This document shows positions 1-64,000 of a stretch of 64,000 nucleotides of DNA, piece by piece. The position numbers were made by a program, and so were the translations under genes. Source of the stretch: an uncultured delta proteobacterium (GTDB taxonomy: Bacteria; Myxococcota; Myxococcia; Myxococcales; Myxococcaceae); the NCBI GenBank assembly GCA_963771175.1, contig CAVYSY010000021.1:96001-160000 (forward strand). Reading direction: 5' to 3'. Each line of letters starts with the position of its first letter. Positions within the stretch are counted from its first letter, which is position 1. Below the pieces are notes generated by a model, which did not search any database, had not been told where the DNA came from, and saw nothing but the letters and a program-made list of their open reading frames with translations.

Positions 1-321
1 GCGCTCACCTCGGGGGGCCACGAGAACAAGGCCTATGACCTGACCGGTCCCGAGGCCTTCACCATCGCCCAGGCCGCCGCCACCATCGGCGAGGTGACCG
101 GCCGGAAGGTCCAGTACGTGGAAGTGCCCGATGCGGCCGCGCGCCATGCCATGCTCGACGCGGGCATGCCGACGTGGATGGTCGACGCGATGATGGAGCT
201 GCACGGCATCAACAAGGCGGGCTACGCCGCCCAGGTGACGGACACGGTGCAGAAGCTCTCCGGCCGTGCGCCGACGAACTTCACCCGGTTCGCCCAGCAG
301 AACGCCGCGCGCTGGAAGTAG
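1..321 (+). CDS. NmrA/SDR-family NAD(P)H-binding oxidoreductase, C-terminal part (runs off left edge)
   Basis: Frame 1 is open from base 1: ALTSGGHENKAYDLTGPEAFTIAQAAATIGEVTGRKVQYV... The YxLTGPE motif and C-terminus are typical of NmrA-like SDRs. Confidence 0.8.
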   Translation, partial: ALTSGGHENKAYDLTGPEAFTIAQAAATIGEVTGRKVQYVEVPDAAARHAMLDAGMPTWMVDAMMELHGINKAGYAAQVTDTVQKLSGRAPTNFTRFAQQNAARWK

Positions 322-432
322 GGCGCGGTCGACACCGAGGAGCCAGGACTCCTCCAGATCTCCATGCGCACGGGCGGTGAGGGCGTTAGAAGGGCCGCCT
401 CACTCGCAGTCCGAATCTGGAGGAGTCTCCTC

Positions 433-873
433 ATGCCCCCTGTCACCATCCAGCCGCTCTACACCGCCACCGCCACCTCGCACGGGGGCCGCAACGGCCG
501 CGTCCGTTCGGACGACGGGACGATCGACATGGCGCTCACCATGCCCAAGTCGCTGGGTGGCCCGGAGACCCCTGGCACCACCAACCCCGAGCAGCTCTTC
601 GCCGCGGGCTACTCGGCATGCTTCGAGGGCGCGCTGCGGATGGTGGCCGGGCAGATGAAGAAGCAGATCAAGGACGCGCACATCACCGCCAAGGCGACCA
701 TCGGGAAGATTCCGACGGGCGGCTTCGGTCTGGCGGTGGCGCTCCACGGCAAGCTCGCGGGCGTGTCGCAGGCCGAGGCGGACGAGCTGATGCAGGCGGC
801 CCACAAGGTGTGCCCGTACTCGCTGGCCACCCGGGGCAACATCGAGGTGACGCTCTCGGCCGAGGCGGTCTGA
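433..873 (+). CDS. ohr: Organic hydroperoxide resistance protein (Ohr/OsmC family)
   Basis: GGRNG, TNPEQLFAAGYSACF and AHKVCPYS motifs with both catalytic Cys; AGGAG RBS before ATG 433. Confidence 0.95.
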   Translation: MPPVTIQPLYTATATSHGGRNGRVRSDDGTIDMALTMPKSLGGPETPGTTNPEQLFAAGYSACFEGALRMVAGQMKKQIKDAHITAKATIGKIPTGGFGLAVALHGKLAGVSQAEADELMQAAHKVCPYSLATRGNIEVTLSAEAV

Positions 874-874
874 G

Positions 875-2092
875 TCACCTCACCTGGCCTCCCGTCGCCC
901 AGGTGCCCCACCGCACGAGCCGCGTGCTGCCCTCGGTCTCGCGCTTGCCGCCAGGCAGCACGCGCTCGGTGCCATCGGCGAGCGCCTGGAAGCGCGCCTC
1001 GTAGGGAAGGCCCGCGAGCGCGGGGGCCCACGGGTCCGCCGCGAAGGTCTCCGAGTAGATGCGATGGGCGTCCCCCTCGCTCGAGGTGCGCTGCACGGTG
1101 ACGGAGGGCACGTCGTGGCCCTCCACGGTGAAGGTGCCGCGAGTGCCGGACGCGGCGGCCGGAGGAAAGTCACCCGAGAACAGTGCTTCCCAGGGCAGGT
1201 TCATCAGCACCTCCTCGAGGGGCTCCGGCTCGGCCTGGGAGAAGTCGGAGCAGGGCGCGGTGCTCGCGTCGACGGGGCTGTCGGTGCGCAGGATGAAGCC
1301 GCGCTCGGCGGCGAAGCACACGCGCTGCACGGAGGGTGACGGGCCCACCTCCACGCGCCGATCGTAGTACGCGCCGGGTCCCAGCGGTCGCTCCATCACG
1401 GGCGGCGCGGCGTTGGCCTCGGCCGAGCCCTCGCGGAACTCCCGCAGCGTGAACTGGAAGCCACCCATGGTTCCGCCGAAACCAGAGAGCGAGGTGCCCG
1501 CCTCAAGCAGGCCATGGGTGAGGTACAGCGGCCCTGGCTGGACGGCGTACACGCGTGTCTCCAAGGGGCCGTCCACGGGGGTCTCGTCGTTGACGTAGCG
1601 CAGGGCGTCCCAGGTGCGGCCGGCGGAGGAGGTGCGCTCGGCGGTGGCCTTGCCCTGGCGTGGCACGTCGAGCGTGCGCGTCTCGTCCGTGCGCACGGGC
1701 AGGAGGAGGTCCCGCGAGAGCCGCGTCTGCGTCAGGGGCTTGCCGGCTTCATCGGTGAAGGACAGGCGCACCCAGACCCAGGGCTGCTGCACGGATACCA
1801 CCTCGAGTGTCACCTGGCCGCCAATGTCGCCCGAGGGGTCACGAGGTGCGCTGAGTCGCTCCATGAGGCTGACGTGGGAGCTGCTCCGGTGCGCGGAGAA
1901 AGAGTAGGTGACGCGGTCGCCCACGCGGGCGCGCTCCCAGGAGGACTCGTCGCCCTGCATGGGCGCGGGCTGTTGGGCTTGAGAGTCCGTGGGAGCTGGG
2001 CCGCTCGACTTCGTGCTCTCGCAGCCGGGGAGGAACGACAGAGCCGCGCCGAGCAGCGCGGCCACGGGGAGGGTGGAGTGGCGCATTTGCAT
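875..2092 (-). CDS. Hypothetical lipoprotein
   Basis: Signal peptide with lipobox-like LSFLPGC; GC3-biased 405-aa ORF; no recognised catalytic motif. Confidence 0.7.
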   Translation of the reverse strand: MQMRHSTLPVAALLGAALSFLPGCESTKSSGPAPTDSQAQQPAPMQGDESSWERARVGDRVTYSFSAHRSSSHVSLMERLSAPRDPSGDIGGQVTLEVVSVQQPWVWVRLSFTDEAGKPLTQTRLSRDLLLPVRTDETRTLDVPRQGKATAERTSSAGRTWDALRYVNDETPVDGPLETRVYAVQPGPLYLTHGLLEAGTSLSGFGGTMGGFQFTLREFREGSAEANAAPPVMERPLGPGAYYDRRVEVGPSPSVQRVCFAAERGFILRTDSPVDASTAPCSDFSQAEPEPLEEVLMNLPWEALFSGDFPPAAASGTRGTFTVEGHDVPSVTVQRTSSEGDAHRIYSETFAADPWAPALAGLPYEARFQALADGTERVLPGGKRETEGSTRLVRWGTWATGGQVR

Positions 2093-2152
2093 GTGAGACT
2101 TGATACACCGGGAGTGTATTCATTCCCATGAATTGCCATTGGAGCCGCGCGC

Positions 2153-4177
2153 ATGCCCCCGTCCCTCTCCATCCGCCGTGTCGTCCTCTACAAGCACGGA
2201 GTTGGCTACTTCGAGCGCCGTGGCAAGGTGAGCGGCAGCGAGACGCTCCACTTCGACTTCAAGGCGCGGGACATGAATGACGTCCTGAAGTCGATGACGG
2301 TGCTGGACCTGTCGGGCGGCTCGGTGTCGGCGGTGAGCTACGACTCCACCAAGCCACTGGAGCAGTTGCTGAAAGAGGCCACCATCCGGATTCCCGACTC
2401 GGGCAGCCTCACCGCGCTGCTGGGTCAGGTGAAGGGCGCGCGGGTGCGGGTGCGCGTGGGCAAGGAGCAGGTGGAGGGCGTCATCGTGGGGCTCGAGTCC
2501 CTGCCAGTGGCCCAGGGCGAGACGGCGGTGCATCGGCCCTTCTTGACGCTGCTGGTGGGCGCGTCGCTGCGCACCTTCGACCTGCTGGAGGTGGCGGAGC
2601 TGACCTTCCTGGACGACGCCGTGCGCAAGGACCTCGAGTTCTACCTGGCCACGGTGCTGTCCTCGTACAAGAAGGACACCAAGCGGCTCTCCGTGCTCAC
2701 CGCGGGCGAGGGCGAGCGGGAGCTGTTCGTCTCGTACGTGCTGGAAGCGCCGGTGTGGAAGACGAGCTACCGGATTCTGCTGGACGAGGAGCAGAAGCCG
2801 CTCTTGCAGGGCTGGGCGGTGGTGGACAACACGGGGGATGAGGACTGGGTGGACGTGGACCTGGCGCTCATCGCGGGGCTGCCGGTGTCCTTCGTGCACG
2901 ACCTCTACAACCCGCGCTACATGAAGCGGCCGATCGTGGAGGTGCGCACCGAGGCGGCCGCGGCTCCCGTCATCCCCGAGGAGGGCTTTGGCGCGGCGGC
3001 CGAGATGATGGCCGAGGAGCCGATGATGGAGATGGCCGCCATGGCCCCTCCCGCGCCTGGGGCCGCGCCCATGAAGAGCATGCGAGCGATGGTGGCGGGT
3101 GGTGGACCGGGCAGGCGCGAGGCCATGGAGCGGAGCGCGGCGGTGAAGACGCTGACGAAGGAGGTGGGGGACCTCTTCGAGTACCGGGTGGACCACCCGG
3201 TGACGGTGCACCGCAACCAGAGCGCGCTGGTGCCCATCCTGCACCGGCCCTTCGAGGGCAAGCGGGTGCTGCTCTACAACCGCACCACGCGCGAGAAGAA
3301 CCCGATGGCGTGCATCGAGCTGAAGAACACCACGGGGCTGACGCTGGAGGGCGGGCCGGTGACGGTGACGGAGGGGGACACCTACGTGGGCGAGGCGATG
3401 CTCGACACGATGAAGCCGGACGACAAGCGCTTCGTTCCGTACGCGGTGGAGCTCGGGTGCGTGGTGTCGCTGGAGGACCGGACGGAGGAGGGGCCGGTGT
3501 TCCGCGCGGTGGTGAATCGCGGGGTGCTGATGGTGGAGTTCTACCACCTGCGGCGGATGGTCTACACGGTGCGCAACAAGGCGAAGCGGCCCCAGACGCT
3601 CTACCTGGAGCACCCGCGCACGGGTTGGGAGCTGAAGGACACGCCGGAGCCGGCCGAGACCACGGACAACTTCTACCGCTTCAAGCTGGAGCTGGCGGCG
3701 AGCGGCGAGCAGGAGCTCACGGTCACCGAGCGCACGACGGGACATCGCTCGTGGAACTTCTCCATCACCGGGCCGGACGAGGTGAACTTCTTCCTGGACT
3801 CGGGCTACATCGACGAGCGGGTGGCGCAGGGCGTGCGGGAGATCATCTCCATCCGCGACAAGGTGGCACAGCTCCAACGGGACGAGCAGCGGCTGAATGA
3901 AGAGCGGGCGCGGCTCTTCAAGGACCAGGAGCGCATCCGGGCCAACATCGACTCCCTGAAGAGCGGGGCCTCGCAGCGGGAGCTGGCCGAGCGCTTCGTG
4001 GGGAAGCTGAACGAGCAGGAGGATCGGCTGGAGGTGATTGTCCGGGAGCTTGAGCGGGTGGCGCGCGAGAAGCGCGAAGCGCAGGAGGCGGTGGACCGTC
4101 TGCTCCAGGCGCTGGCCTTCACCGCGGACCTGGGCACGCCGTCCGCCGAGAAGGGACGCGGCAAGGGCAAGGCGTAG
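2153..4177 (+). CDS. DUF4139-like protein with C-terminal coiled coil
   Basis: VVLYKHGVGYFER, WKTSYRI, LQGWAVVDNTGDEDW and LEGGPVTV motifs; heptad-rich C-terminus. Confidence 0.8.
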   Translation: MPPSLSIRRVVLYKHGVGYFERRGKVSGSETLHFDFKARDMNDVLKSMTVLDLSGGSVSAVSYDSTKPLEQLLKEATIRIPDSGSLTALLGQVKGARVRVRVGKEQVEGVIVGLESLPVAQGETAVHRPFLTLLVGASLRTFDLLEVAELTFLDDAVRKDLEFYLATVLSSYKKDTKRLSVLTAGEGERELFVSYVLEAPVWKTSYRILLDEEQKPLLQGWAVVDNTGDEDWVDVDLALIAGLPVSFVHDLYNPRYMKRPIVEVRTEAAAAPVIPEEGFGAAAEMMAEEPMMEMAAMAPPAPGAAPMKSMRAMVAGGGPGRREAMERSAAVKTLTKEVGDLFEYRVDHPVTVHRNQSALVPILHRPFEGKRVLLYNRTTREKNPMACIELKNTTGLTLEGGPVTVTEGDTYVGEAMLDTMKPDDKRFVPYAVELGCVVSLEDRTEEGPVFRAVVNRGVLMVEFYHLRRMVYTVRNKAKRPQTLYLEHPRTGWELKDTPEPAETTDNFYRFKLELAASGEQELTVTERTTGHRSWNFSITGPDEVNFFLDSGYIDERVAQGVREIISIRDKVAQLQRDEQRLNEERARLFKDQERIRANIDSLKSGASQRELAERFVGKLNEQEDRLEVIVRELERVAREKREAQEAVDRLLQALAFTADLGTPSAEKGRGKGKA

Positions 4178-4219
4178 CGCGCACCCGCGAGGGAGGCCCT
4201 CGGGAGCTGGTGCGTCACG

Positions 4220-5911
4220 TCAGGGCGCCGCGTAGACCTCGGCGCCCGCCACCACCGTGAGCTTCACCTGGGCGGTGAGCAGCTCCGCCACCGGCGCCTC
4301 CACCGGGTCCACCGAGAACGCCACGAAGTCCGCGTCCATGCCCGGCTTCAGCCGGCCCCGCTCGTTCTCCGCGAACGCCGCCCAGGCAGCGCCCACCGTG
4401 AAGCCCTCCAGTGCTTCCTCCCCGCTCATCCGCTGGTCGGGGTACCACCCGCTCGCGGGCTTTCCCTCGGCGTCCTGCCGCGTGCGCGCCGCGTAGAGCC
4501 CCGGCAGCACGTCCGGACGCTCCACCGGGAAGTCGCTGCCGAACGCCAGCGGCGCCCCCGACTCCTTCAGCTTCCGCCATGCGTAGGCGCCCTTGATGCG
4601 CTCGGGCCCCACGCGCGTCTCCGCCCACGGCATGTCGCTCGTCGCGTGCGTGGGCTGCATGCTCGCCACGATGCCGCTCTGGCCCATCCGCTGGATGTCC
4701 TCCAGCCGCATCACCTGCGCGTGCTCCACCCGGTGCCGCCCGTCGCGTGTCCCCGTGGCCTCGGCCGAGCGCAGCAGCGTCTCCAGCACCAGCGTGTTCG
4801 CCCGGTCCCCAATCGCGTGCGTGGCCACCTGGAAGCCGCGCGCCATGAAGGCCCGCACCCGCGCCTCGTACTCCTCGGGCGTCAGCAGCAGCAGCCCGCG
4901 GTGGCCCGGCTCGTCGCTGTACGGCGCGTGCAGTGCCGCGCCCCGGCTCCCCAGCGCTCCGTCCATGCTCAGCTTCACCGCTCGCATCGTCAGCATCCGG
5001 CCCTGGAAGGGGCCCTCTCGCAGGTACGTCTCGCGGTCCGCGCCCTGGCCATCCGCCATCACGTAGACGCGCAGCGGCAGCTTGCCCTCCTTGTCCCAGC
5101 GCTGGAGCAGGCGGAAGGTGCGCAGGTCCATGCCCGCGTCGTGGAAGCCCGTCAGCCCCACCTCCGCGCAGCGGGCGAGCGCCCCGGCGATCCGCGCCTC
5201 CAACTGCGCGTCCGTGGGCGCCGGCAGCACCGCGGACACCAGGTCCATCGCGTTGTCCACGAGGATGCCCGTGGGCTCACCGTCCGGGCCACGGAGGATC
5301 CGGCCACCGGCGGGGTCCGGCGTCTCCTTCGTAATCTTCGCCCGCCGGAGCGCCTCGCCATTCACCCACAGCGCGTGACCATCCACGCGCTCGAGCACCA
5401 CGGGCGTCTTCGGCTGCCGCGCGTCCAGCTCGGCCCGGCCGGGGAAGCTCTTCTCCGGCCAGTCGTTCTGGTCCCACCCGCGACCCAGGAGCCAGTCCCC
5501 CTGCCATGCCGTGGCGGGCGCGGCGGCCACGCGGGCGAGCACCTCCTCGCGCGAGGCCGTGCCCTCCAGCGATACCGCGGCGAGGCTGTGTCCGAGGCCC
5601 GCAAGGTGCCCGTGCGCGTCGGTGAGGCCGGGCACGACCGTCGCATCCCCGAGGTCCACCACCCGCGCCCCCGCTCCCGCCGCGGCGAGCACCTCGTCCC
5701 GGGTGCCCACCGCGAGCACCTTCCCCGCGCGCACGGAGAGCGCTTCGGCGATCGGCCGCTCCGCATCGAGCGTCCGCACGCGCCGCGCGACATACACGGT
5801 GGTGGTGGAAGGAGCGGGAGCCTGCCGCGCCTCGGGAGCATTCCGGGCACAACCGGCCGCGCACGCGACGAGGAGGAGCACTGCGCCAGGGAGAGACCGC
5901 TTGCCGTGCAT
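4220..5911 (-). CDS. Amidohydrolase (YtcJ/amidohydro_3 family), probable lipoprotein
   Basis: PGLTDAHGH, DGALGSRGA, HAIGDRA, HRVEHAQ, FGSDFPVE and GRLKPGMDADF motifs; N-terminal LLLVAC signal. Confidence 0.92.
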   Translation of the reverse strand: MHGKRSLPGAVLLLVACAAGCARNAPEARQAPAPSTTTVYVARRVRTLDAERPIAEALSVRAGKVLAVGTRDEVLAAAGAGARVVDLGDATVVPGLTDAHGHLAGLGHSLAAVSLEGTASREEVLARVAAAPATAWQGDWLLGRGWDQNDWPEKSFPGRAELDARQPKTPVVLERVDGHALWVNGEALRRAKITKETPDPAGGRILRGPDGEPTGILVDNAMDLVSAVLPAPTDAQLEARIAGALARCAEVGLTGFHDAGMDLRTFRLLQRWDKEGKLPLRVYVMADGQGADRETYLREGPFQGRMLTMRAVKLSMDGALGSRGAALHAPYSDEPGHRGLLLLTPEEYEARVRAFMARGFQVATHAIGDRANTLVLETLLRSAEATGTRDGRHRVEHAQVMRLEDIQRMGQSGIVASMQPTHATSDMPWAETRVGPERIKGAYAWRKLKESGAPLAFGSDFPVERPDVLPGLYAARTRQDAEGKPASGWYPDQRMSGEEALEGFTVGAAWAAFAENERGRLKPGMDADFVAFSVDPVEAPVAELLTAQVKLTVVAGAEVYAAP

Positions 5912-6031
5912 CGCACACCTCTCAGACTGCCCCGGAGGCCGGGGGCGGTGGGCGTTGCACTCTGGCGCACTCGCGCGCGAGTGGGAATGCACGTGCCGTC
6001 ACGAAGCAATACGTCATACGCTCCGGCGGCC

Positions 6032-6874
6032 ATGAAGACGCTTCGCACCACGCTGCTCGTCGTCGGCGGGGGCCTCGCCCTCGTCTCGCCACTCACCGCT
6101 CTGGCCAGGGACGCCAAGGCTCCCGCACCGGCGGCGCTCGTGTCCTTCACCGAGCCCGAGTCCATCAAGCGCCTCGAGCGCAGCAAGCACAAGGTGGACT
6201 TCTTCCATCTGGCCAACCAGTTCGAGAGCCAGGGCAACAAGGCCTTCTGCGGCCCCACCTCCTCGGTCATCGTGCTCAACGCCCTGCGCGTGAACAACGA
6301 CTCCATCTCCAAGCCGCAGGACCCGCGCCTCGTGCTGGACGAGGACAAGGCGCTGATTCCCCCGGGGTTTGATCCGCTCTTCCAGCGCTACACGCAGAAC
6401 AACTTCTTCGACGAGGCCTCCTCGAAGGTGAAGCGCCGCGAGCAGGTGTTCGGCAAGCCCGCCGCCGAGGGCGGGAAGCCCGACGGCGGCATCCAGCTCC
6501 GTCAGCTCCAGGGAATGCTGGTGGCCAAGGGGCTCGACGTGCGGCTCCGCGTCGCGGACGACTCGCTCACCGACGCCACCATCAAGGCCGAGCTGAAGGA
6601 GAACCTGAAGACGGCCAACGACTACGTCATCGTCAATTACACCCGGCCGGTGCTGGGCCAGAAGGGCGGCGGCCACATCTCGCCGCTGGGGGCCTATGAC
6701 CAGGCCTCGGACTCCTTCCTCATCCTGGACGTCAACCCCAACGGCCAGTCGTGGGTGTGGGTGAATGCGGACGCGCTCATCCAGTCCATGCGCACGCTCG
6801 ACACCGTGGAGAACCGCGGCTACCTCCTGGTGAAGGAGGGCAACACCGCCGCCCAGGCCCAGGACGCGAAGTAG
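6032..6874 (+). CDS. Phytochelatin synthase-family protein (secreted, prokaryotic type)
   Basis: QGNKAFCGPTS (Cys), GGHISPLGAYD (His) and LILDVNP (Asp) form the triad; cleavable signal peptide after ATG 6032. Confidence 0.9.
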   Translation: MKTLRTTLLVVGGGLALVSPLTALARDAKAPAPAALVSFTEPESIKRLERSKHKVDFFHLANQFESQGNKAFCGPTSSVIVLNALRVNNDSISKPQDPRLVLDEDKALIPPGFDPLFQRYTQNNFFDEASSKVKRREQVFGKPAAEGGKPDGGIQLRQLQGMLVAKGLDVRLRVADDSLTDATIKAELKENLKTANDYVIVNYTRPVLGQKGGGHISPLGAYDQASDSFLILDVNPNGQSWVWVNADALIQSMRTLDTVENRGYLLVKEGNTAAQAQDAK

Positions 6875-6899
6875 TCCCAGCGCCGAGGCGCGAGCGCGC

Positions 6900-8636
6900 T
6901 CAGGTGCGCTCGCGCTCGAGCACCAGGGGCGTCCAGTCCTCGTGCAGTCGCAGGTGGGGCACGGTGACGCTGCCGTCGGCCGCGGCGGGGACGCTGCCGC
7001 GGGCCTTGCCGAAGCTCCAGCGGATGCGCTCGCCCGGCAGGCACCGGAAGCGCTGCACGCGCCGGGGCGTCACGTCCACCGTGGGCGAGTCGGAGATGCC
7101 GGGGCCACGCACCGCGCGCAGCGGCAGGACGAAGCGCCCGTGCGTGTCCACCAACCGGCTGGCGTCCCAGCGCAGCGAGCGGTTGAGCATGCCCGCCGCG
7201 TCGCCATCCCAGCCGGTGTCACCGGGCACCTTCGGGTCTCCCGCGTACCCGGAGTCATCGCGCCAGGGCCGGCTCCCATTGCCACCGCTGCCCGGGTAGC
7301 CATCCCACGAGGAGCGGCTGAAGGCCGGGAAGGCGAGGTTCCGCTTCAGGAAGGTGTTCGGGTCCTTCCTCGGCTCCCATCCGCGGTCCCACCATCGCCT
7401 GCCCAGCCACGGATCGGCCTCGAGGTGCCCGCCCTCGTCCCAGACGGCGTGGTGGCCGATGCGCTGCCGCTGCAGCGTCTCGTAGAAGGAGGCACCGGTG
7501 AGGGTGCTGGGCCCCACCACGGAGCCGAAGTGGATGATGGGGTCGTCCTTGCCATGCTCCAGGAGGAGGAACTGCGAGCGGGCCTCGGGGTCGTCGCGCA
7601 GCGCCCGCGTCATGTCCAGGCGGCTCCAGACACCCAGGCCGTCCGTGTCCGGCACCTCCTCCTCGGGCATGCCCCACAGGCTGGAGAGCTGCGCCAGCCT
7701 CCAGGGCCGATGCGCCCGCGCCACCGTCTGCGCGTGCGTGGCCTGGACGCCCGCGAAGTGCCGCGCGTACAGCGTGCCGACCGCCAGCGCGCCCGCGCCG
7801 CCCATGGAGTCTCCCTCGATGAAGACGCGCTCGGGGTCCGCGCCCGGGTAGGTGCGCAGCACCCACTCCAGCAGCGCCAGCACCCGGCGCGCGGTGTACG
7901 GCGGCACCGCTCCCTCCTGGGCCGCGGCCCGGGGCAGTCGCTCGGAGTAGCCCCACCAGTACGTGAGGTCCGGATCGCTCGGCTCGATGATGAACTGGCT
8001 CATGGCCGTCTGGGGCCTGGGCGGCCAGTTGCCCACGCCGTGCAGGCGCACCGTCACCGGCATGGTGTACGCGGCCGAGGCGGCGCTCGGCACCGTCACC
8101 ACCGCGGGGAAGGTGCGTCCGGCGTACCCGGGGCTGTCCAGCCACGCGTCCGTGACCTGCTCCAGCGTCAGGCGCATGCCGCTGGGCTGCGACTCCTCCT
8201 GGAGGATGCGCGGCTCGGGCGGGCGGACGGTGTCGTGGATTTCGAGCGTCATCCGCGCCCGCGCCGTGCTCTGGCCGTCGATGGCGGTGAAGGTGACGTC
8301 GCGGCGCGCCCCTCCCTGGATGAAGTCAGGCCGGAAGGTGAGCGTGCGAGCGGGCTCGTCCCAGCGTGCTCCCGGAGGCAGCCCGTCCACGAAGATTCGA
8401 GTGGGGCCCTGTGCGCCCTGGACCCGTACCGTGACGCGCAGCACCTCCTCCTCGTTCACGGCCTGGAAGGCGGGCACGTGCAGCTCGAGCGTCCGCGTGC
8501 CGGAGGGCAGCAGCGGGTCCATCTCGGACTGGGCCGAGGCGGGCCGTGGCGAGTCCATCATCAGCAAGGTGAGCAGCACCGGGGCCACCACCCAGTGCCG
8601 CGGATTGCAAGCTCGGAACATCCTCCCCCAACGCAT
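6900..8636 (-). CDS. Secreted Ig-like domain + alpha/beta-hydrolase protein
   Basis: Signal peptide; LPPGARWD...TLTFRPDFIQGG (He_PIG/cadherin-like); GDSMGG nucleophile elbow; HGKDD and EGGH. Start codon uncertain. Confidence 0.7.
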   Translation of the reverse strand: MRWGRMFRACNPRHWVVAPVLLTLLMMDSPRPASAQSEMDPLLPSGTRTLELHVPAFQAVNEEEVLRVTVRVQGAQGPTRIFVDGLPPGARWDEPARTLTFRPDFIQGGARRDVTFTAIDGQSTARARMTLEIHDTVRPPEPRILQEESQPSGMRLTLEQVTDAWLDSPGYAGRTFPAVVTVPSAASAAYTMPVTVRLHGVGNWPPRPQTAMSQFIIEPSDPDLTYWWGYSERLPRAAAQEGAVPPYTARRVLALLEWVLRTYPGADPERVFIEGDSMGGAGALAVGTLYARHFAGVQATHAQTVARAHRPWRLAQLSSLWGMPEEEVPDTDGLGVWSRLDMTRALRDDPEARSQFLLLEHGKDDPIIHFGSVVGPSTLTGASFYETLQRQRIGHHAVWDEGGHLEADPWLGRRWWDRGWEPRKDPNTFLKRNLAFPAFSRSSWDGYPGSGGNGSRPWRDDSGYAGDPKVPGDTGWDGDAAGMLNRSLRWDASRLVDTHGRFVLPLRAVRGPGISDSPTVDVTPRRVQRFRCLPGERIRWSFGKARGSVPAAADGSVTVPHLRLHEDWTPLVLERERT

Positions 8637-8760
8637 CGTGCAACACCCTCAAGAGTGGCTTCCGAGGGGACCGTGTCCCCCGGGCCGCGGTACGAGGCCC
8701 TGGATGTGTCGTATCAGCAAACCGCGTGCCTTTTTGTTCCCGATGCGCGCTCCCTTTCTT

Positions 8761-9534
8761 TCATGGGTGGTCGGGATGCAGCCGGTGCCGCCACCCCGTG
8801 CGCCGGGCAGTGAGGTCACGATTCTCGAAGAGTTTCACCAGCACGAGCCCCGCGACGAAGCCGCCCACGTGGGCCCACACCGCCACGCCGCTGCCCCCGT
8901 CGGCGTCGAGCCGGTTGAGCTGGGGCAGCCCGGTGAGGACCTGGAGGCCGAACCAGTACAGCAGCACCAGCCAGGCGGGCAGGGGGATGATGCGGAAGAT
9001 GATGAGGAAGATGAACAGCATGTTCACCCGCACGCGCGGGTAGAGGATGAGGTAGGCCCCCATCACTCCGGAGATGGCGCCCGAGGCGCCCACCATGGGG
9101 ACGGGCGAGGCGGGGTCCACCAGCACCTGCGCCGCCGCCGCCGCCAGTCCGCACACCCCGTAGAAGACGAGGAAGCGCAGCCGGCCCATGCTGTCCTCCA
9201 CGTTGTTGCCGAACACCCAGAAGAAGAGGCAGTTGCCCAGGATGTGACCCCAGCCCCCGTGGAGGAACATGGAGGTGAGGGGCGTGAAGCGGTTGATGGG
9301 CTCGTTGTCGACCACACACGAGAGGCCCCCTCCGAGGGGCACCGCCAGGCCCACCGGAGCCAGCCGGGTGAACTCTCCCGGGACGAGCCCGAGCTCGCAC
9401 ACGCTGCGGACCAGCGCGAGGGTGTTCAGTCCGGCGCCCTGCACGAAGACCCAGGTGGCTCCGATGGCACCGAGCAGCAGGTAGGTGACGATCGGCGTGC
9501 GGAGGGTGGGGTTGTCGTCGCTGAGGGGAATCAT
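8761..9534 (-). CDS. Rhomboid-family intramembrane serine protease
   Basis: MIPLSDDNP start, SMFLHGGWGHILGN, GASGAISG (Ser) and WAHVGGF (His). Confidence 0.95.
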   Translation of the reverse strand: MIPLSDDNPTLRTPIVTYLLLGAIGATWVFVQGAGLNTLALVRSVCELGLVPGEFTRLAPVGLAVPLGGGLSCVVDNEPINRFTPLTSMFLHGGWGHILGNCLFFWVFGNNVEDSMGRLRFLVFYGVCGLAAAAAQVLVDPASPVPMVGASGAISGVMGAYLILYPRVRVNMLFIFLIIFRIIPLPAWLVLLYWFGLQVLTGLPQLNRLDADGGSGVAVWAHVGGFVAGLVLVKLFENRDLTARRTGWRHRLHPDHP

Positions 9535-9658
9535 CGGAGGCCTTCCATGATGTGCACGCTGGTGGCGCGGGGCAGGGGGCGCGAGGCGTGTACGGCGGCG
9601 GACGTCCTGCCCCGGGGTCGCTTCCTCGCGGAGGGAGTCGACCCTAGCTGTGTGCGCC

Positions 9659-10618
9659 ATGGATTCCATCTCGCCTCGCCTCATTCCATTGCCCAACGGT
9701 CTGCGCATGCAAGCACTGGAGGCTGGCCCCGTCGATGGGCCGCTCGTGCTGCTGCTGCATGGTTTCCCCGAGTCCTCCGAGAGCTGGCGCGACGTGCTCC
9801 CGCTGCTGGCCGAGGCCGGCTTCCGTGCCATCGCGCCGGACCTGCGGGGCTACGGGGGCACGGATCGGCCCAAGGAGGGTTACGACCTCGATACGCTGGC
9901 CAACGATGTCGTCGAGCTGGCCCGCTTCCTCCAGCCGGGGCGGCCCGTGCATCTCGTGGGGCACGACTGGGGCGGGATCATCGCCTACCACGTGGCCGCC
10001 ACCCACCCGGAGGTGGTGGACCGGCTGGCCGTCGTCAACGCCCCGCATCCGGCGGTGATGGCGCGCGGCATCTGGAGGCCCGCGCAGCTCGTGAGCTCCT
10101 GGTACATCTTCTTCTTCCAACTGCCGTTCCTTCCCGAGCGACTCATCTCCGCGCGCGGCGGCGCCCTGGTGCCGTACCTCATCCGCCGGGCGATGGTGGA
10201 CCCGGCGCGCGTGCCGCCGGGAAGGCTGGCGGAGTACGAGGCCAACTTCTCGTCGCTCGAGGCGGCGCGCACGGCCCTCGCGTACTACCGCCAGATATTC
10301 CGCCGCACCGTCAGCTTGCGCGGACTGCGCGAGATGAGGCGCTACCCGCGCATCCGCGCTCCCTTCCTGCTCATCTGGGGCGAGCAGGACGTCGCCCTGC
10401 GCAAGGACCTCACGAAGGGGCTGGAGCCGTACTTCGAGCGGCGGCCCACCGTGCATTACCTGCCCGAGGAGGGCCACTTCGTGCCGCTGGAGGCGCCGGA
10501 GAAGGTGGCGGCGCTCCTCCTCGAGCACTTCTCCGTGGCGCGTCCCGAGGAGGCCTGGGGCGAGGCGGCGCGCACGGGAAGGGAAGGGCACGAGGAGCGC
10601 CCACCGCCTCCGGCGTGA
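9659..10618 (+). CDS. Alpha/beta-fold hydrolase (epoxide hydrolase-like)
   Basis: LLHGFPE, APDLRGYG, GHDWGG, IWGEQD and GHFVPLE motifs. Confidence 0.92.
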   Translation: MDSISPRLIPLPNGLRMQALEAGPVDGPLVLLLHGFPESSESWRDVLPLLAEAGFRAIAPDLRGYGGTDRPKEGYDLDTLANDVVELARFLQPGRPVHLVGHDWGGIIAYHVAATHPEVVDRLAVVNAPHPAVMARGIWRPAQLVSSWYIFFFQLPFLPERLISARGGALVPYLIRRAMVDPARVPPGRLAEYEANFSSLEAARTALAYYRQIFRRTVSLRGLREMRRYPRIRAPFLLIWGEQDVALRKDLTKGLEPYFERRPTVHYLPEEGHFVPLEAPEKVAALLLEHFSVARPEEAWGEAARTGREGHEERPPPPA

Positions 10619-10865
10619 CGGGCCGGCGCGGGGCGAGACGCTCACTCCGTTTGATGACCCGCCGGATGGGCCCGTCCTTCATGGGGGCCAAGCGTACCAG
10701 AGCGGCCTCCGGTGGCCCCGCTCGGTGGGGTTCCAGACAGGCTGCCCGGTTCCAGACGCGCTGCACGGTGTTCGAGGGGGGTCCTCCATCCAGTGACTTG
10801 GCGCGAGCGGAGGGCCGTGCTTCAAATCCCCAGTGCATCCTCAAACTTCCGGGGGAGAACCCAAC

Positions 10866-11381
10866 ATGACGTCATCGAAGCGTTCGCCGTGGTCGCTGTC
10901 CCTGGTGCTGCTCGCCGTCGCCACCATCGCCACCGGGTGCGCGGCCGCCCGCCGGGAGGCCTACATCCAGGACAAGGCGATGCAGCACGTGTACCGCAAG
11001 CCCATCGCCGAGGTGTGGCCGCAGGTCCGGTCGATGCTGCAGGAGAAGGAGCTGCCGCTGCGCGAGGCTCCCGGTGCGTATGAGATCAGCACCGACTGGC
11101 AGATGGTGGGCGCGCCCTCGTCGCTGGGCACCGCCTACGTGCGCTACCTGGTGCGCGGCAAGCAGCCGACCCCGGCCATGTGCGCGGTGGAGATCTTCAA
11201 GCAGAACCGCACCGAGGCCGGCCAGGGTCCGATGGACGCGCAGACCGGCCAGCGCCGGGAGATCGGCACGGACACCACCAACATGACGCGCGACATGGAG
11301 CTGGAGTGGGAGCTGCTGCAGCGCGTGGACCCCGAGGGGGCCAAGGCGCTGCGCGAGGATGCCGAGAAGAGCATCAAGTAG
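10866..11381 (+). CDS. Hypothetical lipoprotein
   Basis: Lipobox IATGC; GGAG RBS upstream; GC3-biased frame. Confidence 0.75.
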   Translation: MTSSKRSPWSLSLVLLAVATIATGCAAARREAYIQDKAMQHVYRKPIAEVWPQVRSMLQEKELPLREAPGAYEISTDWQMVGAPSSLGTAYVRYLVRGKQPTPAMCAVEIFKQNRTEAGQGPMDAQTGQRREIGTDTTNMTRDMELEWELLQRVDPEGAKALREDAEKSIK

Positions 11382-11400
11382 CCCGAGCCGCCCCGAGCGC

Positions 11401-12327
11401 TCAATCGCGCAGGGGCAGCTCCACGGTGAGCCCGTCGAAAGCCACCTCGACGGGCCCCTTGAACTCCTCGCGGGCCTGCGTCGAGCAGCCGTGAGGGGTC
11501 GGTGTCGTGACGGCTGGACAGGTGCGTGAGGATGAGCCGCTTCGCGCCCGCCTCGCGCGCCACCTGCGCCGCCTCGCGCGCGGTCGAGTGCCGCGTCTCC
11601 TTCGCGCGCTCCTGCTCGTCGTCGGAGAAGGTGGACTCGTGGATGAGCAGGTCCGCGTCCTTCGCCGCCGCGCACCAGCGACTGGCACGGGCGGGTGTCG
11701 CCGCTGATGACCAGCCGCCGTCCGGGCCGCGGCGTCGCCCAGCACCTCCTCGGGATGGATGGTGCGGCCGTCCGGCAGCGTCACCGTCTCGCCGCGCTGG
11801 AGCTGTCCGAAGTCGGGCCCGGACGGAATCCCCATCGCCAGCGCCTGCTCCAGGTTGAACTTGCCCGGGCGCTCGTCCTCCTGCAGCACGTAGCCGAGCG
11901 CGTTGATGCGGTGGTCCACCCCCACCGCGTGCACCGTGTAGCCGCGCCGCTCCACCTTGTCGCCGTCGCGCAGCTCGTGATCTCCACGGGGAAGGCGAGC
12001 GACTCCACGCCCAGGTGCACCGCCTGGTGCAGCAGCCGCCGCGCCGGAGGCGGGCCGTAGAGCTGTCACGGCGTGCTCGCGCCCATTCATCCCCAGCGTG
12101 CGCAGGAAGCCGATGATTCCCAGGTAGTGGTCGGCGTGGAAGTGGGTGAAGAAGACGGCATCCACGGTGAACCCGGTGCCGAAGCGCACCATCTGCCGCT
12201 GGCTGCCCTCGCCGCAGTCGAAGAGGAGCAGGTCCGCGTCCGCCTTCACCGCCAACCCGGACAGGTTGCGGTGCAGCGTCGGCTGGGCGGCCGAGGTGCC
12301 GAGGAATGTGAGCCTGAGAATGGACAT
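11401..12327 (-). CDS. rnz: Ribonuclease Z (reading frame broken by several indels)
   Basis: LTFLGTSAAQPT, FDCGEGSQRQ, THFHADH, DADLLIHESTF, HST and LILTHLSSR motifs are spread over different frames, with shifts between ~11490 and ~12070. Confidence 0.9.
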   Translation of the reverse strand: MSILRLTFLGTSAAQPTLHRNLSGLAVKADADLLLFDCGEGSQRQMVRFGTGFTVDAVFFTHFHADHYLGIIGFLRTLGMNGREHAVTALRPASGAAAAAPGGAPGRGVARLPRGDHELRDGDKVERRGYTVHAVGVDHRINALGYVLQEDERPGKFNLEQALAMGIPSGPDFGQLQRGETVTLPDGRTIHPEEVLGDAAARTAAGHQRRHPPVPVAGARRRRTRTCSSTSPPSPTTSRSARRRRGTRPRARRRRWRARRARSGSSSRTCPAVTTPTPHGCSTQAREEFKGPVEVAFDGLTVELPLRD

Positions 12328-12459
12328 GCGGCGCTGCCCACGATGGAAGTCCCTCCCGCGCAGCGTCCGTGCGCTGGCGACATGCCCCATGTACCACGAG
12401 GTTGACGCCGGGGCGCTTCCCCCTCTGACGCCGGGTGCGCTATGAGGCGCCGCCCCGAC

Positions 12460-13152
<693 letters not shown>

Positions 13153-13211
13153 CGGACCGGGTTGCCAGACAGTTCTTCTTAAGTGTTGAATAAGTAACGA
13201 ATGTCAGATTC

Positions 13212-13261
13212 CTGACCCGTGATTCAGAAACCCCCCTGGCGGTTTCTGACCAGCGGGTTAG
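13212..13261. promoter_or_regulatory. Two imperfect palindromes (CTGACC-N4-GGTCAG-like), candidate TetR operators
   Basis: CTGACCcgtgATTCAG (13212-13227) and CTGACCagcgGGTTAG (13246-13261) lie in an AT-richer region directly upstream of the tetR ATG. Confidence 0.6.
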
Positions 13262-13274
13262 TAATGCGCGCGTC

Positions 13275-14042
13275 ATGGCCCGTCCCGCCGACCCCCACGC
13301 TCGCGCCGCGCTCAGCTCCGCCGCCCGGGCGGAGTTCGTGAAGAAGGGCATCCGTGGGGCGCGCATCGAGGACATCACCGCCGCGTGTGGCCTCTCCAAG
13401 GGCGCCTTCTACCTGCACTACGCCTCCAAGGAGGCCCTCTTCAGCGAGGTGGTGGGCGAGTTCCTGGGGGCCATGGACCGGGTCATCGTCCAGCGGCTGG
13501 AGCGCACGGAGCGGTTCTTCGCCGAGCACGGCCCGCTGGAGGCGAGCGACGTGGCCCAGCGCTCCGAGCGCTACGAGAGCCTGGTGGCGATGAACGCCGA
13601 GGGCGACCTGCGGACGCTGGAGTTGATGTGGGCCTACCGCGACGTGATGCACGTCCTCATGCGCGGCAGCCAGGGCACCGACTTCGAGTCGGTGATGTGG
13701 GGCATGGTGGACCGCGAGGTGGCGCGGGTGTCGCAGGAGTTTCAGCGGGCGCAGGCCAACCAGGCGTGCCGCTCGGACGTGCCTCCCGCGGTCATCGGCT
13801 CGCTCATCGTCGGCACGTACCTGCTGCTGGCGCAGCAGATGAGCCAGATGGAGCAGAAGCCGGACCTGTCGGCCTGGGCCAGCTCGCTCCACCGCCTCAT
13901 CCGCGAGGGCAGCCTGCCGCCCGGCTTCACCGCCGTGCGCGCGTTCGGGGCCGCGCCCGCACCGAAGAAGAAGACTTCCCCGCGTCGGCCCAAGGCCCGC
14001 GCGCTCTCTCGTACCCGTAACACCTCGAGGTCAGGATCGTGA
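13275..14042 (+). CDS. TetR/AcrR-family transcriptional regulator
   Basis: AARAEFVKKG...ARIEDITAACGLSKGAFYLHYASKEALF helix-turn-helix. Confidence 0.93.
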   Translation: MARPADPHARAALSSAARAEFVKKGIRGARIEDITAACGLSKGAFYLHYASKEALFSEVVGEFLGAMDRVIVQRLERTERFFAEHGPLEASDVAQRSERYESLVAMNAEGDLRTLELMWAYRDVMHVLMRGSQGTDFESVMWGMVDREVARVSQEFQRAQANQACRSDVPPAVIGSLIVGTYLLLAQQMSQMEQKPDLSAWASSLHRLIREGSLPPGFTAVRAFGAAPAPKKKTSPRRPKARALSRTRNTSRSGS

Positions 14043-15142
14043 AACTCTCCAGGACGCCCTTCGTCGCCGGGCTCGCCGCCGTGGGCGTGGCCGCCGCGGT
14101 GCTTCCCTTCTCCGGCTGCAAGGGGGACGCCACCCCGCCCGCCGCCGCCAAGGCCGCCACCGCGCAGGAGATGCCCACGGTGACGCTCGTCACTCCCAAC
14201 CCGGTGCAGGCCGCGCCGCGCGAGGAGGTGACGGGCACGCTCTTCCCCGCCCAGGCCCTCCAGGTGGGCTTCGAGGTGGGTGGCCGCCTGGAGAAGGTGC
14301 GCGTGAAGAAGGGCCAGACGGTGCAGGAGGGCCAGGTGCTCGCGCAGCTCAACGCGGAGATCTCCGACGCGCAGCTCGCCCAGGCCCAGGCCGCGGTGGC
14401 CGCCGCCGAGGTGGGTGCCTCCATGGCCACCGACGTGGCCGGACGCAACTCGAAGCTGCAGCAGCAGGGCAACGTGAGCGACCTGCAGAACCTCACCACC
14501 ACCACCCAGGCGAAGCAGGCCGAGGCGCAGCTCCTCGCCGCCAAGGCGCAGCTCGCCCAGGCGCAGGCGGGCCGCCGCAAGCACGACCTGAAGGTGCCCT
14601 TCTCCGGCACCGTCGTCGACGCGCCCGAGCAGGTGGGCGCCATCGTGGGCCCGGGCGTGCCCCTCTTCGGGGTGGAGAACCTGGAGACGCTGCTGCTGAA
14701 GACGACGGTGGCCGAGTCCGCGCGGGCTCGCCTCAAGCCGGGCACCCAGGTGCGCGTGGAGGTCATCGGTGGCGGCGCCTCCACGGACGAGGCCGTCATC
14801 CGCACCATCATCTCCTCGGCGGACGGGGCCACGCGCCGCATCCCGGTGGACATCCTGGTGCCCAACAAGGACGGCCGCTTCGTGGCCAACACCCTGGCGC
14901 GCGTCATCCTCCCCATGGGCGAGACGCAGGAGGCCCAGTCCATCCCGGTCTCCGCGCTGTCCTCTTCCGGCGGTGACCACGTCCTCGTGGTGGGCACCTC
15001 CAGCGAGGTGCGCCGCGTGGACGTGCAGGTGCTGGAGCGCCGCATGCGCGAGGTGGTGGTGAAGGCCGCCGCCCCGCTGGACAAGGTCGTCGAATTCCCC
15101 ACGCCGGCCCTCTCCGAGGGCACTCGCGTCTCCGTGAAGTAA
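14039..15142 (+). CDS. RND efflux periplasmic adaptor (MFP) lipoprotein
   Basis: VGGRLEKVRVKKGQTVQEGQVLA lipoyl half, helical hairpin, KVPFSGTV; lipobox FSGC; GTGA overlap with tetR. Confidence 0.92.
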   Translation: MKLSRTPFVAGLAAVGVAAAVLPFSGCKGDATPPAAAKAATAQEMPTVTLVTPNPVQAAPREEVTGTLFPAQALQVGFEVGGRLEKVRVKKGQTVQEGQVLAQLNAEISDAQLAQAQAAVAAAEVGASMATDVAGRNSKLQQQGNVSDLQNLTTTTQAKQAEAQLLAAKAQLAQAQAGRRKHDLKVPFSGTVVDAPEQVGAIVGPGVPLFGVENLETLLLKTTVAESARARLKPGTQVRVEVIGGGASTDEAVIRTIISSADGATRRIPVDILVPNKDGRFVANTLARVILPMGETQEAQSIPVSALSSSGGDHVLVVGTSSEVRRVDVQVLERRMREVVVKAAAPLDKVVEFPTPALSEGTRVSVK

Positions 15143-15174
15143 TCCCCGCCGCACGATTCCAGGGCGTCCCCCCC

Positions 15175-18100
15175 ATGCTCCTCAGCGACGTCTCCATTCG
15201 CCGGCCGGTCTTCACGGCCATGCTGTCCTTCTGCCTCATCGTGCTCGGGGTGATGGGCTACACCCGCCTGGGCACCGATCTCTTCCCGGACGTCACCTTC
15301 CCGGTGGTGGTGGTCAACACCGTCTACCGGGGCGCGGGCCCCGGTGAGATCGAGACCCAGGTGATCAAGCCGATCGAGGACGCGGTCGCGGGCATCAGCG
15401 GCGTGGACAAGATCCACTCCTCGAGCCGCGAGAACGTCGGCATGGTGGTGGTGCAGTTCAAGCTGTCCGTCGACCTGGACCAAGCGGTGCAGGAGGTGCG
15501 CGACAAGGTGCTCGGGCATCGCCAACAAGCTGCCGCAGGACGCGGATTCGCCCGGTGGTGGGCCGCGTGGACATCGCCGCGGTGCCCGTCCTCACCTACG
15601 CGGCGAGCGCGCAGGTGGACTCGCGCACGGTGCGCAAGATCATCGAGGACAAGCTCAAGCCCTCGCTGGCGCAGCTCGAGGGCGTGGCGGACGTGCGCAT
15701 CAACGGCGGCGACGTGCGCGAAGATCCAGGTGGACGTCGACCTGGACAAGGCGCGCGCGGTGGGCGTGTCCGTGATGGACCTGGCCCAGCGCATCGGCAT
15801 GGAGAACCTGGACCTGCCGGCGGGCCGGTTGCAGCTGGGGCCCACCGAGCTGACGGTGCGCTCGCTGGGGCAGTTCAAGAACGTGGAGGAGCTGCGCCAG
15901 CTCCCGGTGGCCCAGAGCCGCACGGGCGCCCAGGTGCGGCTGGAGGAGATCGCCACCGTCACCGACGGGGTGGTCGAGCGGCGCACCATGGCGCGCCTCA
16001 ACGGCGCGGACGCGGTCATCCTCGAGGTCATCAAGCAGCCCGGCTCCAACACCGTGGCGGTGAGCGACGCGGTGAAGAAGGCGATGGGCAAGCTGGTGCC
16101 CGCCTTGGGCCACGGCTTCCAGACCCGGCTGCTCATCGACCAGTCGGTGGACATCCGCGAGAACGCCCACGAGGTGTGGGTCGCCCTCGTCTTCGGCGGC
16201 GCGATGGCGGTGCTCATCATCCTGGTGTTCCTGTTGGATCCTCGCGGCACCTTCATCTCCTCGTTGGCGCTGCCCACCTCCGTCATCGGCACCTTCTTCG
16301 TGATGTACGTGCTGGACTACACGCTCAACCAGATGACGCTGCTGGCGCTGTCGCTGGCCATCGGTCTGCTCATCGACGACGCGGTGGTGGTGCGCGAGGC
16401 CATCACCCACCGCCTGGAGCAGGGCGAGGATCCGGTGAGCGCGGCCTCCAATGGCACCAAGGACGTGGGACTGGCGGTGCTCGCCACCACGTTCGCCCTG
16501 GTGGCGGTGTTCGTCCCGGTGGCCTTCATGCCGGGCATGGTGGGCCAGTTCTTCCAGCAGTTCGGCATCACCATCTCGATGGCGGTGCTCATCTCGCTGT
16601 TCATCTCCTTCACGTTGGACCCGATGCTGTCCGCGCGTCTGGCGAAGCAGCGGCAGGTGGGCGAGCACCACCAGGAGAACGCGGTGGCCAGCGCCATCCG
16701 CCGCTTCCTGGACGGCAGCGAGCGCGTCTACTCGGACATCCTGCGCTGGGTGCTCGACCACAAGTGGCTCACCACGGGCATCACCGTGGGGGTGATGGTG
16801 GTGTCCTTCGGGGCCGCCAGCCGCCTGGGCATGGAGTTCATCTCGGCCGAGGACCGCTCGCAGTTCATCGTGCAGCTCATCCTGCCCGACGCCTCCAGCC
16901 TGGAGCAGACGAGGGTGCGCGTGGCGGAGGCCGAGAAGCTCCTCAAGGGCATCCCCGAGGTGACGGACGTCTACGCCATCGTGGGTGAGAACGGCGATGT
17001 GAACAAGGCGCGCATCCGTGTGCTCACCAAGGACAAGCAGTCGCGCGAGCGGGGCATCCAGGCCCTCAAGGAGGAGGCCCGCGCGCTGCTCACCCCGGCG
17101 CTGCCCGCCACCCGCATCAACCTGCAGGACCTGCCCATCATCGAGGGCCTGGGCGGCGACTTCTTCCCCATCATGGTGCGCGTCATCGGCCCGGAGCTGG
17201 ACGACCGATCCACCAGGAGGCCGAGCGCATCGCCCAGATTCTGCGCGACATCCCGGGCACCGCGCGACGTGCGGGTGGAGTTCAATCCGCCCAAGCCGGA
17301 GCTGACCATCGAGATGGACCGGGCGCGCGCCAAGGACCTGGGCGTGAGCGCCGCGGCCATCGGCCATGCAGCTGCGCCTGGCCATCGGCGGTGACGTGGC
17401 CGCCAAGCTGCGCGAGGGCGTCGACGAGACGGACATCCGCGTGCGCCTGAGCGAGCGCGACCGCGCCACCCCCGAGCGCGTGCGGCGATCAGCTCGCCAC
17501 GCCCAAGGGGCTCGTCCCGGTGACGGACGTGGCGAAGGTGGAGCTGCGCGACGGGCCGAGCGTCATCGAGCACGAGAACCGCGAGCGGCAGATCGCCATC
17601 TTCTCCCAGCTCAAGGCGCCCCGCTGGGTGACGTGGCCAGCGAAGCTCAAGGCAGAAGCTTGGCCGAGCAGCCGCTGCCCCGGGCTACTCGCTCATCTAC
17701 GACGGGCAGATGAAGATGCTGACCGAGCAGAACGATCGCCTTCAGCCCGCGTTCGTGCTCGCCTTCGTCTTCATCTACATGGTGCTCGCCACCCAGTTCG
17801 AGAGCTTCAAGCACCCCTTCACCATCATGGTGTCGCTGCCGCTGGCGCTGGTGGGCGCGCTGCTGGCGCCTGTTCGTCACCGGCTACCACCGTGTCCATG
17901 GGCGCGATGATCGGCATCATCCTGTTGATGGGCCTGGTGACCAAGAACGCCATCCTCCTGGTGGACGGCGCGCTGCAGTACCTGCGCGAGGGCGCCACGG
18001 TGGACGAGGCGCTGCTGAAGGCCGGCCCGCGCCGCTGCGCCCCATCCTCATGACCGAGCGCCGCCATGGCCATCGGCATGGTGCCCACCGCCATCGGCAA

Positions 18101-18308
18101 GGGCGTGGGCTCCGAGTTCCGCGCCCCCATGGCCATCGCCGTCATCGGCGGCGTCATCACCTCCACCTTCCTCACGCTCCTGGTGGTGCCGGTGGTGTTC
18201 GCGGCCATGGAGCGGCTGGGCTTCTCCAAGCGAGCCCAGAAGAAGGACGTGACTCCGGTCACGCCCTCCCAGGAGTCCCAGGAGCAGCAGCCCGGCCGCG
18301 CCGCCTGA
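15175..18308 (+). CDS. RND efflux permease (AcrB/HAE1 family), frameshifted
   Basis: [42 protein letters not shown] and [11 protein letters not shown] motifs across frames; indels near 15515-15720 and 17200-18060. Confidence 0.9.
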
Positions 18309-18358
18309 GCGGCCCCCGGGCGCTGCCCCCTTCCCCGTTCCTTCGAGTCACGCACCTC

Positions 18359-19813
18359 ATGAGCCTCCGAATCGTCGCCGGGTCCGCCCGGCGTCCCCTC
18401 TCCCTCGTCCTCCTCGCCGCCCTCTCGCCGCTCGGCGCGCTCGCCCAGGCGCCCGCCTCCACTCCCCAGCAGGCTCCCGCCGCGCAGCCTGGCCCGGCGG
18501 CGGCTCCCGCTCCCGGCACGCTCCGCACGGTGACGCTGCAGGAGGCGCTCTCTCTCGCCGCGAAGCAGGGCCCGGACGTGGCCGCTGCCCGCGCCCAGGC
18601 CGCCGTGGCCGCCGCCGGAGTCCGCCGCGCCTGGACGGCCTGGCAGCCCGAGGTGACGCTCAGCGGCCAGTTCGTCCACACCAGCGCTCCGGCCACGCTG
18701 GACCTCGGCGGCTTCGTCCAGCTCGTGGGGGGCGTGTACCAGCTCCAGCCGGTGAACCCGGGCATCATCCCGCCGCCCGTCGCCATCTCGGCGGAGAACT
18801 CGCGCTACGCGACGGCTCAAATCTCCCAGCCCCTCTTCACCCCGGCCGGTGTCTTCCTCATCGGCCCGGCGAAGGCGGGCGCGGAGGCGGCGGAGCTGGG
18901 CGCCCTGGAGGCTCGCGAGCAGGTGCTGCTGGCGGTGGCTCGCACCTACCTGGGGTTGGAGGGCATCTCGGGGATGATGGACGCGGCGCGAGAGGCGGAG
19001 CAGGTGGCCCTCCAGCGTGAGCGCGAGTCCAAGGCGCAGCTCGACGTGGGCATGACGGTGGAGGCGGCGCTGCTGCGGGCCCAGGCGGAGACGGCCCAGG
19101 CGCGCGTGCAGCTCGCGCAGCTCTCCGGCCAGTACGTGCAGCTCCAGGCGATGTTGGGCGCGCTGGTGGGCGAGCCGGTGCAGCCGGCCCCGCTGGAGAC
19201 CCCCGGTCCCCGGTGGGAGATTCCCTCCGACGACCAGAGCCCCTGGGACGACACCTACGCGGTGCGCTCGGCCGCGAAGGCGGTGAAGGCCAACGAGGGC
19301 AAGGTGACGTACGACCGGTTCTCGTGGCTGCCGAGCGTGGCCGCCATCGCCAAGGGCAACTACAACTCCAACACCGGCTTCACCGGGCAGACGATGACCT
19401 ACGACCTCATCCTGGCGGCCTCCATGCCGCTGTACGACCGGGGGCAGCGCTACGCGGCGCTCCGCGAGGACGAGGCCCGGCTGGCGCAGGCCAGGGCTCA
19501 GTATGAGTCGGCGCGCGCCAGGTCCCGCGCGAACTGGGTGGCGGCGAAGGCCAATGTGGAGGCTGCCGAGGCCGCGCTGGCCCAGGCCGAGGCCCAGGCG
19601 CAGCTCGCGGCCCGGGTGCAGCAGCAGGTGGCGGCGGCCTACAAGGCTGGGATGTCCACCAGCCTGGAGATGTCGGACGCGGACACGCGGCGCTTCCTCG
19701 CCGCCAGCGCCGCGGCCCAGTCCCGGGCCATGCTGGAAATCCGCCGGGCGGAGCTGGCCGGCGCGGCGGGACGCATCGCCGCCTCGCTCGAGCAGGAGCA
19801 GCAGACGGAGTGA
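18359..19813 (+). CDS. TolC-family outer-membrane efflux protein
   Basis: Signal peptide, LTLQEAL-like start (VTLQEAL), VARTYL, SMPLYDRG and YKAGMSTSLE repeats; located in the RND operon. Confidence 0.88.
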   Translation: MSLRIVAGSARRPLSLVLLAALSPLGALAQAPASTPQQAPAAQPGPAAAPAPGTLRTVTLQEALSLAAKQGPDVAAARAQAAVAAAGVRRAWTAWQPEVTLSGQFVHTSAPATLDLGGFVQLVGGVYQLQPVNPGIIPPPVAISAENSRYATAQISQPLFTPAGVFLIGPAKAGAEAAELGALEAREQVLLAVARTYLGLEGISGMMDAAREAEQVALQRERESKAQLDVGMTVEAALLRAQAETAQARVQLAQLSGQYVQLQAMLGALVGEPVQPAPLETPGPRWEIPSDDQSPWDDTYAVRSAAKAVKANEGKVTYDRFSWLPSVAAIAKGNYNSNTGFTGQTMTYDLILAASMPLYDRGQRYAALREDEARLAQARAQYESARARSRANWVAAKANVEAAEAALAQAEAQAQLAARVQQQVAAAYKAGMSTSLEMSDADTRRFLAASAAAQSRAMLEIRRAELAGAAGRIAASLEQEQQTE

Positions 19814-20298
19814 GCGCGGGCGAGGCGCCAGCTCCGGGGCTGCTCGCGGTGGACCTCGGGCTGCGCTCGGGGCTGGCCCTGTACGGCCCCGACGGAAGGC
19901 TGCGCTGGTATCGCTCGCAGAACTTCGGCTCGCAGTCCCGGCTCAAGCGCGCGGTGCCCGCGGTGCTGCACTCGGCCGGGCCGCTCGCGTGGCTGGTGCT
20001 GGAGGGTGGGGGACCCATCGCCGACGTGTGGGAGCGCGAGGCCGCACGGCGGGCCCTCCCCGTGCTGCGGGTATCCGCCCAGGACTGGCGTGCCCGGCTC
20101 CTCTATGCCCGCGAGCAGCGCAGTGGTGGGCTCGCGAAGGATGCGGCGGATGGGCTCGCGCGCCGGGTCATCGAGTGGTCCGGCGCGCCCCGGCCCACCT
20201 CGCTGCGACACGACGCGGCCGAGGCCGTGCTGCTCGGGCTGTGGGCCGCGCTGGAGGTGGGGTGGTTGGCGCAGGTGCCTCCCGAGGTGCGGCGGTAG
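19810..20298 (+). CDS. Hypothetical protein, RNase H-like (RuvC/YqgF-like) fold
   Basis: LLAVDLGLRSGLALY, LVLEGG and HDAAEAVLLG mirror the RuvC-type acidic layout; GTGA overlap with tolC. Confidence 0.6.
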   Translation: MSAGEAPAPGLLAVDLGLRSGLALYGPDGRLRWYRSQNFGSQSRLKRAVPAVLHSAGPLAWLVLEGGGPIADVWEREAARRALPVLRVSAQDWRARLLYAREQRSGGLAKDAADGLARRVIEWSGAPRPTSLRHDAAEAVLLGLWAALEVGWLAQVPPEVRR

Positions 20299-20380
20299 GA
20301 CGTCCTGACGTCAGGCGCGCTTGGAGCTCTCTCCCGTCACGACCGATGACACGGGGCAGGGGAGGCAGTCGCATGCGCGC

Positions 20381-20417
20381 AAAAAGAAAGAGCCCGACCC
20401 CAGACGAGGTCGGGCTC
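20381..20417 (-). terminator. Rho-independent terminator of csp
   Basis: 10-bp stem GAGCCCGACC/GGTCGGGCTC followed on the minus strand by TTTCTTTTT. Confidence 0.85.
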
Positions 20418-20439
20418 CAGGAATCATCAGTGTTGCGGA

Positions 20440-20646
20440 CTAGCTGGCCGCGCGGACGTTCTGCGCCTGCAGGCCCTTGGGGCCCTTGGTCACTTCGAAC
20501 TCCACGCGCTGACCCTCGGCCAGGGTGCGGAAGCCATCCATGTTGATGGCCGTGTGGTGGCAGAACACGTCCTCACCACCGCCGTCCTGCGTGATGAACC
20601 CGAAGCCCTTCGCATCGTTGAACCACTTGACAGTACCAGTTGCCAT
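20440..20646 (-). CDS. csp: Cold-shock protein (CspA family)
   Basis: [18 protein letters not shown] with VFCH RNP motifs. Confidence 0.97.
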
Positions 20647-20769
20647 GAATCGTTCTTCTTTCGTTACAGGCGGCGCCCGCCGCCTCTCGGCTCGGACTTG
20701 AGCCGGGGTCTAAATGCGTAGTCCGTCCGCTCTCGAATGTCGAGTGGTCGTCCCCCCGAAGTGTTCAGT

Positions 20770-21735
20770 TCAGGCACGAGCGGCGTTGATGCCGGACTCC
20801 ACCGCGTCCACGTCCGCGGCCGCGAGCTGCGGAGCCTCGCCGGTGGGCACATCGAACGGGGCGCGGCCAATCTGCCGCGTGCCGAAGCGCGGGAACAAGG
20901 GCGCCAGCACGTACACGCGGAAGCACCAGCCCAAGAAGTTGCGCTGGTTGAGCACCGGGTTGATCTCCGCGGCGATCTTCGCGTGCGCCTCGCCCAGGGT
21001 GCTCCAGTGCGCGCCCGGCATCTCGTGGTGCACCGCGTGCAGTCCGTTGTTGAAGAGCAGGAAGTTGATGAGCTTGCCGTCGAAGCTGCGCGAGTGGTCG
21101 TGCTCGCTCCAGGGGTCCGTGTGGACGTGCTGGATGTAGTTGAAGAACATGATGGTCCACAGCGCGAAGAGCGCCGGGATGAGGAAGGCGAAGCTCCACA
21201 CCTTGATGCCCGCCGCCACCCCGTGCCACGCGATGGCCAGGCCCAGCAGTGCCAGGTGCAGGCCGGCCCACATCACGTACTGCATGATGATCTGCCGGTA
21301 GAGCGGGGGGTTGGACTGCTTGGCCTTGCGGATGTACTGCTTGATGGGATCGCTCTGCCAGTAGGACGAGACGAAGAAGTACGTGAAGGCCACCCACCAG
21401 TTGTGCTTGTTCGTGTAGCGCCAGGTGATGGTGGCGTCGCCCGGCTTGTTGACGAACTTGTGGTGGTTGAGGTTGTGCGTCGGCACCCAGGCGAAGGTGG
21501 GGTAGCCGTAGAAGTGCGAGATCCAGTAGCCCATGACCGTGTTCATCCGCCGGTTCTTGAACGTGGGGCTGTGGTTGTGGTTGTGCGCGATGACGCCCGC
21601 GCTCAGCGCCAGGTAGCACCCGAGCGGGCTGAGGTAGGGGATGAGGCCCGGGTTGACGTACTGCGCCATCGCCACGATGGGCATGGCGAGGCACCACAGC
21701 AGGGTCCTGTAATCGGCGGTGTAGCGGAGGCTCAT
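20770..21735 (-). CDS. Membrane fatty acid desaturase-family protein
   Basis: His boxes HNHNH, HNLNHH, NYIQH and HAVHH; hydrophobic segments. Confidence 0.9.
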   Translation of the reverse strand: MSLRYTADYRTLLWCLAMPIVAMAQYVNPGLIPYLSPLGCYLALSAGVIAHNHNHSPTFKNRRMNTVMGYWISHFYGYPTFAWVPTHNLNHHKFVNKPGDATITWRYTNKHNWWVAFTYFFVSSYWQSDPIKQYIRKAKQSNPPLYRQIIMQYVMWAGLHLALLGLAIAWHGVAAGIKVWSFAFLIPALFALWTIMFFNYIQHVHTDPWSEHDHSRSFDGKLINFLLFNNGLHAVHHEMPGAHWSTLGEAHAKIAAEINPVLNQRNFLGWCFRVYVLAPLFPRFGTRQIGRAPFDVPTGEAPQLAAADVDAVESGINAARA

Positions 21736-21910
21736 GGCCTCTCAGGCTATCCCGGCCCGTTTTGGGGGTCCTAGAAATCTTTCCGAAACAGAACACTAGC
21801 CAACAGAGCACTGGTCAACAGCTCACGGACCCCCGCTGTCCGAGCGAGCAGGTGGCCTGAACGCTGGAGCAGGAGAGCGTGCCTATCATCGACCTGAGAG
21901 GGCGTGGCGT

Positions 21911-22231
21911 ATGGCACACATCCCTGTTCCCCCGAGCCGAGGCGCCACCGTGCGCAGCTCGCTGGAGGCCGAGCTCTCCACGGCGCCGGAGACGGGCTAC
22001 ACCGCCAGGGAGCTCTCGGCCCGGGTGGGCATCTCCGAGAAGGACGTGGCCGGGCACCTGGAGCACCTGGAGAAGTCCCTCAAGGCCGGAGGCGCCGCGC
22101 TGGAGGTCATTCCCGCCGAGTGCCTCGCCTGCGGCTTCGTCTTCCGGGAGCGCAAGCGCCTCACCCGGCCCGGCTCCTGCCCCGAGTGCCGCTCCACCCG
22201 CATCGACCCGCCCGCCTTCCGCATCCGCTGA
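21911..22231 (+). CDS. Winged-HTH + zinc-ribbon transcriptional regulator
   Basis: TARELSARVGISEKDVAGHLEHL HTH; CLACG...CPEC ribbon. Confidence 0.85.
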   Translation: MAHIPVPPSRGATVRSSLEAELSTAPETGYTARELSARVGISEKDVAGHLEHLEKSLKAGGAALEVIPAECLACGFVFRERKRLTRPGSCPECRSTRIDPPAFRIR

Positions 22232-22237
22232 AGCCCG

Positions 22238-22277
22238 CAAAAGAGAAGCGGCGGGAAGCCCGAGGCTCCCCGCCGCT
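22238..22277 (-). terminator. Terminator hairpin between convergent genes (after hppA)
   Basis: AGCGGCGGG...CCCGCCGCT stem followed on the minus strand by TCTCTTTT. Confidence 0.7.
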
Positions 22278-22311
22278 CGTCACTGCTCCAGGCCCTGGGG
22301 GCCGGGTGTGA

Positions 22312-24821
<2,510 letters not shown>

Positions 24822-24989
24822 GGGGTTGCAACTCCTCAGCAATGAGAGTGTCGAGGGGTTGGCCGCCTGCGGACGGGAGTGCCGCACGCAGACGCTTCAG
24901 CGCAGCCTCGCCCTTCAGGACCGAGAGAGCGTGCCTGAAGGCACTCTGCGTGTACCACGCCCCAGGTGGGGAAGTCGAATTCCCGGAAA

Positions 24990-25008
24990 GGGTCTACTAG
25001 GTAGACCC
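24990..25008. promoter_or_regulatory. Perfect 8-3-8 palindrome upstream of hppA, candidate operator
   Basis: GGGTCTAC-TAG-GTAGACCC. Confidence 0.5.
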
Positions 25009-25042
25009 GTCTCCTGGGATGCGCGGGGGGGGGGCGGAAATG

Positions 25043-25088
25043 GACACGCCCGTCGGGGCCCTCGGGGGGGCCGCCAGACGGGCGCGTC
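25043..25088 (-). terminator. Hairpin downstream of the DUF2914-like gene
   Basis: GACACGCCCGTC / GACGGGCGCGTC inverted repeat (11 of 12 matched); weak U-tract. Confidence 0.45.
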
Positions 25089-25107
25089 GGGGGTCCAGCG
25101 GAAGGGA

Positions 25108-25620
25108 CTACAGCACCTTGACGCTGATGGTCTTGAGGACCTGGTCGCCGCGCAGGATGCTGACGGTCCAGTCGCCCGCCTTGTTCAGGCGCACGCCGGT
25201 CCACTGACGGGCGCGCCAGCCCTCGCCCTTGACCTTCACGTCCTTGGTCTCGCGCACCGTGTTGCCCAGCTTCGTCTGCACCATCAGGTCCTCGACGGTG
25301 TCACCCTGCGGCACCAGGTAGGACTGCCACACCATCACCGTGGTGTTGGCCTTGACGCCCTCGGCGGGCACCTCGGCGGTGCACTCGAACTTGTTGGGGC
25401 CTTCCTTGGCCACCTCGGTGCACAGCCTGGCTTCCACCAGCACCGGGCCCTGGCCCTGGCCCTTGTAGAAGTACTCCCAGGTGGTCTTCACCGCGTCGCT
25501 GGACGGAGCCTTCACCGGCTCGTGCGCCGGGGCCGCCTCGGGCGCCGCGTCCTGCGCCATCGCCACGCCGCCGAACGCCACCACCGCGCACATCGCCAAC
25601 TTCTTCAGATTGCCTGCCAT
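25108..25620 (-). CDS. Secreted hypothetical protein (DUF2914-like C-terminus)
   Basis: Signal peptide ending in AMA; Cys pair; GWRARQW...AGDWTVSILRGDQVL C-terminal beta motif. Confidence 0.7.
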   Translation of the reverse strand: MAGNLKKLAMCAVVAFGGVAMAQDAAPEAAPAHEPVKAPSSDAVKTTWEYFYKGQGQGPVLVEARLCTEVAKEGPNKFECTAEVPAEGVKANTTVMVWQSYLVPQGDTVEDLMVQTKLGNTVRETKDVKVKGEGWRARQWTGVRLNKAGDWTVSILRGDQVLKTISVKVL

Positions 25621-25672
25621 GGTGTTTCCCCCTCGAGTTGGGTTTGCAGGGCGAGTGTCTAGCACGAAGACC

Positions 25673-27023
25673 TCACCCCCACAGGAAGAAGGCCAGGGTG
25701 ACGAGCGGCAGGTAGACGAAGAAGGCCACCAGCAGGAAGCCGAGGATGTCCTTGAACTCGAGCCGCGCCACCGCCAGCAGCGGCAGGGCCCAGAAGGGCT
25801 GGATGAGGTCCGTGGCCATGTCGCCCCAGGCGTACGCGAGCACCACCTTCTCCGGCGCCACGCCCGAGCGTCGCTCGCCGCCTCGAGCAGGTAGGGCGCC
25901 TCGATGGCCCACTTGGAGCCGCCCGAGGGCACGAAGTAGTTCACCACGCCGCTGTACAGGTAGACGATGGCGGGGAAGGTGCTCGCGCGGTGGAGAGCGA
26001 GACGAAGAGCTCGCCGATGCGCTCGGTCAGCCCGGTGGCCTTGAAGATGCCGTAGATGCCCGCGTAGAGCGGGAACTGCAGGACGATGCCGTGCAGCACG
26101 CTGGCGGCCTCCTCGCTGGCCTTGAGCAGCCGCGCCGGCGTGCCGTGCAGCAGCACCGCCAGCGTCAGGAAGAGGAAGTTCACGACGTTGAGGTTGATGG
26201 CCTTCCAGCCCCCGTTGAGCCACAGGTAGCGCCCGAACCAGAGCAGGCCCAGCGCGCCGAAGACGACGTTGAGCAGCGGCGAGTAGTCCAGCCACACCGC
26301 GAAGCTCTTGCTCGCGCGGGCGCTGGGGCGGCTGGAAGTCCTGCGAGCTGCTCCAGGATCGCCGGGTCCACCCGCACCGTGCGCTCGGGCTTCGGGTGCA
26401 GGGCCCAGGCCAGCAGCGTGAGGCCGCCCACCACCGCCACGGTGAGCCCGAGGTTGAAGGGGGAGAAGAGCGTCCGGTCGATGGGGATGACGCCGAGCTG
26501 CTTCTCCAGGAAGTGGCCGGGGGTGGCCACCAGCAGCGGCGCCGAGGCGGACAGGCCGGCGTGCCAGGTGGCGCCCAGGCCGAAGTAGGCGCACGCCACC
26601 AGCAGGCGGTAGTCCACGTCCGGCTGCCGCCGCACCACGAAGCGCACCAGCATGGCGCTGGCCACCAGCGACAGGCCCCAGTTGATGTAGGCCAGCCCCA
26701 TGGAGACGGCGGCCATCAGCACCACCGCGCCGCGCGGGCTCCGCGCCAGCCCCGCCAGCCGCTCGAGCAGGGCGCGCACCGGCCCGGTGAGCGCCAGCAG
26801 GTAGCCGGTGAACATCACCAGCGCCATCTGCATGGAGAAGGTGAGCAGCTCCCAGAAGCCGCCGCCCCAGGCGTCCAGCACTCGCGCGGGCGGCGCGTCG
26901 GCCCAGCCGAGGGCCAGTCCCATGGTGAGCAGCGATGAGCAGCACCGCGATGGCGAACGCGCTGGGCACGAAGCGCGCGGAGAAGCGGCCGAGGGCCTCC
27001 GCGAGGCGAACGAGTGTTTCCAC
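25673..27023 (-). CDS. Short-chain fatty acid transporter (AtoE family), frameshifted
   Basis: WGGGFWELLTFSMQM, INWGLSLV, WHAGLSASAPL, QFPLYAGI, NYFVPSGG and IQPFWALP motifs across frames. Confidence 0.88.
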
Positions 27024-27279
27024 GGGACGTCGGGCTCCGATGTTCGGGCAATGGGGCGTATGCCCCGGGGCACATCTGAACACGGAGGAGCACGCCTTCC
27101 GAGAAATCCCCCACCGGCTCCCTCCCGGCCCGGTGCCGCTCCAATGACAGACAGCGCACAGTCCGGGCCGCTCGGGCGCCTGGATTCCGTTGGGCGGCCA
27201 ACCTTGGGCACCCGTCCTTGTCTGGCAATGCGCAACCCCCCACTTGTCGGGCTCCGGGGCAATGGCCATCTGGGCCCCA

Positions 27280-27591
27280 ATGGCCTACCGCGTCCATATC
27301 CCCGTGGAGCTGTGGAGCACCTTGAAGGCGCTCCCTTCGGAGCTCGTCGAGCGGTTGCATCGCCGCATCGACGACATCGCCCAACTGGCGGAGCTGGCTC
27401 CTCCCCTCAACCCGCTCTGGTTGAAGCTCGGTGCCACCGACCTGCCCCTGCTGCGCTGCGTCGTGGATGGATACGCCGTCCTCTACGAGGTCGACGAGTC
27501 CTGCCGCACCCTCTCCGTGCTCGACGTGGAGCAGGTCGAGGACGACGCGTACTCCCTGTCCTCCAGCCTCATGGCCGCCCACGGGCACTGA
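27280..27591 (+). CDS. Small hypothetical protein, RelE/ParE-like fold
   Basis: MAYRVHI...LKALP...LLRCVVDGYAVLYEVDESCRTLSVLDV follows the RelE secondary-structure pattern. Confidence 0.6.
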   Translation: MAYRVHIPVELWSTLKALPSELVERLHRRIDDIAQLAELAPPLNPLWLKLGATDLPLLRCVVDGYAVLYEVDESCRTLSVLDVEQVEDDAYSLSSSLMAAHGH

Positions 27592-27927
27592 GGGCGTCCC
27601 CGAGAGGGTGTCCCCCCGAGGTCCGGTTCGAAGTCCTGGGTCCCCTCATCCCGTCCCGCTCCCGGGGCGAGCTGAGTGATTGTTTCGCCAGGTGTGTGGG
27701 AAGCCGTCCGCCGTCATCGAGCCGTCCACTCCGATGATGCCGCACCGCACCTGTCCTGGACGCCCCCCCCAACGCGCTCACGCGCCTCGGCGACAGCGCC
27801 TCGTGCTCCTCGGCCCACGGAGCGGTGGCAGGGAAAGAATCGGTAGAAGTTTCAGCCCTGTTTCGTCGCTTTTTACAGGCCCGCCGAGTCATCTCCGTAC
27901 CACGGGCTCAGGGGTTGGGGGCCGAGA

Positions 27928-29913
<1,986 letters not shown>

Positions 29914-29930
29914 TATCGGTGCGCGCACGC

Positions 29931-31242
29931 ATGGCCTCCGACCCCCCCGACTCCGACGACAAGCTCCCCACCCAGGGGCGCTTCACCCGCTTCCGCAAGC
30001 TGGCTGGCCTCTCCGCGCAGCTCAGCGCGGACGTCCTCAAGAGTGGGGCGAGGCGGCTCGTCGGGGAGGAGCCGGAGCTGCTCAGCAAGGCGGCCGCCGA
30101 GAAGCTCGTCTCCACGCTCGGGGAGCTCAAGGGCGCGGCCATGAAGCTCGGCCAGGCCGTGTCCATGGACACGGAGTTCCTCTCCCCCGAGGTGCGCCAG
30201 GTCATCGCCCGCCTGCAGAACGAGGCCCCGCCCATGCCCTACGAAATGGTGGCGCGGGTCATCCGCGAGGAGCTCGGCGACGCCCCGGAGGTCCTCTTCC
30301 GCGAGCTTCGAGCGCACCCCGCTGGCCGCCGCCTCGCTGGGGCAGGTGCACCGCGCGGTGCTGCACGATGGCAGGCGGGTGGCGGTGAAGGTGCAGTACC
30401 CCGGCATCGCCGACACGCTGGCCGGGGACATGGACAACCTCGGCCTGGTGGTGAAGACGGTGTCCAAGGCCTCGCGCCTCATGGACGGCACCGCCTACTT
30501 CCGCGAGCTGCGCGAGGAGCTGCTGCTGGAGACGGACTACCGCCGCGAGGCCAGCCTGTGCGCCGCCTTCGCCCGGAGCGTGGCCCGCCTGCCGGAGCTC
30601 AAGGTGCCCGAGGTCATCCCCGAGCGCACCGCCGGGCGCGTGCTCACCCTGGAACTGCTCCAGGGCCGCACCCTCAAGGACTGGGTCGTCTCCGAGCCCT
30701 CCGCCGCCGAGCGCTTCCGCGTGGCGCGCCTGCTCATCCTCGCCATCTACGGGCCCTTCTTCACCCACGGCGAGATGCATGCGGACCCCCACCCGGGCAA
30801 CTTCATGGTGCTCGACGACGGGCGGCTGGGGCTGCTCGACTTCGGCTCCATCAAGCGCTTCACCCCGCGCTTCGTGGACGCCAACCGGCGCATGTTCCTG
30901 CACGCCGTGAAGCTCGAGTCCATGGACGTGCTCGGGCTGAGCCGCGAGGTGGGCTTCACCACGGAATTGCCGGACGCGGAGACCGCGGCCCTCATCCAGG
31001 AGGTGCTGCACATCGCCGGGCGGCCCATGCGCGCCTCGCCCTACGACTACGCCGCGTGCACCATCACCCGCGACATGAAGCTGCACTTCGCGCGCAACGC
31101 GGCGCGCTTCCTGAAGATCCGCCCGCCCGCCGAGGCCGTGATGTTCTTCCGCTCCACCGGTGGGCTGGCCCAGAACCTGCGCCTCATCGGCGCGCGGGGC
31201 GACTTCCGCGGCGTCTACCAGGAGGTTGCCGCGCTCCTGTGA
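29931..31242 (+). CDS. ABC1/AarF/UbiB-family atypical kinase (frameshift near 30306)
   Basis: LKGAAMKLGQ, AAASLGQVH, VAVKVQYPG, HADPHPGN and LLDFG motifs. Confidence 0.92.
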
Positions 31243-31249
31243 GCGGATG

Positions 31250-31660
31250 CTACCGGGCGGTGCTCGCCGCCGGCAGCTTGCTCTTCTTGTAGATGCTGAT
31301 GAGCTTGCGGGCCAGCGACTCGCCCTGGACGCTCTTGGAGATGTAGCCGTCCGCGCCGGAGGCCAGCGCGAGTGCGCGCAGCTTGGACTCGTCCGAGGCC
31401 GAGTAGAGGATGAAGCGCGTGGTGGCGGGTGCCTGGTTGCGCGCCAGCGACAGCACCTTGTCTCCGCTGAGCGCCGGGATGTTCACGTCCAGCAGCACCA
31501 GGTCCGGCGTCGCGTGGCGCACCAGGTTGGACACCCCCAGTGACGAGCGGTGGGTCCTCACCTCGAAGCCGTACGCGTTCAACGTCCGCTCCAACAGCAT
31601 GAGCTGATCCACATCGTCGTCCACCACGAGGACACGAATCTTGTTCTCGCTCTCGGACAT
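31250..31660 (-). CDS. Single-domain response regulator (RokA-like paralogue)
   Basis: VLVVDDD, DLVLLDV and ADGYISK; near-copy of the neighbouring regulator. Confidence 0.92.
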   Translation of the reverse strand: MSESENKIRVLVVDDDVDQLMLLERTLNAYGFEVRTHRSSLGVSNLVRHATPDLVLLDVNIPALSGDKVLSLARNQAPATTRFILYSASDESKLRALALASGADGYISKSVQGESLARKLISIYKKSKLPAASTAR

Positions 31661-31920
31661 GGGCTCCCCTTGTTGATGGGCAGAGAAGGTTCGTGGATGC
31701 AGCCGGAGGGCTGCGAGGATCCAGGCCAATCGCCCCGCCCACGTAGTTTGATGCCTGCCCCCTCGCGAAGGAAGTCGGGGGGGCCGAAATCCAACGTCCA
31801 TAGTCCCGCGAGACGGGCAAAATCTGGAATATCCCGAGGTTGCGAAGTTATCGAGACGGGAAAATTCCGGGAAGCGAGAACGCTCTCGGGCCCCGGCCGA
31901 ACCTTTCGCGCGAAGGAAGC

Positions 31921-32322
31921 TCAGGCGGAGAGGGGGCGTTCCTGTTTGCGGATGGCGGTGAGCTTGCGGATGAGGTCGGCCCCCTGGACGCTCTTGGACA
32001 GGTAGCCGTCCGCGCCGGAGGCCAGCGCGAGCGCGCGCAGCTTGGACTCATCGGACGCGGAGTAGAGGATGAACTTCGTGCTCTGAGGCGCGTAGCGGCG
32101 GGCCAGGCTCACCACCTGGTCGCCCTTGAGCGCGGGGAAGTTCACGTCCAGCAGCACCAGGTCCGGCTCGCTGTTGCGCACCAGGTTGGACACGCCCAGC
32201 GCCGAGTTGTGCGTCTGCACCTCGAAGCCGTGGGCGCTCAGTGTCCGGCGGACGAGATCCAACTGATCTGGATCGTCGTCCACTACGAGGACACGGACCT
32301 TGAGTGCCGCTGTGTCAGCCAT
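31921..32322 (-). CDS. rokA: Single-domain response regulator, RokA-like
   Basis: Receiver motifs VVDDD / LLDV / YLSK; overlaps the stop of the three-receiver hybrid kinase, as described for M. xanthus rodK-rokA. The symbol rests on architecture and synteny. Confidence 0.65.
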   Translation of the reverse strand: MADTAALKVRVLVVDDDPDQLDLVRRTLSAHGFEVQTHNSALGVSNLVRNSEPDLVLLDVNFPALKGDQVVSLARRYAPQSTKFILYSASDESKLRALALASGADGYLSKSVQGADLIRKLTAIRKQERPLSA

Positions 32323-35266
32323 GGCTTCTCCCGAGATGCTTACGGATGGTCTCGAGCAATTGCTCGCGATCCAAGGGCTTGGTGAGGTAGGCGTTGCACC
32401 CGGCGGAGGTGGCCTTCTCCTGGTACTCGCGACCGGCGTGGGCGGTGACGGCGATGACCGGGATGGCGGAGGCCGTGGTGGGCAGTTGCCGCAGGCGCCG
32501 CGTGGCCTCCCAGCCGTCGATGCGAGGCAGGGACAGGTCCATCAGGATGAGGTCCGGCGCGTCGCGCGAGGCGCGCTCCACACCCATCTCGCCGTCCTCG
32601 GCCTCCAGCACCTCGAAGAGGCCCCCGAGGTATCGGCGGACGATGTCGCGGTTCTGCGGATTGTCCTCGATGTAGAGGATGCGCGGCAGGCGGCCGGCGC
32701 GCTGGGCGTTCTGCTTGAGGAGCAGCCCCTTGGCCTGACCGATGACGTCCTCCAGCGCGTGGCCGCCCTTCTGGACGAAGCCGGCGAAGCCGTCGCGCAG
32801 CACGGACTGCTCCTCGAGGGAGAGCGTCTTGCCGGTGAGCACCACCACCGGGACGTTGAGCTTCTCGGCGCGCAGGCGGCGCAGCACCTCGAAGCCGTCC
32901 AGGTTGGGCATCATCAGGTCCAGCACCACGAGCGTGGGCGGGGAGACGCGCGCCTTGAGGAGGGCGTCCTCGCCGCTGTGGGCCTCGGTGGTGGAGAAGC
33001 CGGCGCGACGCAGGGAGCGGCTGACGAGCTCGCGGGTGGAGGCGTCGTCGTCCACCACCAGCACCTCGCCCGCGCCGGTGGTGGTGCCGATGCTGCGGCG
33101 CACCACGTCCACCAGGTGCTCCGCCTCGATGGGCTTGACGAGGTAGTCGCACGCCCCGAGCGAGAAGCCGCGGGCCCGCTGCTCCTCCACGGAGATGATG
33201 ATGACGGGGATGCGCGCCAGGTCCGGCTCGCTCTTGAGGGTGGACAGCACGCTCCAGCCGTCCAGGCGCGGCAGGTAGATGTCCAGCACGATGGCCTGCG
33301 GGCGCAGCTCGCGGGCCTTCTTGAGCGCCTCCAGGCCGTCCGAGGCCGTCACCACGTTGAAGCCCGCGGGTCCGAGCTGCCCGGCCACGAGTTGCTGCAC
33401 GAGCAGGTCGTCATCCACCACCAGCACCGTGCTGCCCTGGGCCACCGGCGCGAGCGCCGCGCGCCACGTCCTGCACGGCCACCGGCTTGTCCAGCTCGCG
33501 CGAGTCGCCCAGCCCCTCGCCCTCGAGGACGCCGGCCAGCCGCACCGTGAAGGTGGTGCCGCGGCCCAGGATGCTGTGCACCGACACGTTGCCGCCCAGC
33601 ATCTTGCTCAGCTCGCGGACGATGGCGAGCCCCAGGCCGGTGCCGCCCACCTTGCGCGTGGTGGAGCCGTCCACCTGGCGGAACTTCTCGAAGATGAAGG
33701 GCAGCTGGTCCGTGGGGATGCCGATGCCCGTGTCCTCCACCGAGACGACGGCCTCGTTGCCCTCGGCGTCGCACGGTGAGGACGATCTCCCCGGACTCGG
33801 TGAACTTGGCCGCGTTGGAGAGCAGGTTGAGCAGGATCTGCCGCAGCTTGAGCGCGTCCGTGCGGAGGTACTGCGCCTTCTCGTCGACGTTGACGCTGAG
33901 CTCGACGTCCTTGCCCTTGAGGTACTCCTTCACGGTGGCGTGCACTCGTCGACCAGCTCCTGCATGTCCACCCGCTCGACCACGACCTCGGCGCGGCCCG
34001 CTTCGATCTTGGACAGGTCGAGGATGTCGTTGATGAGCGCCAGCAGCGTCTGCGCGTTCGTCTTGACCACGTTGAGGTCGCGCCGGCCGTGCGGCGTGAG
34101 CCGGCTGCCCTCCTCGCGCGCGAGCAGATCGCAGTAGCCGATGATGCCGTTGAGCGGCGTGCGGATTTCGTGGCTGAAGTTGGCGAGGAACTCGCTCTTG
34201 AGCCGGGCGGCGGACTCGGCCTCGCGCGCGCGCTCCTCCTCGTTGCGCTTGGCGATGGCCAGCTCCGTGGCCAGCCGGTCCAGGTCCTCGTTCTGCTGGC
34301 GGATGATCTCCATCTGCAGCGCGCGCTGCTGGTAGCTCGCGAGCGTGCGCGCGGAGACGGCGCGGCTCTTCTTGAGCTCCGCGAGGTTCTCCTCCAGCTG
34401 CTTGTTGGCCTCCTCCAGCTCGGCCTTGCGACTTGCGCAGGGCCTCCTCGGCCCGCTTGCGCTCGGTGACGTCCTCGGTGACGCCCAGCACGTAGCGGGC
34501 CTCGCCCGGCGTCGTCCAGCAGCGGCAGCTTGCGGGTGGCGAAGATGCGGTCCACGTCGCCCACGCGTGCGCCACCTCCTCGAAGACCTTGCATCTTCTT
34601 GCGTGGCGAGGATCTCCGTGTCGATGGCGACGAAGGCGTCGGCCTGCTCCTTGGGGAAGTAGTCGTGGTCCAGCTTGCCGAGCAGCCACTCCTTGGTCAT
34701 GCTGGAACATGTCCGCGAGCGTCTTGTTGACGACGCCGAGGCGCCGCTCCTCGGCGTCCTTGACGAAGAGGACGAAGGGGAGCGCGTCGACGATCTGCTC
34801 CAGCAGCCAGCGCGAGCGCTTCTGCTCCTCCTCGGCCGCGCTGCGTGCTGGCGGCGCTCGATGACGCGCTCGAGCTCGCGCGTGACCACCGAGGCGACCA
34901 GCGCGCAGCCTGTCCTCGCTCGACGTAGTTGCTGGCGCCGGCCTCCTCCATGGCCGCGCGCATCTCCGCCTCGTCCCAGGCGGAGCGCGAGCACGATGAA
35001 GGGGCGATCCGCGCCCTTCTCGCGCAGCAGCGGCGCCACCTCGCGGAAGCCCAGCCCCGGCAGCCTCCGAGCCACAGACGGCCAGGTCCCACGGCTTCTC
35101 CAGCGCCGCCTTCAGCTCCTCGGCCGTGGAGGCCCGCTCCGCGGTCGACGTCCAGCGCCCGCGCTCCGCAGCAGCTCCAGCACGCCGGCGTGGACTCCCC
35201 CTCGCTCGTGACGAAGAGGAGTCGGGGCAGCTCAGTGCCCGACACGGCAGGCGCCTCTGTGGTCAT
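32315..35266 (-). CDS. rodK: Hybrid histidine kinase (receiver-like N-terminus, PAS, HisKA, HATPase, three receivers), RodK-like, frameshifted
   Basis: PAS ending [49 protein letters not shown]; three C-terminal receivers. Many indels between ~33440 and ~35200. Confidence 0.7.
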
Positions 35267-35269
35267 CGG

Positions 35270-36421
35270 TCAGTTTCCCCCGAACGCGAGGACCGTCAGC
35301 GTCGTGTTGATGTGGAACCCCGAATAGATTTCGAAGTGCACATTCATTCCAGCCGCCGAGGGGGCGTGGCGCAAGGTGTCGGCCAGATCGGGGCGGCCGT
35401 TCGCGACCATATGAGCATATAACATGCGGCCGCCGCAGTGGAACAGCAGGGCGGCCTGGGGATTCTGGACGCGGCGCGGCAGCTCCTCCTGGAAGAAGGA
35501 GCGCGTGGCCCCGGCCGATGTCGCCCATCTTCATCAGCTCCAGCTCGGTGCCCTCCTCCAGGAGGTTGGCGAAGAGGATGGAGTCGTCGGGCAGCGGCTT
35601 CCACGGGGCGCGGATGAAGTACTCGCGGCCCACCTTGAGGGCGGTGGGCTGGGCGGCGAAGCCGTTGGGCTTGCCGAACTCCAGGTCGTCCACGGGCACG
35701 CCGAGGAGCTCGGCGTAGCGCAGGGCGGCCGGCTTGCCGTCGATCTCCAGGGCGCGCGGTGCGCTGTCGTCCACCTTGGTGATGACGAGGCGCTCGCCGG
35801 TGGGCACGTACCAGTGCGAGCGCAGGGCGGCCCAGGGGGCGTTCGTCTTGAAGAGGGCCACCAGCACGCAGTCGGTGGCCACCTCGCCGTCCACGTGGAG
35901 CAGGGCGGACTGCCTGGCCGGGTCCTGCTCGTGGTCGCGGCGCCGCCGCCCACGAGGATGAGCGTCGGGCTCTTCTCGAGGATGCCGAGGAGCAGCTCCT
36001 CCTTCTTGTAGCGGAAGCCGTCGTCGATCACGAGGCCGACGTACTTGCGCGAGTCGAGGTCCTGCTGGCGCACGCCCAGGTCCTGCGCGGCGCGCTTCAT
36101 GGCGGCGGCGCCCGCGCCCACCGCGTCCAGCGGTCAGGCCGGTGCCCAGGCCCAGGCCCACCTCGAAGTCACCCGAGAGCGCGCCCAGCACGACGCTGCC
36201 CTGGTGGATGCCCTGGTTGTCCAGCTCGCCGCCGGTGGTGGCGCCCACCAGGCGCGTGCCCGCGGGGAGCCGCTCGCGCACGGCGCGGTTGAGCGCGAGC
36301 TGGTCGCGCTCCCGCGAGGCGAAGAGGGTGACGAGCTTGGGGGTGGCGCCCCCTGGAGCTGTCTGACGAGGTCCTCGGCGGCCGCGATCGGATCCGACTG
36401 CGTGGTGCGAGCCGTCTGCAT
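35270..36421 (-). CDS. FIST-domain (NosP-like) sensor protein, frameshifted
   Basis: LVGATTGGEL, LVGGGA, EIDGKPA, FHCGGR and VHFEIYSGFHINTTLT motifs across frames; stop codon 3 bp before the kinase start. Confidence 0.85.
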
Positions 36422-36467
36422 CTTCACGATCGGCCAAGGAGGACCTCCGGGGGTGCGGGCAGCGGCG

Positions 36468-38238
36468 CTAGAAGCCGCTGCCCGGGTGGGTTTTGTGGCA
36501 GCTACCGGTGCACTGCTGGAAGGACTCGCGCCCGCCGCCCACGTACATGCTGCTCGATGGGCCCGAACTTCTCCACGTGGGACTCGGGGTAGCTCTTGTG
36601 GCACGAGAGGCAGGCGGCCTTGCTGGTGCGCTGGGTGCTCTCCTGCGACAGGTGGCAGGAGGAGCACTTCTCCAGGGGCGCGTCGAAGCGGCCGCGCGAG
36701 TGGACGAAGTGCGTGCGCACCGCGACGGGGCCCTCCAGCTCGAAGGCGAGCGGGGCGTGGCAGGTGGTGCAGGTGGCGCGGTTCGTCGGTGGCGTGCAGC
36801 ACCTTGCCCAGCTCGCCGCCCTGCTGGTGGCAGGTGCTGCACTTGCCGGTGGTGAGCGTGGCCTCGGTGCGCTGGGTCGTGCCGACCTGGATTTCCACGG
36901 TGCGGCTGGCGGGGACGTCCTCGCCCAGGTAGACGCGGCGGGCCTTCACCGTCACCCGGTAGGTGCCCGGCTCGGCGTTGGCCGGCAGCTGGTGCGTCCA
37001 GGTGTCGCTCACCGGAGCGACCCAGCCCGCGTGCGTCGGGTCAAACGCGCCGCCGAAGAGGTCGTTCGCCGGCGGCACGAGCGAGGCCTGGGCGAAGACG
37101 CCGTCGCGCTCGGGCGTGGCGATGGAGATGACGTCATCGGGCCCGAGGAAGGACTCCAGCTCGACGATGTTGCGCATGGGCTGGATGCGGTGGGCAGGGC
37201 CGATGAAGGACACCGAGAAGTTGCGCTCGCGATGCTTGCGACGATAGTACGTCGGCGGCCGCTCGAAGAAGCCCCGGTAGTACTCGATGCCGGACGTCGA
37301 CCTGCCCGAAGAGGAACTCGGCGTAGGTCGGCAGGCTGCCGGCCGGGTGGAGGGGCTTGCCGGCCCCGTCCTTCAGGGTCATCTGGAAGGTCACCGCGGA
37401 CCCGGGCGCGTAGGTGCCGTCGGCGCGCGGCGGGGTGAGGGCCTTGATGTCGATGGAGAAGCCGTAGCCCCAGGTGGGGTTGAGCACCTGCTCCACGGGG
37501 ATGAGGTAGGGGGCGCCGTTGCGCGCCGACCAGTCCAGGCGCAGGGCCCGGGTGTCCGGGGAGAGGGTGAAGGGGGTGGCCCCGGTGCGAGCGTTGCGCA
37601 CCTCGACGAGCGCCTCCTCGGTGAAGTTGCTCGCGCCGGTGCAGTCGCTGGCCGAGCGGCAGTCGCGGGTCCACTGGATGCCGCGCAGGCGGCGGATGAA
37701 GAAGTCGTCGTTGGACTTGCGCTTGTCCTCGCTGCCGATGCGCAGGGGGATGGCCCGGCCGGTGGGGCGGCCCTGGGCGTCCACCGGCTGCACGGTGAAG
37801 ACGCTGGGCTGCTCCATCCACTGCGCGCCCCGGTAGAAGCGGCGGCGGGTGAACTTGCCGGTGCCGTCCATGTTGGCGGCGAGGTAGCGATCGTCGTCGG
37901 CGAGCTCGCACCCCCTGCCAGGCGAGCGAGGCGAAGTCACCCTGGGTGCGCAGGCCGTTCACGCCCTGGTCCACCGAGGTGGAGATGGCGGCGCGCAGGT
38001 CGAGCTGGTTGATGAAGAAGGTCTCTCCGGCCTTCACCTTGAGGGGAACGGGCACGCCGTTGTCCACCTCGAGCGCCAGCCCCACGGGGGCCCGGGCCGG
38101 AGCGGGGCGCACGGCCGCGGCCTCCGCCAGGTCCTGGGCCACGCTGGTGGGCGCCTGCTCGGCCTCCTCCCGCTCCGCGCAACCCGTCCCCAGCAGGGCG
38201 AGTGCCGCGAGCCACAGGCCACGCCGAATCCCCTTCAT
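36468..38238 (-). CDS. Multiheme (about five hemes) c-type cytochrome lipoprotein, frameshifted
   Basis: Lipobox LLGTGC; CSTCH, CTTCH, CSSCH, CLSCH and CTGSCH near the C-terminus; beta-rich N-terminal domains (PGTYRVTVKARR). Confidence 0.8.
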
Positions 38239-38558
38239 CGCCGGGGTGCGGACAGTCCTCTGCGACGGCACACAATGCGCTCCAGTTCCGCTCATGGCGG
38301 CCCCTCCTCGCTGTCGTTGCGACGGGCGCGGATCTACGCCCCGTCTGTTTCGCGCCAGCGGCTCTCGTCCTTTCCCACCAGGTCGGAGCGCTGGCTTTCG
38401 CGCTATTCCCTGTCAGCCAGGAAACAGCTCGAATCGAGCAACGACAGAATAAAGGGGTTTCACCTGAAATTTCAACTTCCAGGAGAAAATTCAGCATTCC
38501 CTGTAGTACGGAGTGTGCAGTTCTAGCGGAATGCACCGCGTCATGAGGACGCGCCGCG

Positions 38559-39512
38559 TCAAGAGGAGGACTGCGGCAGCTCGATGGTGAAGGTGGAGCC
38601 CTCGCCGGGACGGCTGGAGACGTGGACGGTGCCGCCGTGGGCCTCCACGAGCTGGCGGACGATGTAGAGGCCGAGCCCGGCGCCGGGCCGCCCGGTGTCT
38701 CCCAGCCGCTCGAAGCGGCTGAAGAGACGCTCCTGGGCCTCGGGAGGGATGCCCATGCCGTGGTCGCACACCGAGAGGCGGACGCGGGAGTCCTCGGCGA
38801 GGACGTGGAGCTCGATGGGGCGGCCCTGGCCGAACTTGAGGGCGTTGCTCAGCAGGTTGGTGACCACCCGGTCCAGGCGCTGGCGGTCCCACCGGCCGCG
38901 CACCGGGCCCGGCGCGTGGACCACCAGGGCGCTGCCGAGGCCGGCGGCCTGATCGGCGAAGCGCTCGGCCACCTCGCGCAGGAGGGCGGCCAGGTCCAGC
39001 TCCCTGGGCTCCAGGTCCAGCCGGCCAGCGGACAGGCGCGAGAGGTCCAACAGGTCATTCACCATCAGGCCCATGCGGCGCGCCTCGCGCTCGGCCTTGG
39101 CGAGGCCCTCCAGGGCGGGGGCATCCGGGGGCATCTGGCCGCGCAGCCGGTGCAGGCGGAGGTGGAGCGACGTCAGGGGGTTGCCCAGGTCGTGCGCGGC
39201 CACCCCCACCAGCTCGAAGGCGGCCTGGACCTGGTCGCGCAGCCGGGCGTTCTCCTGGGTGAGCGACACGGGGAGGGAATGGGGCTGCTCGGGGTGGAGC
39301 GCCTGCCGCAGCGTCCAGCCCAGCACGCCTCCCATGGCCATCCCCACGAAGCCCGTCATCATCATCGTCAGCCGGAGCCCGCTCGCGTCCAGGGCGAGCG
39401 AGGGCAGGGGGGCCGGTGCCAGGAGCAGCAGCCCCAGCAGGGTCCCTATCGACAGGGTCGACAGGAGCAGGCTCGCGCCGGCGCGCAGCGCGATGGGATG
39501 ACTCGGCAGCAT
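38559..39512 (-). CDS. Membrane sensor histidine kinase (orphan)
   Basis: Two TM segments; AAHDLGNPL, NLLSNALKF, DHGMGI and GLGLYIV motifs. Confidence 0.93.
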   Translation of the reverse strand: MLPSHPIALRAGASLLLSTLSIGTLLGLLLLAPAPLPSLALDASGLRLTMMMTGFVGMAMGGVLGWTLRQALHPEQPHSLPVSLTQENARLRDQVQAAFELVGVAAHDLGNPLTSLHLRLHRLRGQMPPDAPALEGLAKAEREARRMGLMVNDLLDLSRLSAGRLDLEPRELDLAALLREVAERFADQAAGLGSALVVHAPGPVRGRWDRQRLDRVVTNLLSNALKFGQGRPIELHVLAEDSRVRLSVCDHGMGIPPEAQERLFSRFERLGDTGRPGAGLGLYIVRQLVEAHGGTVHVSSRPGEGSTFTIELPQSSS

Positions 39513-39751
39513 GTGGCTTCCCCCCCGGCGGCCCCGGGTCCAGGGTCGCAGGCCCGTCCACCTTGCACGGGGCGGGTCTGTCGAGAAATCGCCCTCGCGG
39601 ACAGGACAGCGTCCGATAGATGACAGATGCGTTGCCCCGGAGTACGAGACGGGACCGAAATTCGCGGGGTTCGCGGGATGGCCTGGGGTGCTTCCCGAGG
39701 TTATGAGCGAACCCTCTTTTTCCTTTCAAACTGAAGGACTCGCTTCCGACC

Positions 39752-42700
39752 ATGTCCCTCGTTCCAGGCAACAAGGTCCGTTACCTCCCCCAGCCCGATT
39801 GGGGCGTGGGGCACCTCCTGTCCCTGGAGGACGCGGGCGCCAAGGCGCTCGTCCTCTTCCCCGCCCGGGAGGGAGAGCCGGTGCTGGTGTCCACCAAGGG
39901 CGGGGCCCTGGTGCCCTACGTGCTCACCAAGGGGGAGCCCGTGCAGACGGCCAAGGGCCGGCGGGCCACCGTGCTGGGCGAGGAGGAGGGCGGCCGCGGC
40001 CTGCGCCGCTACGTCATCCGCTACGCGGACACGGGCGAGGAGGACGAGATGCCCGAGTCCGAGGTGCACGCGCTCGCCCCGCGCTCGGATTTGCTCTCCA
40101 CGCTGCGCGAGGGCCGGGTGGGGGACGCGCGCGCCTTCGCCCTGCGCAAGCAGGCGCTGGTGCTGGACGACGAGCGGCGCTGTGACGCGCTGGGCGCGCT
40201 GCTGGCCAGCCGGGTGATGGTGAAGCCGCACCAGGTGGGCGTGGTGCAGCGCGTGCTGAGCGCGCGCCGGCCGCGCTTCGTGCTCGCCGACGAGGTGGGC
40301 CTGGGCAAGACGATTGAAGCGGGCATGGTGTTCAGCGCCCTGCGCCTGTCGGGGCTCGCCCGGCGCGTGCTGGTGGTGGCCCCCAGCCACCTCACCGTGC
40401 AGTGGCTGGTGGAGCTCTTCCACAAGTTCAACCAGCTCTTCACGCTGATGGACTCGGAGCGCTACGCGCAGTCGCTCAAGGAGATGCCGAGCGTGTCTCC
40501 GTGGGCGCGCTTCCCGCTGGTGGTGACGAGCCTGGAGATGCTCGCGCGCGGCGAGGAGCACCGGGAGGCCGTGGCCGACGAGGGCGCCTTCTGGGACCTG
40601 GTCATCATCGACGAGGCGCACCACCTCAAGGGCGAGAAGGCCTTCGAGGCCGCCGAGGGGCTGGCGGCCAACAGCTGGGGCCTGCTGCTGCTGACGGCGA
40701 CGCCGATGCAGTTGGATCCGGCCGAGTACCACGGGCTGCTCACGCTCATCGACGCGGCCACGGCGCCCACGGTGAAGGGCTTCGAGCAGCGGCTGGCGCG
40801 CCAGGAGGAGCTGAGCACGGCGGTGCGCGGGCTGCTGGAGGGCAAGGACGCGGCGGGCGCGGTGAAGGCCCTGGCCGCGCGCTTCCCGGAGGACCCGAAG
40901 CTCAAGGGGCTGAAGGAGCGCGACGCGCTGCTGCAGCACCTGGCGGAGACGTACAGCCTGTCGGACCGGCTGGTGCGCAACCGGCGCGCGGTGGTGGGTG
41001 GCTTCTCCACGCGTCGCCTGCACCGCCACCCGGTGAAGCTGTCCGCCGAGGAGCTGAAGACGCGCGACGCCGCCCTGGCCGCGCTCGCCGACTCCAACCT
41101 GCGCGGCGCGCCGCTGGGCAACCTGCTGCGCCGGCTGGAGTCCAGCCCCGCCGCTTTCGGCGAGGCCCTGCGCACCAACAAGGCCCTGGCCAGCGTGGCC
41201 GGCAGCCTCAAGCTGCCCTCGCGCGACGCGAAGTTCAGCGCCTTCCTGGAGGTGCTGCGCGGGGTGTGGGGCTCGGAGCCGAACGCCAAGGTGCTCGTCT
41301 TCACCGAGAGCCGCGACACGCTGGAGAACCTGCGCGCGGAGCTGGGGCGCGAGGGGATTGAAGCGCTCGCGTACCATGGAGACCTGCCCATGGTGGAGCG
41401 GGACAGGCAGGTGGCGCGCTTCCGCGACCCCGAGGGCCCCAAGGTGCTGCTGTGCACCGAGGTCGGCGGCGAGGGCCGCAACTTCCAGTTCGCGCACCAC
41501 CTGGTGCACTACGACCTGCCGTGGAGCCCGGCGACGGTGGAGCAGCGCATCGGCCGCCTGGACCGCATCGGGCAGAACCACCCGGTGGAAATCCACGTGT
41601 TCGACCCCGCGGGCACGCTGGCGTCGGACGTGCTGATGCTGCTGGCGGACGCGGTGGGCGTCTTCGGCGAGACGGTGGGCGGCCTGGACGCGGTGCTGGA
41701 GGAGGTGGAGGACCGGCTCACCGAGCTGGCGCTGCTGCCGCGCGAGTCGCGCGTGGCGTACGCCTCGGAGCTGAAGGAGAAGGTGGAGGCGGCGCGGGCG
41801 CAGGTGAAGCGCGCGTATGACCCGCTGCTGGACATCCGCTCGTTCGACCGCGAGGCGGTGGCGCGGCTGGTGACGCGCGCCCAGGAGCGCATGGGCGTGG
41901 AGGCCGACGAGGAGGAGGAGTCGACGCTCGAGGAAGGCCTGTGGAGCGTGGCGAGAGACCTCGACGAGCGGCTCGAGGAATCGGTGACGGAGCTGGCGCG
42001 CCGGGTGGGCATCGGCGTGGACACGGACGAGCAGGTGGATGCCTTCCAGTGCGCGCTGCACTTCGGGCACGCGCTGAAGGTGGAGGGCCTGCCGGGCATC
42101 GACATCACCGAGGACCGGACGGTGCTGGGCACCTTCTGGCGCGACACGGCGGTGGAGGCCGAGGAGCTGGAGTACTTCGCGACGGGCCACCCCATCGTCG
42201 AGGCGCTGTTCGGCTTCCTGCGGGACGGGCCGTACGGGCGCAGCGGGGCGCGCTTCATCGAGAAGCGCGGGCCGATGAAGGCGCGGGGCCTGGAGCTGCT
42301 CTACCACGTGCAGATGCCGGAGCCCGAGGACACCTCGCCGGGAGCACGCGTGCCGAGCCGGCAGATTGCGCGCTTCCTGGAGCGCACGCTGGTGCACGTG
42401 GCGGTGGTGGACGGCCCCACGGGCCCGAAGGCGGACACGGTGGTGTTGCCCGCGCTGGAGGCCGAGGGCAAGACGCTCAAGGGTGACGAGGTGCTGCGCC
42501 TCTTCCCGGGCTTCGGCGGCTTCGTGGACAAGGGCGTGCCGGTGGCGGAGCAGGCCGCCGAGGCCGAGCTGAAGAAGCTGCGGACGCGAGCGCGCAAGGC
42601 GATTGAAGCCGAGCGCGACGCGGCACTGGAGCGCATGCGGCTATCGCTGTCGCACCAGGGACTGGAAGCGGAGTCCGTGGAGGAGCAGCTCGCCGCCGAG

Positions 42701-42787
42701 CGCACCCACTACGAGCGGCTGCTGACGGCGCTGGCGGGGGCGAAGGTGGTGCTCGACTCCGCCTGCGGCTTCGTCATCAACCGCTGA
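39752..42787 (+). CDS. rapA: RapA/HepA-like SNF2 helicase
   Basis: LADEVGLGKTIEAG, IDEAH, LTATP, TEVGGEGRNFQFA and EQRIGRLDRIGQ motifs; N-terminal Tudor-like region; RapA-type C-terminus (GTFWRDTA...GHPIV). Confidence 0.85.
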   Translation: MSLVPGNKVRYLPQPDWGVGHLLSLEDAGAKALVLFPAREGEPVLVSTKGGALVPYVLTKGEPVQTAKGRRATVLGEEEGGRGLRRYVIRYADTGEEDEMPESEVHALAPRSDLLSTLREGRVGDARAFALRKQALVLDDERRCDALGALLASRVMVKPHQVGVVQRVLSARRPRFVLADEVGLGKTIEAGMVFSALRLSGLARRVLVVAPSHLTVQWLVELFHKFNQLFTLMDSERYAQSLKEMPSVSPWARFPLVVTSLEMLARGEEHREAVADEGAFWDLVIIDEAHHLKGEKAFEAAEGLAANSWGLLLLTATPMQLDPAEYHGLLTLIDAATAPTVKGFEQRLARQEELSTAVRGLLEGKDAAGAVKALAARFPEDPKLKGLKERDALLQHLAETYSLSDRLVRNRRAVVGGFSTRRLHRHPVKLSAEELKTRDAALAALADSNLRGAPLGNLLRRLESSPAAFGEALRTNKALASVAGSLKLPSRDAKFSAFLEVLRGVWGSEPNAKVLVFTESRDTLENLRAELGREGIEALAYHGDLPMVERDRQVARFRDPEGPKVLLCTEVGGEGRNFQFAHHLVHYDLPWSPATVEQRIGRLDRIGQNHPVEIHVFDPAGTLASDVLMLLADAVGVFGETVGGLDAVLEEVEDRLTELALLPRESRVAYASELKEKVEAARAQVKRAYDPLLDIRSFDREAVARLVTRAQERMGVEADEEEESTLEEGLWSVARDLDERLEESVTELARRVGIGVDTDEQVDAFQCALHFGHALKVEGLPGIDITEDRTVLGTFWRDTAVEAEELEYFATGHPIVEALFGFLRDGPYGRSGARFIEKRGPMKARGLELLYHVQMPEPEDTSPGARVPSRQIARFLERTLVHVAVVDGPTGPKADTVVLPALEAEGKTLKGDEVLRLFPGFGGFVDKGVPVAEQAAEAELKKLRTRARKAIEAERDAALERMRLSLSHQGLEAESVEEQLAAERTHYERLLTALAGAKVVLDSACGFVINR

Positions 42788-42793
42788 GCCAGA

Positions 42794-42819
42794 CCCCTCT
42801 CCTCCCGAGTGGAGAGGGG
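42794..42819. terminator. Hairpin between convergent genes
   Basis: CCCCTCTCC-N8-GGAGAGGGG. Confidence 0.55.
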
Positions 42820-42829
42820 AGGGCTCCTC

Positions 42830-43399
42830 TCAGACGCGCAGCTTCTCGCGCAGCGTCTTGGCCCGGCCCTGTGTGTCCGGGTCCAGGCTGGTGAGCTCGA
42901 TGCCCTTGAGCCGCTGATCCAGGCTCTTGGGCAGCTTCGCCTTCACCAGCTTGCCCTCGGCCTCCATCTCCTCGAGCTTGCCCAGGGCCTTGTCGGCGAT
43001 GCGCTCGCGGGGGTGGCCCAGCAGGCTGTCGAGGAAGTACGGATCCTCCGGCAGCTCGGGGTACTTCTCCAGGTACTCCAGCACGCCCTGGGCCCAGGCC
43101 CGCGGGTCCTCGGCGGACTCCATCAGCTTCTGCATCGCCTGCTTCTGCGCCTTGCGCTTGCCCTCGGGGTCGAACGTCTTGGCCAGACCCTCGGGCAGCT
43201 CGCCGCCCGTGAAGAGCGCGTCCGCCGCCGCCTTGTACTTCTGGTAGGACGCGCTGCGCTCGATGCGCTGCTGCGCGGGGTCGTCCTGCCGGGAGGTGTG
43301 GCCTCGGCCCTTGCCGCGTCCGGCGTCGATCTCCCGCCAGCTCTTCGTCCGCTTGCCGGAGAAGCCCCCTCCGCCCCCATCGTCCTTTTCACGTGCCAT
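42830..43399 (-). CDS. Hypothetical protein
   Basis: GC3-biased 189-aa ORF, apparently co-transcribed with the upstream gene (3-bp gap). Confidence 0.75.
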   Translation of the reverse strand: MAREKDDGGGGGFSGKRTKSWREIDAGRGKGRGHTSRQDDPAQQRIERSASYQKYKAAADALFTGGELPEGLAKTFDPEGKRKAQKQAMQKLMESAEDPRAWAQGVLEYLEKYPELPEDPYFLDSLLGHPRERIADKALGKLEEMEAEGKLVKAKLPKSLDQRLKGIELTSLDPDTQGRAKTLREKLRV

Positions 43400-43402
43400 T
43401 CA

Positions 43403-44168
43403 TCACTTTCCCTTCCGAGCACTCCACAGCGCCGCCATGCCGCGCTTCACCAGGGTGCGGACCTTCGTCAGCTCCTCGGGTGCCAGGGGGTGCTCCTCGT
43501 CCTGCTCCGCCTCGAACAGCGCCTCGTCCGCGTACGCGGTGAGGGCCGCGGGCACTGGCGGAACCTCCGTGCCCGAGTCTTCCATTGCCTTCGGAGCCAC
43601 GCTCGCGAGTCCCTGCGGCCAGCCGAGCTCCAGCATGGCGTGCAGCTCGAAGAGCAGGTGGCGGGCAACGGCATATCCTTCGTCCGTGAGCCCCGCGGCG
43701 TCAAGCTCGCCCAGAAGCGCGTCCTGCTTGTTTTCGAACGCATCGTGCAGCCGGGTGCGCGCCTTCTCGTCGTCTTCCAGATAACGCCAGGCGGCCTCCA
43801 CGAATGCCGTGTCCGGCTCGTCCGGGGCGAAGAGCGGAGGCGGCGGGAGCTTCTCCTTCTTCGGGCGCGGTGGGCGAGGCCCTTCCTCCAGACGCACCGG
43901 CTTGCCTTCCTCCACCAGGTCCCACAACCCCAGCAGGTTCTGGAAGAGGCGGCGCGCCAGCTCGGGAGAGCCGAAGCGCGGCTCCCTCTCGAAGAGGTCG
44001 GGAGATGACCTCCTGCGAGGGGCGCCCTTCGGCGTGGGCCTGCCTCATGTGCGTCAGTACCGTCAGGCTGTCGTGCGGGGTCCCCGCGAGCTCCAGCAGC
44101 CCGTCGAGCACCTGTGCGCCCTCGAAGTGGCGCACGAAATCCATTCCTTTGGAGCGGGAGCGACTCAT
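43403..44168 (-). CDS. Hypothetical protein (frameshift near 44000)
   Basis: MSRSRSKGMDFVRHFEG... joins LFEREPRFGSPELARRLFQNLLGLWDLVEE... after a single indel. Confidence 0.65.
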
Positions 44169-44211
44169 GGTGTGCACACCGTAGCGCCCGGACGGCTGGG
44201 AGGCACGCGAC

Positions 44212-44448
44212 TCAGTAGGGGACTTCCTCTCCCATCAGATCGTCCTGGCGCTGCTTGGGGTTGGTGGGCCACTCGTAGTCCTCCGGCACATGGCCCCCGC
44301 CGTGCTGGGCGATGCCGTCCCAGCTCACGTCCGGGTACTGCGGGTCGTATCCCGTGCCCTTCCGCTCCGGCTCGTCCGTCACCGCGGTGCGGTTGGCGGG
44401 GGCCACGAAGGGGGTCTCGATGGGTTTGTCGGGCAGGTCGATGGCCAT
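44212..44448 (-). CDS. Small acidic hypothetical protein
   Basis: GAGGAG RBS before MAIDLPDKPIETPF; GC3 bias. Confidence 0.65.
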   Translation of the reverse strand: MAIDLPDKPIETPFVAPANRTAVTDEPERKGTGYDPQYPDVSWDGIAQHGGGHVPEDYEWPTNPKQRQDDLMGEEVPY

Positions 44449-44608
44449 GTGCGGGCTCCTCAGGCCCAACCATAGGGACGCCCGCTCCCCATGGCCCGGA
44501 TCGCCCCGCGCAGACCGGCCAGGGGGCCAGCGGCATGCCCGATCCGTCCTGTCCTGGACCTGCTCGCTTCCGTTTACATGCGTCCGGTCCTAGGCTCGCC
44601 CACCGTAC

Positions 44609-45268
44609 ATGAGCGACCCGTCGTCCGAGAGAGTGAAGGCCGCGGTCCTGGCGCTGTTCCAGGCTCGTCCCATGGAAGGCCCTCCCGGTGATGACGGGCA
44701 GCGCTCCGTCTGGCACCTGTCCAACCACGGCGCGGAGCTGCTCTCCTTCGTGGATGGTGAGGGGCGGGTGCAGCGCCAGGAATTGACGCTGCTGGACGAG
44801 CACTGCGAGTGGACGAGCGGCGTGGGCCTGCGCACCGGACGCGTGGAGCAGGAGGGCTCCACGCGCGCCGAGACCAGTGTCGTCCACCCGGACGCCCAGC
44901 TCGTTCCCGCCCGGCTGCTGCGCGCCGCGCTTGCCCTCGAGCACTACCAGGGCGAGGATCGCTACATCCTTCACATCCAGCGCGTGCTCGCGCTCGCTCG
45001 CCAGGGGCTCGTGCTCTCCGGCGGCGCCACCTCCACGGCCCCGGCTCCCGCCCCGGTGGCCTCGGCTCCAGCCCCGGCGGTCCAGGCTTCCACGGTGACT
45101 TCGCCTCACGCCCCCGCTCCCGTCGCTCCTCCACCCGCACAGCCAGCCCCGGAGCCGCTCATCGACCCCGTCATGCTCCGCCGGCAGAAGACCGAGGGCC
45201 TGACGATGCTCATCGTCCTCGGGTTGGGCCTCATCGCGGGCGTGGCGTCGCTGTTCTGGCTCCTCTAA
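44609..45268 (+). CDS. Hypothetical protein with Pro/Ala linker and C-terminal TM anchor
   Basis: Globular N-terminus, APAPAP linker, LTMLIVLGLGLIAGVASLFWLL tail. Confidence 0.7.
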   Translation: MSDPSSERVKAAVLALFQARPMEGPPGDDGQRSVWHLSNHGAELLSFVDGEGRVQRQELTLLDEHCEWTSGVGLRTGRVEQEGSTRAETSVVHPDAQLVPARLLRAALALEHYQGEDRYILHIQRVLALARQGLVLSGGATSTAPAPAPVASAPAPAVQASTVTSPHAPAPVAPPPAQPAPEPLIDPVMLRRQKTEGLTMLIVLGLGLIAGVASLFWLL

Positions 45269-45289
45269 GGCCCCTGGAGGCCCGCGCCC

Positions 45290-46240
45290 TCACCGGGCGG
45301 AGTGCAGGCCCCGCGCCGGGAGCTGGACCGAGGGAAGGGGGCCGAGCGCCTCGTCGCGCACCGGCGCCTCCAGCAGCAGGTTCGCCAGGTTCGCCTGTCG
45401 TGCCCCCTGGGTGGCGAGCCGCAGCGGGTGCGCATCCAGCATCAGCACGGTCGCGGCGAGCGCCACCAGCGCCATGCTGCCCACCCACTGTCCGACGGCC
45501 TCCGGGTGGAGGAAGAGCTGCCAGCACACGAGCGCGAGCGCCAGGACGACCAGGGCGCCCAGGGCCGCCGAGCGCAGCTCCTGCAACTGGGTGAGCTTCC
45601 GGGTGCCCGAGAGGATGAGCCCGGCCCGGGTCTCCGGCGCCTGCGTGGCCAGCGAGGTGAGCAGCTCGAAGAGTTGGTGCGCCTCGAGCGCCACCAGCAG
45701 CGCGATGCCTCCCAGCACCAGCCCCAGCGCGGCGCCCAGCAGCCGGCCAGCGTCCTCGCCCGAGAGCGCCGCCTGCTCGCGCAGCAGGACGAGCCCCACC
45801 GCGACGCCCACCAGCAGCGCCGCGCTCGTCCACGCCCCCAGCAGGCGCGCCACCATGGCCTCGCCCGTGCCCGCCACCAACACCGCGAGCGCATTGCCGC
45901 CGCCCACTTCCGGCAGTGCGGCCAGCACCCGCTCCACTGCCTCCTCCGTCCCGGCGATGCCGAGGAACCACGGCAGCGTGGCCAGTCCCACCAGTGCCAC
46001 CAGTGGCGCGTGCCGTCCCGACAGGCCCATGCACAGCAGCCACGAGAGCATGCACGTGACGCCCACCACCGCTCCCATCATCAGCAGGCTGTAGGGCCCC
46101 GCGGCCTCCGTCATGCGCCACACCGCGGCGCTGCCTCCCACGAACGAGAGGAACGCGAGACTGAAGCCCAGCACCGCCACGGGGGGCAGTGCGGCGAGGG
46201 CGAGACCGGGCAGGGGATTCAGCTTGGCGGGGACCAGCAT
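45290..46240 (-). CDS. Polytopic membrane protein
   Basis: About eight hydrophobic segments; weak resemblance to MotA/TolQ/ExbB helices. Confidence 0.65.
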   Translation of the reverse strand: MLVPAKLNPLPGLALAALPPVAVLGFSLAFLSFVGGSAAVWRMTEAAGPYSLLMMGAVVGVTCMLSWLLCMGLSGRHAPLVALVGLATLPWFLGIAGTEEAVERVLAALPEVGGGNALAVLVAGTGEAMVARLLGAWTSAALLVGVAVGLVLLREQAALSGEDAGRLLGAALGLVLGGIALLVALEAHQLFELLTSLATQAPETRAGLILSGTRKLTQLQELRSAALGALVVLALALVCWQLFLHPEAVGQWVGSMALVALAATVLMLDAHPLRLATQGARQANLANLLLEAPVRDEALGPLPSVQLPARGLHSAR

Positions 46241-46370
46241 GCCTGAAGGATTATACCCTTTCCGCCAGGATTTCCAGGATTGGTCCAAAAGTACGACTTG
46301 CTTGCCTGGCGGAGAACGTTGCGGGCGAGTCTCGCGCCGGATGGCGGACAGTGGAGCGGGGGCTCGTCCG

Positions 46371-48134
46371 TCAGGCGGCCACGGCGCCTTCGCCGAGGAG
46401 CTGGGCATAGCGCCCGCCCCGGGCGACGAGCTCCGTGTGGGTGCCGGCCTCCACCACCTGTCCGGCCTCCAGGACGACGATGAGGTCCGCGTCCCGCACC
46501 GTGGAGAGACGGTGGGCGATGACGAGCACCGTGCGGCCCTTCATCAGCGCCGCCAGGCCCGCGCTCACGGCGGCCTCGCTCTGGGCGTCCAGGGCACTGG
46601 TGGGCTCGTCCAGCAGCAGCACCGAGGGCCGGCGCAGGAAGGCCCTCGCCAGCACGAGGCGCTGCCGCTGCCCGCCGGACAGCCGCGCGCCGCGCTCGCC
46701 CACCGGCTCGTCGAGTCCACCCGGCAGGGCGCGCACGAAGTCCTCCCCATGGGCCAGCCGCAGCGCCTCCCACAGCTCCGCGTCGGTGGCCTCGGGCCGG
46801 GCCAGCAGCAGGTTGTGCCGCACGCTGCCGGAGAAGAGGATCGGCTCCTGGGGCACCCACGCCATCTGGGCCCGCACGCTCGAGGGCTTGAGCCGGGACA
46901 GCGGCGTGCCGTCCCATCGCACCGCGCCGCCGCTCGGGGGCACGAAGCCCAGCAGCACGGAGAAGAGCGTCGTCTTGCCCGCGCCCGAGGCCCCCACCAG
47001 CGCCACGCGGGCGCCCGCCGGCACCGTCACGTCCACCCCGCGCAGGGCCTCGCGGCCGTCCGGGTAGGTGGCGCGCACGCCCTCCAACTCCAGCGCGCGG
47101 GTGAGGGGCGGGGCCTCCTCGCCCTCGTCCGGGGGCACCGGCGCGTCCGCCAGCGCGAAGAGGCGCTCGGCGCTCACCAGTCCGGTAATCACCTGGGAGA
47201 GGGTGCCGCTGAGCGACTTCACCGGCTGGTAGAGCAGCAGGGCCGCGGCGATGAAGGAGAGCAGCCGCCCGGAGAGCGCCGGGTCCACCGACACCGCCCG
47301 AGCGCCCCAGGCCACCGCCACCGCCACGCCCAGAATCCCCATCACCTCCACCGTGGGGCTGTACGCACCGCGCAGGAAGAGCGAGCGGCGCATCTCCCCG
47401 AGGTAGCGCTCCGACTCGGCCTCGAAGGCCCCGAGGGCCCGCGGCGCGCCGCCATAGGCCTGGACGACGGGCAGGGCCTGCAACTGCTCCGCGGTGAGCG
47501 CGGTGAGGGCGCCGAGGCTCGTCTGCGAGCGGTTGGCCACCTTCTTCAGCGAGCGCGCGAAGCTGCGCACCGGCAGCACCGTGAGGGGCATCACCACGAA
47601 GGTGAGCAGGAAGAGCTTCGCGTCGATGAGGAAGCAGGTGGTGAGCAGCGCGAGGATTTGCAGCCCGTCCTTCACATAGGACGTGAGCGCCTGTGTCACC
47701 GCGAACTCCACCAGCGGCACGTCCGCGGTGAAGCGGGTGAGCAGCTCGCCCGAGTGCTGCCGCTCGAAGAAGGCCGGCGGCTGGGCGAGCAGCCGTGAGT
47801 AGAGGAAGCCGCGCAGGTCCGCCATCACCCGCTGTCCCAGCCGCTGCATCCATCCGCCCTGGAAGAAGGCCGCCGTGGCCTTCACCGCCGCCACCGCCAC
47901 CACCATCAGGGGCAGCAGGCCGAGCAGCCGCTCGCTCGGCAGGGTGAGGCCCGCGAGCTCCACCGGGGCGCCCGTGAGGACGGCGCGCAGCAGCGGCCCC
48001 ACCAACCAGGCGTAGGCGGAGGTGGCGACAGCGGTCACCAGCGAGGCCCCCACGCCCGCGACGAGCAGGCGTCGATAGGGACGGAGGTAGCCCAGCAGGC
48101 GGAGGTAGACGTGCGAAGAAGGTCGGGGGGCCAC
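46371..48134 (-). CDS. ABC exporter, fused permease/ATPase (MsbA-like)
   Basis: TM domain; GASGAGKT, LSGGQRQR, LLLDEPTSALD and IAHRLSTV motifs. Start uncertain. Confidence 0.93.
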   Translation of the reverse strand: MAPRPSSHVYLRLLGYLRPYRRLLVAGVGASLVTAVATSAYAWLVGPLLRAVLTGAPVELAGLTLPSERLLGLLPLMVVAVAAVKATAAFFQGGWMQRLGQRVMADLRGFLYSRLLAQPPAFFERQHSGELLTRFTADVPLVEFAVTQALTSYVKDGLQILALLTTCFLIDAKLFLLTFVVMPLTVLPVRSFARSLKKVANRSQTSLGALTALTAEQLQALPVVQAYGGAPRALGAFEAESERYLGEMRRSLFLRGAYSPTVEVMGILGVAVAVAWGARAVSVDPALSGRLLSFIAAALLLYQPVKSLSGTLSQVITGLVSAERLFALADAPVPPDEGEEAPPLTRALELEGVRATYPDGREALRGVDVTVPAGARVALVGASGAGKTTLFSVLLGFVPPSGGAVRWDGTPLSRLKPSSVRAQMAWVPQEPILFSGSVRHNLLLARPEATDAELWEALRLAHGEDFVRALPGGLDEPVGERGARLSGGQRQRLVLARAFLRRPSVLLLDEPTSALDAQSEAAVSAGLAALMKGRTVLVIAHRLSTVRDADLIVVLEAGQVVEAGTHTELVARGGRYAQLLGEGAVAA

Positions 48135-48273
48135 GGCGGAGCGCGCACTTTCGCACCCTGCTCGCTGTACGGCAAAGCCTCTCGCTTCCCTGGCCGCTCT
48201 ACGGCCCACCGATTACCGGGCCCTGGCCCTTTCATTGCTCCGCCGGGAAGCGGCGGTCAGCTTTCCCCTAGCC

Positions 48274-48717
48274 ATGGACACACACAACACTGGGAAAGAG
48301 GCGCTGTTCAGTCCGGGCTGTGAGCCGGTGGTGGAGGAAGAAGAGCGCCGTCGGCTCCTGTGGCTGATGGCGGAGTACTTCCGAACCATCGGCTGCACGG
48401 ACATCAAGGCCCGACTGCCCGGATTCATGCCCCCGCCCGTCCTCTCGGGCACCATCGAGGACCACCGGCCGGATTTCACCTGCCGTCAGTCTGACTCGGC
48501 ACGGACTCCCATCATCCTGGAGATCGTCACTCCGGGCCTGGTGGAAGACACCGGCACGGAGAACCGCTGGAGCCTGCTGTCCAGCGCCGCGAAGCTCTAC
48601 AACGCGGAGCTGCACTTCGTCGTCCCCAAGTGGGCGCCCAGGGGAGCGGTGGACTCCGTGCTCAAGCGGCGGCTCGCCCGCATGGAGCTGACGGCCAACC
48701 GCGTCTGGACGGTCTGA
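48274..48717 (+). CDS. Hypothetical protein, possible PD-(D/E)XK-like fold
   Basis: HRPDFTC...IILEIVT, LHFVVP. Confidence 0.65.
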   Translation: MDTHNTGKEALFSPGCEPVVEEEERRRLLWLMAEYFRTIGCTDIKARLPGFMPPPVLSGTIEDHRPDFTCRQSDSARTPIILEIVTPGLVEDTGTENRWSLLSSAAKLYNAELHFVVPKWAPRGAVDSVLKRRLARMELTANRVWTV

Positions 48718-48777
48718 GCCTCCCGTTCTCGAGCATTCGACCCCAGGGCCCGCTCCGTTCATCGGGGCGGGCCCGGA

Positions 48778-48805
48778 TTGCCTGACCTCTCGCCTGCGTT
48801 ATAGT
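48778..48805 (+). promoter_or_regulatory. Sigma70-like promoter of dnaJ
   Basis: TTGCCT-N16-TATAGT, about 55 bp upstream of the dnaJ ATG. Confidence 0.5.
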
Positions 48806-48861
48806 GATTTCGAAGATTACGCGAGCGTAGAAAGTTCAATAAATCCAGGGGTTTGAACGCA

Positions 48862-49989
48862 ATGCCAGCGGCGGCGGGACAGAAGCGCGATTACTACGAG
48901 GTACTGGGGGTCCAGAAGAACGTCTCGGCGCAGGAGCTGAAGAGCGCGTTCCGCAAGGTCGCCCTGCAGTACCACCCGGACCGGAACCCCGGGGACTCGG
49001 CGGCCGAGGAGAAGTTCAAGGAGGCCTCCGAGGCCTATGAGGTGCTGAGCGATCCGGATCGCCGGGCGCGCTACGACCGCTTCGGTCACGCGGGCGTGGG
49101 CGGCGCCGCGGGAGGAGATCCGTTCGGCGGCTTCCAGGGCGTCAACATCAACGACATCTTCGGGGAAATCTTCGGAGACATCTTCGGTGGGCGGGGCGGC
49201 CGGGGCCGGGTGAGCAACCGGGGCTCGGACCTGCGCTTCAACCTGGAGATTTCCTTCGAGGAGGCGGCGTTCGGCTGCCGGCCGAAGGTGACGATTCCGC
49301 GCCCGAAGAAGTGCGAGGCGTGCACGGGCACGGGCAGCAAGAGCGGCACGGCGCCCAAGGCGTGCGGCACGTGCGGGGGCTCGGGCGAGCTGCGCTTCAC
49401 CCAGGGCTTCTTCGCGGTGTCGCGGCCGTGCACCGACTGCGGCGGCACGGGCGCGGTGGTGCCGGACCCGTGCAACAAGTGCCGGGGCTCGGGCAAGGTG
49501 GCGTCCGAGGAGGCCATCGAAATCAACATCCCGCCGGGCGTGGACAGCGGCACGCGGGTGCGGCTGGGCGGCCTGGGCGAGCCGGGTGACCGGGGTGGGC
49601 CTCCGGGTGACCTCTACGTGTCGGTCATCGTGCGCGAGCACCCGCTCTTCCAGCGCGAGGACTACGACGTCTTCTGCGAGGTGCCCATCTCGTTCGTCCA
49701 GGCGGCGCTGGGGGCGAAGATCGACGTGCCCACGCTGGACGGGAAGGTGAAGCTGCCCGTCCCCGAGGGCACGCAGTCGGGCAAGGTGTTCCGGCTGAGG
49801 GGCAAGGGCATTCCCCACCTGCACAGCGGGCAGCGCGGGGACCAGCACGTGCGCGTCATCGTGGAGACGCCCACGGGGCTGTCGTCGAAGCAGCGCGAGC
49901 TGCTCGAGAAGTTCGCCGAGGTGAGCGGCGAGGATGCGCACCCGCAGTCGAAGAACTTCTTCGACAAGGTGCGCGAGCTCTTCGGCTGA
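48862..49989 (+). CDS. dnaJ: Molecular chaperone DnaJ
   Basis: [13 protein letters not shown] region, four CxxCxGxG zinc repeats and C-terminal domain. Confidence 0.97.
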
Positions 49990-50334
49990 GCGGGTCCTGC
50001 TGAACCAGGTTTCCCTCCTCATCAGAGGGCCGGGGTGTGGGTCCATGGACTCCACCCGCGGCCCTCTTCAATTTTCTGATCCAGCGGAACGCGGGGCCCA
50101 CCCGGACACCGGAGTGAAGGGGCATGTGCCGCCACCTCCCCCCGTGCCGCAGAGGGCCCCACCCTCCCGGAAGTTGGAGCCGAATGACGGGCGGTGAACG
50201 GCTCGGGGGCGTGGCGCGTCCTCCGAGTGCCCTCGGGTGGACGTTCATCACGTCCGGCGGCGAAGAGCACTCACCAATGCGCCCCCCCGTGCCCATACCG
50301 AGCACGCAACCAGGGAGATGGGGGAGGTGCCGGC

Positions 50335-53300
50335 ATGGCCACATACCGACTCATCCGCAAGATCGCGGCAGGCGGAATGGCGGAGGTGTTCCTGGCCAAG
50401 GTGGTCGGGGCCGAGGGCTTCGAGAAGCCAGTCGCCGTCAAGCGCGTGCTGCCGTCGATGGTGCAGGACCGGGAGTTCGTGGAGCTCTTCCTGCGCGAGG
50501 CCAAGCTGACGGTGTGCCTGCAGCACGCCAACGTGGTGCAGGTGTTCGACCTGGGCGCCCTCAACGGCCAGTACTACATGGTGATGGAGTTCGTGGACGG
50601 GGAGAACCTCCGGGCCGTGCAGCGCGGCGCGGCGTCCCACCAGGTGGCGCTGGGGCTGCGCGAGGTGTGCTTCATCGTCCAGCAGGTGACGGAGGGCCTG
50701 GCGTACGCGCACGGGCGCTCGGACGCCGCGGGCCGGCCGCTCAACATCATCCACCGCGACGTCAACCCGTCCAACGTGATGGTGGCCAGCAGCGGCGAGG
50801 TGAAGCTGGCGGACTTCGGCATCGCCAAGGCGGCCAACGCGCAGAACGCCACCCAGGTGGGCGTGGTGAAGGGCAAGGCGGGCTACCTCGCGCCGGAGCA
50901 GGTGAAGGGCCTGGAGGTGGACCAGCGCGCGGACCTCTTCCTCATCGGCTTGATGCTGTACGAGCTGCTCGCCGGCAAGCAGCTCTTCGGCGGCTCGGAC
51001 TACTTCGCCACGCTGCGCAACATCGCCCAGTTCGACGTGAAGAGCCTCGCGCCGGTGCCGGGGGTGCCTCCGGCGCTCTGGGGCATCGTCACCCGGGCGC
51101 TGGCGGAGAACCCCACGGCGCGCTTCCAGCGGGCGCGCGACATCTCGGACGCGCTGCAGAACTTCCTCTTCGACCACCGGCTGCGCGTGGGCCCGCAGGA
51201 CGTGGCGGCCCTCTTCGCTCGCTGCTTCCCCGAGCGCCGCTCGCCGCTGGAGGGCGAGAGCGAGGTGCGGGGCGAGGAGATCCACCTCGGCTCGGACGCG
51301 GGGCTGCAGCGCCCGCAGACGCTCACCTCGGTGCGCTCGCGCCCGCCGTTCCCCGGGGGAACCCGTCCGGGCACGCCCTCGATGCGCGTGAGGGCCCTGA
51401 CGGACCCGGGCCGGATGCAGCCTCCGCCTCCGCCGCCGGCGACGTCCCTGACCATGCAGGTGCCTCCGCCTCCGGGCGGGCGCGCGGTGACGCAGGCGGG
51501 CGTGGGCTCCGCCGCCACCATGACGGTGCCTCCGCCTCCGAGCGCGCGCGTGGCGTCAGGGGGGGCCTCCTCCATCGCCATGCCGGTGCCCACGCGCGTG
51601 ATGCGTGCGCCGCGCCGCAAGCTGGGCGAGATGCTGGTGGCCGCCGGCAAGCTGTCGGAGACGCAGCTCAAGGGCGCGCTGGAGCGGCAGAAGCGCACCG
51701 GCGGGCGCATTGGCGAGCTGCTCGTCGCCGAGGGCCTCATCACCGAGGAGGACGTGGTCCGGATGCTGAGCGAGCAGGGCGGCATCCCCTTCGTCTCGGA
51801 CAAGGTGCTGCGCACGATGCCGGTGCCCAAGGCGCTGCTGCCGCTGCTGCCGCTGGAGAAGGCCGAACGGCTCGAGACGGTGCCGGTGGCCCAGCAGGGC
51901 AAGGAGCTGGTGTGCGCCATGCGCGAGCCGCGCGACCTGGCCCGGCTGGACGAGCTGAAGTTCGTCACCGGCAGCCCCGTGCGCGGCATCTATGCCACCG
52001 AGGGCGCCATCCGCCGCGCCATCGGCCGCTTCTACCGGGGGGATGACCCGGACCAGCTGGACGACTGGTCCAACTCCATGCCGCTGGCGGGCTCGGAGTC
52101 GGAGGCGGGCGTCACGCCCTACGCCGACAAGCACACCCGCACGCGCGAGCGACTGCTGGACGAGTCCGCCTTCGAGGAGGTGAAGGCCGTCCCCTCGCCG
52201 CCGCCCGCGCCTCCGCCGCCCGTTCCCGAGCCGGCCCCCGCGCCGCCTCTGACGCTCGCGCCCGCCTCGCTGGCGCGCACCATGCTGGTGGTGACCGACG
52301 ACGTGGAGCTGCGGGACGCGGCGGTGCGGCTGCTCACGCGCCAGGGCGTGGCGGCCTCGGGCAGCAGCGCGGCGGACGTGGAGAAGGCCGTGGCCCTCGG
52401 GGGCACCGAGGTGGCGCTGGTGGCCGCGGACACCATCCCGGATGCACCGGCGGTGGTGGCGCGGTTGATGACGGTGGCGCCCTCCCTGGAGGTGCGCGTG
52501 CTGCCCTCGCTGGCCGAGGCGCTCGGCGGCGAGGCCGGTCCGTTGAGCCGCGCGGCGCGGCTGCACGCGCGGGTGGTGGATGCGGCGCTCGCGGAGCTGG
52601 GCGGGGTGGGAGTGCAGGGCGCCTCGCTCGCCAAGTTGGCCCGGCGCGTGGCGCGCAGGTTGGGCGCGGGGCGCACGGAGGCCGAGCGGGCCTCGGCGGT
52701 GGCCTATGCCCTGGCGCTCGCGGCCTTCCAGGAATCGGAGGAGCGCTTCATCCGTCCCTCGTGCGAGGCGATGCGCGCCATCCTGGGCCGTGACGCGGGC
52801 GAGCTGGCCGACCTCATCGGCGCCTGCACGCGCGACGCTCCGCCGCCGTCCGAGAAGAGCAGCCGGGACACGCTGGCCCTGGCCGCGGCGGTGGCGCTGC
52901 TCGAGGTGGCGGGGACGGCCTCGCCCGCGGCGTCGACCGCGTCTCAGTCGCTCGTCAAGCTGCGCGCCGAGGGGAAGCTTCCCGCGGCGGCCCTGGAAGC
53001 CCTCTCCGCGGAGGTGATGGAGCTGGTGCTGGGCGATGGCATTTCGCACACGGTGGTGCTCGCCGAGCCCAACGCGGCGCGGGCCGCGGCCCTCCAGGCG
53101 CGCTTCCTCGCGGATGGGGTGCGGGTGGTGCTCGCCGACTCCGTGGCCCGGGTGCGCGTGCTGCTCTCGCAGGGCAGTCAGGCGCTGGTGGTGGCCTCGC
53201 GGCTGCCGGACGGAGATGGCGCCGGGCTCACGCGCTCGCTGCGCTCCGCGGCGGATACCGCCTCGCTGCCCATCTTCGTGCTGGCGCCTCCGGAGGACCC

Positions 53301-53463
53301 CGGGTTGGTGGAGGCCGGGCTGGATGCCGGCGCGGATGACGTCCTCACGTACCCGGTCAATCCAGACGTGCTGGTGGCCAAGCTGCGCCGTTCCCTGCAG
53401 CCGCGCCGGGTCACGGCGACCCCAGCAGCGGTCGTGATGACCCCAGCCTCCGTGAGCGCCTGA
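50335..53463 (+). CDS. Ser/Thr protein kinase with MshEN (GspE-N) domain and receiver-like domains
   Basis: IAAGGMAEV, HRDVNPSN, DFG and APE motifs; KLGEMLVAAGKL...ALERQ / RIGELLVAEGLI...MLSEQ; C-terminal receiver-like LDAGADDVLTYP. Confidence 0.9.
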   Translation: MATYRLIRKIAAGGMAEVFLAKVVGAEGFEKPVAVKRVLPSMVQDREFVELFLREAKLTVCLQHANVVQVFDLGALNGQYYMVMEFVDGENLRAVQRGAASHQVALGLREVCFIVQQVTEGLAYAHGRSDAAGRPLNIIHRDVNPSNVMVASSGEVKLADFGIAKAANAQNATQVGVVKGKAGYLAPEQVKGLEVDQRADLFLIGLMLYELLAGKQLFGGSDYFATLRNIAQFDVKSLAPVPGVPPALWGIVTRALAENPTARFQRARDISDALQNFLFDHRLRVGPQDVAALFARCFPERRSPLEGESEVRGEEIHLGSDAGLQRPQTLTSVRSRPPFPGGTRPGTPSMRVRALTDPGRMQPPPPPPATSLTMQVPPPPGGRAVTQAGVGSAATMTVPPPPSARVASGGASSIAMPVPTRVMRAPRRKLGEMLVAAGKLSETQLKGALERQKRTGGRIGELLVAEGLITEEDVVRMLSEQGGIPFVSDKVLRTMPVPKALLPLLPLEKAERLETVPVAQQGKELVCAMREPRDLARLDELKFVTGSPVRGIYATEGAIRRAIGRFYRGDDPDQLDDWSNSMPLAGSESEAGVTPYADKHTRTRERLLDESAFEEVKAVPSPPPAPPPPVPEPAPAPPLTLAPASLARTMLVVTDDVELRDAAVRLLTRQGVAASGSSAADVEKAVALGGTEVALVAADTIPDAPAVVARLMTVAPSLEVRVLPSLAEALGGEAGPLSRAARLHARVVDAALAELGGVGVQGASLAKLARRVARRLGAGRTEAERASAVAYALALAAFQESEERFIRPSCEAMRAILGRDAGELADLIGACTRDAPPPSEKSSRDTLALAAAVALLEVAGTASPAASTASQSLVKLRAEGKLPAAALEALSAEVMELVLGDGISHTVVLAEPNAARAAALQARFLADGVRVVLADSVARVRVLLSQGSQALVVASRLPDGDGAGLTRSLRSAADTASLPIFVLAPPEDPGLVEAGLDAGADDVLTYPVNPDVLVAKLRRSLQPRRVTATPAAVVMTPASVSA

Positions 53464-53772
53464 GGTTCGATGTCTGGCGTCTGCTTTTGACCGCCGCGGT
53501 GCTCCGTGTAGAGAATTCCTCTCAGCGTGCGGGGAGAGTCAGGAAATGTCCTGGCTCTCCTCGAAGCGCTGACTTCACTCCCTCCTCGCTGCTTTCCCGC
53601 TATTCGCAACTCGATCGCTCGGCTCGTGCGAGCTGTCGCGGTGGTGCGACCACCGCTCATAGACTGCCACACGAGATAAGCTTTATGTATTGAGCAAATG
53701 AGTCGCCGCGGGGGAGGGCATGCCGTTCTGCATGGAACGGAGCGCCCCCCCTGCGTCTTCAGAGGAGGAGAT

Positions 53773-55546
53773 ATGCGGAACGGTCTCGCTGGAACGCTCA
53801 TCACCTCGGGACGTGAGCGGCTGACAGCGCTCGCGAGAGTGCTGGGCTTCGACGCGTCATCCACCCGGGCGATGCAGGAAGTCTTTCTCACCCTCGCATC
53901 GAGCTGGCGAGACCTGCCAGCCGGTGGTGCTCCTCCCTGGCCCTCGGACGTGTGTGACGACCACTCGCCCTTCGAGCTGTCCATCGCGCTCGACGCCGAG
54001 GGGCCGCAGCTTCGCGTGCTGGTGGAGCCGATGGACGCGTCGCCCTCGCTCCACTCCAACCGGGCCGCGAGCCTGCGCCTGCACGAGGAGCTCGAGCGCA
54101 CCCAGGGCATCAACGTCGAGCGGCTGCGCGCGCTGGAGTCGCTGCTGATGCCGGAGGATGCGCAGGGCCGGTTCGTCGCGTGGCACGCGGCGGCGTTCAG
54201 CCCGGGGCAGCCGGTGGACTTCAAGGTGTACTTCAACCTGCTGGCCCACGGCGCGGGTCGCGCGGCCCCGCTCACCCAGGAGGCGCTGGACCGGATTGGC
54301 TTCCACAAGGCCTGGTCCACGGTGGCCGAGGTGCTGGGACGCCGCGAGGAGGGACTGGACCAGGTCGTCTACTTCGCGCTCGACCTGTCCTCCCGCGGCG
54401 AGGCGCGGGCGAAGCTCTACTTGCGCCATCTCCAGCCGACCGCGGCTTTCCTCGAGGAGGTGTGCGCGGTGGCTCGCCACCACCAGCCGGGAGTCGTCTC
54501 CGAGTTCTGCCGCCAGATGGCTGGCGGCGACGAGGGCCCCTACATTGGCAAGGGACCGGTGACCTGCTTCAGCTTCACGGACCCGTCGGATGCTCGACCC
54601 AAGGCGGTGACGGCCTACTTCCCCGTGTCGCACTACGCGCGCGACGACCAGGAGATCCGCCAGCGGCTCACCGACTACCTGAAGGAGCAGGACCTCGCCA
54701 CGGCCCCCTACCTGGCGGCGCTCGAGGCCTGTGCTCGCCGTCCGCTGGAGGCGGGCGCGGGCATCCAAACCTATGCCGCGGTGCGGTGGCAGGGAAAGCC
54801 CCGCGTCACCGTGTACTTCTCGCCGGAGACCTACGGGATGATGGAGCAGCGGAGCGAGGCCCCCATGACGCAGGAGACCCGGCCGGCGACAGGGATTGTC
54901 GACCACTTCGAGGCGCACTCCCTCTCGGACCATCCGTTCTTCGCGCGGATGCGCCACGAGCCGGTGCGGCTGGAGGTGCTGGCGCGCGTGCTGGCCAACT
55001 TCCGCGTGGGCATCACCCGGGAGTTCCCGCGCCGGCTGGCGTGGCTCACCGCGCGCGTGGGGGATGAGCGCATCCGCAGCGTGCTGGCCAAGCAGCTCAA
55101 CGACGAGCTGGGCGATGGGGACTTCACTCGCGCCCACCGGGGGCTCTTCGAGCGCATGTTCGAGGTACTCGCGCCCTGGGCTCCGCCGGGGACGGAGGAG
55201 ATGCTCGCACCGGGCTTCGCGCTCGGAGAGGGAGCTGGAGCGCTGCTACGTGACGGCCGAGCCGTACGAGGGCGTGGGCGCGAGCCTCGTGGTCGAGGTC
55301 TACGGCAAGCAGGTGGACACGATCATCGCGGAGCAGTTCCGCCGCCAGACGGAGATTCCCCCCTCGGCCCTCGAGTGGCTGCACCTGCACGAGACCCTGG
55401 AGGTGGAGCACGCCGGGGAGGCGATGGACATCGCGCGGCTCATCCCCTCCGGCCCGGGCAGCGAGGCCGCATGGCGCGGGGCGAAGGCCGTCGCCATCGC
55501 GTCTCGTGCCTTCTTCGACGCCCTCTACCGCCAGTGCTACCCATGA
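53773..55546 (+). CDS. DMATS-type (ABBA) aromatic prenyltransferase fused to a heme-oxygenase-like diiron (CADD/PqqC-like) domain; one frameshift near 55230
   Basis: AGGAGG RBS. Prenyltransferase: WPSDVCDDHSPFELS, LRVLVEP, FKVYFN, YFALDL...RAKLY, RVTVYFSP. Diiron domain: HPFF...NDELG...AH...VVEV...HLHETLEVEH, ending in an ATGA overlap with the next gene. Confidence 0.8.
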
Positions 55547-56688
55547 GCGCTCTCGACTTCGGCGCGCTGCGCGCCCGCTTCCCCATCTTCTCCGAGCGCA
55601 CCTACTTCGCCACGCAGTGCCTCGGCCCCATGCCCGCCGAGGCGTATGCGGACCTGTTCGAGTACGCCCGGACGCTGGGGCTGCGCAATCGCTCCATTCC
55701 GCTGTGGCTCGAGCGCATGGCCGAGCTCATCGGCCTGCTGGAGCAGTTGCTCGGCGCGGAGTCGGGCTCGGTGGCGCTTCGGGAGAGTGCCACCGCGGCA
55801 CAGGCGGCCATCGCCTCCGCGGTGACGCCCCGGCCGGAGCGCAACCGCATCCTCTACAGCGCCATCGACTTCCACTCCTCGCGCTACCTGTGGTCCGCGC
55901 AGGCGCGGCGCGGCTTCTCCGTCGAGGAACTGCGGCCCGAGGACGGGGTGTCGCTGCGGCCCGAGGACGTGCTCCGGCACCTGGACGAGCGGGTGGCCAT
56001 CGTGGCGCTGTCGCTGGTGTCGCCGCGCACCGGGGCGCTCCTGGATGTCGTCCCGGTGGTGAAGGCGGCGCATGACGCGGGGGCCCTCGTGGTGCTCGAT
56101 GCGTATCAGGCCGTGGGCGTGGTGCCCGTGGACGTGCGGCGGCTCGGAGCGGACGTCGTGGTCGGTGGCACCCACAAGTGGCTGGGCGGAGGCGGCACCG
56201 GGCTCGCCTTCCTGTACGTGCGGCCCTCGCTGGCCGAGCGGCTCCAGCCGGCCTACCCGGGGTGGATTGGCCACCGGGAGATGGTCGGGTTCGCGGAGCG
56301 CTACGAGCCCGCACCGGGAGGCGCGCGCTTCCAGCAGGGGACGCCCGCCATGGAGCCCATCTACACGGCGCGCGCGGGCCTGCGCTTCGTGCTGGAGACG
56401 GGCGTGGAGCGGCTGCGGGCGCGCAACGTGGCGCTCACCACCCGGATGATGGCCCGGGCGCTCGACGCGGGGCTCTCGGTGAAGACGCCGCACGAGCCCG
56501 AGCGGCGCGGCGGGATGCTCTGCTTCGACATGGAGGACGGCTCCTCGGTCGTCGAGCGGATGGCGGCGCTCGGCATCGACATCGACACCCGGCCGGGCGC
56601 GGGCATCCGCGTCTCGCCCCATCCCTGCAACACGGAGCAGGAGTGCGACCGCGTCATCGACGAGCTCGCGCGCCTGACACGGCGATGA
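55543..56688 (+). CDS. Class V PLP-dependent enzyme, kynureninase-like
   Basis: LRARFP...YFATQCLGPMP, VLDAYQAVG, GGTHKWLGGG (PLP Lys), PGWIGH, RFQQGTP, RRGG and IRVSPH motifs. Confidence 0.82.
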   Translation: MSALDFGALRARFPIFSERTYFATQCLGPMPAEAYADLFEYARTLGLRNRSIPLWLERMAELIGLLEQLLGAESGSVALRESATAAQAAIASAVTPRPERNRILYSAIDFHSSRYLWSAQARRGFSVEELRPEDGVSLRPEDVLRHLDERVAIVALSLVSPRTGALLDVVPVVKAAHDAGALVVLDAYQAVGVVPVDVRRLGADVVVGGTHKWLGGGGTGLAFLYVRPSLAERLQPAYPGWIGHREMVGFAERYEPAPGGARFQQGTPAMEPIYTARAGLRFVLETGVERLRARNVALTTRMMARALDAGLSVKTPHEPERRGGMLCFDMEDGSSVVERMAALGIDIDTRPGAGIRVSPHPCNTEQECDRVIDELARLTRR

Positions 56689-57767
56689 GTGGCGCGACGC
56701 TCGATTTCCGAGGCGAGCCGGTGCCGTGTACGCCGGCCACCCTCCAACTGCTCGCCTGCGCGCCGCTGTTGGGCTCGGTGCTCGGCGCGGCGGTGGACTC
56801 GAGGCTCTTCGACCATCTGGCGGAGGGCGCGCTCGACGCCGAGGGACTGGCCACCCGCGCGGGCATCTCCGTGGACGGGGCGCGGCGTCTCCTCACGGCG
56901 CTCGTGGCGCTCGGGCTCGTCGAGCAGGAGCCGGGTCCGCGCTTCCGCAACGGTCCCCTGGCGGCTGCGGCGCTCACTTCCGGAGGGGAGGACTCACTCG
57001 TGCCGTTCCTCCTCCACCAGCGCCGTCACGTCGACTCGCTCTTCGCGCACCTGGACGAGGGCGTGCGCACGGGTCGGCCCCAGTTCGAGCACTGGCCATT
57101 CGTCGACCCCGCGCGCCGCGCCGGGGACCCGTACTCGGAGCTGGTCCAACACCCGGAGGAGTACGCGCTCCTCATGCGGGCCATGGACAGCGCGAGCCGT
57201 GGGGTAGGGCGTGTCATCGCCGAGCAGGTGGACTTCTCCGAGGTGCACCGGCTCGTGGACCTCGGGGGCGGCGGAGGACAGGTGGCCATCGAGCTGGCGC
57301 AGGCGGTGCCGCACCTGTCCATCGAGCTCGTCGACACGCCGCCCGCGCGGGCCCATGCCGCCGGGCGCATCGAGCGCGCCGGGCTCTCCGAGCGCATCCG
57401 CTGCACGACGGCGGACCTTCGCGAGGACCTGAGCGGCTCCCTCGCGCTGGCCGATGCGGTGCTCCTGTCGGGGGTGATTGGTGACTTCGTGGCGGAGGAG
57501 CGCGCCCGCGTCCTCGCGCGAGCGGTGCGCCTGCTGCGCCCGGGGGGGCTGCTGCTCGTGAGCGAGACACTGTTCCACCCCGAGCGGCGGGGCCCCCTGC
57601 TGCCCGCGCTCCTGTCGCTGTTCATGCTGCTCAGCACCGGGGGCGACAACTTCACGCCGGAGGAGATGGAAGGGATGCTCCGTACGGCGGGCCTGTCGGA
57701 CATCCGCCTCTTCTTCAACGGCGCGCGGGGCCTGCGGGACCTCGCGGTGGCTCGCCGTCCGGGCTAA
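56685..57767 (+). CDS. SAM-dependent methyltransferase (methyltransf_2 type with N-terminal dimerisation domain)
   Basis: wHTH dimerisation region (LFDHL...RLLTALVALGLV); LVDLGGGGG; LRPGGLLLVSE; ATGA overlap with the upstream gene. Confidence 0.88.
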   Translation: MSGATLDFRGEPVPCTPATLQLLACAPLLGSVLGAAVDSRLFDHLAEGALDAEGLATRAGISVDGARRLLTALVALGLVEQEPGPRFRNGPLAAAALTSGGEDSLVPFLLHQRRHVDSLFAHLDEGVRTGRPQFEHWPFVDPARRAGDPYSELVQHPEEYALLMRAMDSASRGVGRVIAEQVDFSEVHRLVDLGGGGGQVAIELAQAVPHLSIELVDTPPARAHAAGRIERAGLSERIRCTTADLREDLSGSLALADAVLLSGVIGDFVAEERARVLARAVRLLRPGGLLLVSETLFHPERRGPLLPALLSLFMLLSTGGDNFTPEEMEGMLRTAGLSDIRLFFNGARGLRDLAVARRPG

Positions 57768-57822
57768 GCCATCAGAAGCAAGTCGGTGCAGGGGGGACCG
57801 CCGGGCGCGCGCTCGCGCAACT

Positions 57823-57938
57823 GGTCCGAGGGTCGGACCCGTTCGTGAGGAGCGCGCCCGGGAGGCAGGAGGGGGTCGGCGGACAGAGGACCCTCCGGGC
57901 TCGGTTTCGAAAAACCTGTCCGACAGTCGGACAGGTTT
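57823..57938. repeat. Two palindromes sharing the core GTCCGA-N3-TCGGAC
   Basis: GGTCCGA-GGG-TCGGACC (57823-57839) and AAACCTGTCCGAC-A-GTCGGACAGGTTT (57912-57938). Confidence 0.75.
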
Positions 57939-58149
57939 CTGAAAAGTGTGGCCGGAAGGCCGGTGGGTGCCGGTCGTCGCCCCTGAAGGGACCTACTTCC
58001 GATGGCTTAGCCGGGTGGGGGGCCTGCCCGCTTGTATGAACTCCACTCGCTGAGTAACCCCGCTGCCGCAACTTGCGAAGCCGAGCATCACCTGGGGGAG
58101 GCTCTCGGGCGGCAACACGCCCCTGAGCCCCCCTGCGCCGGTCCGGGTG

Positions 58150-58587
58150 CTACTTCCCGACGCGGGCGTAGCTGCCCTTGAGGGTCACGCCCACCACGAA
58201 GGAGCCGGCGTGGCACTCGAACTCCGTGGTGCTCTTGAACTCGCTCTTCTTGTAGTAGCTGACGATGCCGACCACCGCGTTGGCGCCCTTCTTCTTCGCG
58301 GTGTCCTGCAGCGAGATGAGCACCGACAGTGCCGCCCACTTGCAGCCGAACTCGTCGGACTTGCCCAGGCTGTTGGTCTTCTTGTTGCTCACCCCCTCAC
58401 CGAGGGTCTCGACCACGGCCGGCGTCTTCGCTCCCGCGAGGTAGAACGCCACGGACTTGTCCAGCTTGCCCTTCGCCTCCGGCATCGCGAGGACGTCGGC
58501 CAGCTTGATTTTGTAGACCGTGTCGCGCGCCAGGGCCGGCGTCGCGAACGTCACGGCCAGAATGGACATGGCCATCCACTTCTTCAT
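58150..58587 (-). CDS. Small secreted protein typical of aryl-polyene cluster ends (often mislabelled 'excinuclease ATPase subunit')
   Basis: Signal peptide ALA-RDT; SNKKTN...KSDEFGCKWA, GANAVVGIVSYYK and FECHAG motifs. Confidence 0.8.
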   Translation of the reverse strand: MKKWMAMSILAVTFATPALARDTVYKIKLADVLAMPEAKGKLDKSVAFYLAGAKTPAVVETLGEGVSNKKTNSLGKSDEFGCKWAALSVLISLQDTAKKKGANAVVGIVSYYKKSEFKSTTEFECHAGSFVVGVTLKGSYARVGK

Positions 58588-58600
58588 CGTTGTCCCTCCC

Positions 58601-59839
58601 CTAGTCCCAACGGCGGAACACCAACGAGGTGTTGATTCCGCCGAAGGCGAAGTTGTTGCTCATGACGAGGTCCGTCTGGATGTTGCGACCCTCGCCGGTG
58701 ATGTAGTCCAGCGGCGCGCAGCGCGGGTCCACCGAGCCCGGCTCGAGGTGGAGCGTCGGCGCGAACCAGCCCGAGCGCATCATCTCGATGGTCATCCAGG
58801 CCTCGAGCGCACCGCAGGCGCCCAGGGTGTGCCCCAGGTAGCTCTTGAGCGAGCAGAAGGGGACCCGCTTGCCGAACACGCTGTGGGTGCCGGCCGTCTC
58901 GGCGATGTCGCCGTGCTCGGTGGCGGTGCCGTGGGCGTTCACGTAGCCGATGTCCGCGGGGGACACCCCCGCGTCCTCCAGGGCCAGCCGCATGGCGTCG
59001 GCCATGGTGGGGGCGTTGGGCTGGGTGACGTGTCGGCCGTCGTTGTTGGTGCCGTAGCCGACGACCTCCGCGTAGATGGTCGCGCCGCGCGCACGGGCGT
59101 GCTCCAGCTCCTCGAGCACGAGGGTGCACGCCCCCTCACCGAGCACCAGCCCCGTCCGAGCCGCGTGGAAGGGCCGCGGGGTGAGGTGCGGCGTGTCGTT
59201 GTTCTGGGTGCTGGTGGCGAAGAGGGTGTCGAACACCGCCGCTTCCGTCGCGTCGAGCTCCTCGGCGCCGCCGGCGAGCATCGCCACCTGGCGCCCCATC
59301 TTGATGGCCTCGTAGGCGTAGCCGATTCCCTGGCTGCCCGACGTGCACGCGCTGGAGGTGGTGATGATGCGCCCCGTGATTCCGAAGAAGACGCCGATGT
59401 TCACCGGGGCCGTGTGCGCCATCATCCGGATGTAGGTGGTGGCGGTGATTCCCTCGGTGGTTTTCTCCGTAATCATCCGGCCGAAGTCGGCCATGTTGGC
59501 GGGGGTGCCGGAGGACGAGCCGTAGGCGATGCCCATCTTCCCGCTCTTGAGCAGCGGGTCTCCCAGCAGCCCTGCCGACTGCAGGGCCAGCTCGCTGGCG
59601 CGCGTGGCCAGCAGCGCGACGCGGCCCATGCTCCGCGTGGCCTTGCGGCTGTAGGTCTGGGGGGGGAGCTCGAAGGGGGCAGCGGGCGCGCCCACCCGCG
59701 TGTTCAGGCCCTCGTACACCTTCCACGCGTCCATGGTCTGGACGGCGTTGCGAAGCGACCTCAGCCTCGCCTCCACCGTCTTCCAGTCATGGCCGAGCGG
59801 GCTGATGGCCCCGATGCCGGTGACGACAACCCTCTTCAT
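58601..59839 (-). CDS. Beta-ketoacyl-ACP synthase (ApeR/FabF-like)
   Basis: RVVVTGIG, TSSACTSG, NAHGTAT, KSYLGHTLGA and NNFAFGG motifs. Confidence 0.93.
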   Translation of the reverse strand: MKRVVVTGIGAISPLGHDWKTVEARLRSLRNAVQTMDAWKVYEGLNTRVGAPAAPFELPPQTYSRKATRSMGRVALLATRASELALQSAGLLGDPLLKSGKMGIAYGSSSGTPANMADFGRMITEKTTEGITATTYIRMMAHTAPVNIGVFFGITGRIITTSSACTSGSQGIGYAYEAIKMGRQVAMLAGGAEELDATEAAVFDTLFATSTQNNDTPHLTPRPFHAARTGLVLGEGACTLVLEELEHARARGATIYAEVVGYGTNNDGRHVTQPNAPTMADAMRLALEDAGVSPADIGYVNAHGTATEHGDIAETAGTHSVFGKRVPFCSLKSYLGHTLGACGALEAWMTIEMMRSGWFAPTLHLEPGSVDPRCAPLDYITGEGRNIQTDLVMSNNFAFGGINTSLVFRRWD

Positions 59840-60567
59840 CCGAACAATCCCCCGTTCACGGAGATGACCTGCCGAGTGATGTACGCCGCGTCCTTGCCCA
59901 TGAGGAAGCTGATCGTCGCGGCCACCTCCTCGGGCGTCCCCATGCGCCGGGCGGGAATGAGCTTGAGCGCCTCTTCCACCACGTGCGCCTCCACCATCTC
60001 CGTCTCGATGAGACCGGGGGCGACGCAGTTGACGGTGATTTCCCGGCGGGCCAGCTCGATGGCGAGCGCCTTGGTCGCGCCGATGATGCCGGCCTTCGCC
60101 GCGCTGTAGTTCACCTGCCCCCGGTTGCCCATGAGCCCGGACACGGAGGAGAGGGTGACGATGCGTCCGGGCTTGCGACGCCGGACCATCGGCATCGTGA
60201 GCGGGTTGAGCACGTTGTAGAAGGCGTCGAGGTTGGTGTGGATGACCACGTCCCAGTCCTCGGGGGGCATGGCCGGAAAGGCGTTGTCCCGGGCGATGCC
60301 CGCGTTGCACACCACCCCGTAGTAGCAGCCGTGCTCCTCGACGTCGGCAAGGAGGGCCTGCGCGGTGGCGGCCCGGTCCGCCACGTCGAACTGCAGCACG
60401 CGGCTGCCCCTGCCGAGCTCGCGCATCTGCCCGGCCACCGCCTCGGCCTCCTCGCGCCGGCTGCGGCAGTGGACGACCACGTCGTAGCCATCACGCGCCA
60501 GGCGCAGGGCGACCGCGCGACCGATGCCCCGGCTGGAGCCCGTCACCAGTACCGTGTTGTCACTCAT
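59836..60567 (-). CDS. fabG: 3-oxoacyl-ACP reductase (ApeQ/FabG-like)
   Basis: TGSSRGIG, NAGI, YSAAK and NCVAPG motifs. Confidence 0.9.
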   Translation of the reverse strand: MSDNTVLVTGSSRGIGRAVALRLARDGYDVVVHCRSRREEAEAVAGQMRELGRGSRVLQFDVADRAATAQALLADVEEHGCYYGVVCNAGIARDNAFPAMPPEDWDVVIHTNLDAFYNVLNPLTMPMVRRRKPGRIVTLSSVSGLMGNRGQVNYSAAKAGIIGATKALAIELARREITVNCVAPGLIETEMVEAHVVEEALKLIPARRMGTPEEVAATISFLMGKDAAYITRQVISVNGGLFG

Positions 60568-61007
60568 TCCCCAGCCCCGTCGGGTGGTTCGAACACCGTC
60601 AGTGCGGCGCTCGCCACCGTCTCACCCTCGATGGAGATGGTGCAAGCGAATTGCCCCATGCCGGACTCCGCCCAGAACTCCTGACGGACCTGGATGAGAA
60701 GCCGCTCGCCCGCCCTGAAGACGGGACGGCTGCACGAATAGCGGCGCGTCCCCAGCAGGAAGCCCATCTTCGGCGCTTCTCCGCGCAGCCGGGCATTCCA
60801 TCCGGCCCACGCCCCCACCGTCTGGGCCATGAACTCGATTCCGACCCAGCCCCCCACCCCCCCGTCCCGGAAGAAGAGGCAGTCCTCGCGGATGGTCACC
60901 TCGGCCACCATCCCGGAGTCGTCGGCCTCCAGGGCGCGGTCGATGAGGCGCATGGGGCCGCTGTGCGCCACCAGGTCGGCGAGCGCGTAGTCGACTGGAG
61001 TTCCCAT
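60564..61007 (-). CDS. Hot-dog-fold dehydratase (ApeP-like)
   Basis: LVAHSGPMRLID, GIEFMAQ and GFLLGTR motifs. Confidence 0.88.
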   Translation of the reverse strand: MGTPVDYALADLVAHSGPMRLIDRALEADDSGMVAEVTIREDCLFFRDGGVGGWVGIEFMAQTVGAWAGWNARLRGEAPKMGFLLGTRRYSCSRPVFRAGERLLIQVRQEFWAESGMGQFACTISIEGETVASAALTVFEPPDGAGE

Positions 61008-62200
61008 CAGGCGCGCCCCAGGAGCAGCGCGGCGTTGCTGCCGCCGAACCCGAAGGAGTTGCTCAGCGCATAGCGGGGCGGACGGCCCAGGCTGTAGTCG
61101 GCAGGCACCAGGGCCAGCGCGGGAAGCGCCGGGTCGGGCTCTCCATCCCACCAGTGGGGGGGCAGCAGCCCGGCCGGGTTGTCGGTGAGGGTCAGCCAGC
61201 AGAAGGCGGCCTCCAGTGCGCCCGCGGCCCCCAGGGTGTGCCCGGTGAGCGGCTTGGTGGAGCTGGACGGAACGTCTCCGCCGAGCAGCGCGTGCACCGC
61301 CCGGCTCTCCATCGCGTCGTTGAGGGGCGTGGCCGTCCCGTGGAGGTTGACGTAGTCGACGTCGGCCGGGGCCACGCCTCCGCGCTCCAGCGCCGCCTTC
61401 ATCGCGGCCAGCGCGCCCCGGCCGCCGGGCTCCGGCGCGGAGATGTGGTGCGCGTCGGAGGACTCACCCCAGCCGGCGAGCCGCACCGGCCCCGGCTCCC
61501 GCGTCATCAGGAAGAGGGCCGCGCCCTCGCCGATGTTGATGCCGCGGCGGTGGACGCTCATGGGGTTGCAGCGCGCCTCGCTCACCGACTCGAGCGCGGA
61601 GAACCCGGCGACGGTGAAGCGGCACAGCGAGTCGGCCCCTCCTGCGATGACCGCGTCGCAGACGCCCGCGCGCAGCAGTCGGGCGGCGCTGGCCAGCGCC
61701 TTGGCGCTGGAGGAGCAGGCGGTGGAGATGACGAGGGTCGGCCCCGCCAGGCCGAGCAGCCCACTGAGCGCCATGGCCGGTGAGCCGAGCTCCTGCTGCC
61801 GCAGGTGGAAGGAGGGGGAAAGCGCGCCGTGGGCGGCATGCTCCACCATGGCGGTCTCGCTCTCCCCGATGCCGGAGGTGCTCGTTCCCAGGACGACCCC
61901 CACCCGCTCGGGACCGAAGCGGGCGATGGCCGCATCCACCTCGGAGCGGATGTCCGCCAGCGCGGTGAGCAGCAGCGCGTTGTTGCGGCTGCGCAAGGGG
62001 CGCGCGAGCACCTCCGTGTCGGCCAGCGGCGAGGTGACCTGGCCCACGTGCAGCGTGCGAGCGGCGAAATCGTCGCTCGGGGCCACACCGCTCGGCGCGC
62101 CGGCGAACAGGGCGGCGCGGACCTGGTGCCTGCCCGCTCCCGGGGCGCACACGAGGCCCAGCGCATTGAGGAAGACCGGCCGGTTCATAGGGTCATTCAT
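61007..62200 (-). CDS. Beta-ketoacyl-ACP synthase (ApeO-like)
   Basis: SRNNALL, LGTSTSGI, ISTACSSSAK, NIGEGA, NLHGTAT and SNSFGFGG motifs. Confidence 0.92.
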   Translation of the reverse strand: MNDPMNRPVFLNALGLVCAPGAGRHQVRAALFAGAPSGVAPSDDFAARTLHVGQVTSPLADTEVLARPLRSRNNALLLTALADIRSEVDAAIARFGPERVGVVLGTSTSGIGESETAMVEHAAHGALSPSFHLRQQELGSPAMALSGLLGLAGPTLVISTACSSSAKALASAARLLRAGVCDAVIAGGADSLCRFTVAGFSALESVSEARCNPMSVHRRGINIGEGAALFLMTREPGPVRLAGWGESSDAHHISAPEPGGRGALAAMKAALERGGVAPADVDYVNLHGTATPLNDAMESRAVHALLGGDVPSSSTKPLTGHTLGAAGALEAAFCWLTLTDNPAGLLPPHWWDGEPDPALPALALVPADYSLGRPPRYALSNSFGFGGSNAALLLGRA

Positions 62201-62762
62201 CGGTGTTGCGGCGCGACTGGATGGTCAGCCGGTAGTGCTCCGCCTCATTGCGCAGCTCGGCCCCACCTTCCCAGCGGGGATGGCCATCGTAGCGCACCAC
62301 CACCTTCTTCTGTCCTGCGTAGAGGAGCGCTCGGCTGCCCGGCGAGTCCTCCAGGGTCCAGCCGGGGGGCAGGGCGGCCCGGACACCCTCGGCGGGCCAG
62401 TAGACGAGCTGGATGTCCCGGAGCACCCGGGCCGCCTGGAGCTGGGGGGGGACGAAGGGCGCCCGCTGCTCCTCGAGGCGCTGGCCGTCCCAGAGGAGGG
62501 TGAAGACGCGCTGGCCGAGCGTGAACCCGGCCAGCCGCAGCTGCTCGGCATCGACTTCCAGCAGGGCCTCGAGCGAGCGGGCCCCACCGGCATCCCGGGC
62601 GTGCTCGAACGTCAGCTGCTGCGTGAGGCTCACCGGCTGCCCGAGCCCGGCCGGGGGCAGCCGGAGCTCGGGCAGGGCCTCCGCCTGCGCCGCGGGTCGC
62701 GTCGGACGTGCGGCGCAGGCGGTCAGGGCCAGCAGGGCAGCGGCGGCAATCAGGCGGCGCAC
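62193..62762 (-). CDS. DUF3261-like lipoprotein (ApeN-like)
   Basis: Lipobox LALTAC; QQLTFEH and RVLRDIQLVYWP motifs; overlaps both neighbours. Confidence 0.8.
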   Translation of the reverse strand: MRRLIAAAALLALTACAARPTRPAAQAEALPELRLPPAGLGQPVSLTQQLTFEHARDAGGARSLEALLEVDAEQLRLAGFTLGQRVFTLLWDGQRLEEQRAPFVPPQLQAARVLRDIQLVYWPAEGVRAALPPGWTLEDSPGSRALLYAGQKKVVVRYDGHPRWEGGAELRNEAEHYRLTIQSRRNTDE

Positions 62763-63976
62763 AGCTCTCCGAGCACCTTGAGCCGGCGGCTCTCCGCCAC
62801 GAAGGGGTTGGCCTTGTCCCAGGCGTAGCCCGCGAGGATGGCGGAAATCATCCGGCGGACCTCCGGCGACTGGTTGGGGTGGAAGAGAATCCGCTGGAAC
62901 TCGCCCGTGTACCAGGACTCGACGAAGGCGCGGAACGTGTTGACGCCCTCCTTGAGGGGCTGCGCGTAGTCGCGCTCCCAGTCCACCGCCTCGCCGGCAC
63001 GGCTGCGCTCGAGCGCGGCCACCGCCAGACTGGCCGACTTGAAGGCGATGGTCACGCCCGAGGAGAAGACCGGGTCGAGGAACTCGCCGGCGTTTCCGAG
63101 CAGCGCGAAGCCCCGGCCCCACAGCGACTTCACGTTGGCGGAATAGCCGGTGAGCTTGCGCGCCGGGGTGTCCCACACCGCGTCCTTCAGGAGGGTGGCG
63201 AGTGCGGGCGCCTCGTTGACGATGGTCCGCAGCCGCTCGAGGTCCGTGCCCTGGTACTGCTCGAGGAACTCCCGCCTGGCCACCACGCCCAGCGAGCAAC
63301 GGCCGTTGGAGAAGGGGATGGTCCAGTACCACACGTCCACGTGCTCGGGGTGCACCGAGATGAGAATCTTGTTCCGGTCGAAGATGCCGGGCGCCACCCG
63401 GTCCTCGATGTGGGTGAAGATGGCGCCGCGCACGGGGAAGTTGGACGGCGTCTCCAGTGCGAGCAGCCGCGGCAGGACGCGGCCGAACCCGCTGGCGTCG
63501 AGCAGGAAGTTGGCCTCCACGCCGTAGGTCTCCCCCTCGGGGGAGCGCACCGTCACCCGGGGCTTGTCCCCCTCGAGGTCCACGGCGGTGACCTCGTGCC
63601 GGAAGCGGAGGGTGGCGCCCATCCGCTCGGCGGCCTTGGCGAGGACGTGGTCGAACGTGGCGCGCTCCACCTGGTAGGTGGTGCCCCAGCCCGGCGAGAA
63701 CTTCTCCCGGAAGTCGAACTGCGTGTACGTGCTGCCGCGGGCGAAGGCCGCGCCGTTCTTGAACTGGAAGCCCGCCTCCACCACGTCACGGAGCATGCCC
63801 GCCGCCTCGATGTACTCCATGCTCTGCGGCAGCAGGCTCTCGCCGATGGAGAAGCGCGGGAACTGCTCCTTCTCCAGCATGAGCACCTCGCGCCCGTGCT
63901 TGCGCAGCAGGCCTGCCGCCACCGAGCCAGCGGGGCCCGCGCCGATGACGAGAACATCGGTCCTTTCAGTCTTCAT
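62750..63976 (-). CDS. FAD-dependent oxidoreductase, flavin halogenase-like
   Basis: GAGPAG, FPRFSIGES, GFQFKNGA (Lys), WYWTIP and GNAGEFLDPVFSSG motifs. Confidence 0.88.
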   Translation of the reverse strand: MKTERTDVLVIGAGPAGSVAAGLLRKHGREVLMLEKEQFPRFSIGESLLPQSMEYIEAAGMLRDVVEAGFQFKNGAAFARGSTYTQFDFREKFSPGWGTTYQVERATFDHVLAKAAERMGATLRFRHEVTAVDLEGDKPRVTVRSPEGETYGVEANFLLDASGFGRVLPRLLALETPSNFPVRGAIFTHIEDRVAPGIFDRNKILISVHPEHVDVWYWTIPFSNGRCSLGVVARREFLEQYQGTDLERLRTIVNEAPALATLLKDAVWDTPARKLTGYSANVKSLWGRGFALLGNAGEFLDPVFSSGVTIAFKSASLAVAALERSRAGEAVDWERDYAQPLKEGVNTFRAFVESWYTGEFQRILFHPNQSPEVRRMISAILAGYAWDKANPFVAESRRLKVLGELCAA

Positions 63977-64000
63977 GTTCTTTCCTGGTGAGGAAGGGGT

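Follow-up and report, generated by a model that had tools for sequence, protein, structure and literature searches.

The pathways to actinomycin and sibiromycin begin with a heme tryptophan 2,3-dioxygenase (TDO) and feed an NRPS, and they unite a kynureninase-type enzyme with a methyltransferase (SibL). In Streptomyces, prenyl-indole pairs (IptA with a tryptophanase; SCO7467 with SCO7468) combine a DMATS-type prenyltransferase with one PLP lyase or oxygenase and lead to small prenylated indoles. The same holds for a fused indole prenyltransferase/tryptophan indole-lyase, which is reported to activate a silent gene cluster (10.1101/2024.02.14.580309). The heme-oxygenase-like diiron oxidases (HDOs) AetD and SktA are reported to convert ring-decorated tryptophan either to a nitrile, with an aldehyde formed on a shunt, or to skatole and cyanide (PMC11611611; PMC11869266). 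The operon described here, on the forward strand of a 64,000-nucleotide stretch of myxobacterial contig CAVYSY010000021.1 (the window), encodes a DMATS-HDO fusion, a kynureninase-like PLP enzyme and a methyltransferase. It resembles the Streptomyces systems in its DMATS component, but their partners come from other families (tryptophanase, flavin monooxygenase), and none includes an HDO or a kynureninase-like enzyme. We found no published work on such a gene set in the literature, in line with the first-pass annotation, which had recognised no characterised cluster in it. The operon is a member of a conserved, unstudied gene set and a good lead for genome mining.

The layout that the first-pass annotation had described is real. 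Gene 1 starts with an ATG at 53773, a position consistent with its homologues in alignment, behind a ribosome-binding site read as GAGGAGGAG at 53762-53770; genes 1 and 2 overlap by an ATGA at 55543-55546, as do genes 2 and 3 at 56685-56688, and the operon ends with a TAA stop at 57765-57767. No ORF supported by GC3 lies in the 309 bp on its 5' side (53464-53772) or the 382 bp on its 3' side (57768-58149), where GC drops to 0.63 and 0.66, respectively. Besides the ribosome-binding site, the upstream region holds a promoter-like, sigma-70 match at 53487-53516 (one found versus 0.1 expected, as a consensus match only). Downstream, a 12-bp perfect hairpin on the same strand (57912-57938; dG -36.5 kcal/mol, z -3.16; 0 of 200 shuffles fold equally well) is a possible terminator; it was not called by the consensus terminator scan because no T-run follows it.

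The domain assignments held up in profile searches, matches to solved structures and Foldseek comparisons. The first part of gene 1 (53773-54882, frame A) is a DMATS-type aromatic prenyltransferase domain (PF11991 Trp_DMAT, 63.8 bits; TIGR03429, 123.8 bits, under the cut-off of 163.85). An orthologue (P0002) matches the solved bacterial tryptophan prenyltransferases 6zry/6zrx, CymD, PriB and 6-DMATS over about 340 residues (E 3e-44 to 4e-38), and the PFELS glutamate as well as basic and tyrosine residues are invariant among the fusions. Because its nearest solved relatives are bacterial L-tryptophan prenyltransferases, the most likely substrate, judged by sequence, is L-tryptophan. These dimethylallyltransferases (5-/6-DMATS 6zrx-6zs0, PriB 5inj, IptA-type 6-DMATS 7w8u, CymD 6os3) belong to the same family as the N-terminal 360 residues of gene 1 and are of similar length; unlike them, the gene 1 enzyme carries a C-terminal diiron oxidase and falls short of the TIGR03429 cut-off.

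The HDO domain is spread over two frames: its N-terminal half (54883-55231, frame A; PF14518, 29.4 bits) contains the KQLNDELG...H ligand motif, and its C-terminal half (55232-55546, frame B, +1; PF14518, 30.1 bits; stop at 55544-55546) contains the alpha-2 glutamate and the HxxxExxH ligand motif, both identified by alignment. No solved relative was found by phmmer. A structural model (pLDDT 93.5) is nearest to HrmI (Z 23.9, rmsd 2.2 over 213 residues, 17% identity), CADD (22.4), BesC (19.8), and PolF and FlcD (about 19), with RohS also among the matches, although high Z scores are common between helical bundles, as HrmI, CADD and BesC all are. The seven-helix fold is common to these enzymes, UndA and AetD (Z 16-24), and the domain keeps their full set of candidate His/carboxylate ligands. 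Conservation of these candidates (E75, H85, E138 and H169-x3-E173-x2-H176) is complete or at least 90% across 21 aligned domains, among which only one (L049) was noticed to lack HxxxExxH; in the model a loop between E75 and H85 interrupts helix alpha-1. Identity to any solved HDO is only 12-19%, and the solved members found include none described as a prenyltransferase fusion. The HDO assignment stands, but the proposed likeness to AetD shrinks to that of a distant superfamily relative (Z 16-17, 12-14% identity, rank 33 or below). The entry titles of the closest solved HDOs name free amino acids, L-lysine and L-isoleucine, as substrates.

The switch of frame means that gene 1 is not a single open frame from 53773 to 55546, a break at which the first-pass annotation hinted in speaking of a "repaired" operon and which it left unstated. 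Protein alignment with homologues places the change at 55229-55233, where the window reads GGAGAGGGAGCTG and four orthologues are one base shorter in DNA alignment; the extra G, in GAGGGAG, creates a chimeric ORF of 996 aa (53698-56688) in which the DMATS domain runs into the PLP gene. Either this strain has lost the pathway or the additional G was introduced in error during assembly. That the operon is a pseudogene here, the G being a true mutation and nothing being made, has in our view somewhat less than an even chance: the frameshift is present in the sequence and the genome has a single copy of the fusion, but contigs from all three public runs that cover the site (X1, X2 and X3; from 98-99% identical relatives, not the exact strain) omit one base there, the extra base falls in a run of G, and the assembly, with 58 contigs and 81.7% completeness, resembles a draft. 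The operon is also otherwise undamaged, genes 2 and 3 aligning at full length with 87-96% identity. The pseudogene question concerns function in this organism, not in the gene family.

Gene 2 (55543-56688, + strand, 381 aa) encodes a class-V, fold-type I PLP enzyme (PF00266, 129.2 bits; PF22580 KYNU_C, 44.9 bits) that is 89% identical over its full length to a homologue (P0121). Its nearest solved relative by both sequence and fold is kynureninase (Pseudomonas fluorescens 1qz9, E 1e-35; top Foldseek match, TM 0.89, 26% identity), so that the label "kynureninase-like" is apt, but it is not an equivalog (TIGR01814, 88 bits versus a cut-off of 246.4). With KynU (1qz9; human 3e9k) it shares KYNU_C, the PLP lysine (K212, aligned with Lys227), the aspartate (D186 with Asp201), the stacking Phe (F110 with Phe129) and the GWxGH motif. 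It differs in being about 35 residues shorter, in having His211 and Arg50 at the positions of Tyr226 and Trp64, functional residues of the Pseudomonas enzyme, in reading PCN for the kynureninase-type PxYN motif, and in two cysteines, Cys362 and Cys368, that are invariant in the fusion-linked clade and replaced in paralogues. Cysteine desulfurases and C-S lyases are almost as near by fold (TM 0.84-0.87), and other sequence matches include SufS (3e-18), hercynylcysteine sulfoxide lyase (6e-14) and the EgtE model (5.7e-17).

Gene 3 (56685-57767, + strand, 360 aa) encodes a class-I SAM-dependent small-molecule methyltransferase of O-methyltransferase family 2 with a dimerisation domain (PF00891, 94.3 bits; PF08100, 43.2 bits) and contains an LVDLGGGGG motif. 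Its solved relatives are DsyB (7e-30), RedM, ASMT (7e-26), SibL (7e-24) and DnrK, among them a hydroxyindole O-methyltransferase and SibL, which acts on 3-hydroxykynurenine.

The first-pass annotation had named a lack of co-occurrence in other genomes as something that would refute its pathway, but the fusion and the PLP gene do co-occur. PF11991 and PF14518 share one protein of about 560-650 aa in 83 of the 120 homologues listed, and the fusion is present at 52 of 78 genome loci. Where at least 1.3 kb of downstream DNA was available, a PLP gene follows the fusion at a distance of 0-168 bp in 37 of 47 loci, which come from both Myxococcota and Cyanobacteria, though related loci are not independent and the 18 cyanobacterial rows represent one clade. 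All five PLP orthologues of at least 72% identity in a 401-genome Myxococcota sample abut a fusion. No PLP gene was found downstream in the other 10 of the 47 loci, eight of them in Chamaesiphon, and the fusion can therefore act without it or with one sited elsewhere. The methyltransferase is present in just 12 of 32 fusion loci; it is an optional accessory, dispensable in most relatives in contrast to the actinomycin and sibiromycin pathways, and the conserved pathway thus consists of two genes rather than the three first proposed. The annotated neighbours of the operon, in the window and at eight loci of relatives, include no NRPS gene.

A second set of operons bears on the suggestion that the HDO replaces a heme dioxygenase. 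The nearest paralogues of the PLP enzyme, equally short and 31-41% identical, come immediately after a TDO-like gene at 41 of 67 places, as counted by hand comparison; of the 26 places without such adjacency, one is in a genome flagged as unpublished (G197). The locus read in detail (L090) contains, in order, a hybrid kinase with three receivers, a receiver, the TDO-like gene and the PLP gene, whose product is also 381 aa long and 37% identical to gene 2. As in the window, the PLP gene directly follows an oxygenase gene, but the oxygenase there belongs to the heme TDO superfamily, with a tail rich in His and Ala, and is not a DMATS-HDO. Among 12 other genomes sampled from the genus of the window, one had that TDO-like gene; it was not found in the genome that contains the window (G000, 81.7% complete). 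By analogy, these operons lend indirect support to the HDO standing in for the heme dioxygenase; the paralogous pair is itself uncharacterised, as both proteins fall under the equivalog cut-offs (101 versus 246.4 bits for kynureninase, 112.6 versus 390.7 bits for TDO).

We tentatively propose, giving the account as a whole somewhat less than even odds, that the two-gene core, here with its optional methyltransferase, makes a prenylated small molecule from an aromatic amino acid, which is most likely L-tryptophan. In this scheme, whose substrate, step order, chemistry and product we infer, the DMATS domain would prenylate tryptophan with DMAPP, and the fused diiron HDO would then oxidise prenyl-tryptophan on its ring or side chain while keeping the alpha-amino-acid end. 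Most likely it would open or oxygenate its substrate oxidatively so as to produce a gamma-oxo function, as the TDO-like heme protein appears to do in the paralogous operons. The PLP enzyme would next break the C-beta/C-gamma bond as kynureninase does, giving alanine and a prenylated aryl compound, of anthranilate type or related, which the methyltransferase, if present, would methylate. No formamidase gene was seen, and opening of an indole ring is not known from any HDO.

The HDO might instead remodel the amino-acid end of prenyl-tryptophan, as AetD, SktA and the flavin enzyme SCO7468 do with their substrates, to give a prenylated indole-3-carbonitrile, -carbaldehyde, -acetaldoxime or skatole, leaving the PLP enzyme a side role in tryptophanase-like release of prenylindole or in disposal of a cyanide or glyoxylate by-product. 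We consider this unlikely, even though myxobacteria make prenylated indole-3-carbaldehydes (indiacens), Streptomyces pairs DMATS enzymes with a tryptophanase or an N-oxygenase, a biopterin-dependent aromatic hydroxylase, another ring-decorating enzyme, lies beside stand-alone HDOs at two loci (L057, L062), and the PLP gene is missing downstream of the fusion at ten of 47 loci. Precedent also exists in AetD and SktA, HDOs acting on ring-decorated tryptophan under the same logic with a halogenase in place of the DMATS (PMC11611611; PMC11869266), and in the fused prenyltransferase/indole-lyase (10.1101/2024.02.14.580309). Such reactions, however, would destroy the free alpha-amino acid that the PLP enzyme needs, and yet the PLP gene is the tightest-linked partner of the fusion (37 of 47). 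AetD is also structurally distant, gene 2 lies outside the tryptophanase family in Pfam, and only three matches at E ≤1e-15, with no SktA-like context, were found in 301 Nostocaceae genomes when the HDO part of fusion L065, from Nostoc, served as query.

An N-oxygenase like HrmI or RohS, acting on the alpha-amine of prenyl-tryptophan or on an aryl amine released by the PLP enzyme to form a hydroxylamine, nitroso, oxime or nitro group, is less probable still: both proteins are structural matches and HrmI is the best one, but at just 17% identity and with CADD and BesC almost as near, and no neighbouring gene in the annotated loci points to nitro or diazo chemistry. A sulfur route, in which cysteine captures an oxidised prenyl-indole, the PLP enzyme cleaves the C-S bond as EgtE-like lyases do and the thiol is S-methylated by the gene 3 enzyme, would suit the similarity of gene 2 to class-V C-S lyases and desulfurases in fold and sequence, the clade-specific cysteines and the S-methyltransferase DsyB as best solved match of gene 3, but is very improbable given that kynureninase scores far better than SufS, that the stacking residue is the Phe typical of kynureninase and not the desulfurase His, and that 20 of 32 loci lack the methyltransferase.

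Directly 5' of the operon, at 50194-53463 on the same strand, lies a gene for a Ser/Thr protein kinase with MshEN and receiver domains (Pkinase, 129.8 bits; MshEN, 60.5 bits; Response_reg, 30.2 bits). An orthologous ORF of 1079 aa precedes the operon in one relative (L004), and receiver-domain matches lie upstream in three (L001, L002, L004). The non-coding flanks agree with the earlier description of the operon as self-contained, but this is doubtful because the kinase-MshEN-receiver gene adjoins it in relatives too, and that gene is likely a regulatory or signalling partner. At 30 of 50 fusion loci, a response-regulator, histidine-kinase or Ser/Thr-kinase domain is encoded within 1.5 kb; among the controls, loci with a stand-alone DMATS or HDO, this is so at 4 of 26. 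With the cassette apparently wired to adjacent phosphorelay or kinase genes, its product may itself act as a signal or be produced in response to one; the adjacency may also reflect mere regulation of the operon. In one HDO homologue, a receiver domain is fused to the protein itself.

The three-gene operon at 53773-57767 (+) is genuine: a conserved cassette, as yet uncharacterised, in which known enzyme families occur in a new combination. Pfam assigns Trp_DMAT and Haem_oxygenas_2 domains to gene 1 (a fusion of a DMATS prenyltransferase and a heme-oxygenase-like diiron oxidase, HDO), Aminotran_5 and KYNU_C to the PLP enzyme encoded by gene 2, and Methyltransf_2 plus a dimerisation domain to gene 3, in agreement with the first-pass annotation. 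The layout described there also holds in the sequence: gene 1 starts at 53773 (+) with GAGGAGGAG just upstream as ribosome-binding site, ATGA overlaps join the genes at 55543-55546 and 56685-56688 (+), the operon stops at 57765-57767 (+), and the non-coding flanks (309 bp upstream and 382 bp downstream) are free of GC3-supported ORFs. A consensus terminator scan found no terminator behind the operon; DNA folding instead placed a 12-bp hairpin downstream, at 57912-57938 (+). The gene set had been thought to match no described cluster, and we found no paper on either the fusion or the set in the main texts of the open-access full-text literature. Term searches of the main text of the SktA paper (PMC11869266) and of a 2026 HDO review returned no mention of prenylation or fusions, and that main text gives the function of all AetD-related homologues as then unknown (PMC11869266).

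What did not stand is gene 1 as an intact frame. Compared with five full-length homologues, the window switches frame after ...LAPGFALG, and a DNA alignment traces this to one extra G (GGAGAGGGAGCTG in the window, GGCGA-GGAGCTG in orthologues). Because the broken gene 1 frame continues into that of gene 2, a 996-aa chimeric ORF results, and owing to this single-base indel an annotation of the assembly would list a spurious chimera about 1000 aa long. The window is GC-rich (about 0.70); its operon proteins are 81-89 % identical to named Archangium proteins, and at the nearest locus in a genome (L004, Archangium metagenome bin) the individual domains are 90-96 % identical. Three public sequencing runs of relatives rather than of the exact strain (X1, X2 and X3) gave contigs that span the site, differ from the window by about 1-2 % and each have one base fewer at 55229-55233, while a fourth run (X6) had no coverage there. 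The window comes from a draft genome of 58 contigs, 81.7 % complete, in which the fusion occurs once; the extra G may be a true mutation or an assembly error.

The fusion is widespread. A list of 120 homologues of gene 1 (its in-frame part) contains 83 in which DMATS and HDO share a single polypeptide some 560-650 aa long; these come from Archangium, Myxococcaceae, Polyangiaceae and Kofleriaceae. Scanning one genome per species yielded 78 loci, 52 of them with the fusion, including Chamaesiphon and Nostoc. The co-occurrence of the gene set in other genomes was borne out for its first two members: of 47 fusion loci that have 1.3 kb or more of downstream DNA, 37 carry a PLP gene 0-168 bp behind the fusion, its product 47-96 % identical to that of the window. 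The ten loci lacking it are eight from Chamaesiphon, L014 and L049. The methyltransferase, by contrast, is not a fixed member; it is present at 12 of the 32 fusion-plus-PLP loci with enough DNA, and is an accessory gene. A sample of 401 Myxococcota genomes contains the full-length fusion in seven genomes besides the window's own, and PLP orthologues of at least 72 % identity occur in five of those seven, all abutting the fusion, and nowhere else in the sample. In a quick, midpoint-rooted tree, 18 cyanobacterial fusions form one clade (SH-aLRT 100) with a Byssovorax sequence adjacent, which is consistent with one transfer between phyla, in a direction that such a tree does not reveal. L049, a Polyangiaceae fusion locus (9087-9740), combines the missing PLP gene with an HDO domain devoid of the HxxxExxH motif and a very long branch (1.31), while retaining an oxidase gene resembling cytokinin dehydrogenase (CKX-like). 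Clusters 3 and 4 of a greedy ORF clustering, from high-GC loci, were spurious long ORFs with no Pfam family and were set aside.

The DMATS part of gene 1 matches PF11991 (63.8 bits, cut-off 25) and stays below the cut-off of the NCBIfam subfamily model TIGR03429 (123.8 against 163.85 bits). Among solved structures it is closest to bacterial L-Trp prenyltransferases (E 3e-44 to 4e-38); residues 17-357 of the homologue P0002 align with 6zry (E 3e-44), placing PFELS opposite PVEFS in the P-x-E-x-S motif. The glutamate of PFELS, E68, a residue with a catalytic role in this family, is invariant in 16 fusions, as are basic and tyrosine residues. The HDO part was modelled confidently (pLDDT 93.5) with a predicted seven-helix HO-like fold, for which Foldseek gave probability 1.00 to CADD, RohS, HrmI and BesC. 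In an alignment of 21 domains, every candidate metal ligand (E75, H85, E138 and H169-x3-E173-x2-H176) is either invariant or conserved to 90 % or more, and HxxxExxH on core helix 3 was noted missing from L049 alone; the window encodes all six, divided between the two frames. Their assignment as a putative three-His/three-carboxylate set follows by analogy the AetD motif, as given in an excerpt of its description (PMC11611611). Against PDB sequences, phmmer gave the HDO domain no match at E <=0.01, stand-alone HDO homologues are few (51) and unnamed, and the ESM Atlas offered generic names alone ('iron-containing redox enzyme / TenA').

The PLP enzyme had been called kynureninase-like, and kynureninase is indeed its best match, but it is no equivalog (TIGR01814 88 bits, cut-off 246.4). 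Pseudomonas fluorescens kynureninase (1qz9) matches it over the full length (E 1e-35) and by fold (TM 0.89, 26 % identity; fold-type I class V), with the PLP lysine K227 and the aspartate D201 opposite K212 and D186; KYNU_C scores 44.9 bits (cut-off 27), and the stacking Phe and a GWxGH motif are common to both. Of the substrate-pocket and catalytic residues Tyr226, Trp64 and Arg375 of the P. fluorescens enzyme, the first two align with His211 and Arg50, and the alignment stops short of the third, for which the invariant R356 is a candidate counterpart. Gene 3 encodes an ordinary class-I, family-2 small-molecule SAM-dependent methyltransferase (PF00891 94.3 bits, cut-off 22.3; PF08100 43.2 bits, cut-off 25.6) whose translation contains LVDLGGGGG as glycine-rich SAM motif, and DsyB, ASMT and SibL are among its solved relatives.

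Paralogues of the PLP enzyme, short proteins 31-41 % identical to it, occupy 67 further places in the 401-genome sample. At 41 of these, by hand comparison of coordinates from a search with the tryptophan-2,3-dioxygenase (TDO)-like part as query, a TDO-like gene lies within about 2.2 kb on the same contig and strand; one non-adjacent place, in sampled genome G197, is flagged unpublished. At L090, one of two places whose DNA was retrieved, the 381-aa paralogue directly follows a 571-aa protein with a TDO domain and a His/Ala-rich tail, and upstream of that gene lie a receiver gene and a three-receiver hybrid kinase. As both the TDO-like protein and the paralogue fall below their own equivalog cut-offs, the pair is itself unstudied. 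By analogy, these operons show a recurring logic in which the step of an oxygenase on an aromatic amino acid would precede that of a short kynureninase-like enzyme. Within the genus of the window, a TDO-like gene occurs in one of 12 other sampled genomes, none was found in the window's own genome (81.7 % complete), and the paralogue at L089, also of this genus, has no TDO-like neighbour. The tail of the L090 TDO-like protein (5457-7172, -) comprises about 300 C-terminal residues, almost all His, Ala and Pro, and tail length differs among genomes (open frames of 327-649 aa). The L089 paralogue adjoins a hybrid kinase (5907-8411, -) with an ethylene-receptor-like N-terminal ETR1_N domain (98.8 bits), and lies behind a Cys/Met-metabolism PLP enzyme and MoaC.

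We find the route proposed for the cassette plausible. Given how tightly the PLP gene is linked, we argue that the alpha-amino-acid end would survive the HDO reaction. The nearest solved HDOs have, by their entry titles, free L-lysine or L-isoleucine as substrates, and the reactions of those enzymes spare the amino-acid end. Given the PLP enzyme's kinship with kynureninase and its TDO-linked paralogues, our best single guess, offered tentatively, is the one made in the first-pass annotation, that this enzyme may cleave the C-beta/C-gamma bond of an oxidised, prenylated Trp. Precedents for prenyl-indole chemistry include the IptA/tryptophanase and SCO7467/7468 pairs in Streptomyces and the indiacens; the formation of PQS from kynurenine is a further precedent.

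Remodelling of the amino-acid end in the manner of AetD, SktA or SCO7468, with the PLP enzyme ancillary, is unlikely. The parallel with AetD drawn earlier holds at the level of the superfamily, but close kinship does not: AetD chains (Z 16.1-17.0, 12-14 % identity) rank 33rd and below in VIA-align, after HrmI, CADD, BesC, PolF, FlcD, PqqC and UndA. We had considered the domain an AetD relative on account of L045, a 47 % identical homologue in Aetokthonos hydrillicola, and rejected this when L045 proved to lie outside the aet cluster, among a kinase, a regulator, HisG and an acyltransferase; the other two HDO matches in that genome (28-29 %) sit in unrelated contexts. A search for SktA by context in 301 Nostocaceae genomes gave three matches at E <=1e-15 (one in the genome of the query itself, one being the Aetokthonos paralogue, and a third) and identified no halogenase-linked copy. 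The same VIA ranking, whose Z scores run from 23.9 to 16 over 200-216 of the 220 HDO residues, is headed by HrmI (23.9), followed by CADD (22.4), BesC (19.8) and PolF and FlcD (about 19); that the HDO is an N-oxygenase in the manner of HrmI would fit its first place, but we consider it improbable. Least probable of all is a C-S lyase with subsequent S-methylation: cysteine desulfurases are by fold nearly as near to the PLP enzyme as kynureninase is, and the enzyme has invariant clade-specific cysteines, but it scores below the cut-offs of the family HMMs for cysteine desulfurases and C-S lyases (SufS 103.6 bits, cut-off 475.1; EgtE 61.6 bits, cut-off 400). Identifying the product would likely bring to light a new HDO reaction, possibly ring opening of the kynurenine type by a non-heme route, and also, from myxobacteria and cyanobacteria, a new family of small prenylated aromatic compounds. 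The HDO superfamily is rapidly yielding unforeseen oxidative reactions, and here at least 83 protein clusters have one physically fused to a tryptophan-type prenyltransferase, mostly followed by a kynureninase-like enzyme.

The cassette's link to signal transduction is unexpected and testable. In the window, a Ser/Thr kinase-MshEN-receiver gene directly upstream of the operon is retained in Archangium loci. Elsewhere, fusions are flanked by hybrid histidine kinases with three receivers and FIST proteins (Polyangiaceae, Sandaracinaceae, Byssovorax), by a receiver and a kinase (L003, Myxococcaceae bacterium GXIMD 01537), by a large AAA-GAF-PAS kinase and a LuxR-type regulator (Nostoc), or by CBS-PAS-GAF kinases upstream and a kinase-AAA-GAF-HisKA-receiver protein of 1800-1950 aa downstream (Chamaesiphon). 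Receiver, histidine-kinase or Ser/Thr-kinase matches lie within 1.5 kb of the operon at 30 of 50 fusion loci, as against 4 of 26 control loci with stand-alone DMATS or HDO (three of the four HDO-only), counts that come from a single set of domain queries and include related, non-independent loci. Kinase types are unlike between deep clades of the tree. P0272, a 381-aa metagenome protein, fuses a receiver (Response_reg, 85 bits) to an HDO (PF14518, 64 bits) of the same clade, 44 % identical to the query domain. Stand-alone HDOs at L062 and L069 sit among several hybrid kinases and receivers, and those at L057 (6199-7122) and L062 (9272-10291) adjoin genes for biopterin-dependent aromatic amino-acid hydroxylases (PF00351, 83-86 bits). 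FIST genes occur in six loci, CKX-like FAD oxidases (PF01565 and PF09265) just after the cassette in seven, L021 and L049 included, and P0106 (812 aa) fuses DMATS to such an oxidase.

The kinase adjacency relative to controls, the clade-varying kinase types, the receiver-HDO and DMATS-oxidase fusions and the FIST and CKX-like genes together raise the possibility, speculative and somewhat doubtful, that the cassette and the same-clade stand-alone HDOs are output modules of phosphorelays or Ser/Thr kinases making a hormone-like signal derived from an aromatic amino acid, here prenylated. With the same reserve, and taken jointly, the HDO would perform a new diiron oxidation of the indole nucleus, neighbouring FIST, GAF and PAS proteins would be the receptors, and the CKX-like oxidase would in some loci remove the prenylated signal. 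Because sensor kinases, FIST proteins and receiver domains recur next to the cassette, a signalling role can be tested directly.

Downstream of the operon come three minus-strand genes, for a short-chain dehydrogenase (59836-60567), for a beta-ketoacyl synthase (61007-62200) and for a FAD-dependent tryptophan-halogenase-like protein (62750-64000), the last running past the window end; they may belong to a separate cluster of lipid or aryl-polyene type. Convergent with the operon is a 145-aa ORF (58150-58587, -) of no Pfam family, whose N-terminus (MKKWMAMSILAVTFA...) looks signal-peptide-like by eye. Three ORFs at 20770-24896 (-) are unlike the remaining window in combining a low first-position GC of 0.55-0.60 with a GC3 of 0.94-0.97.
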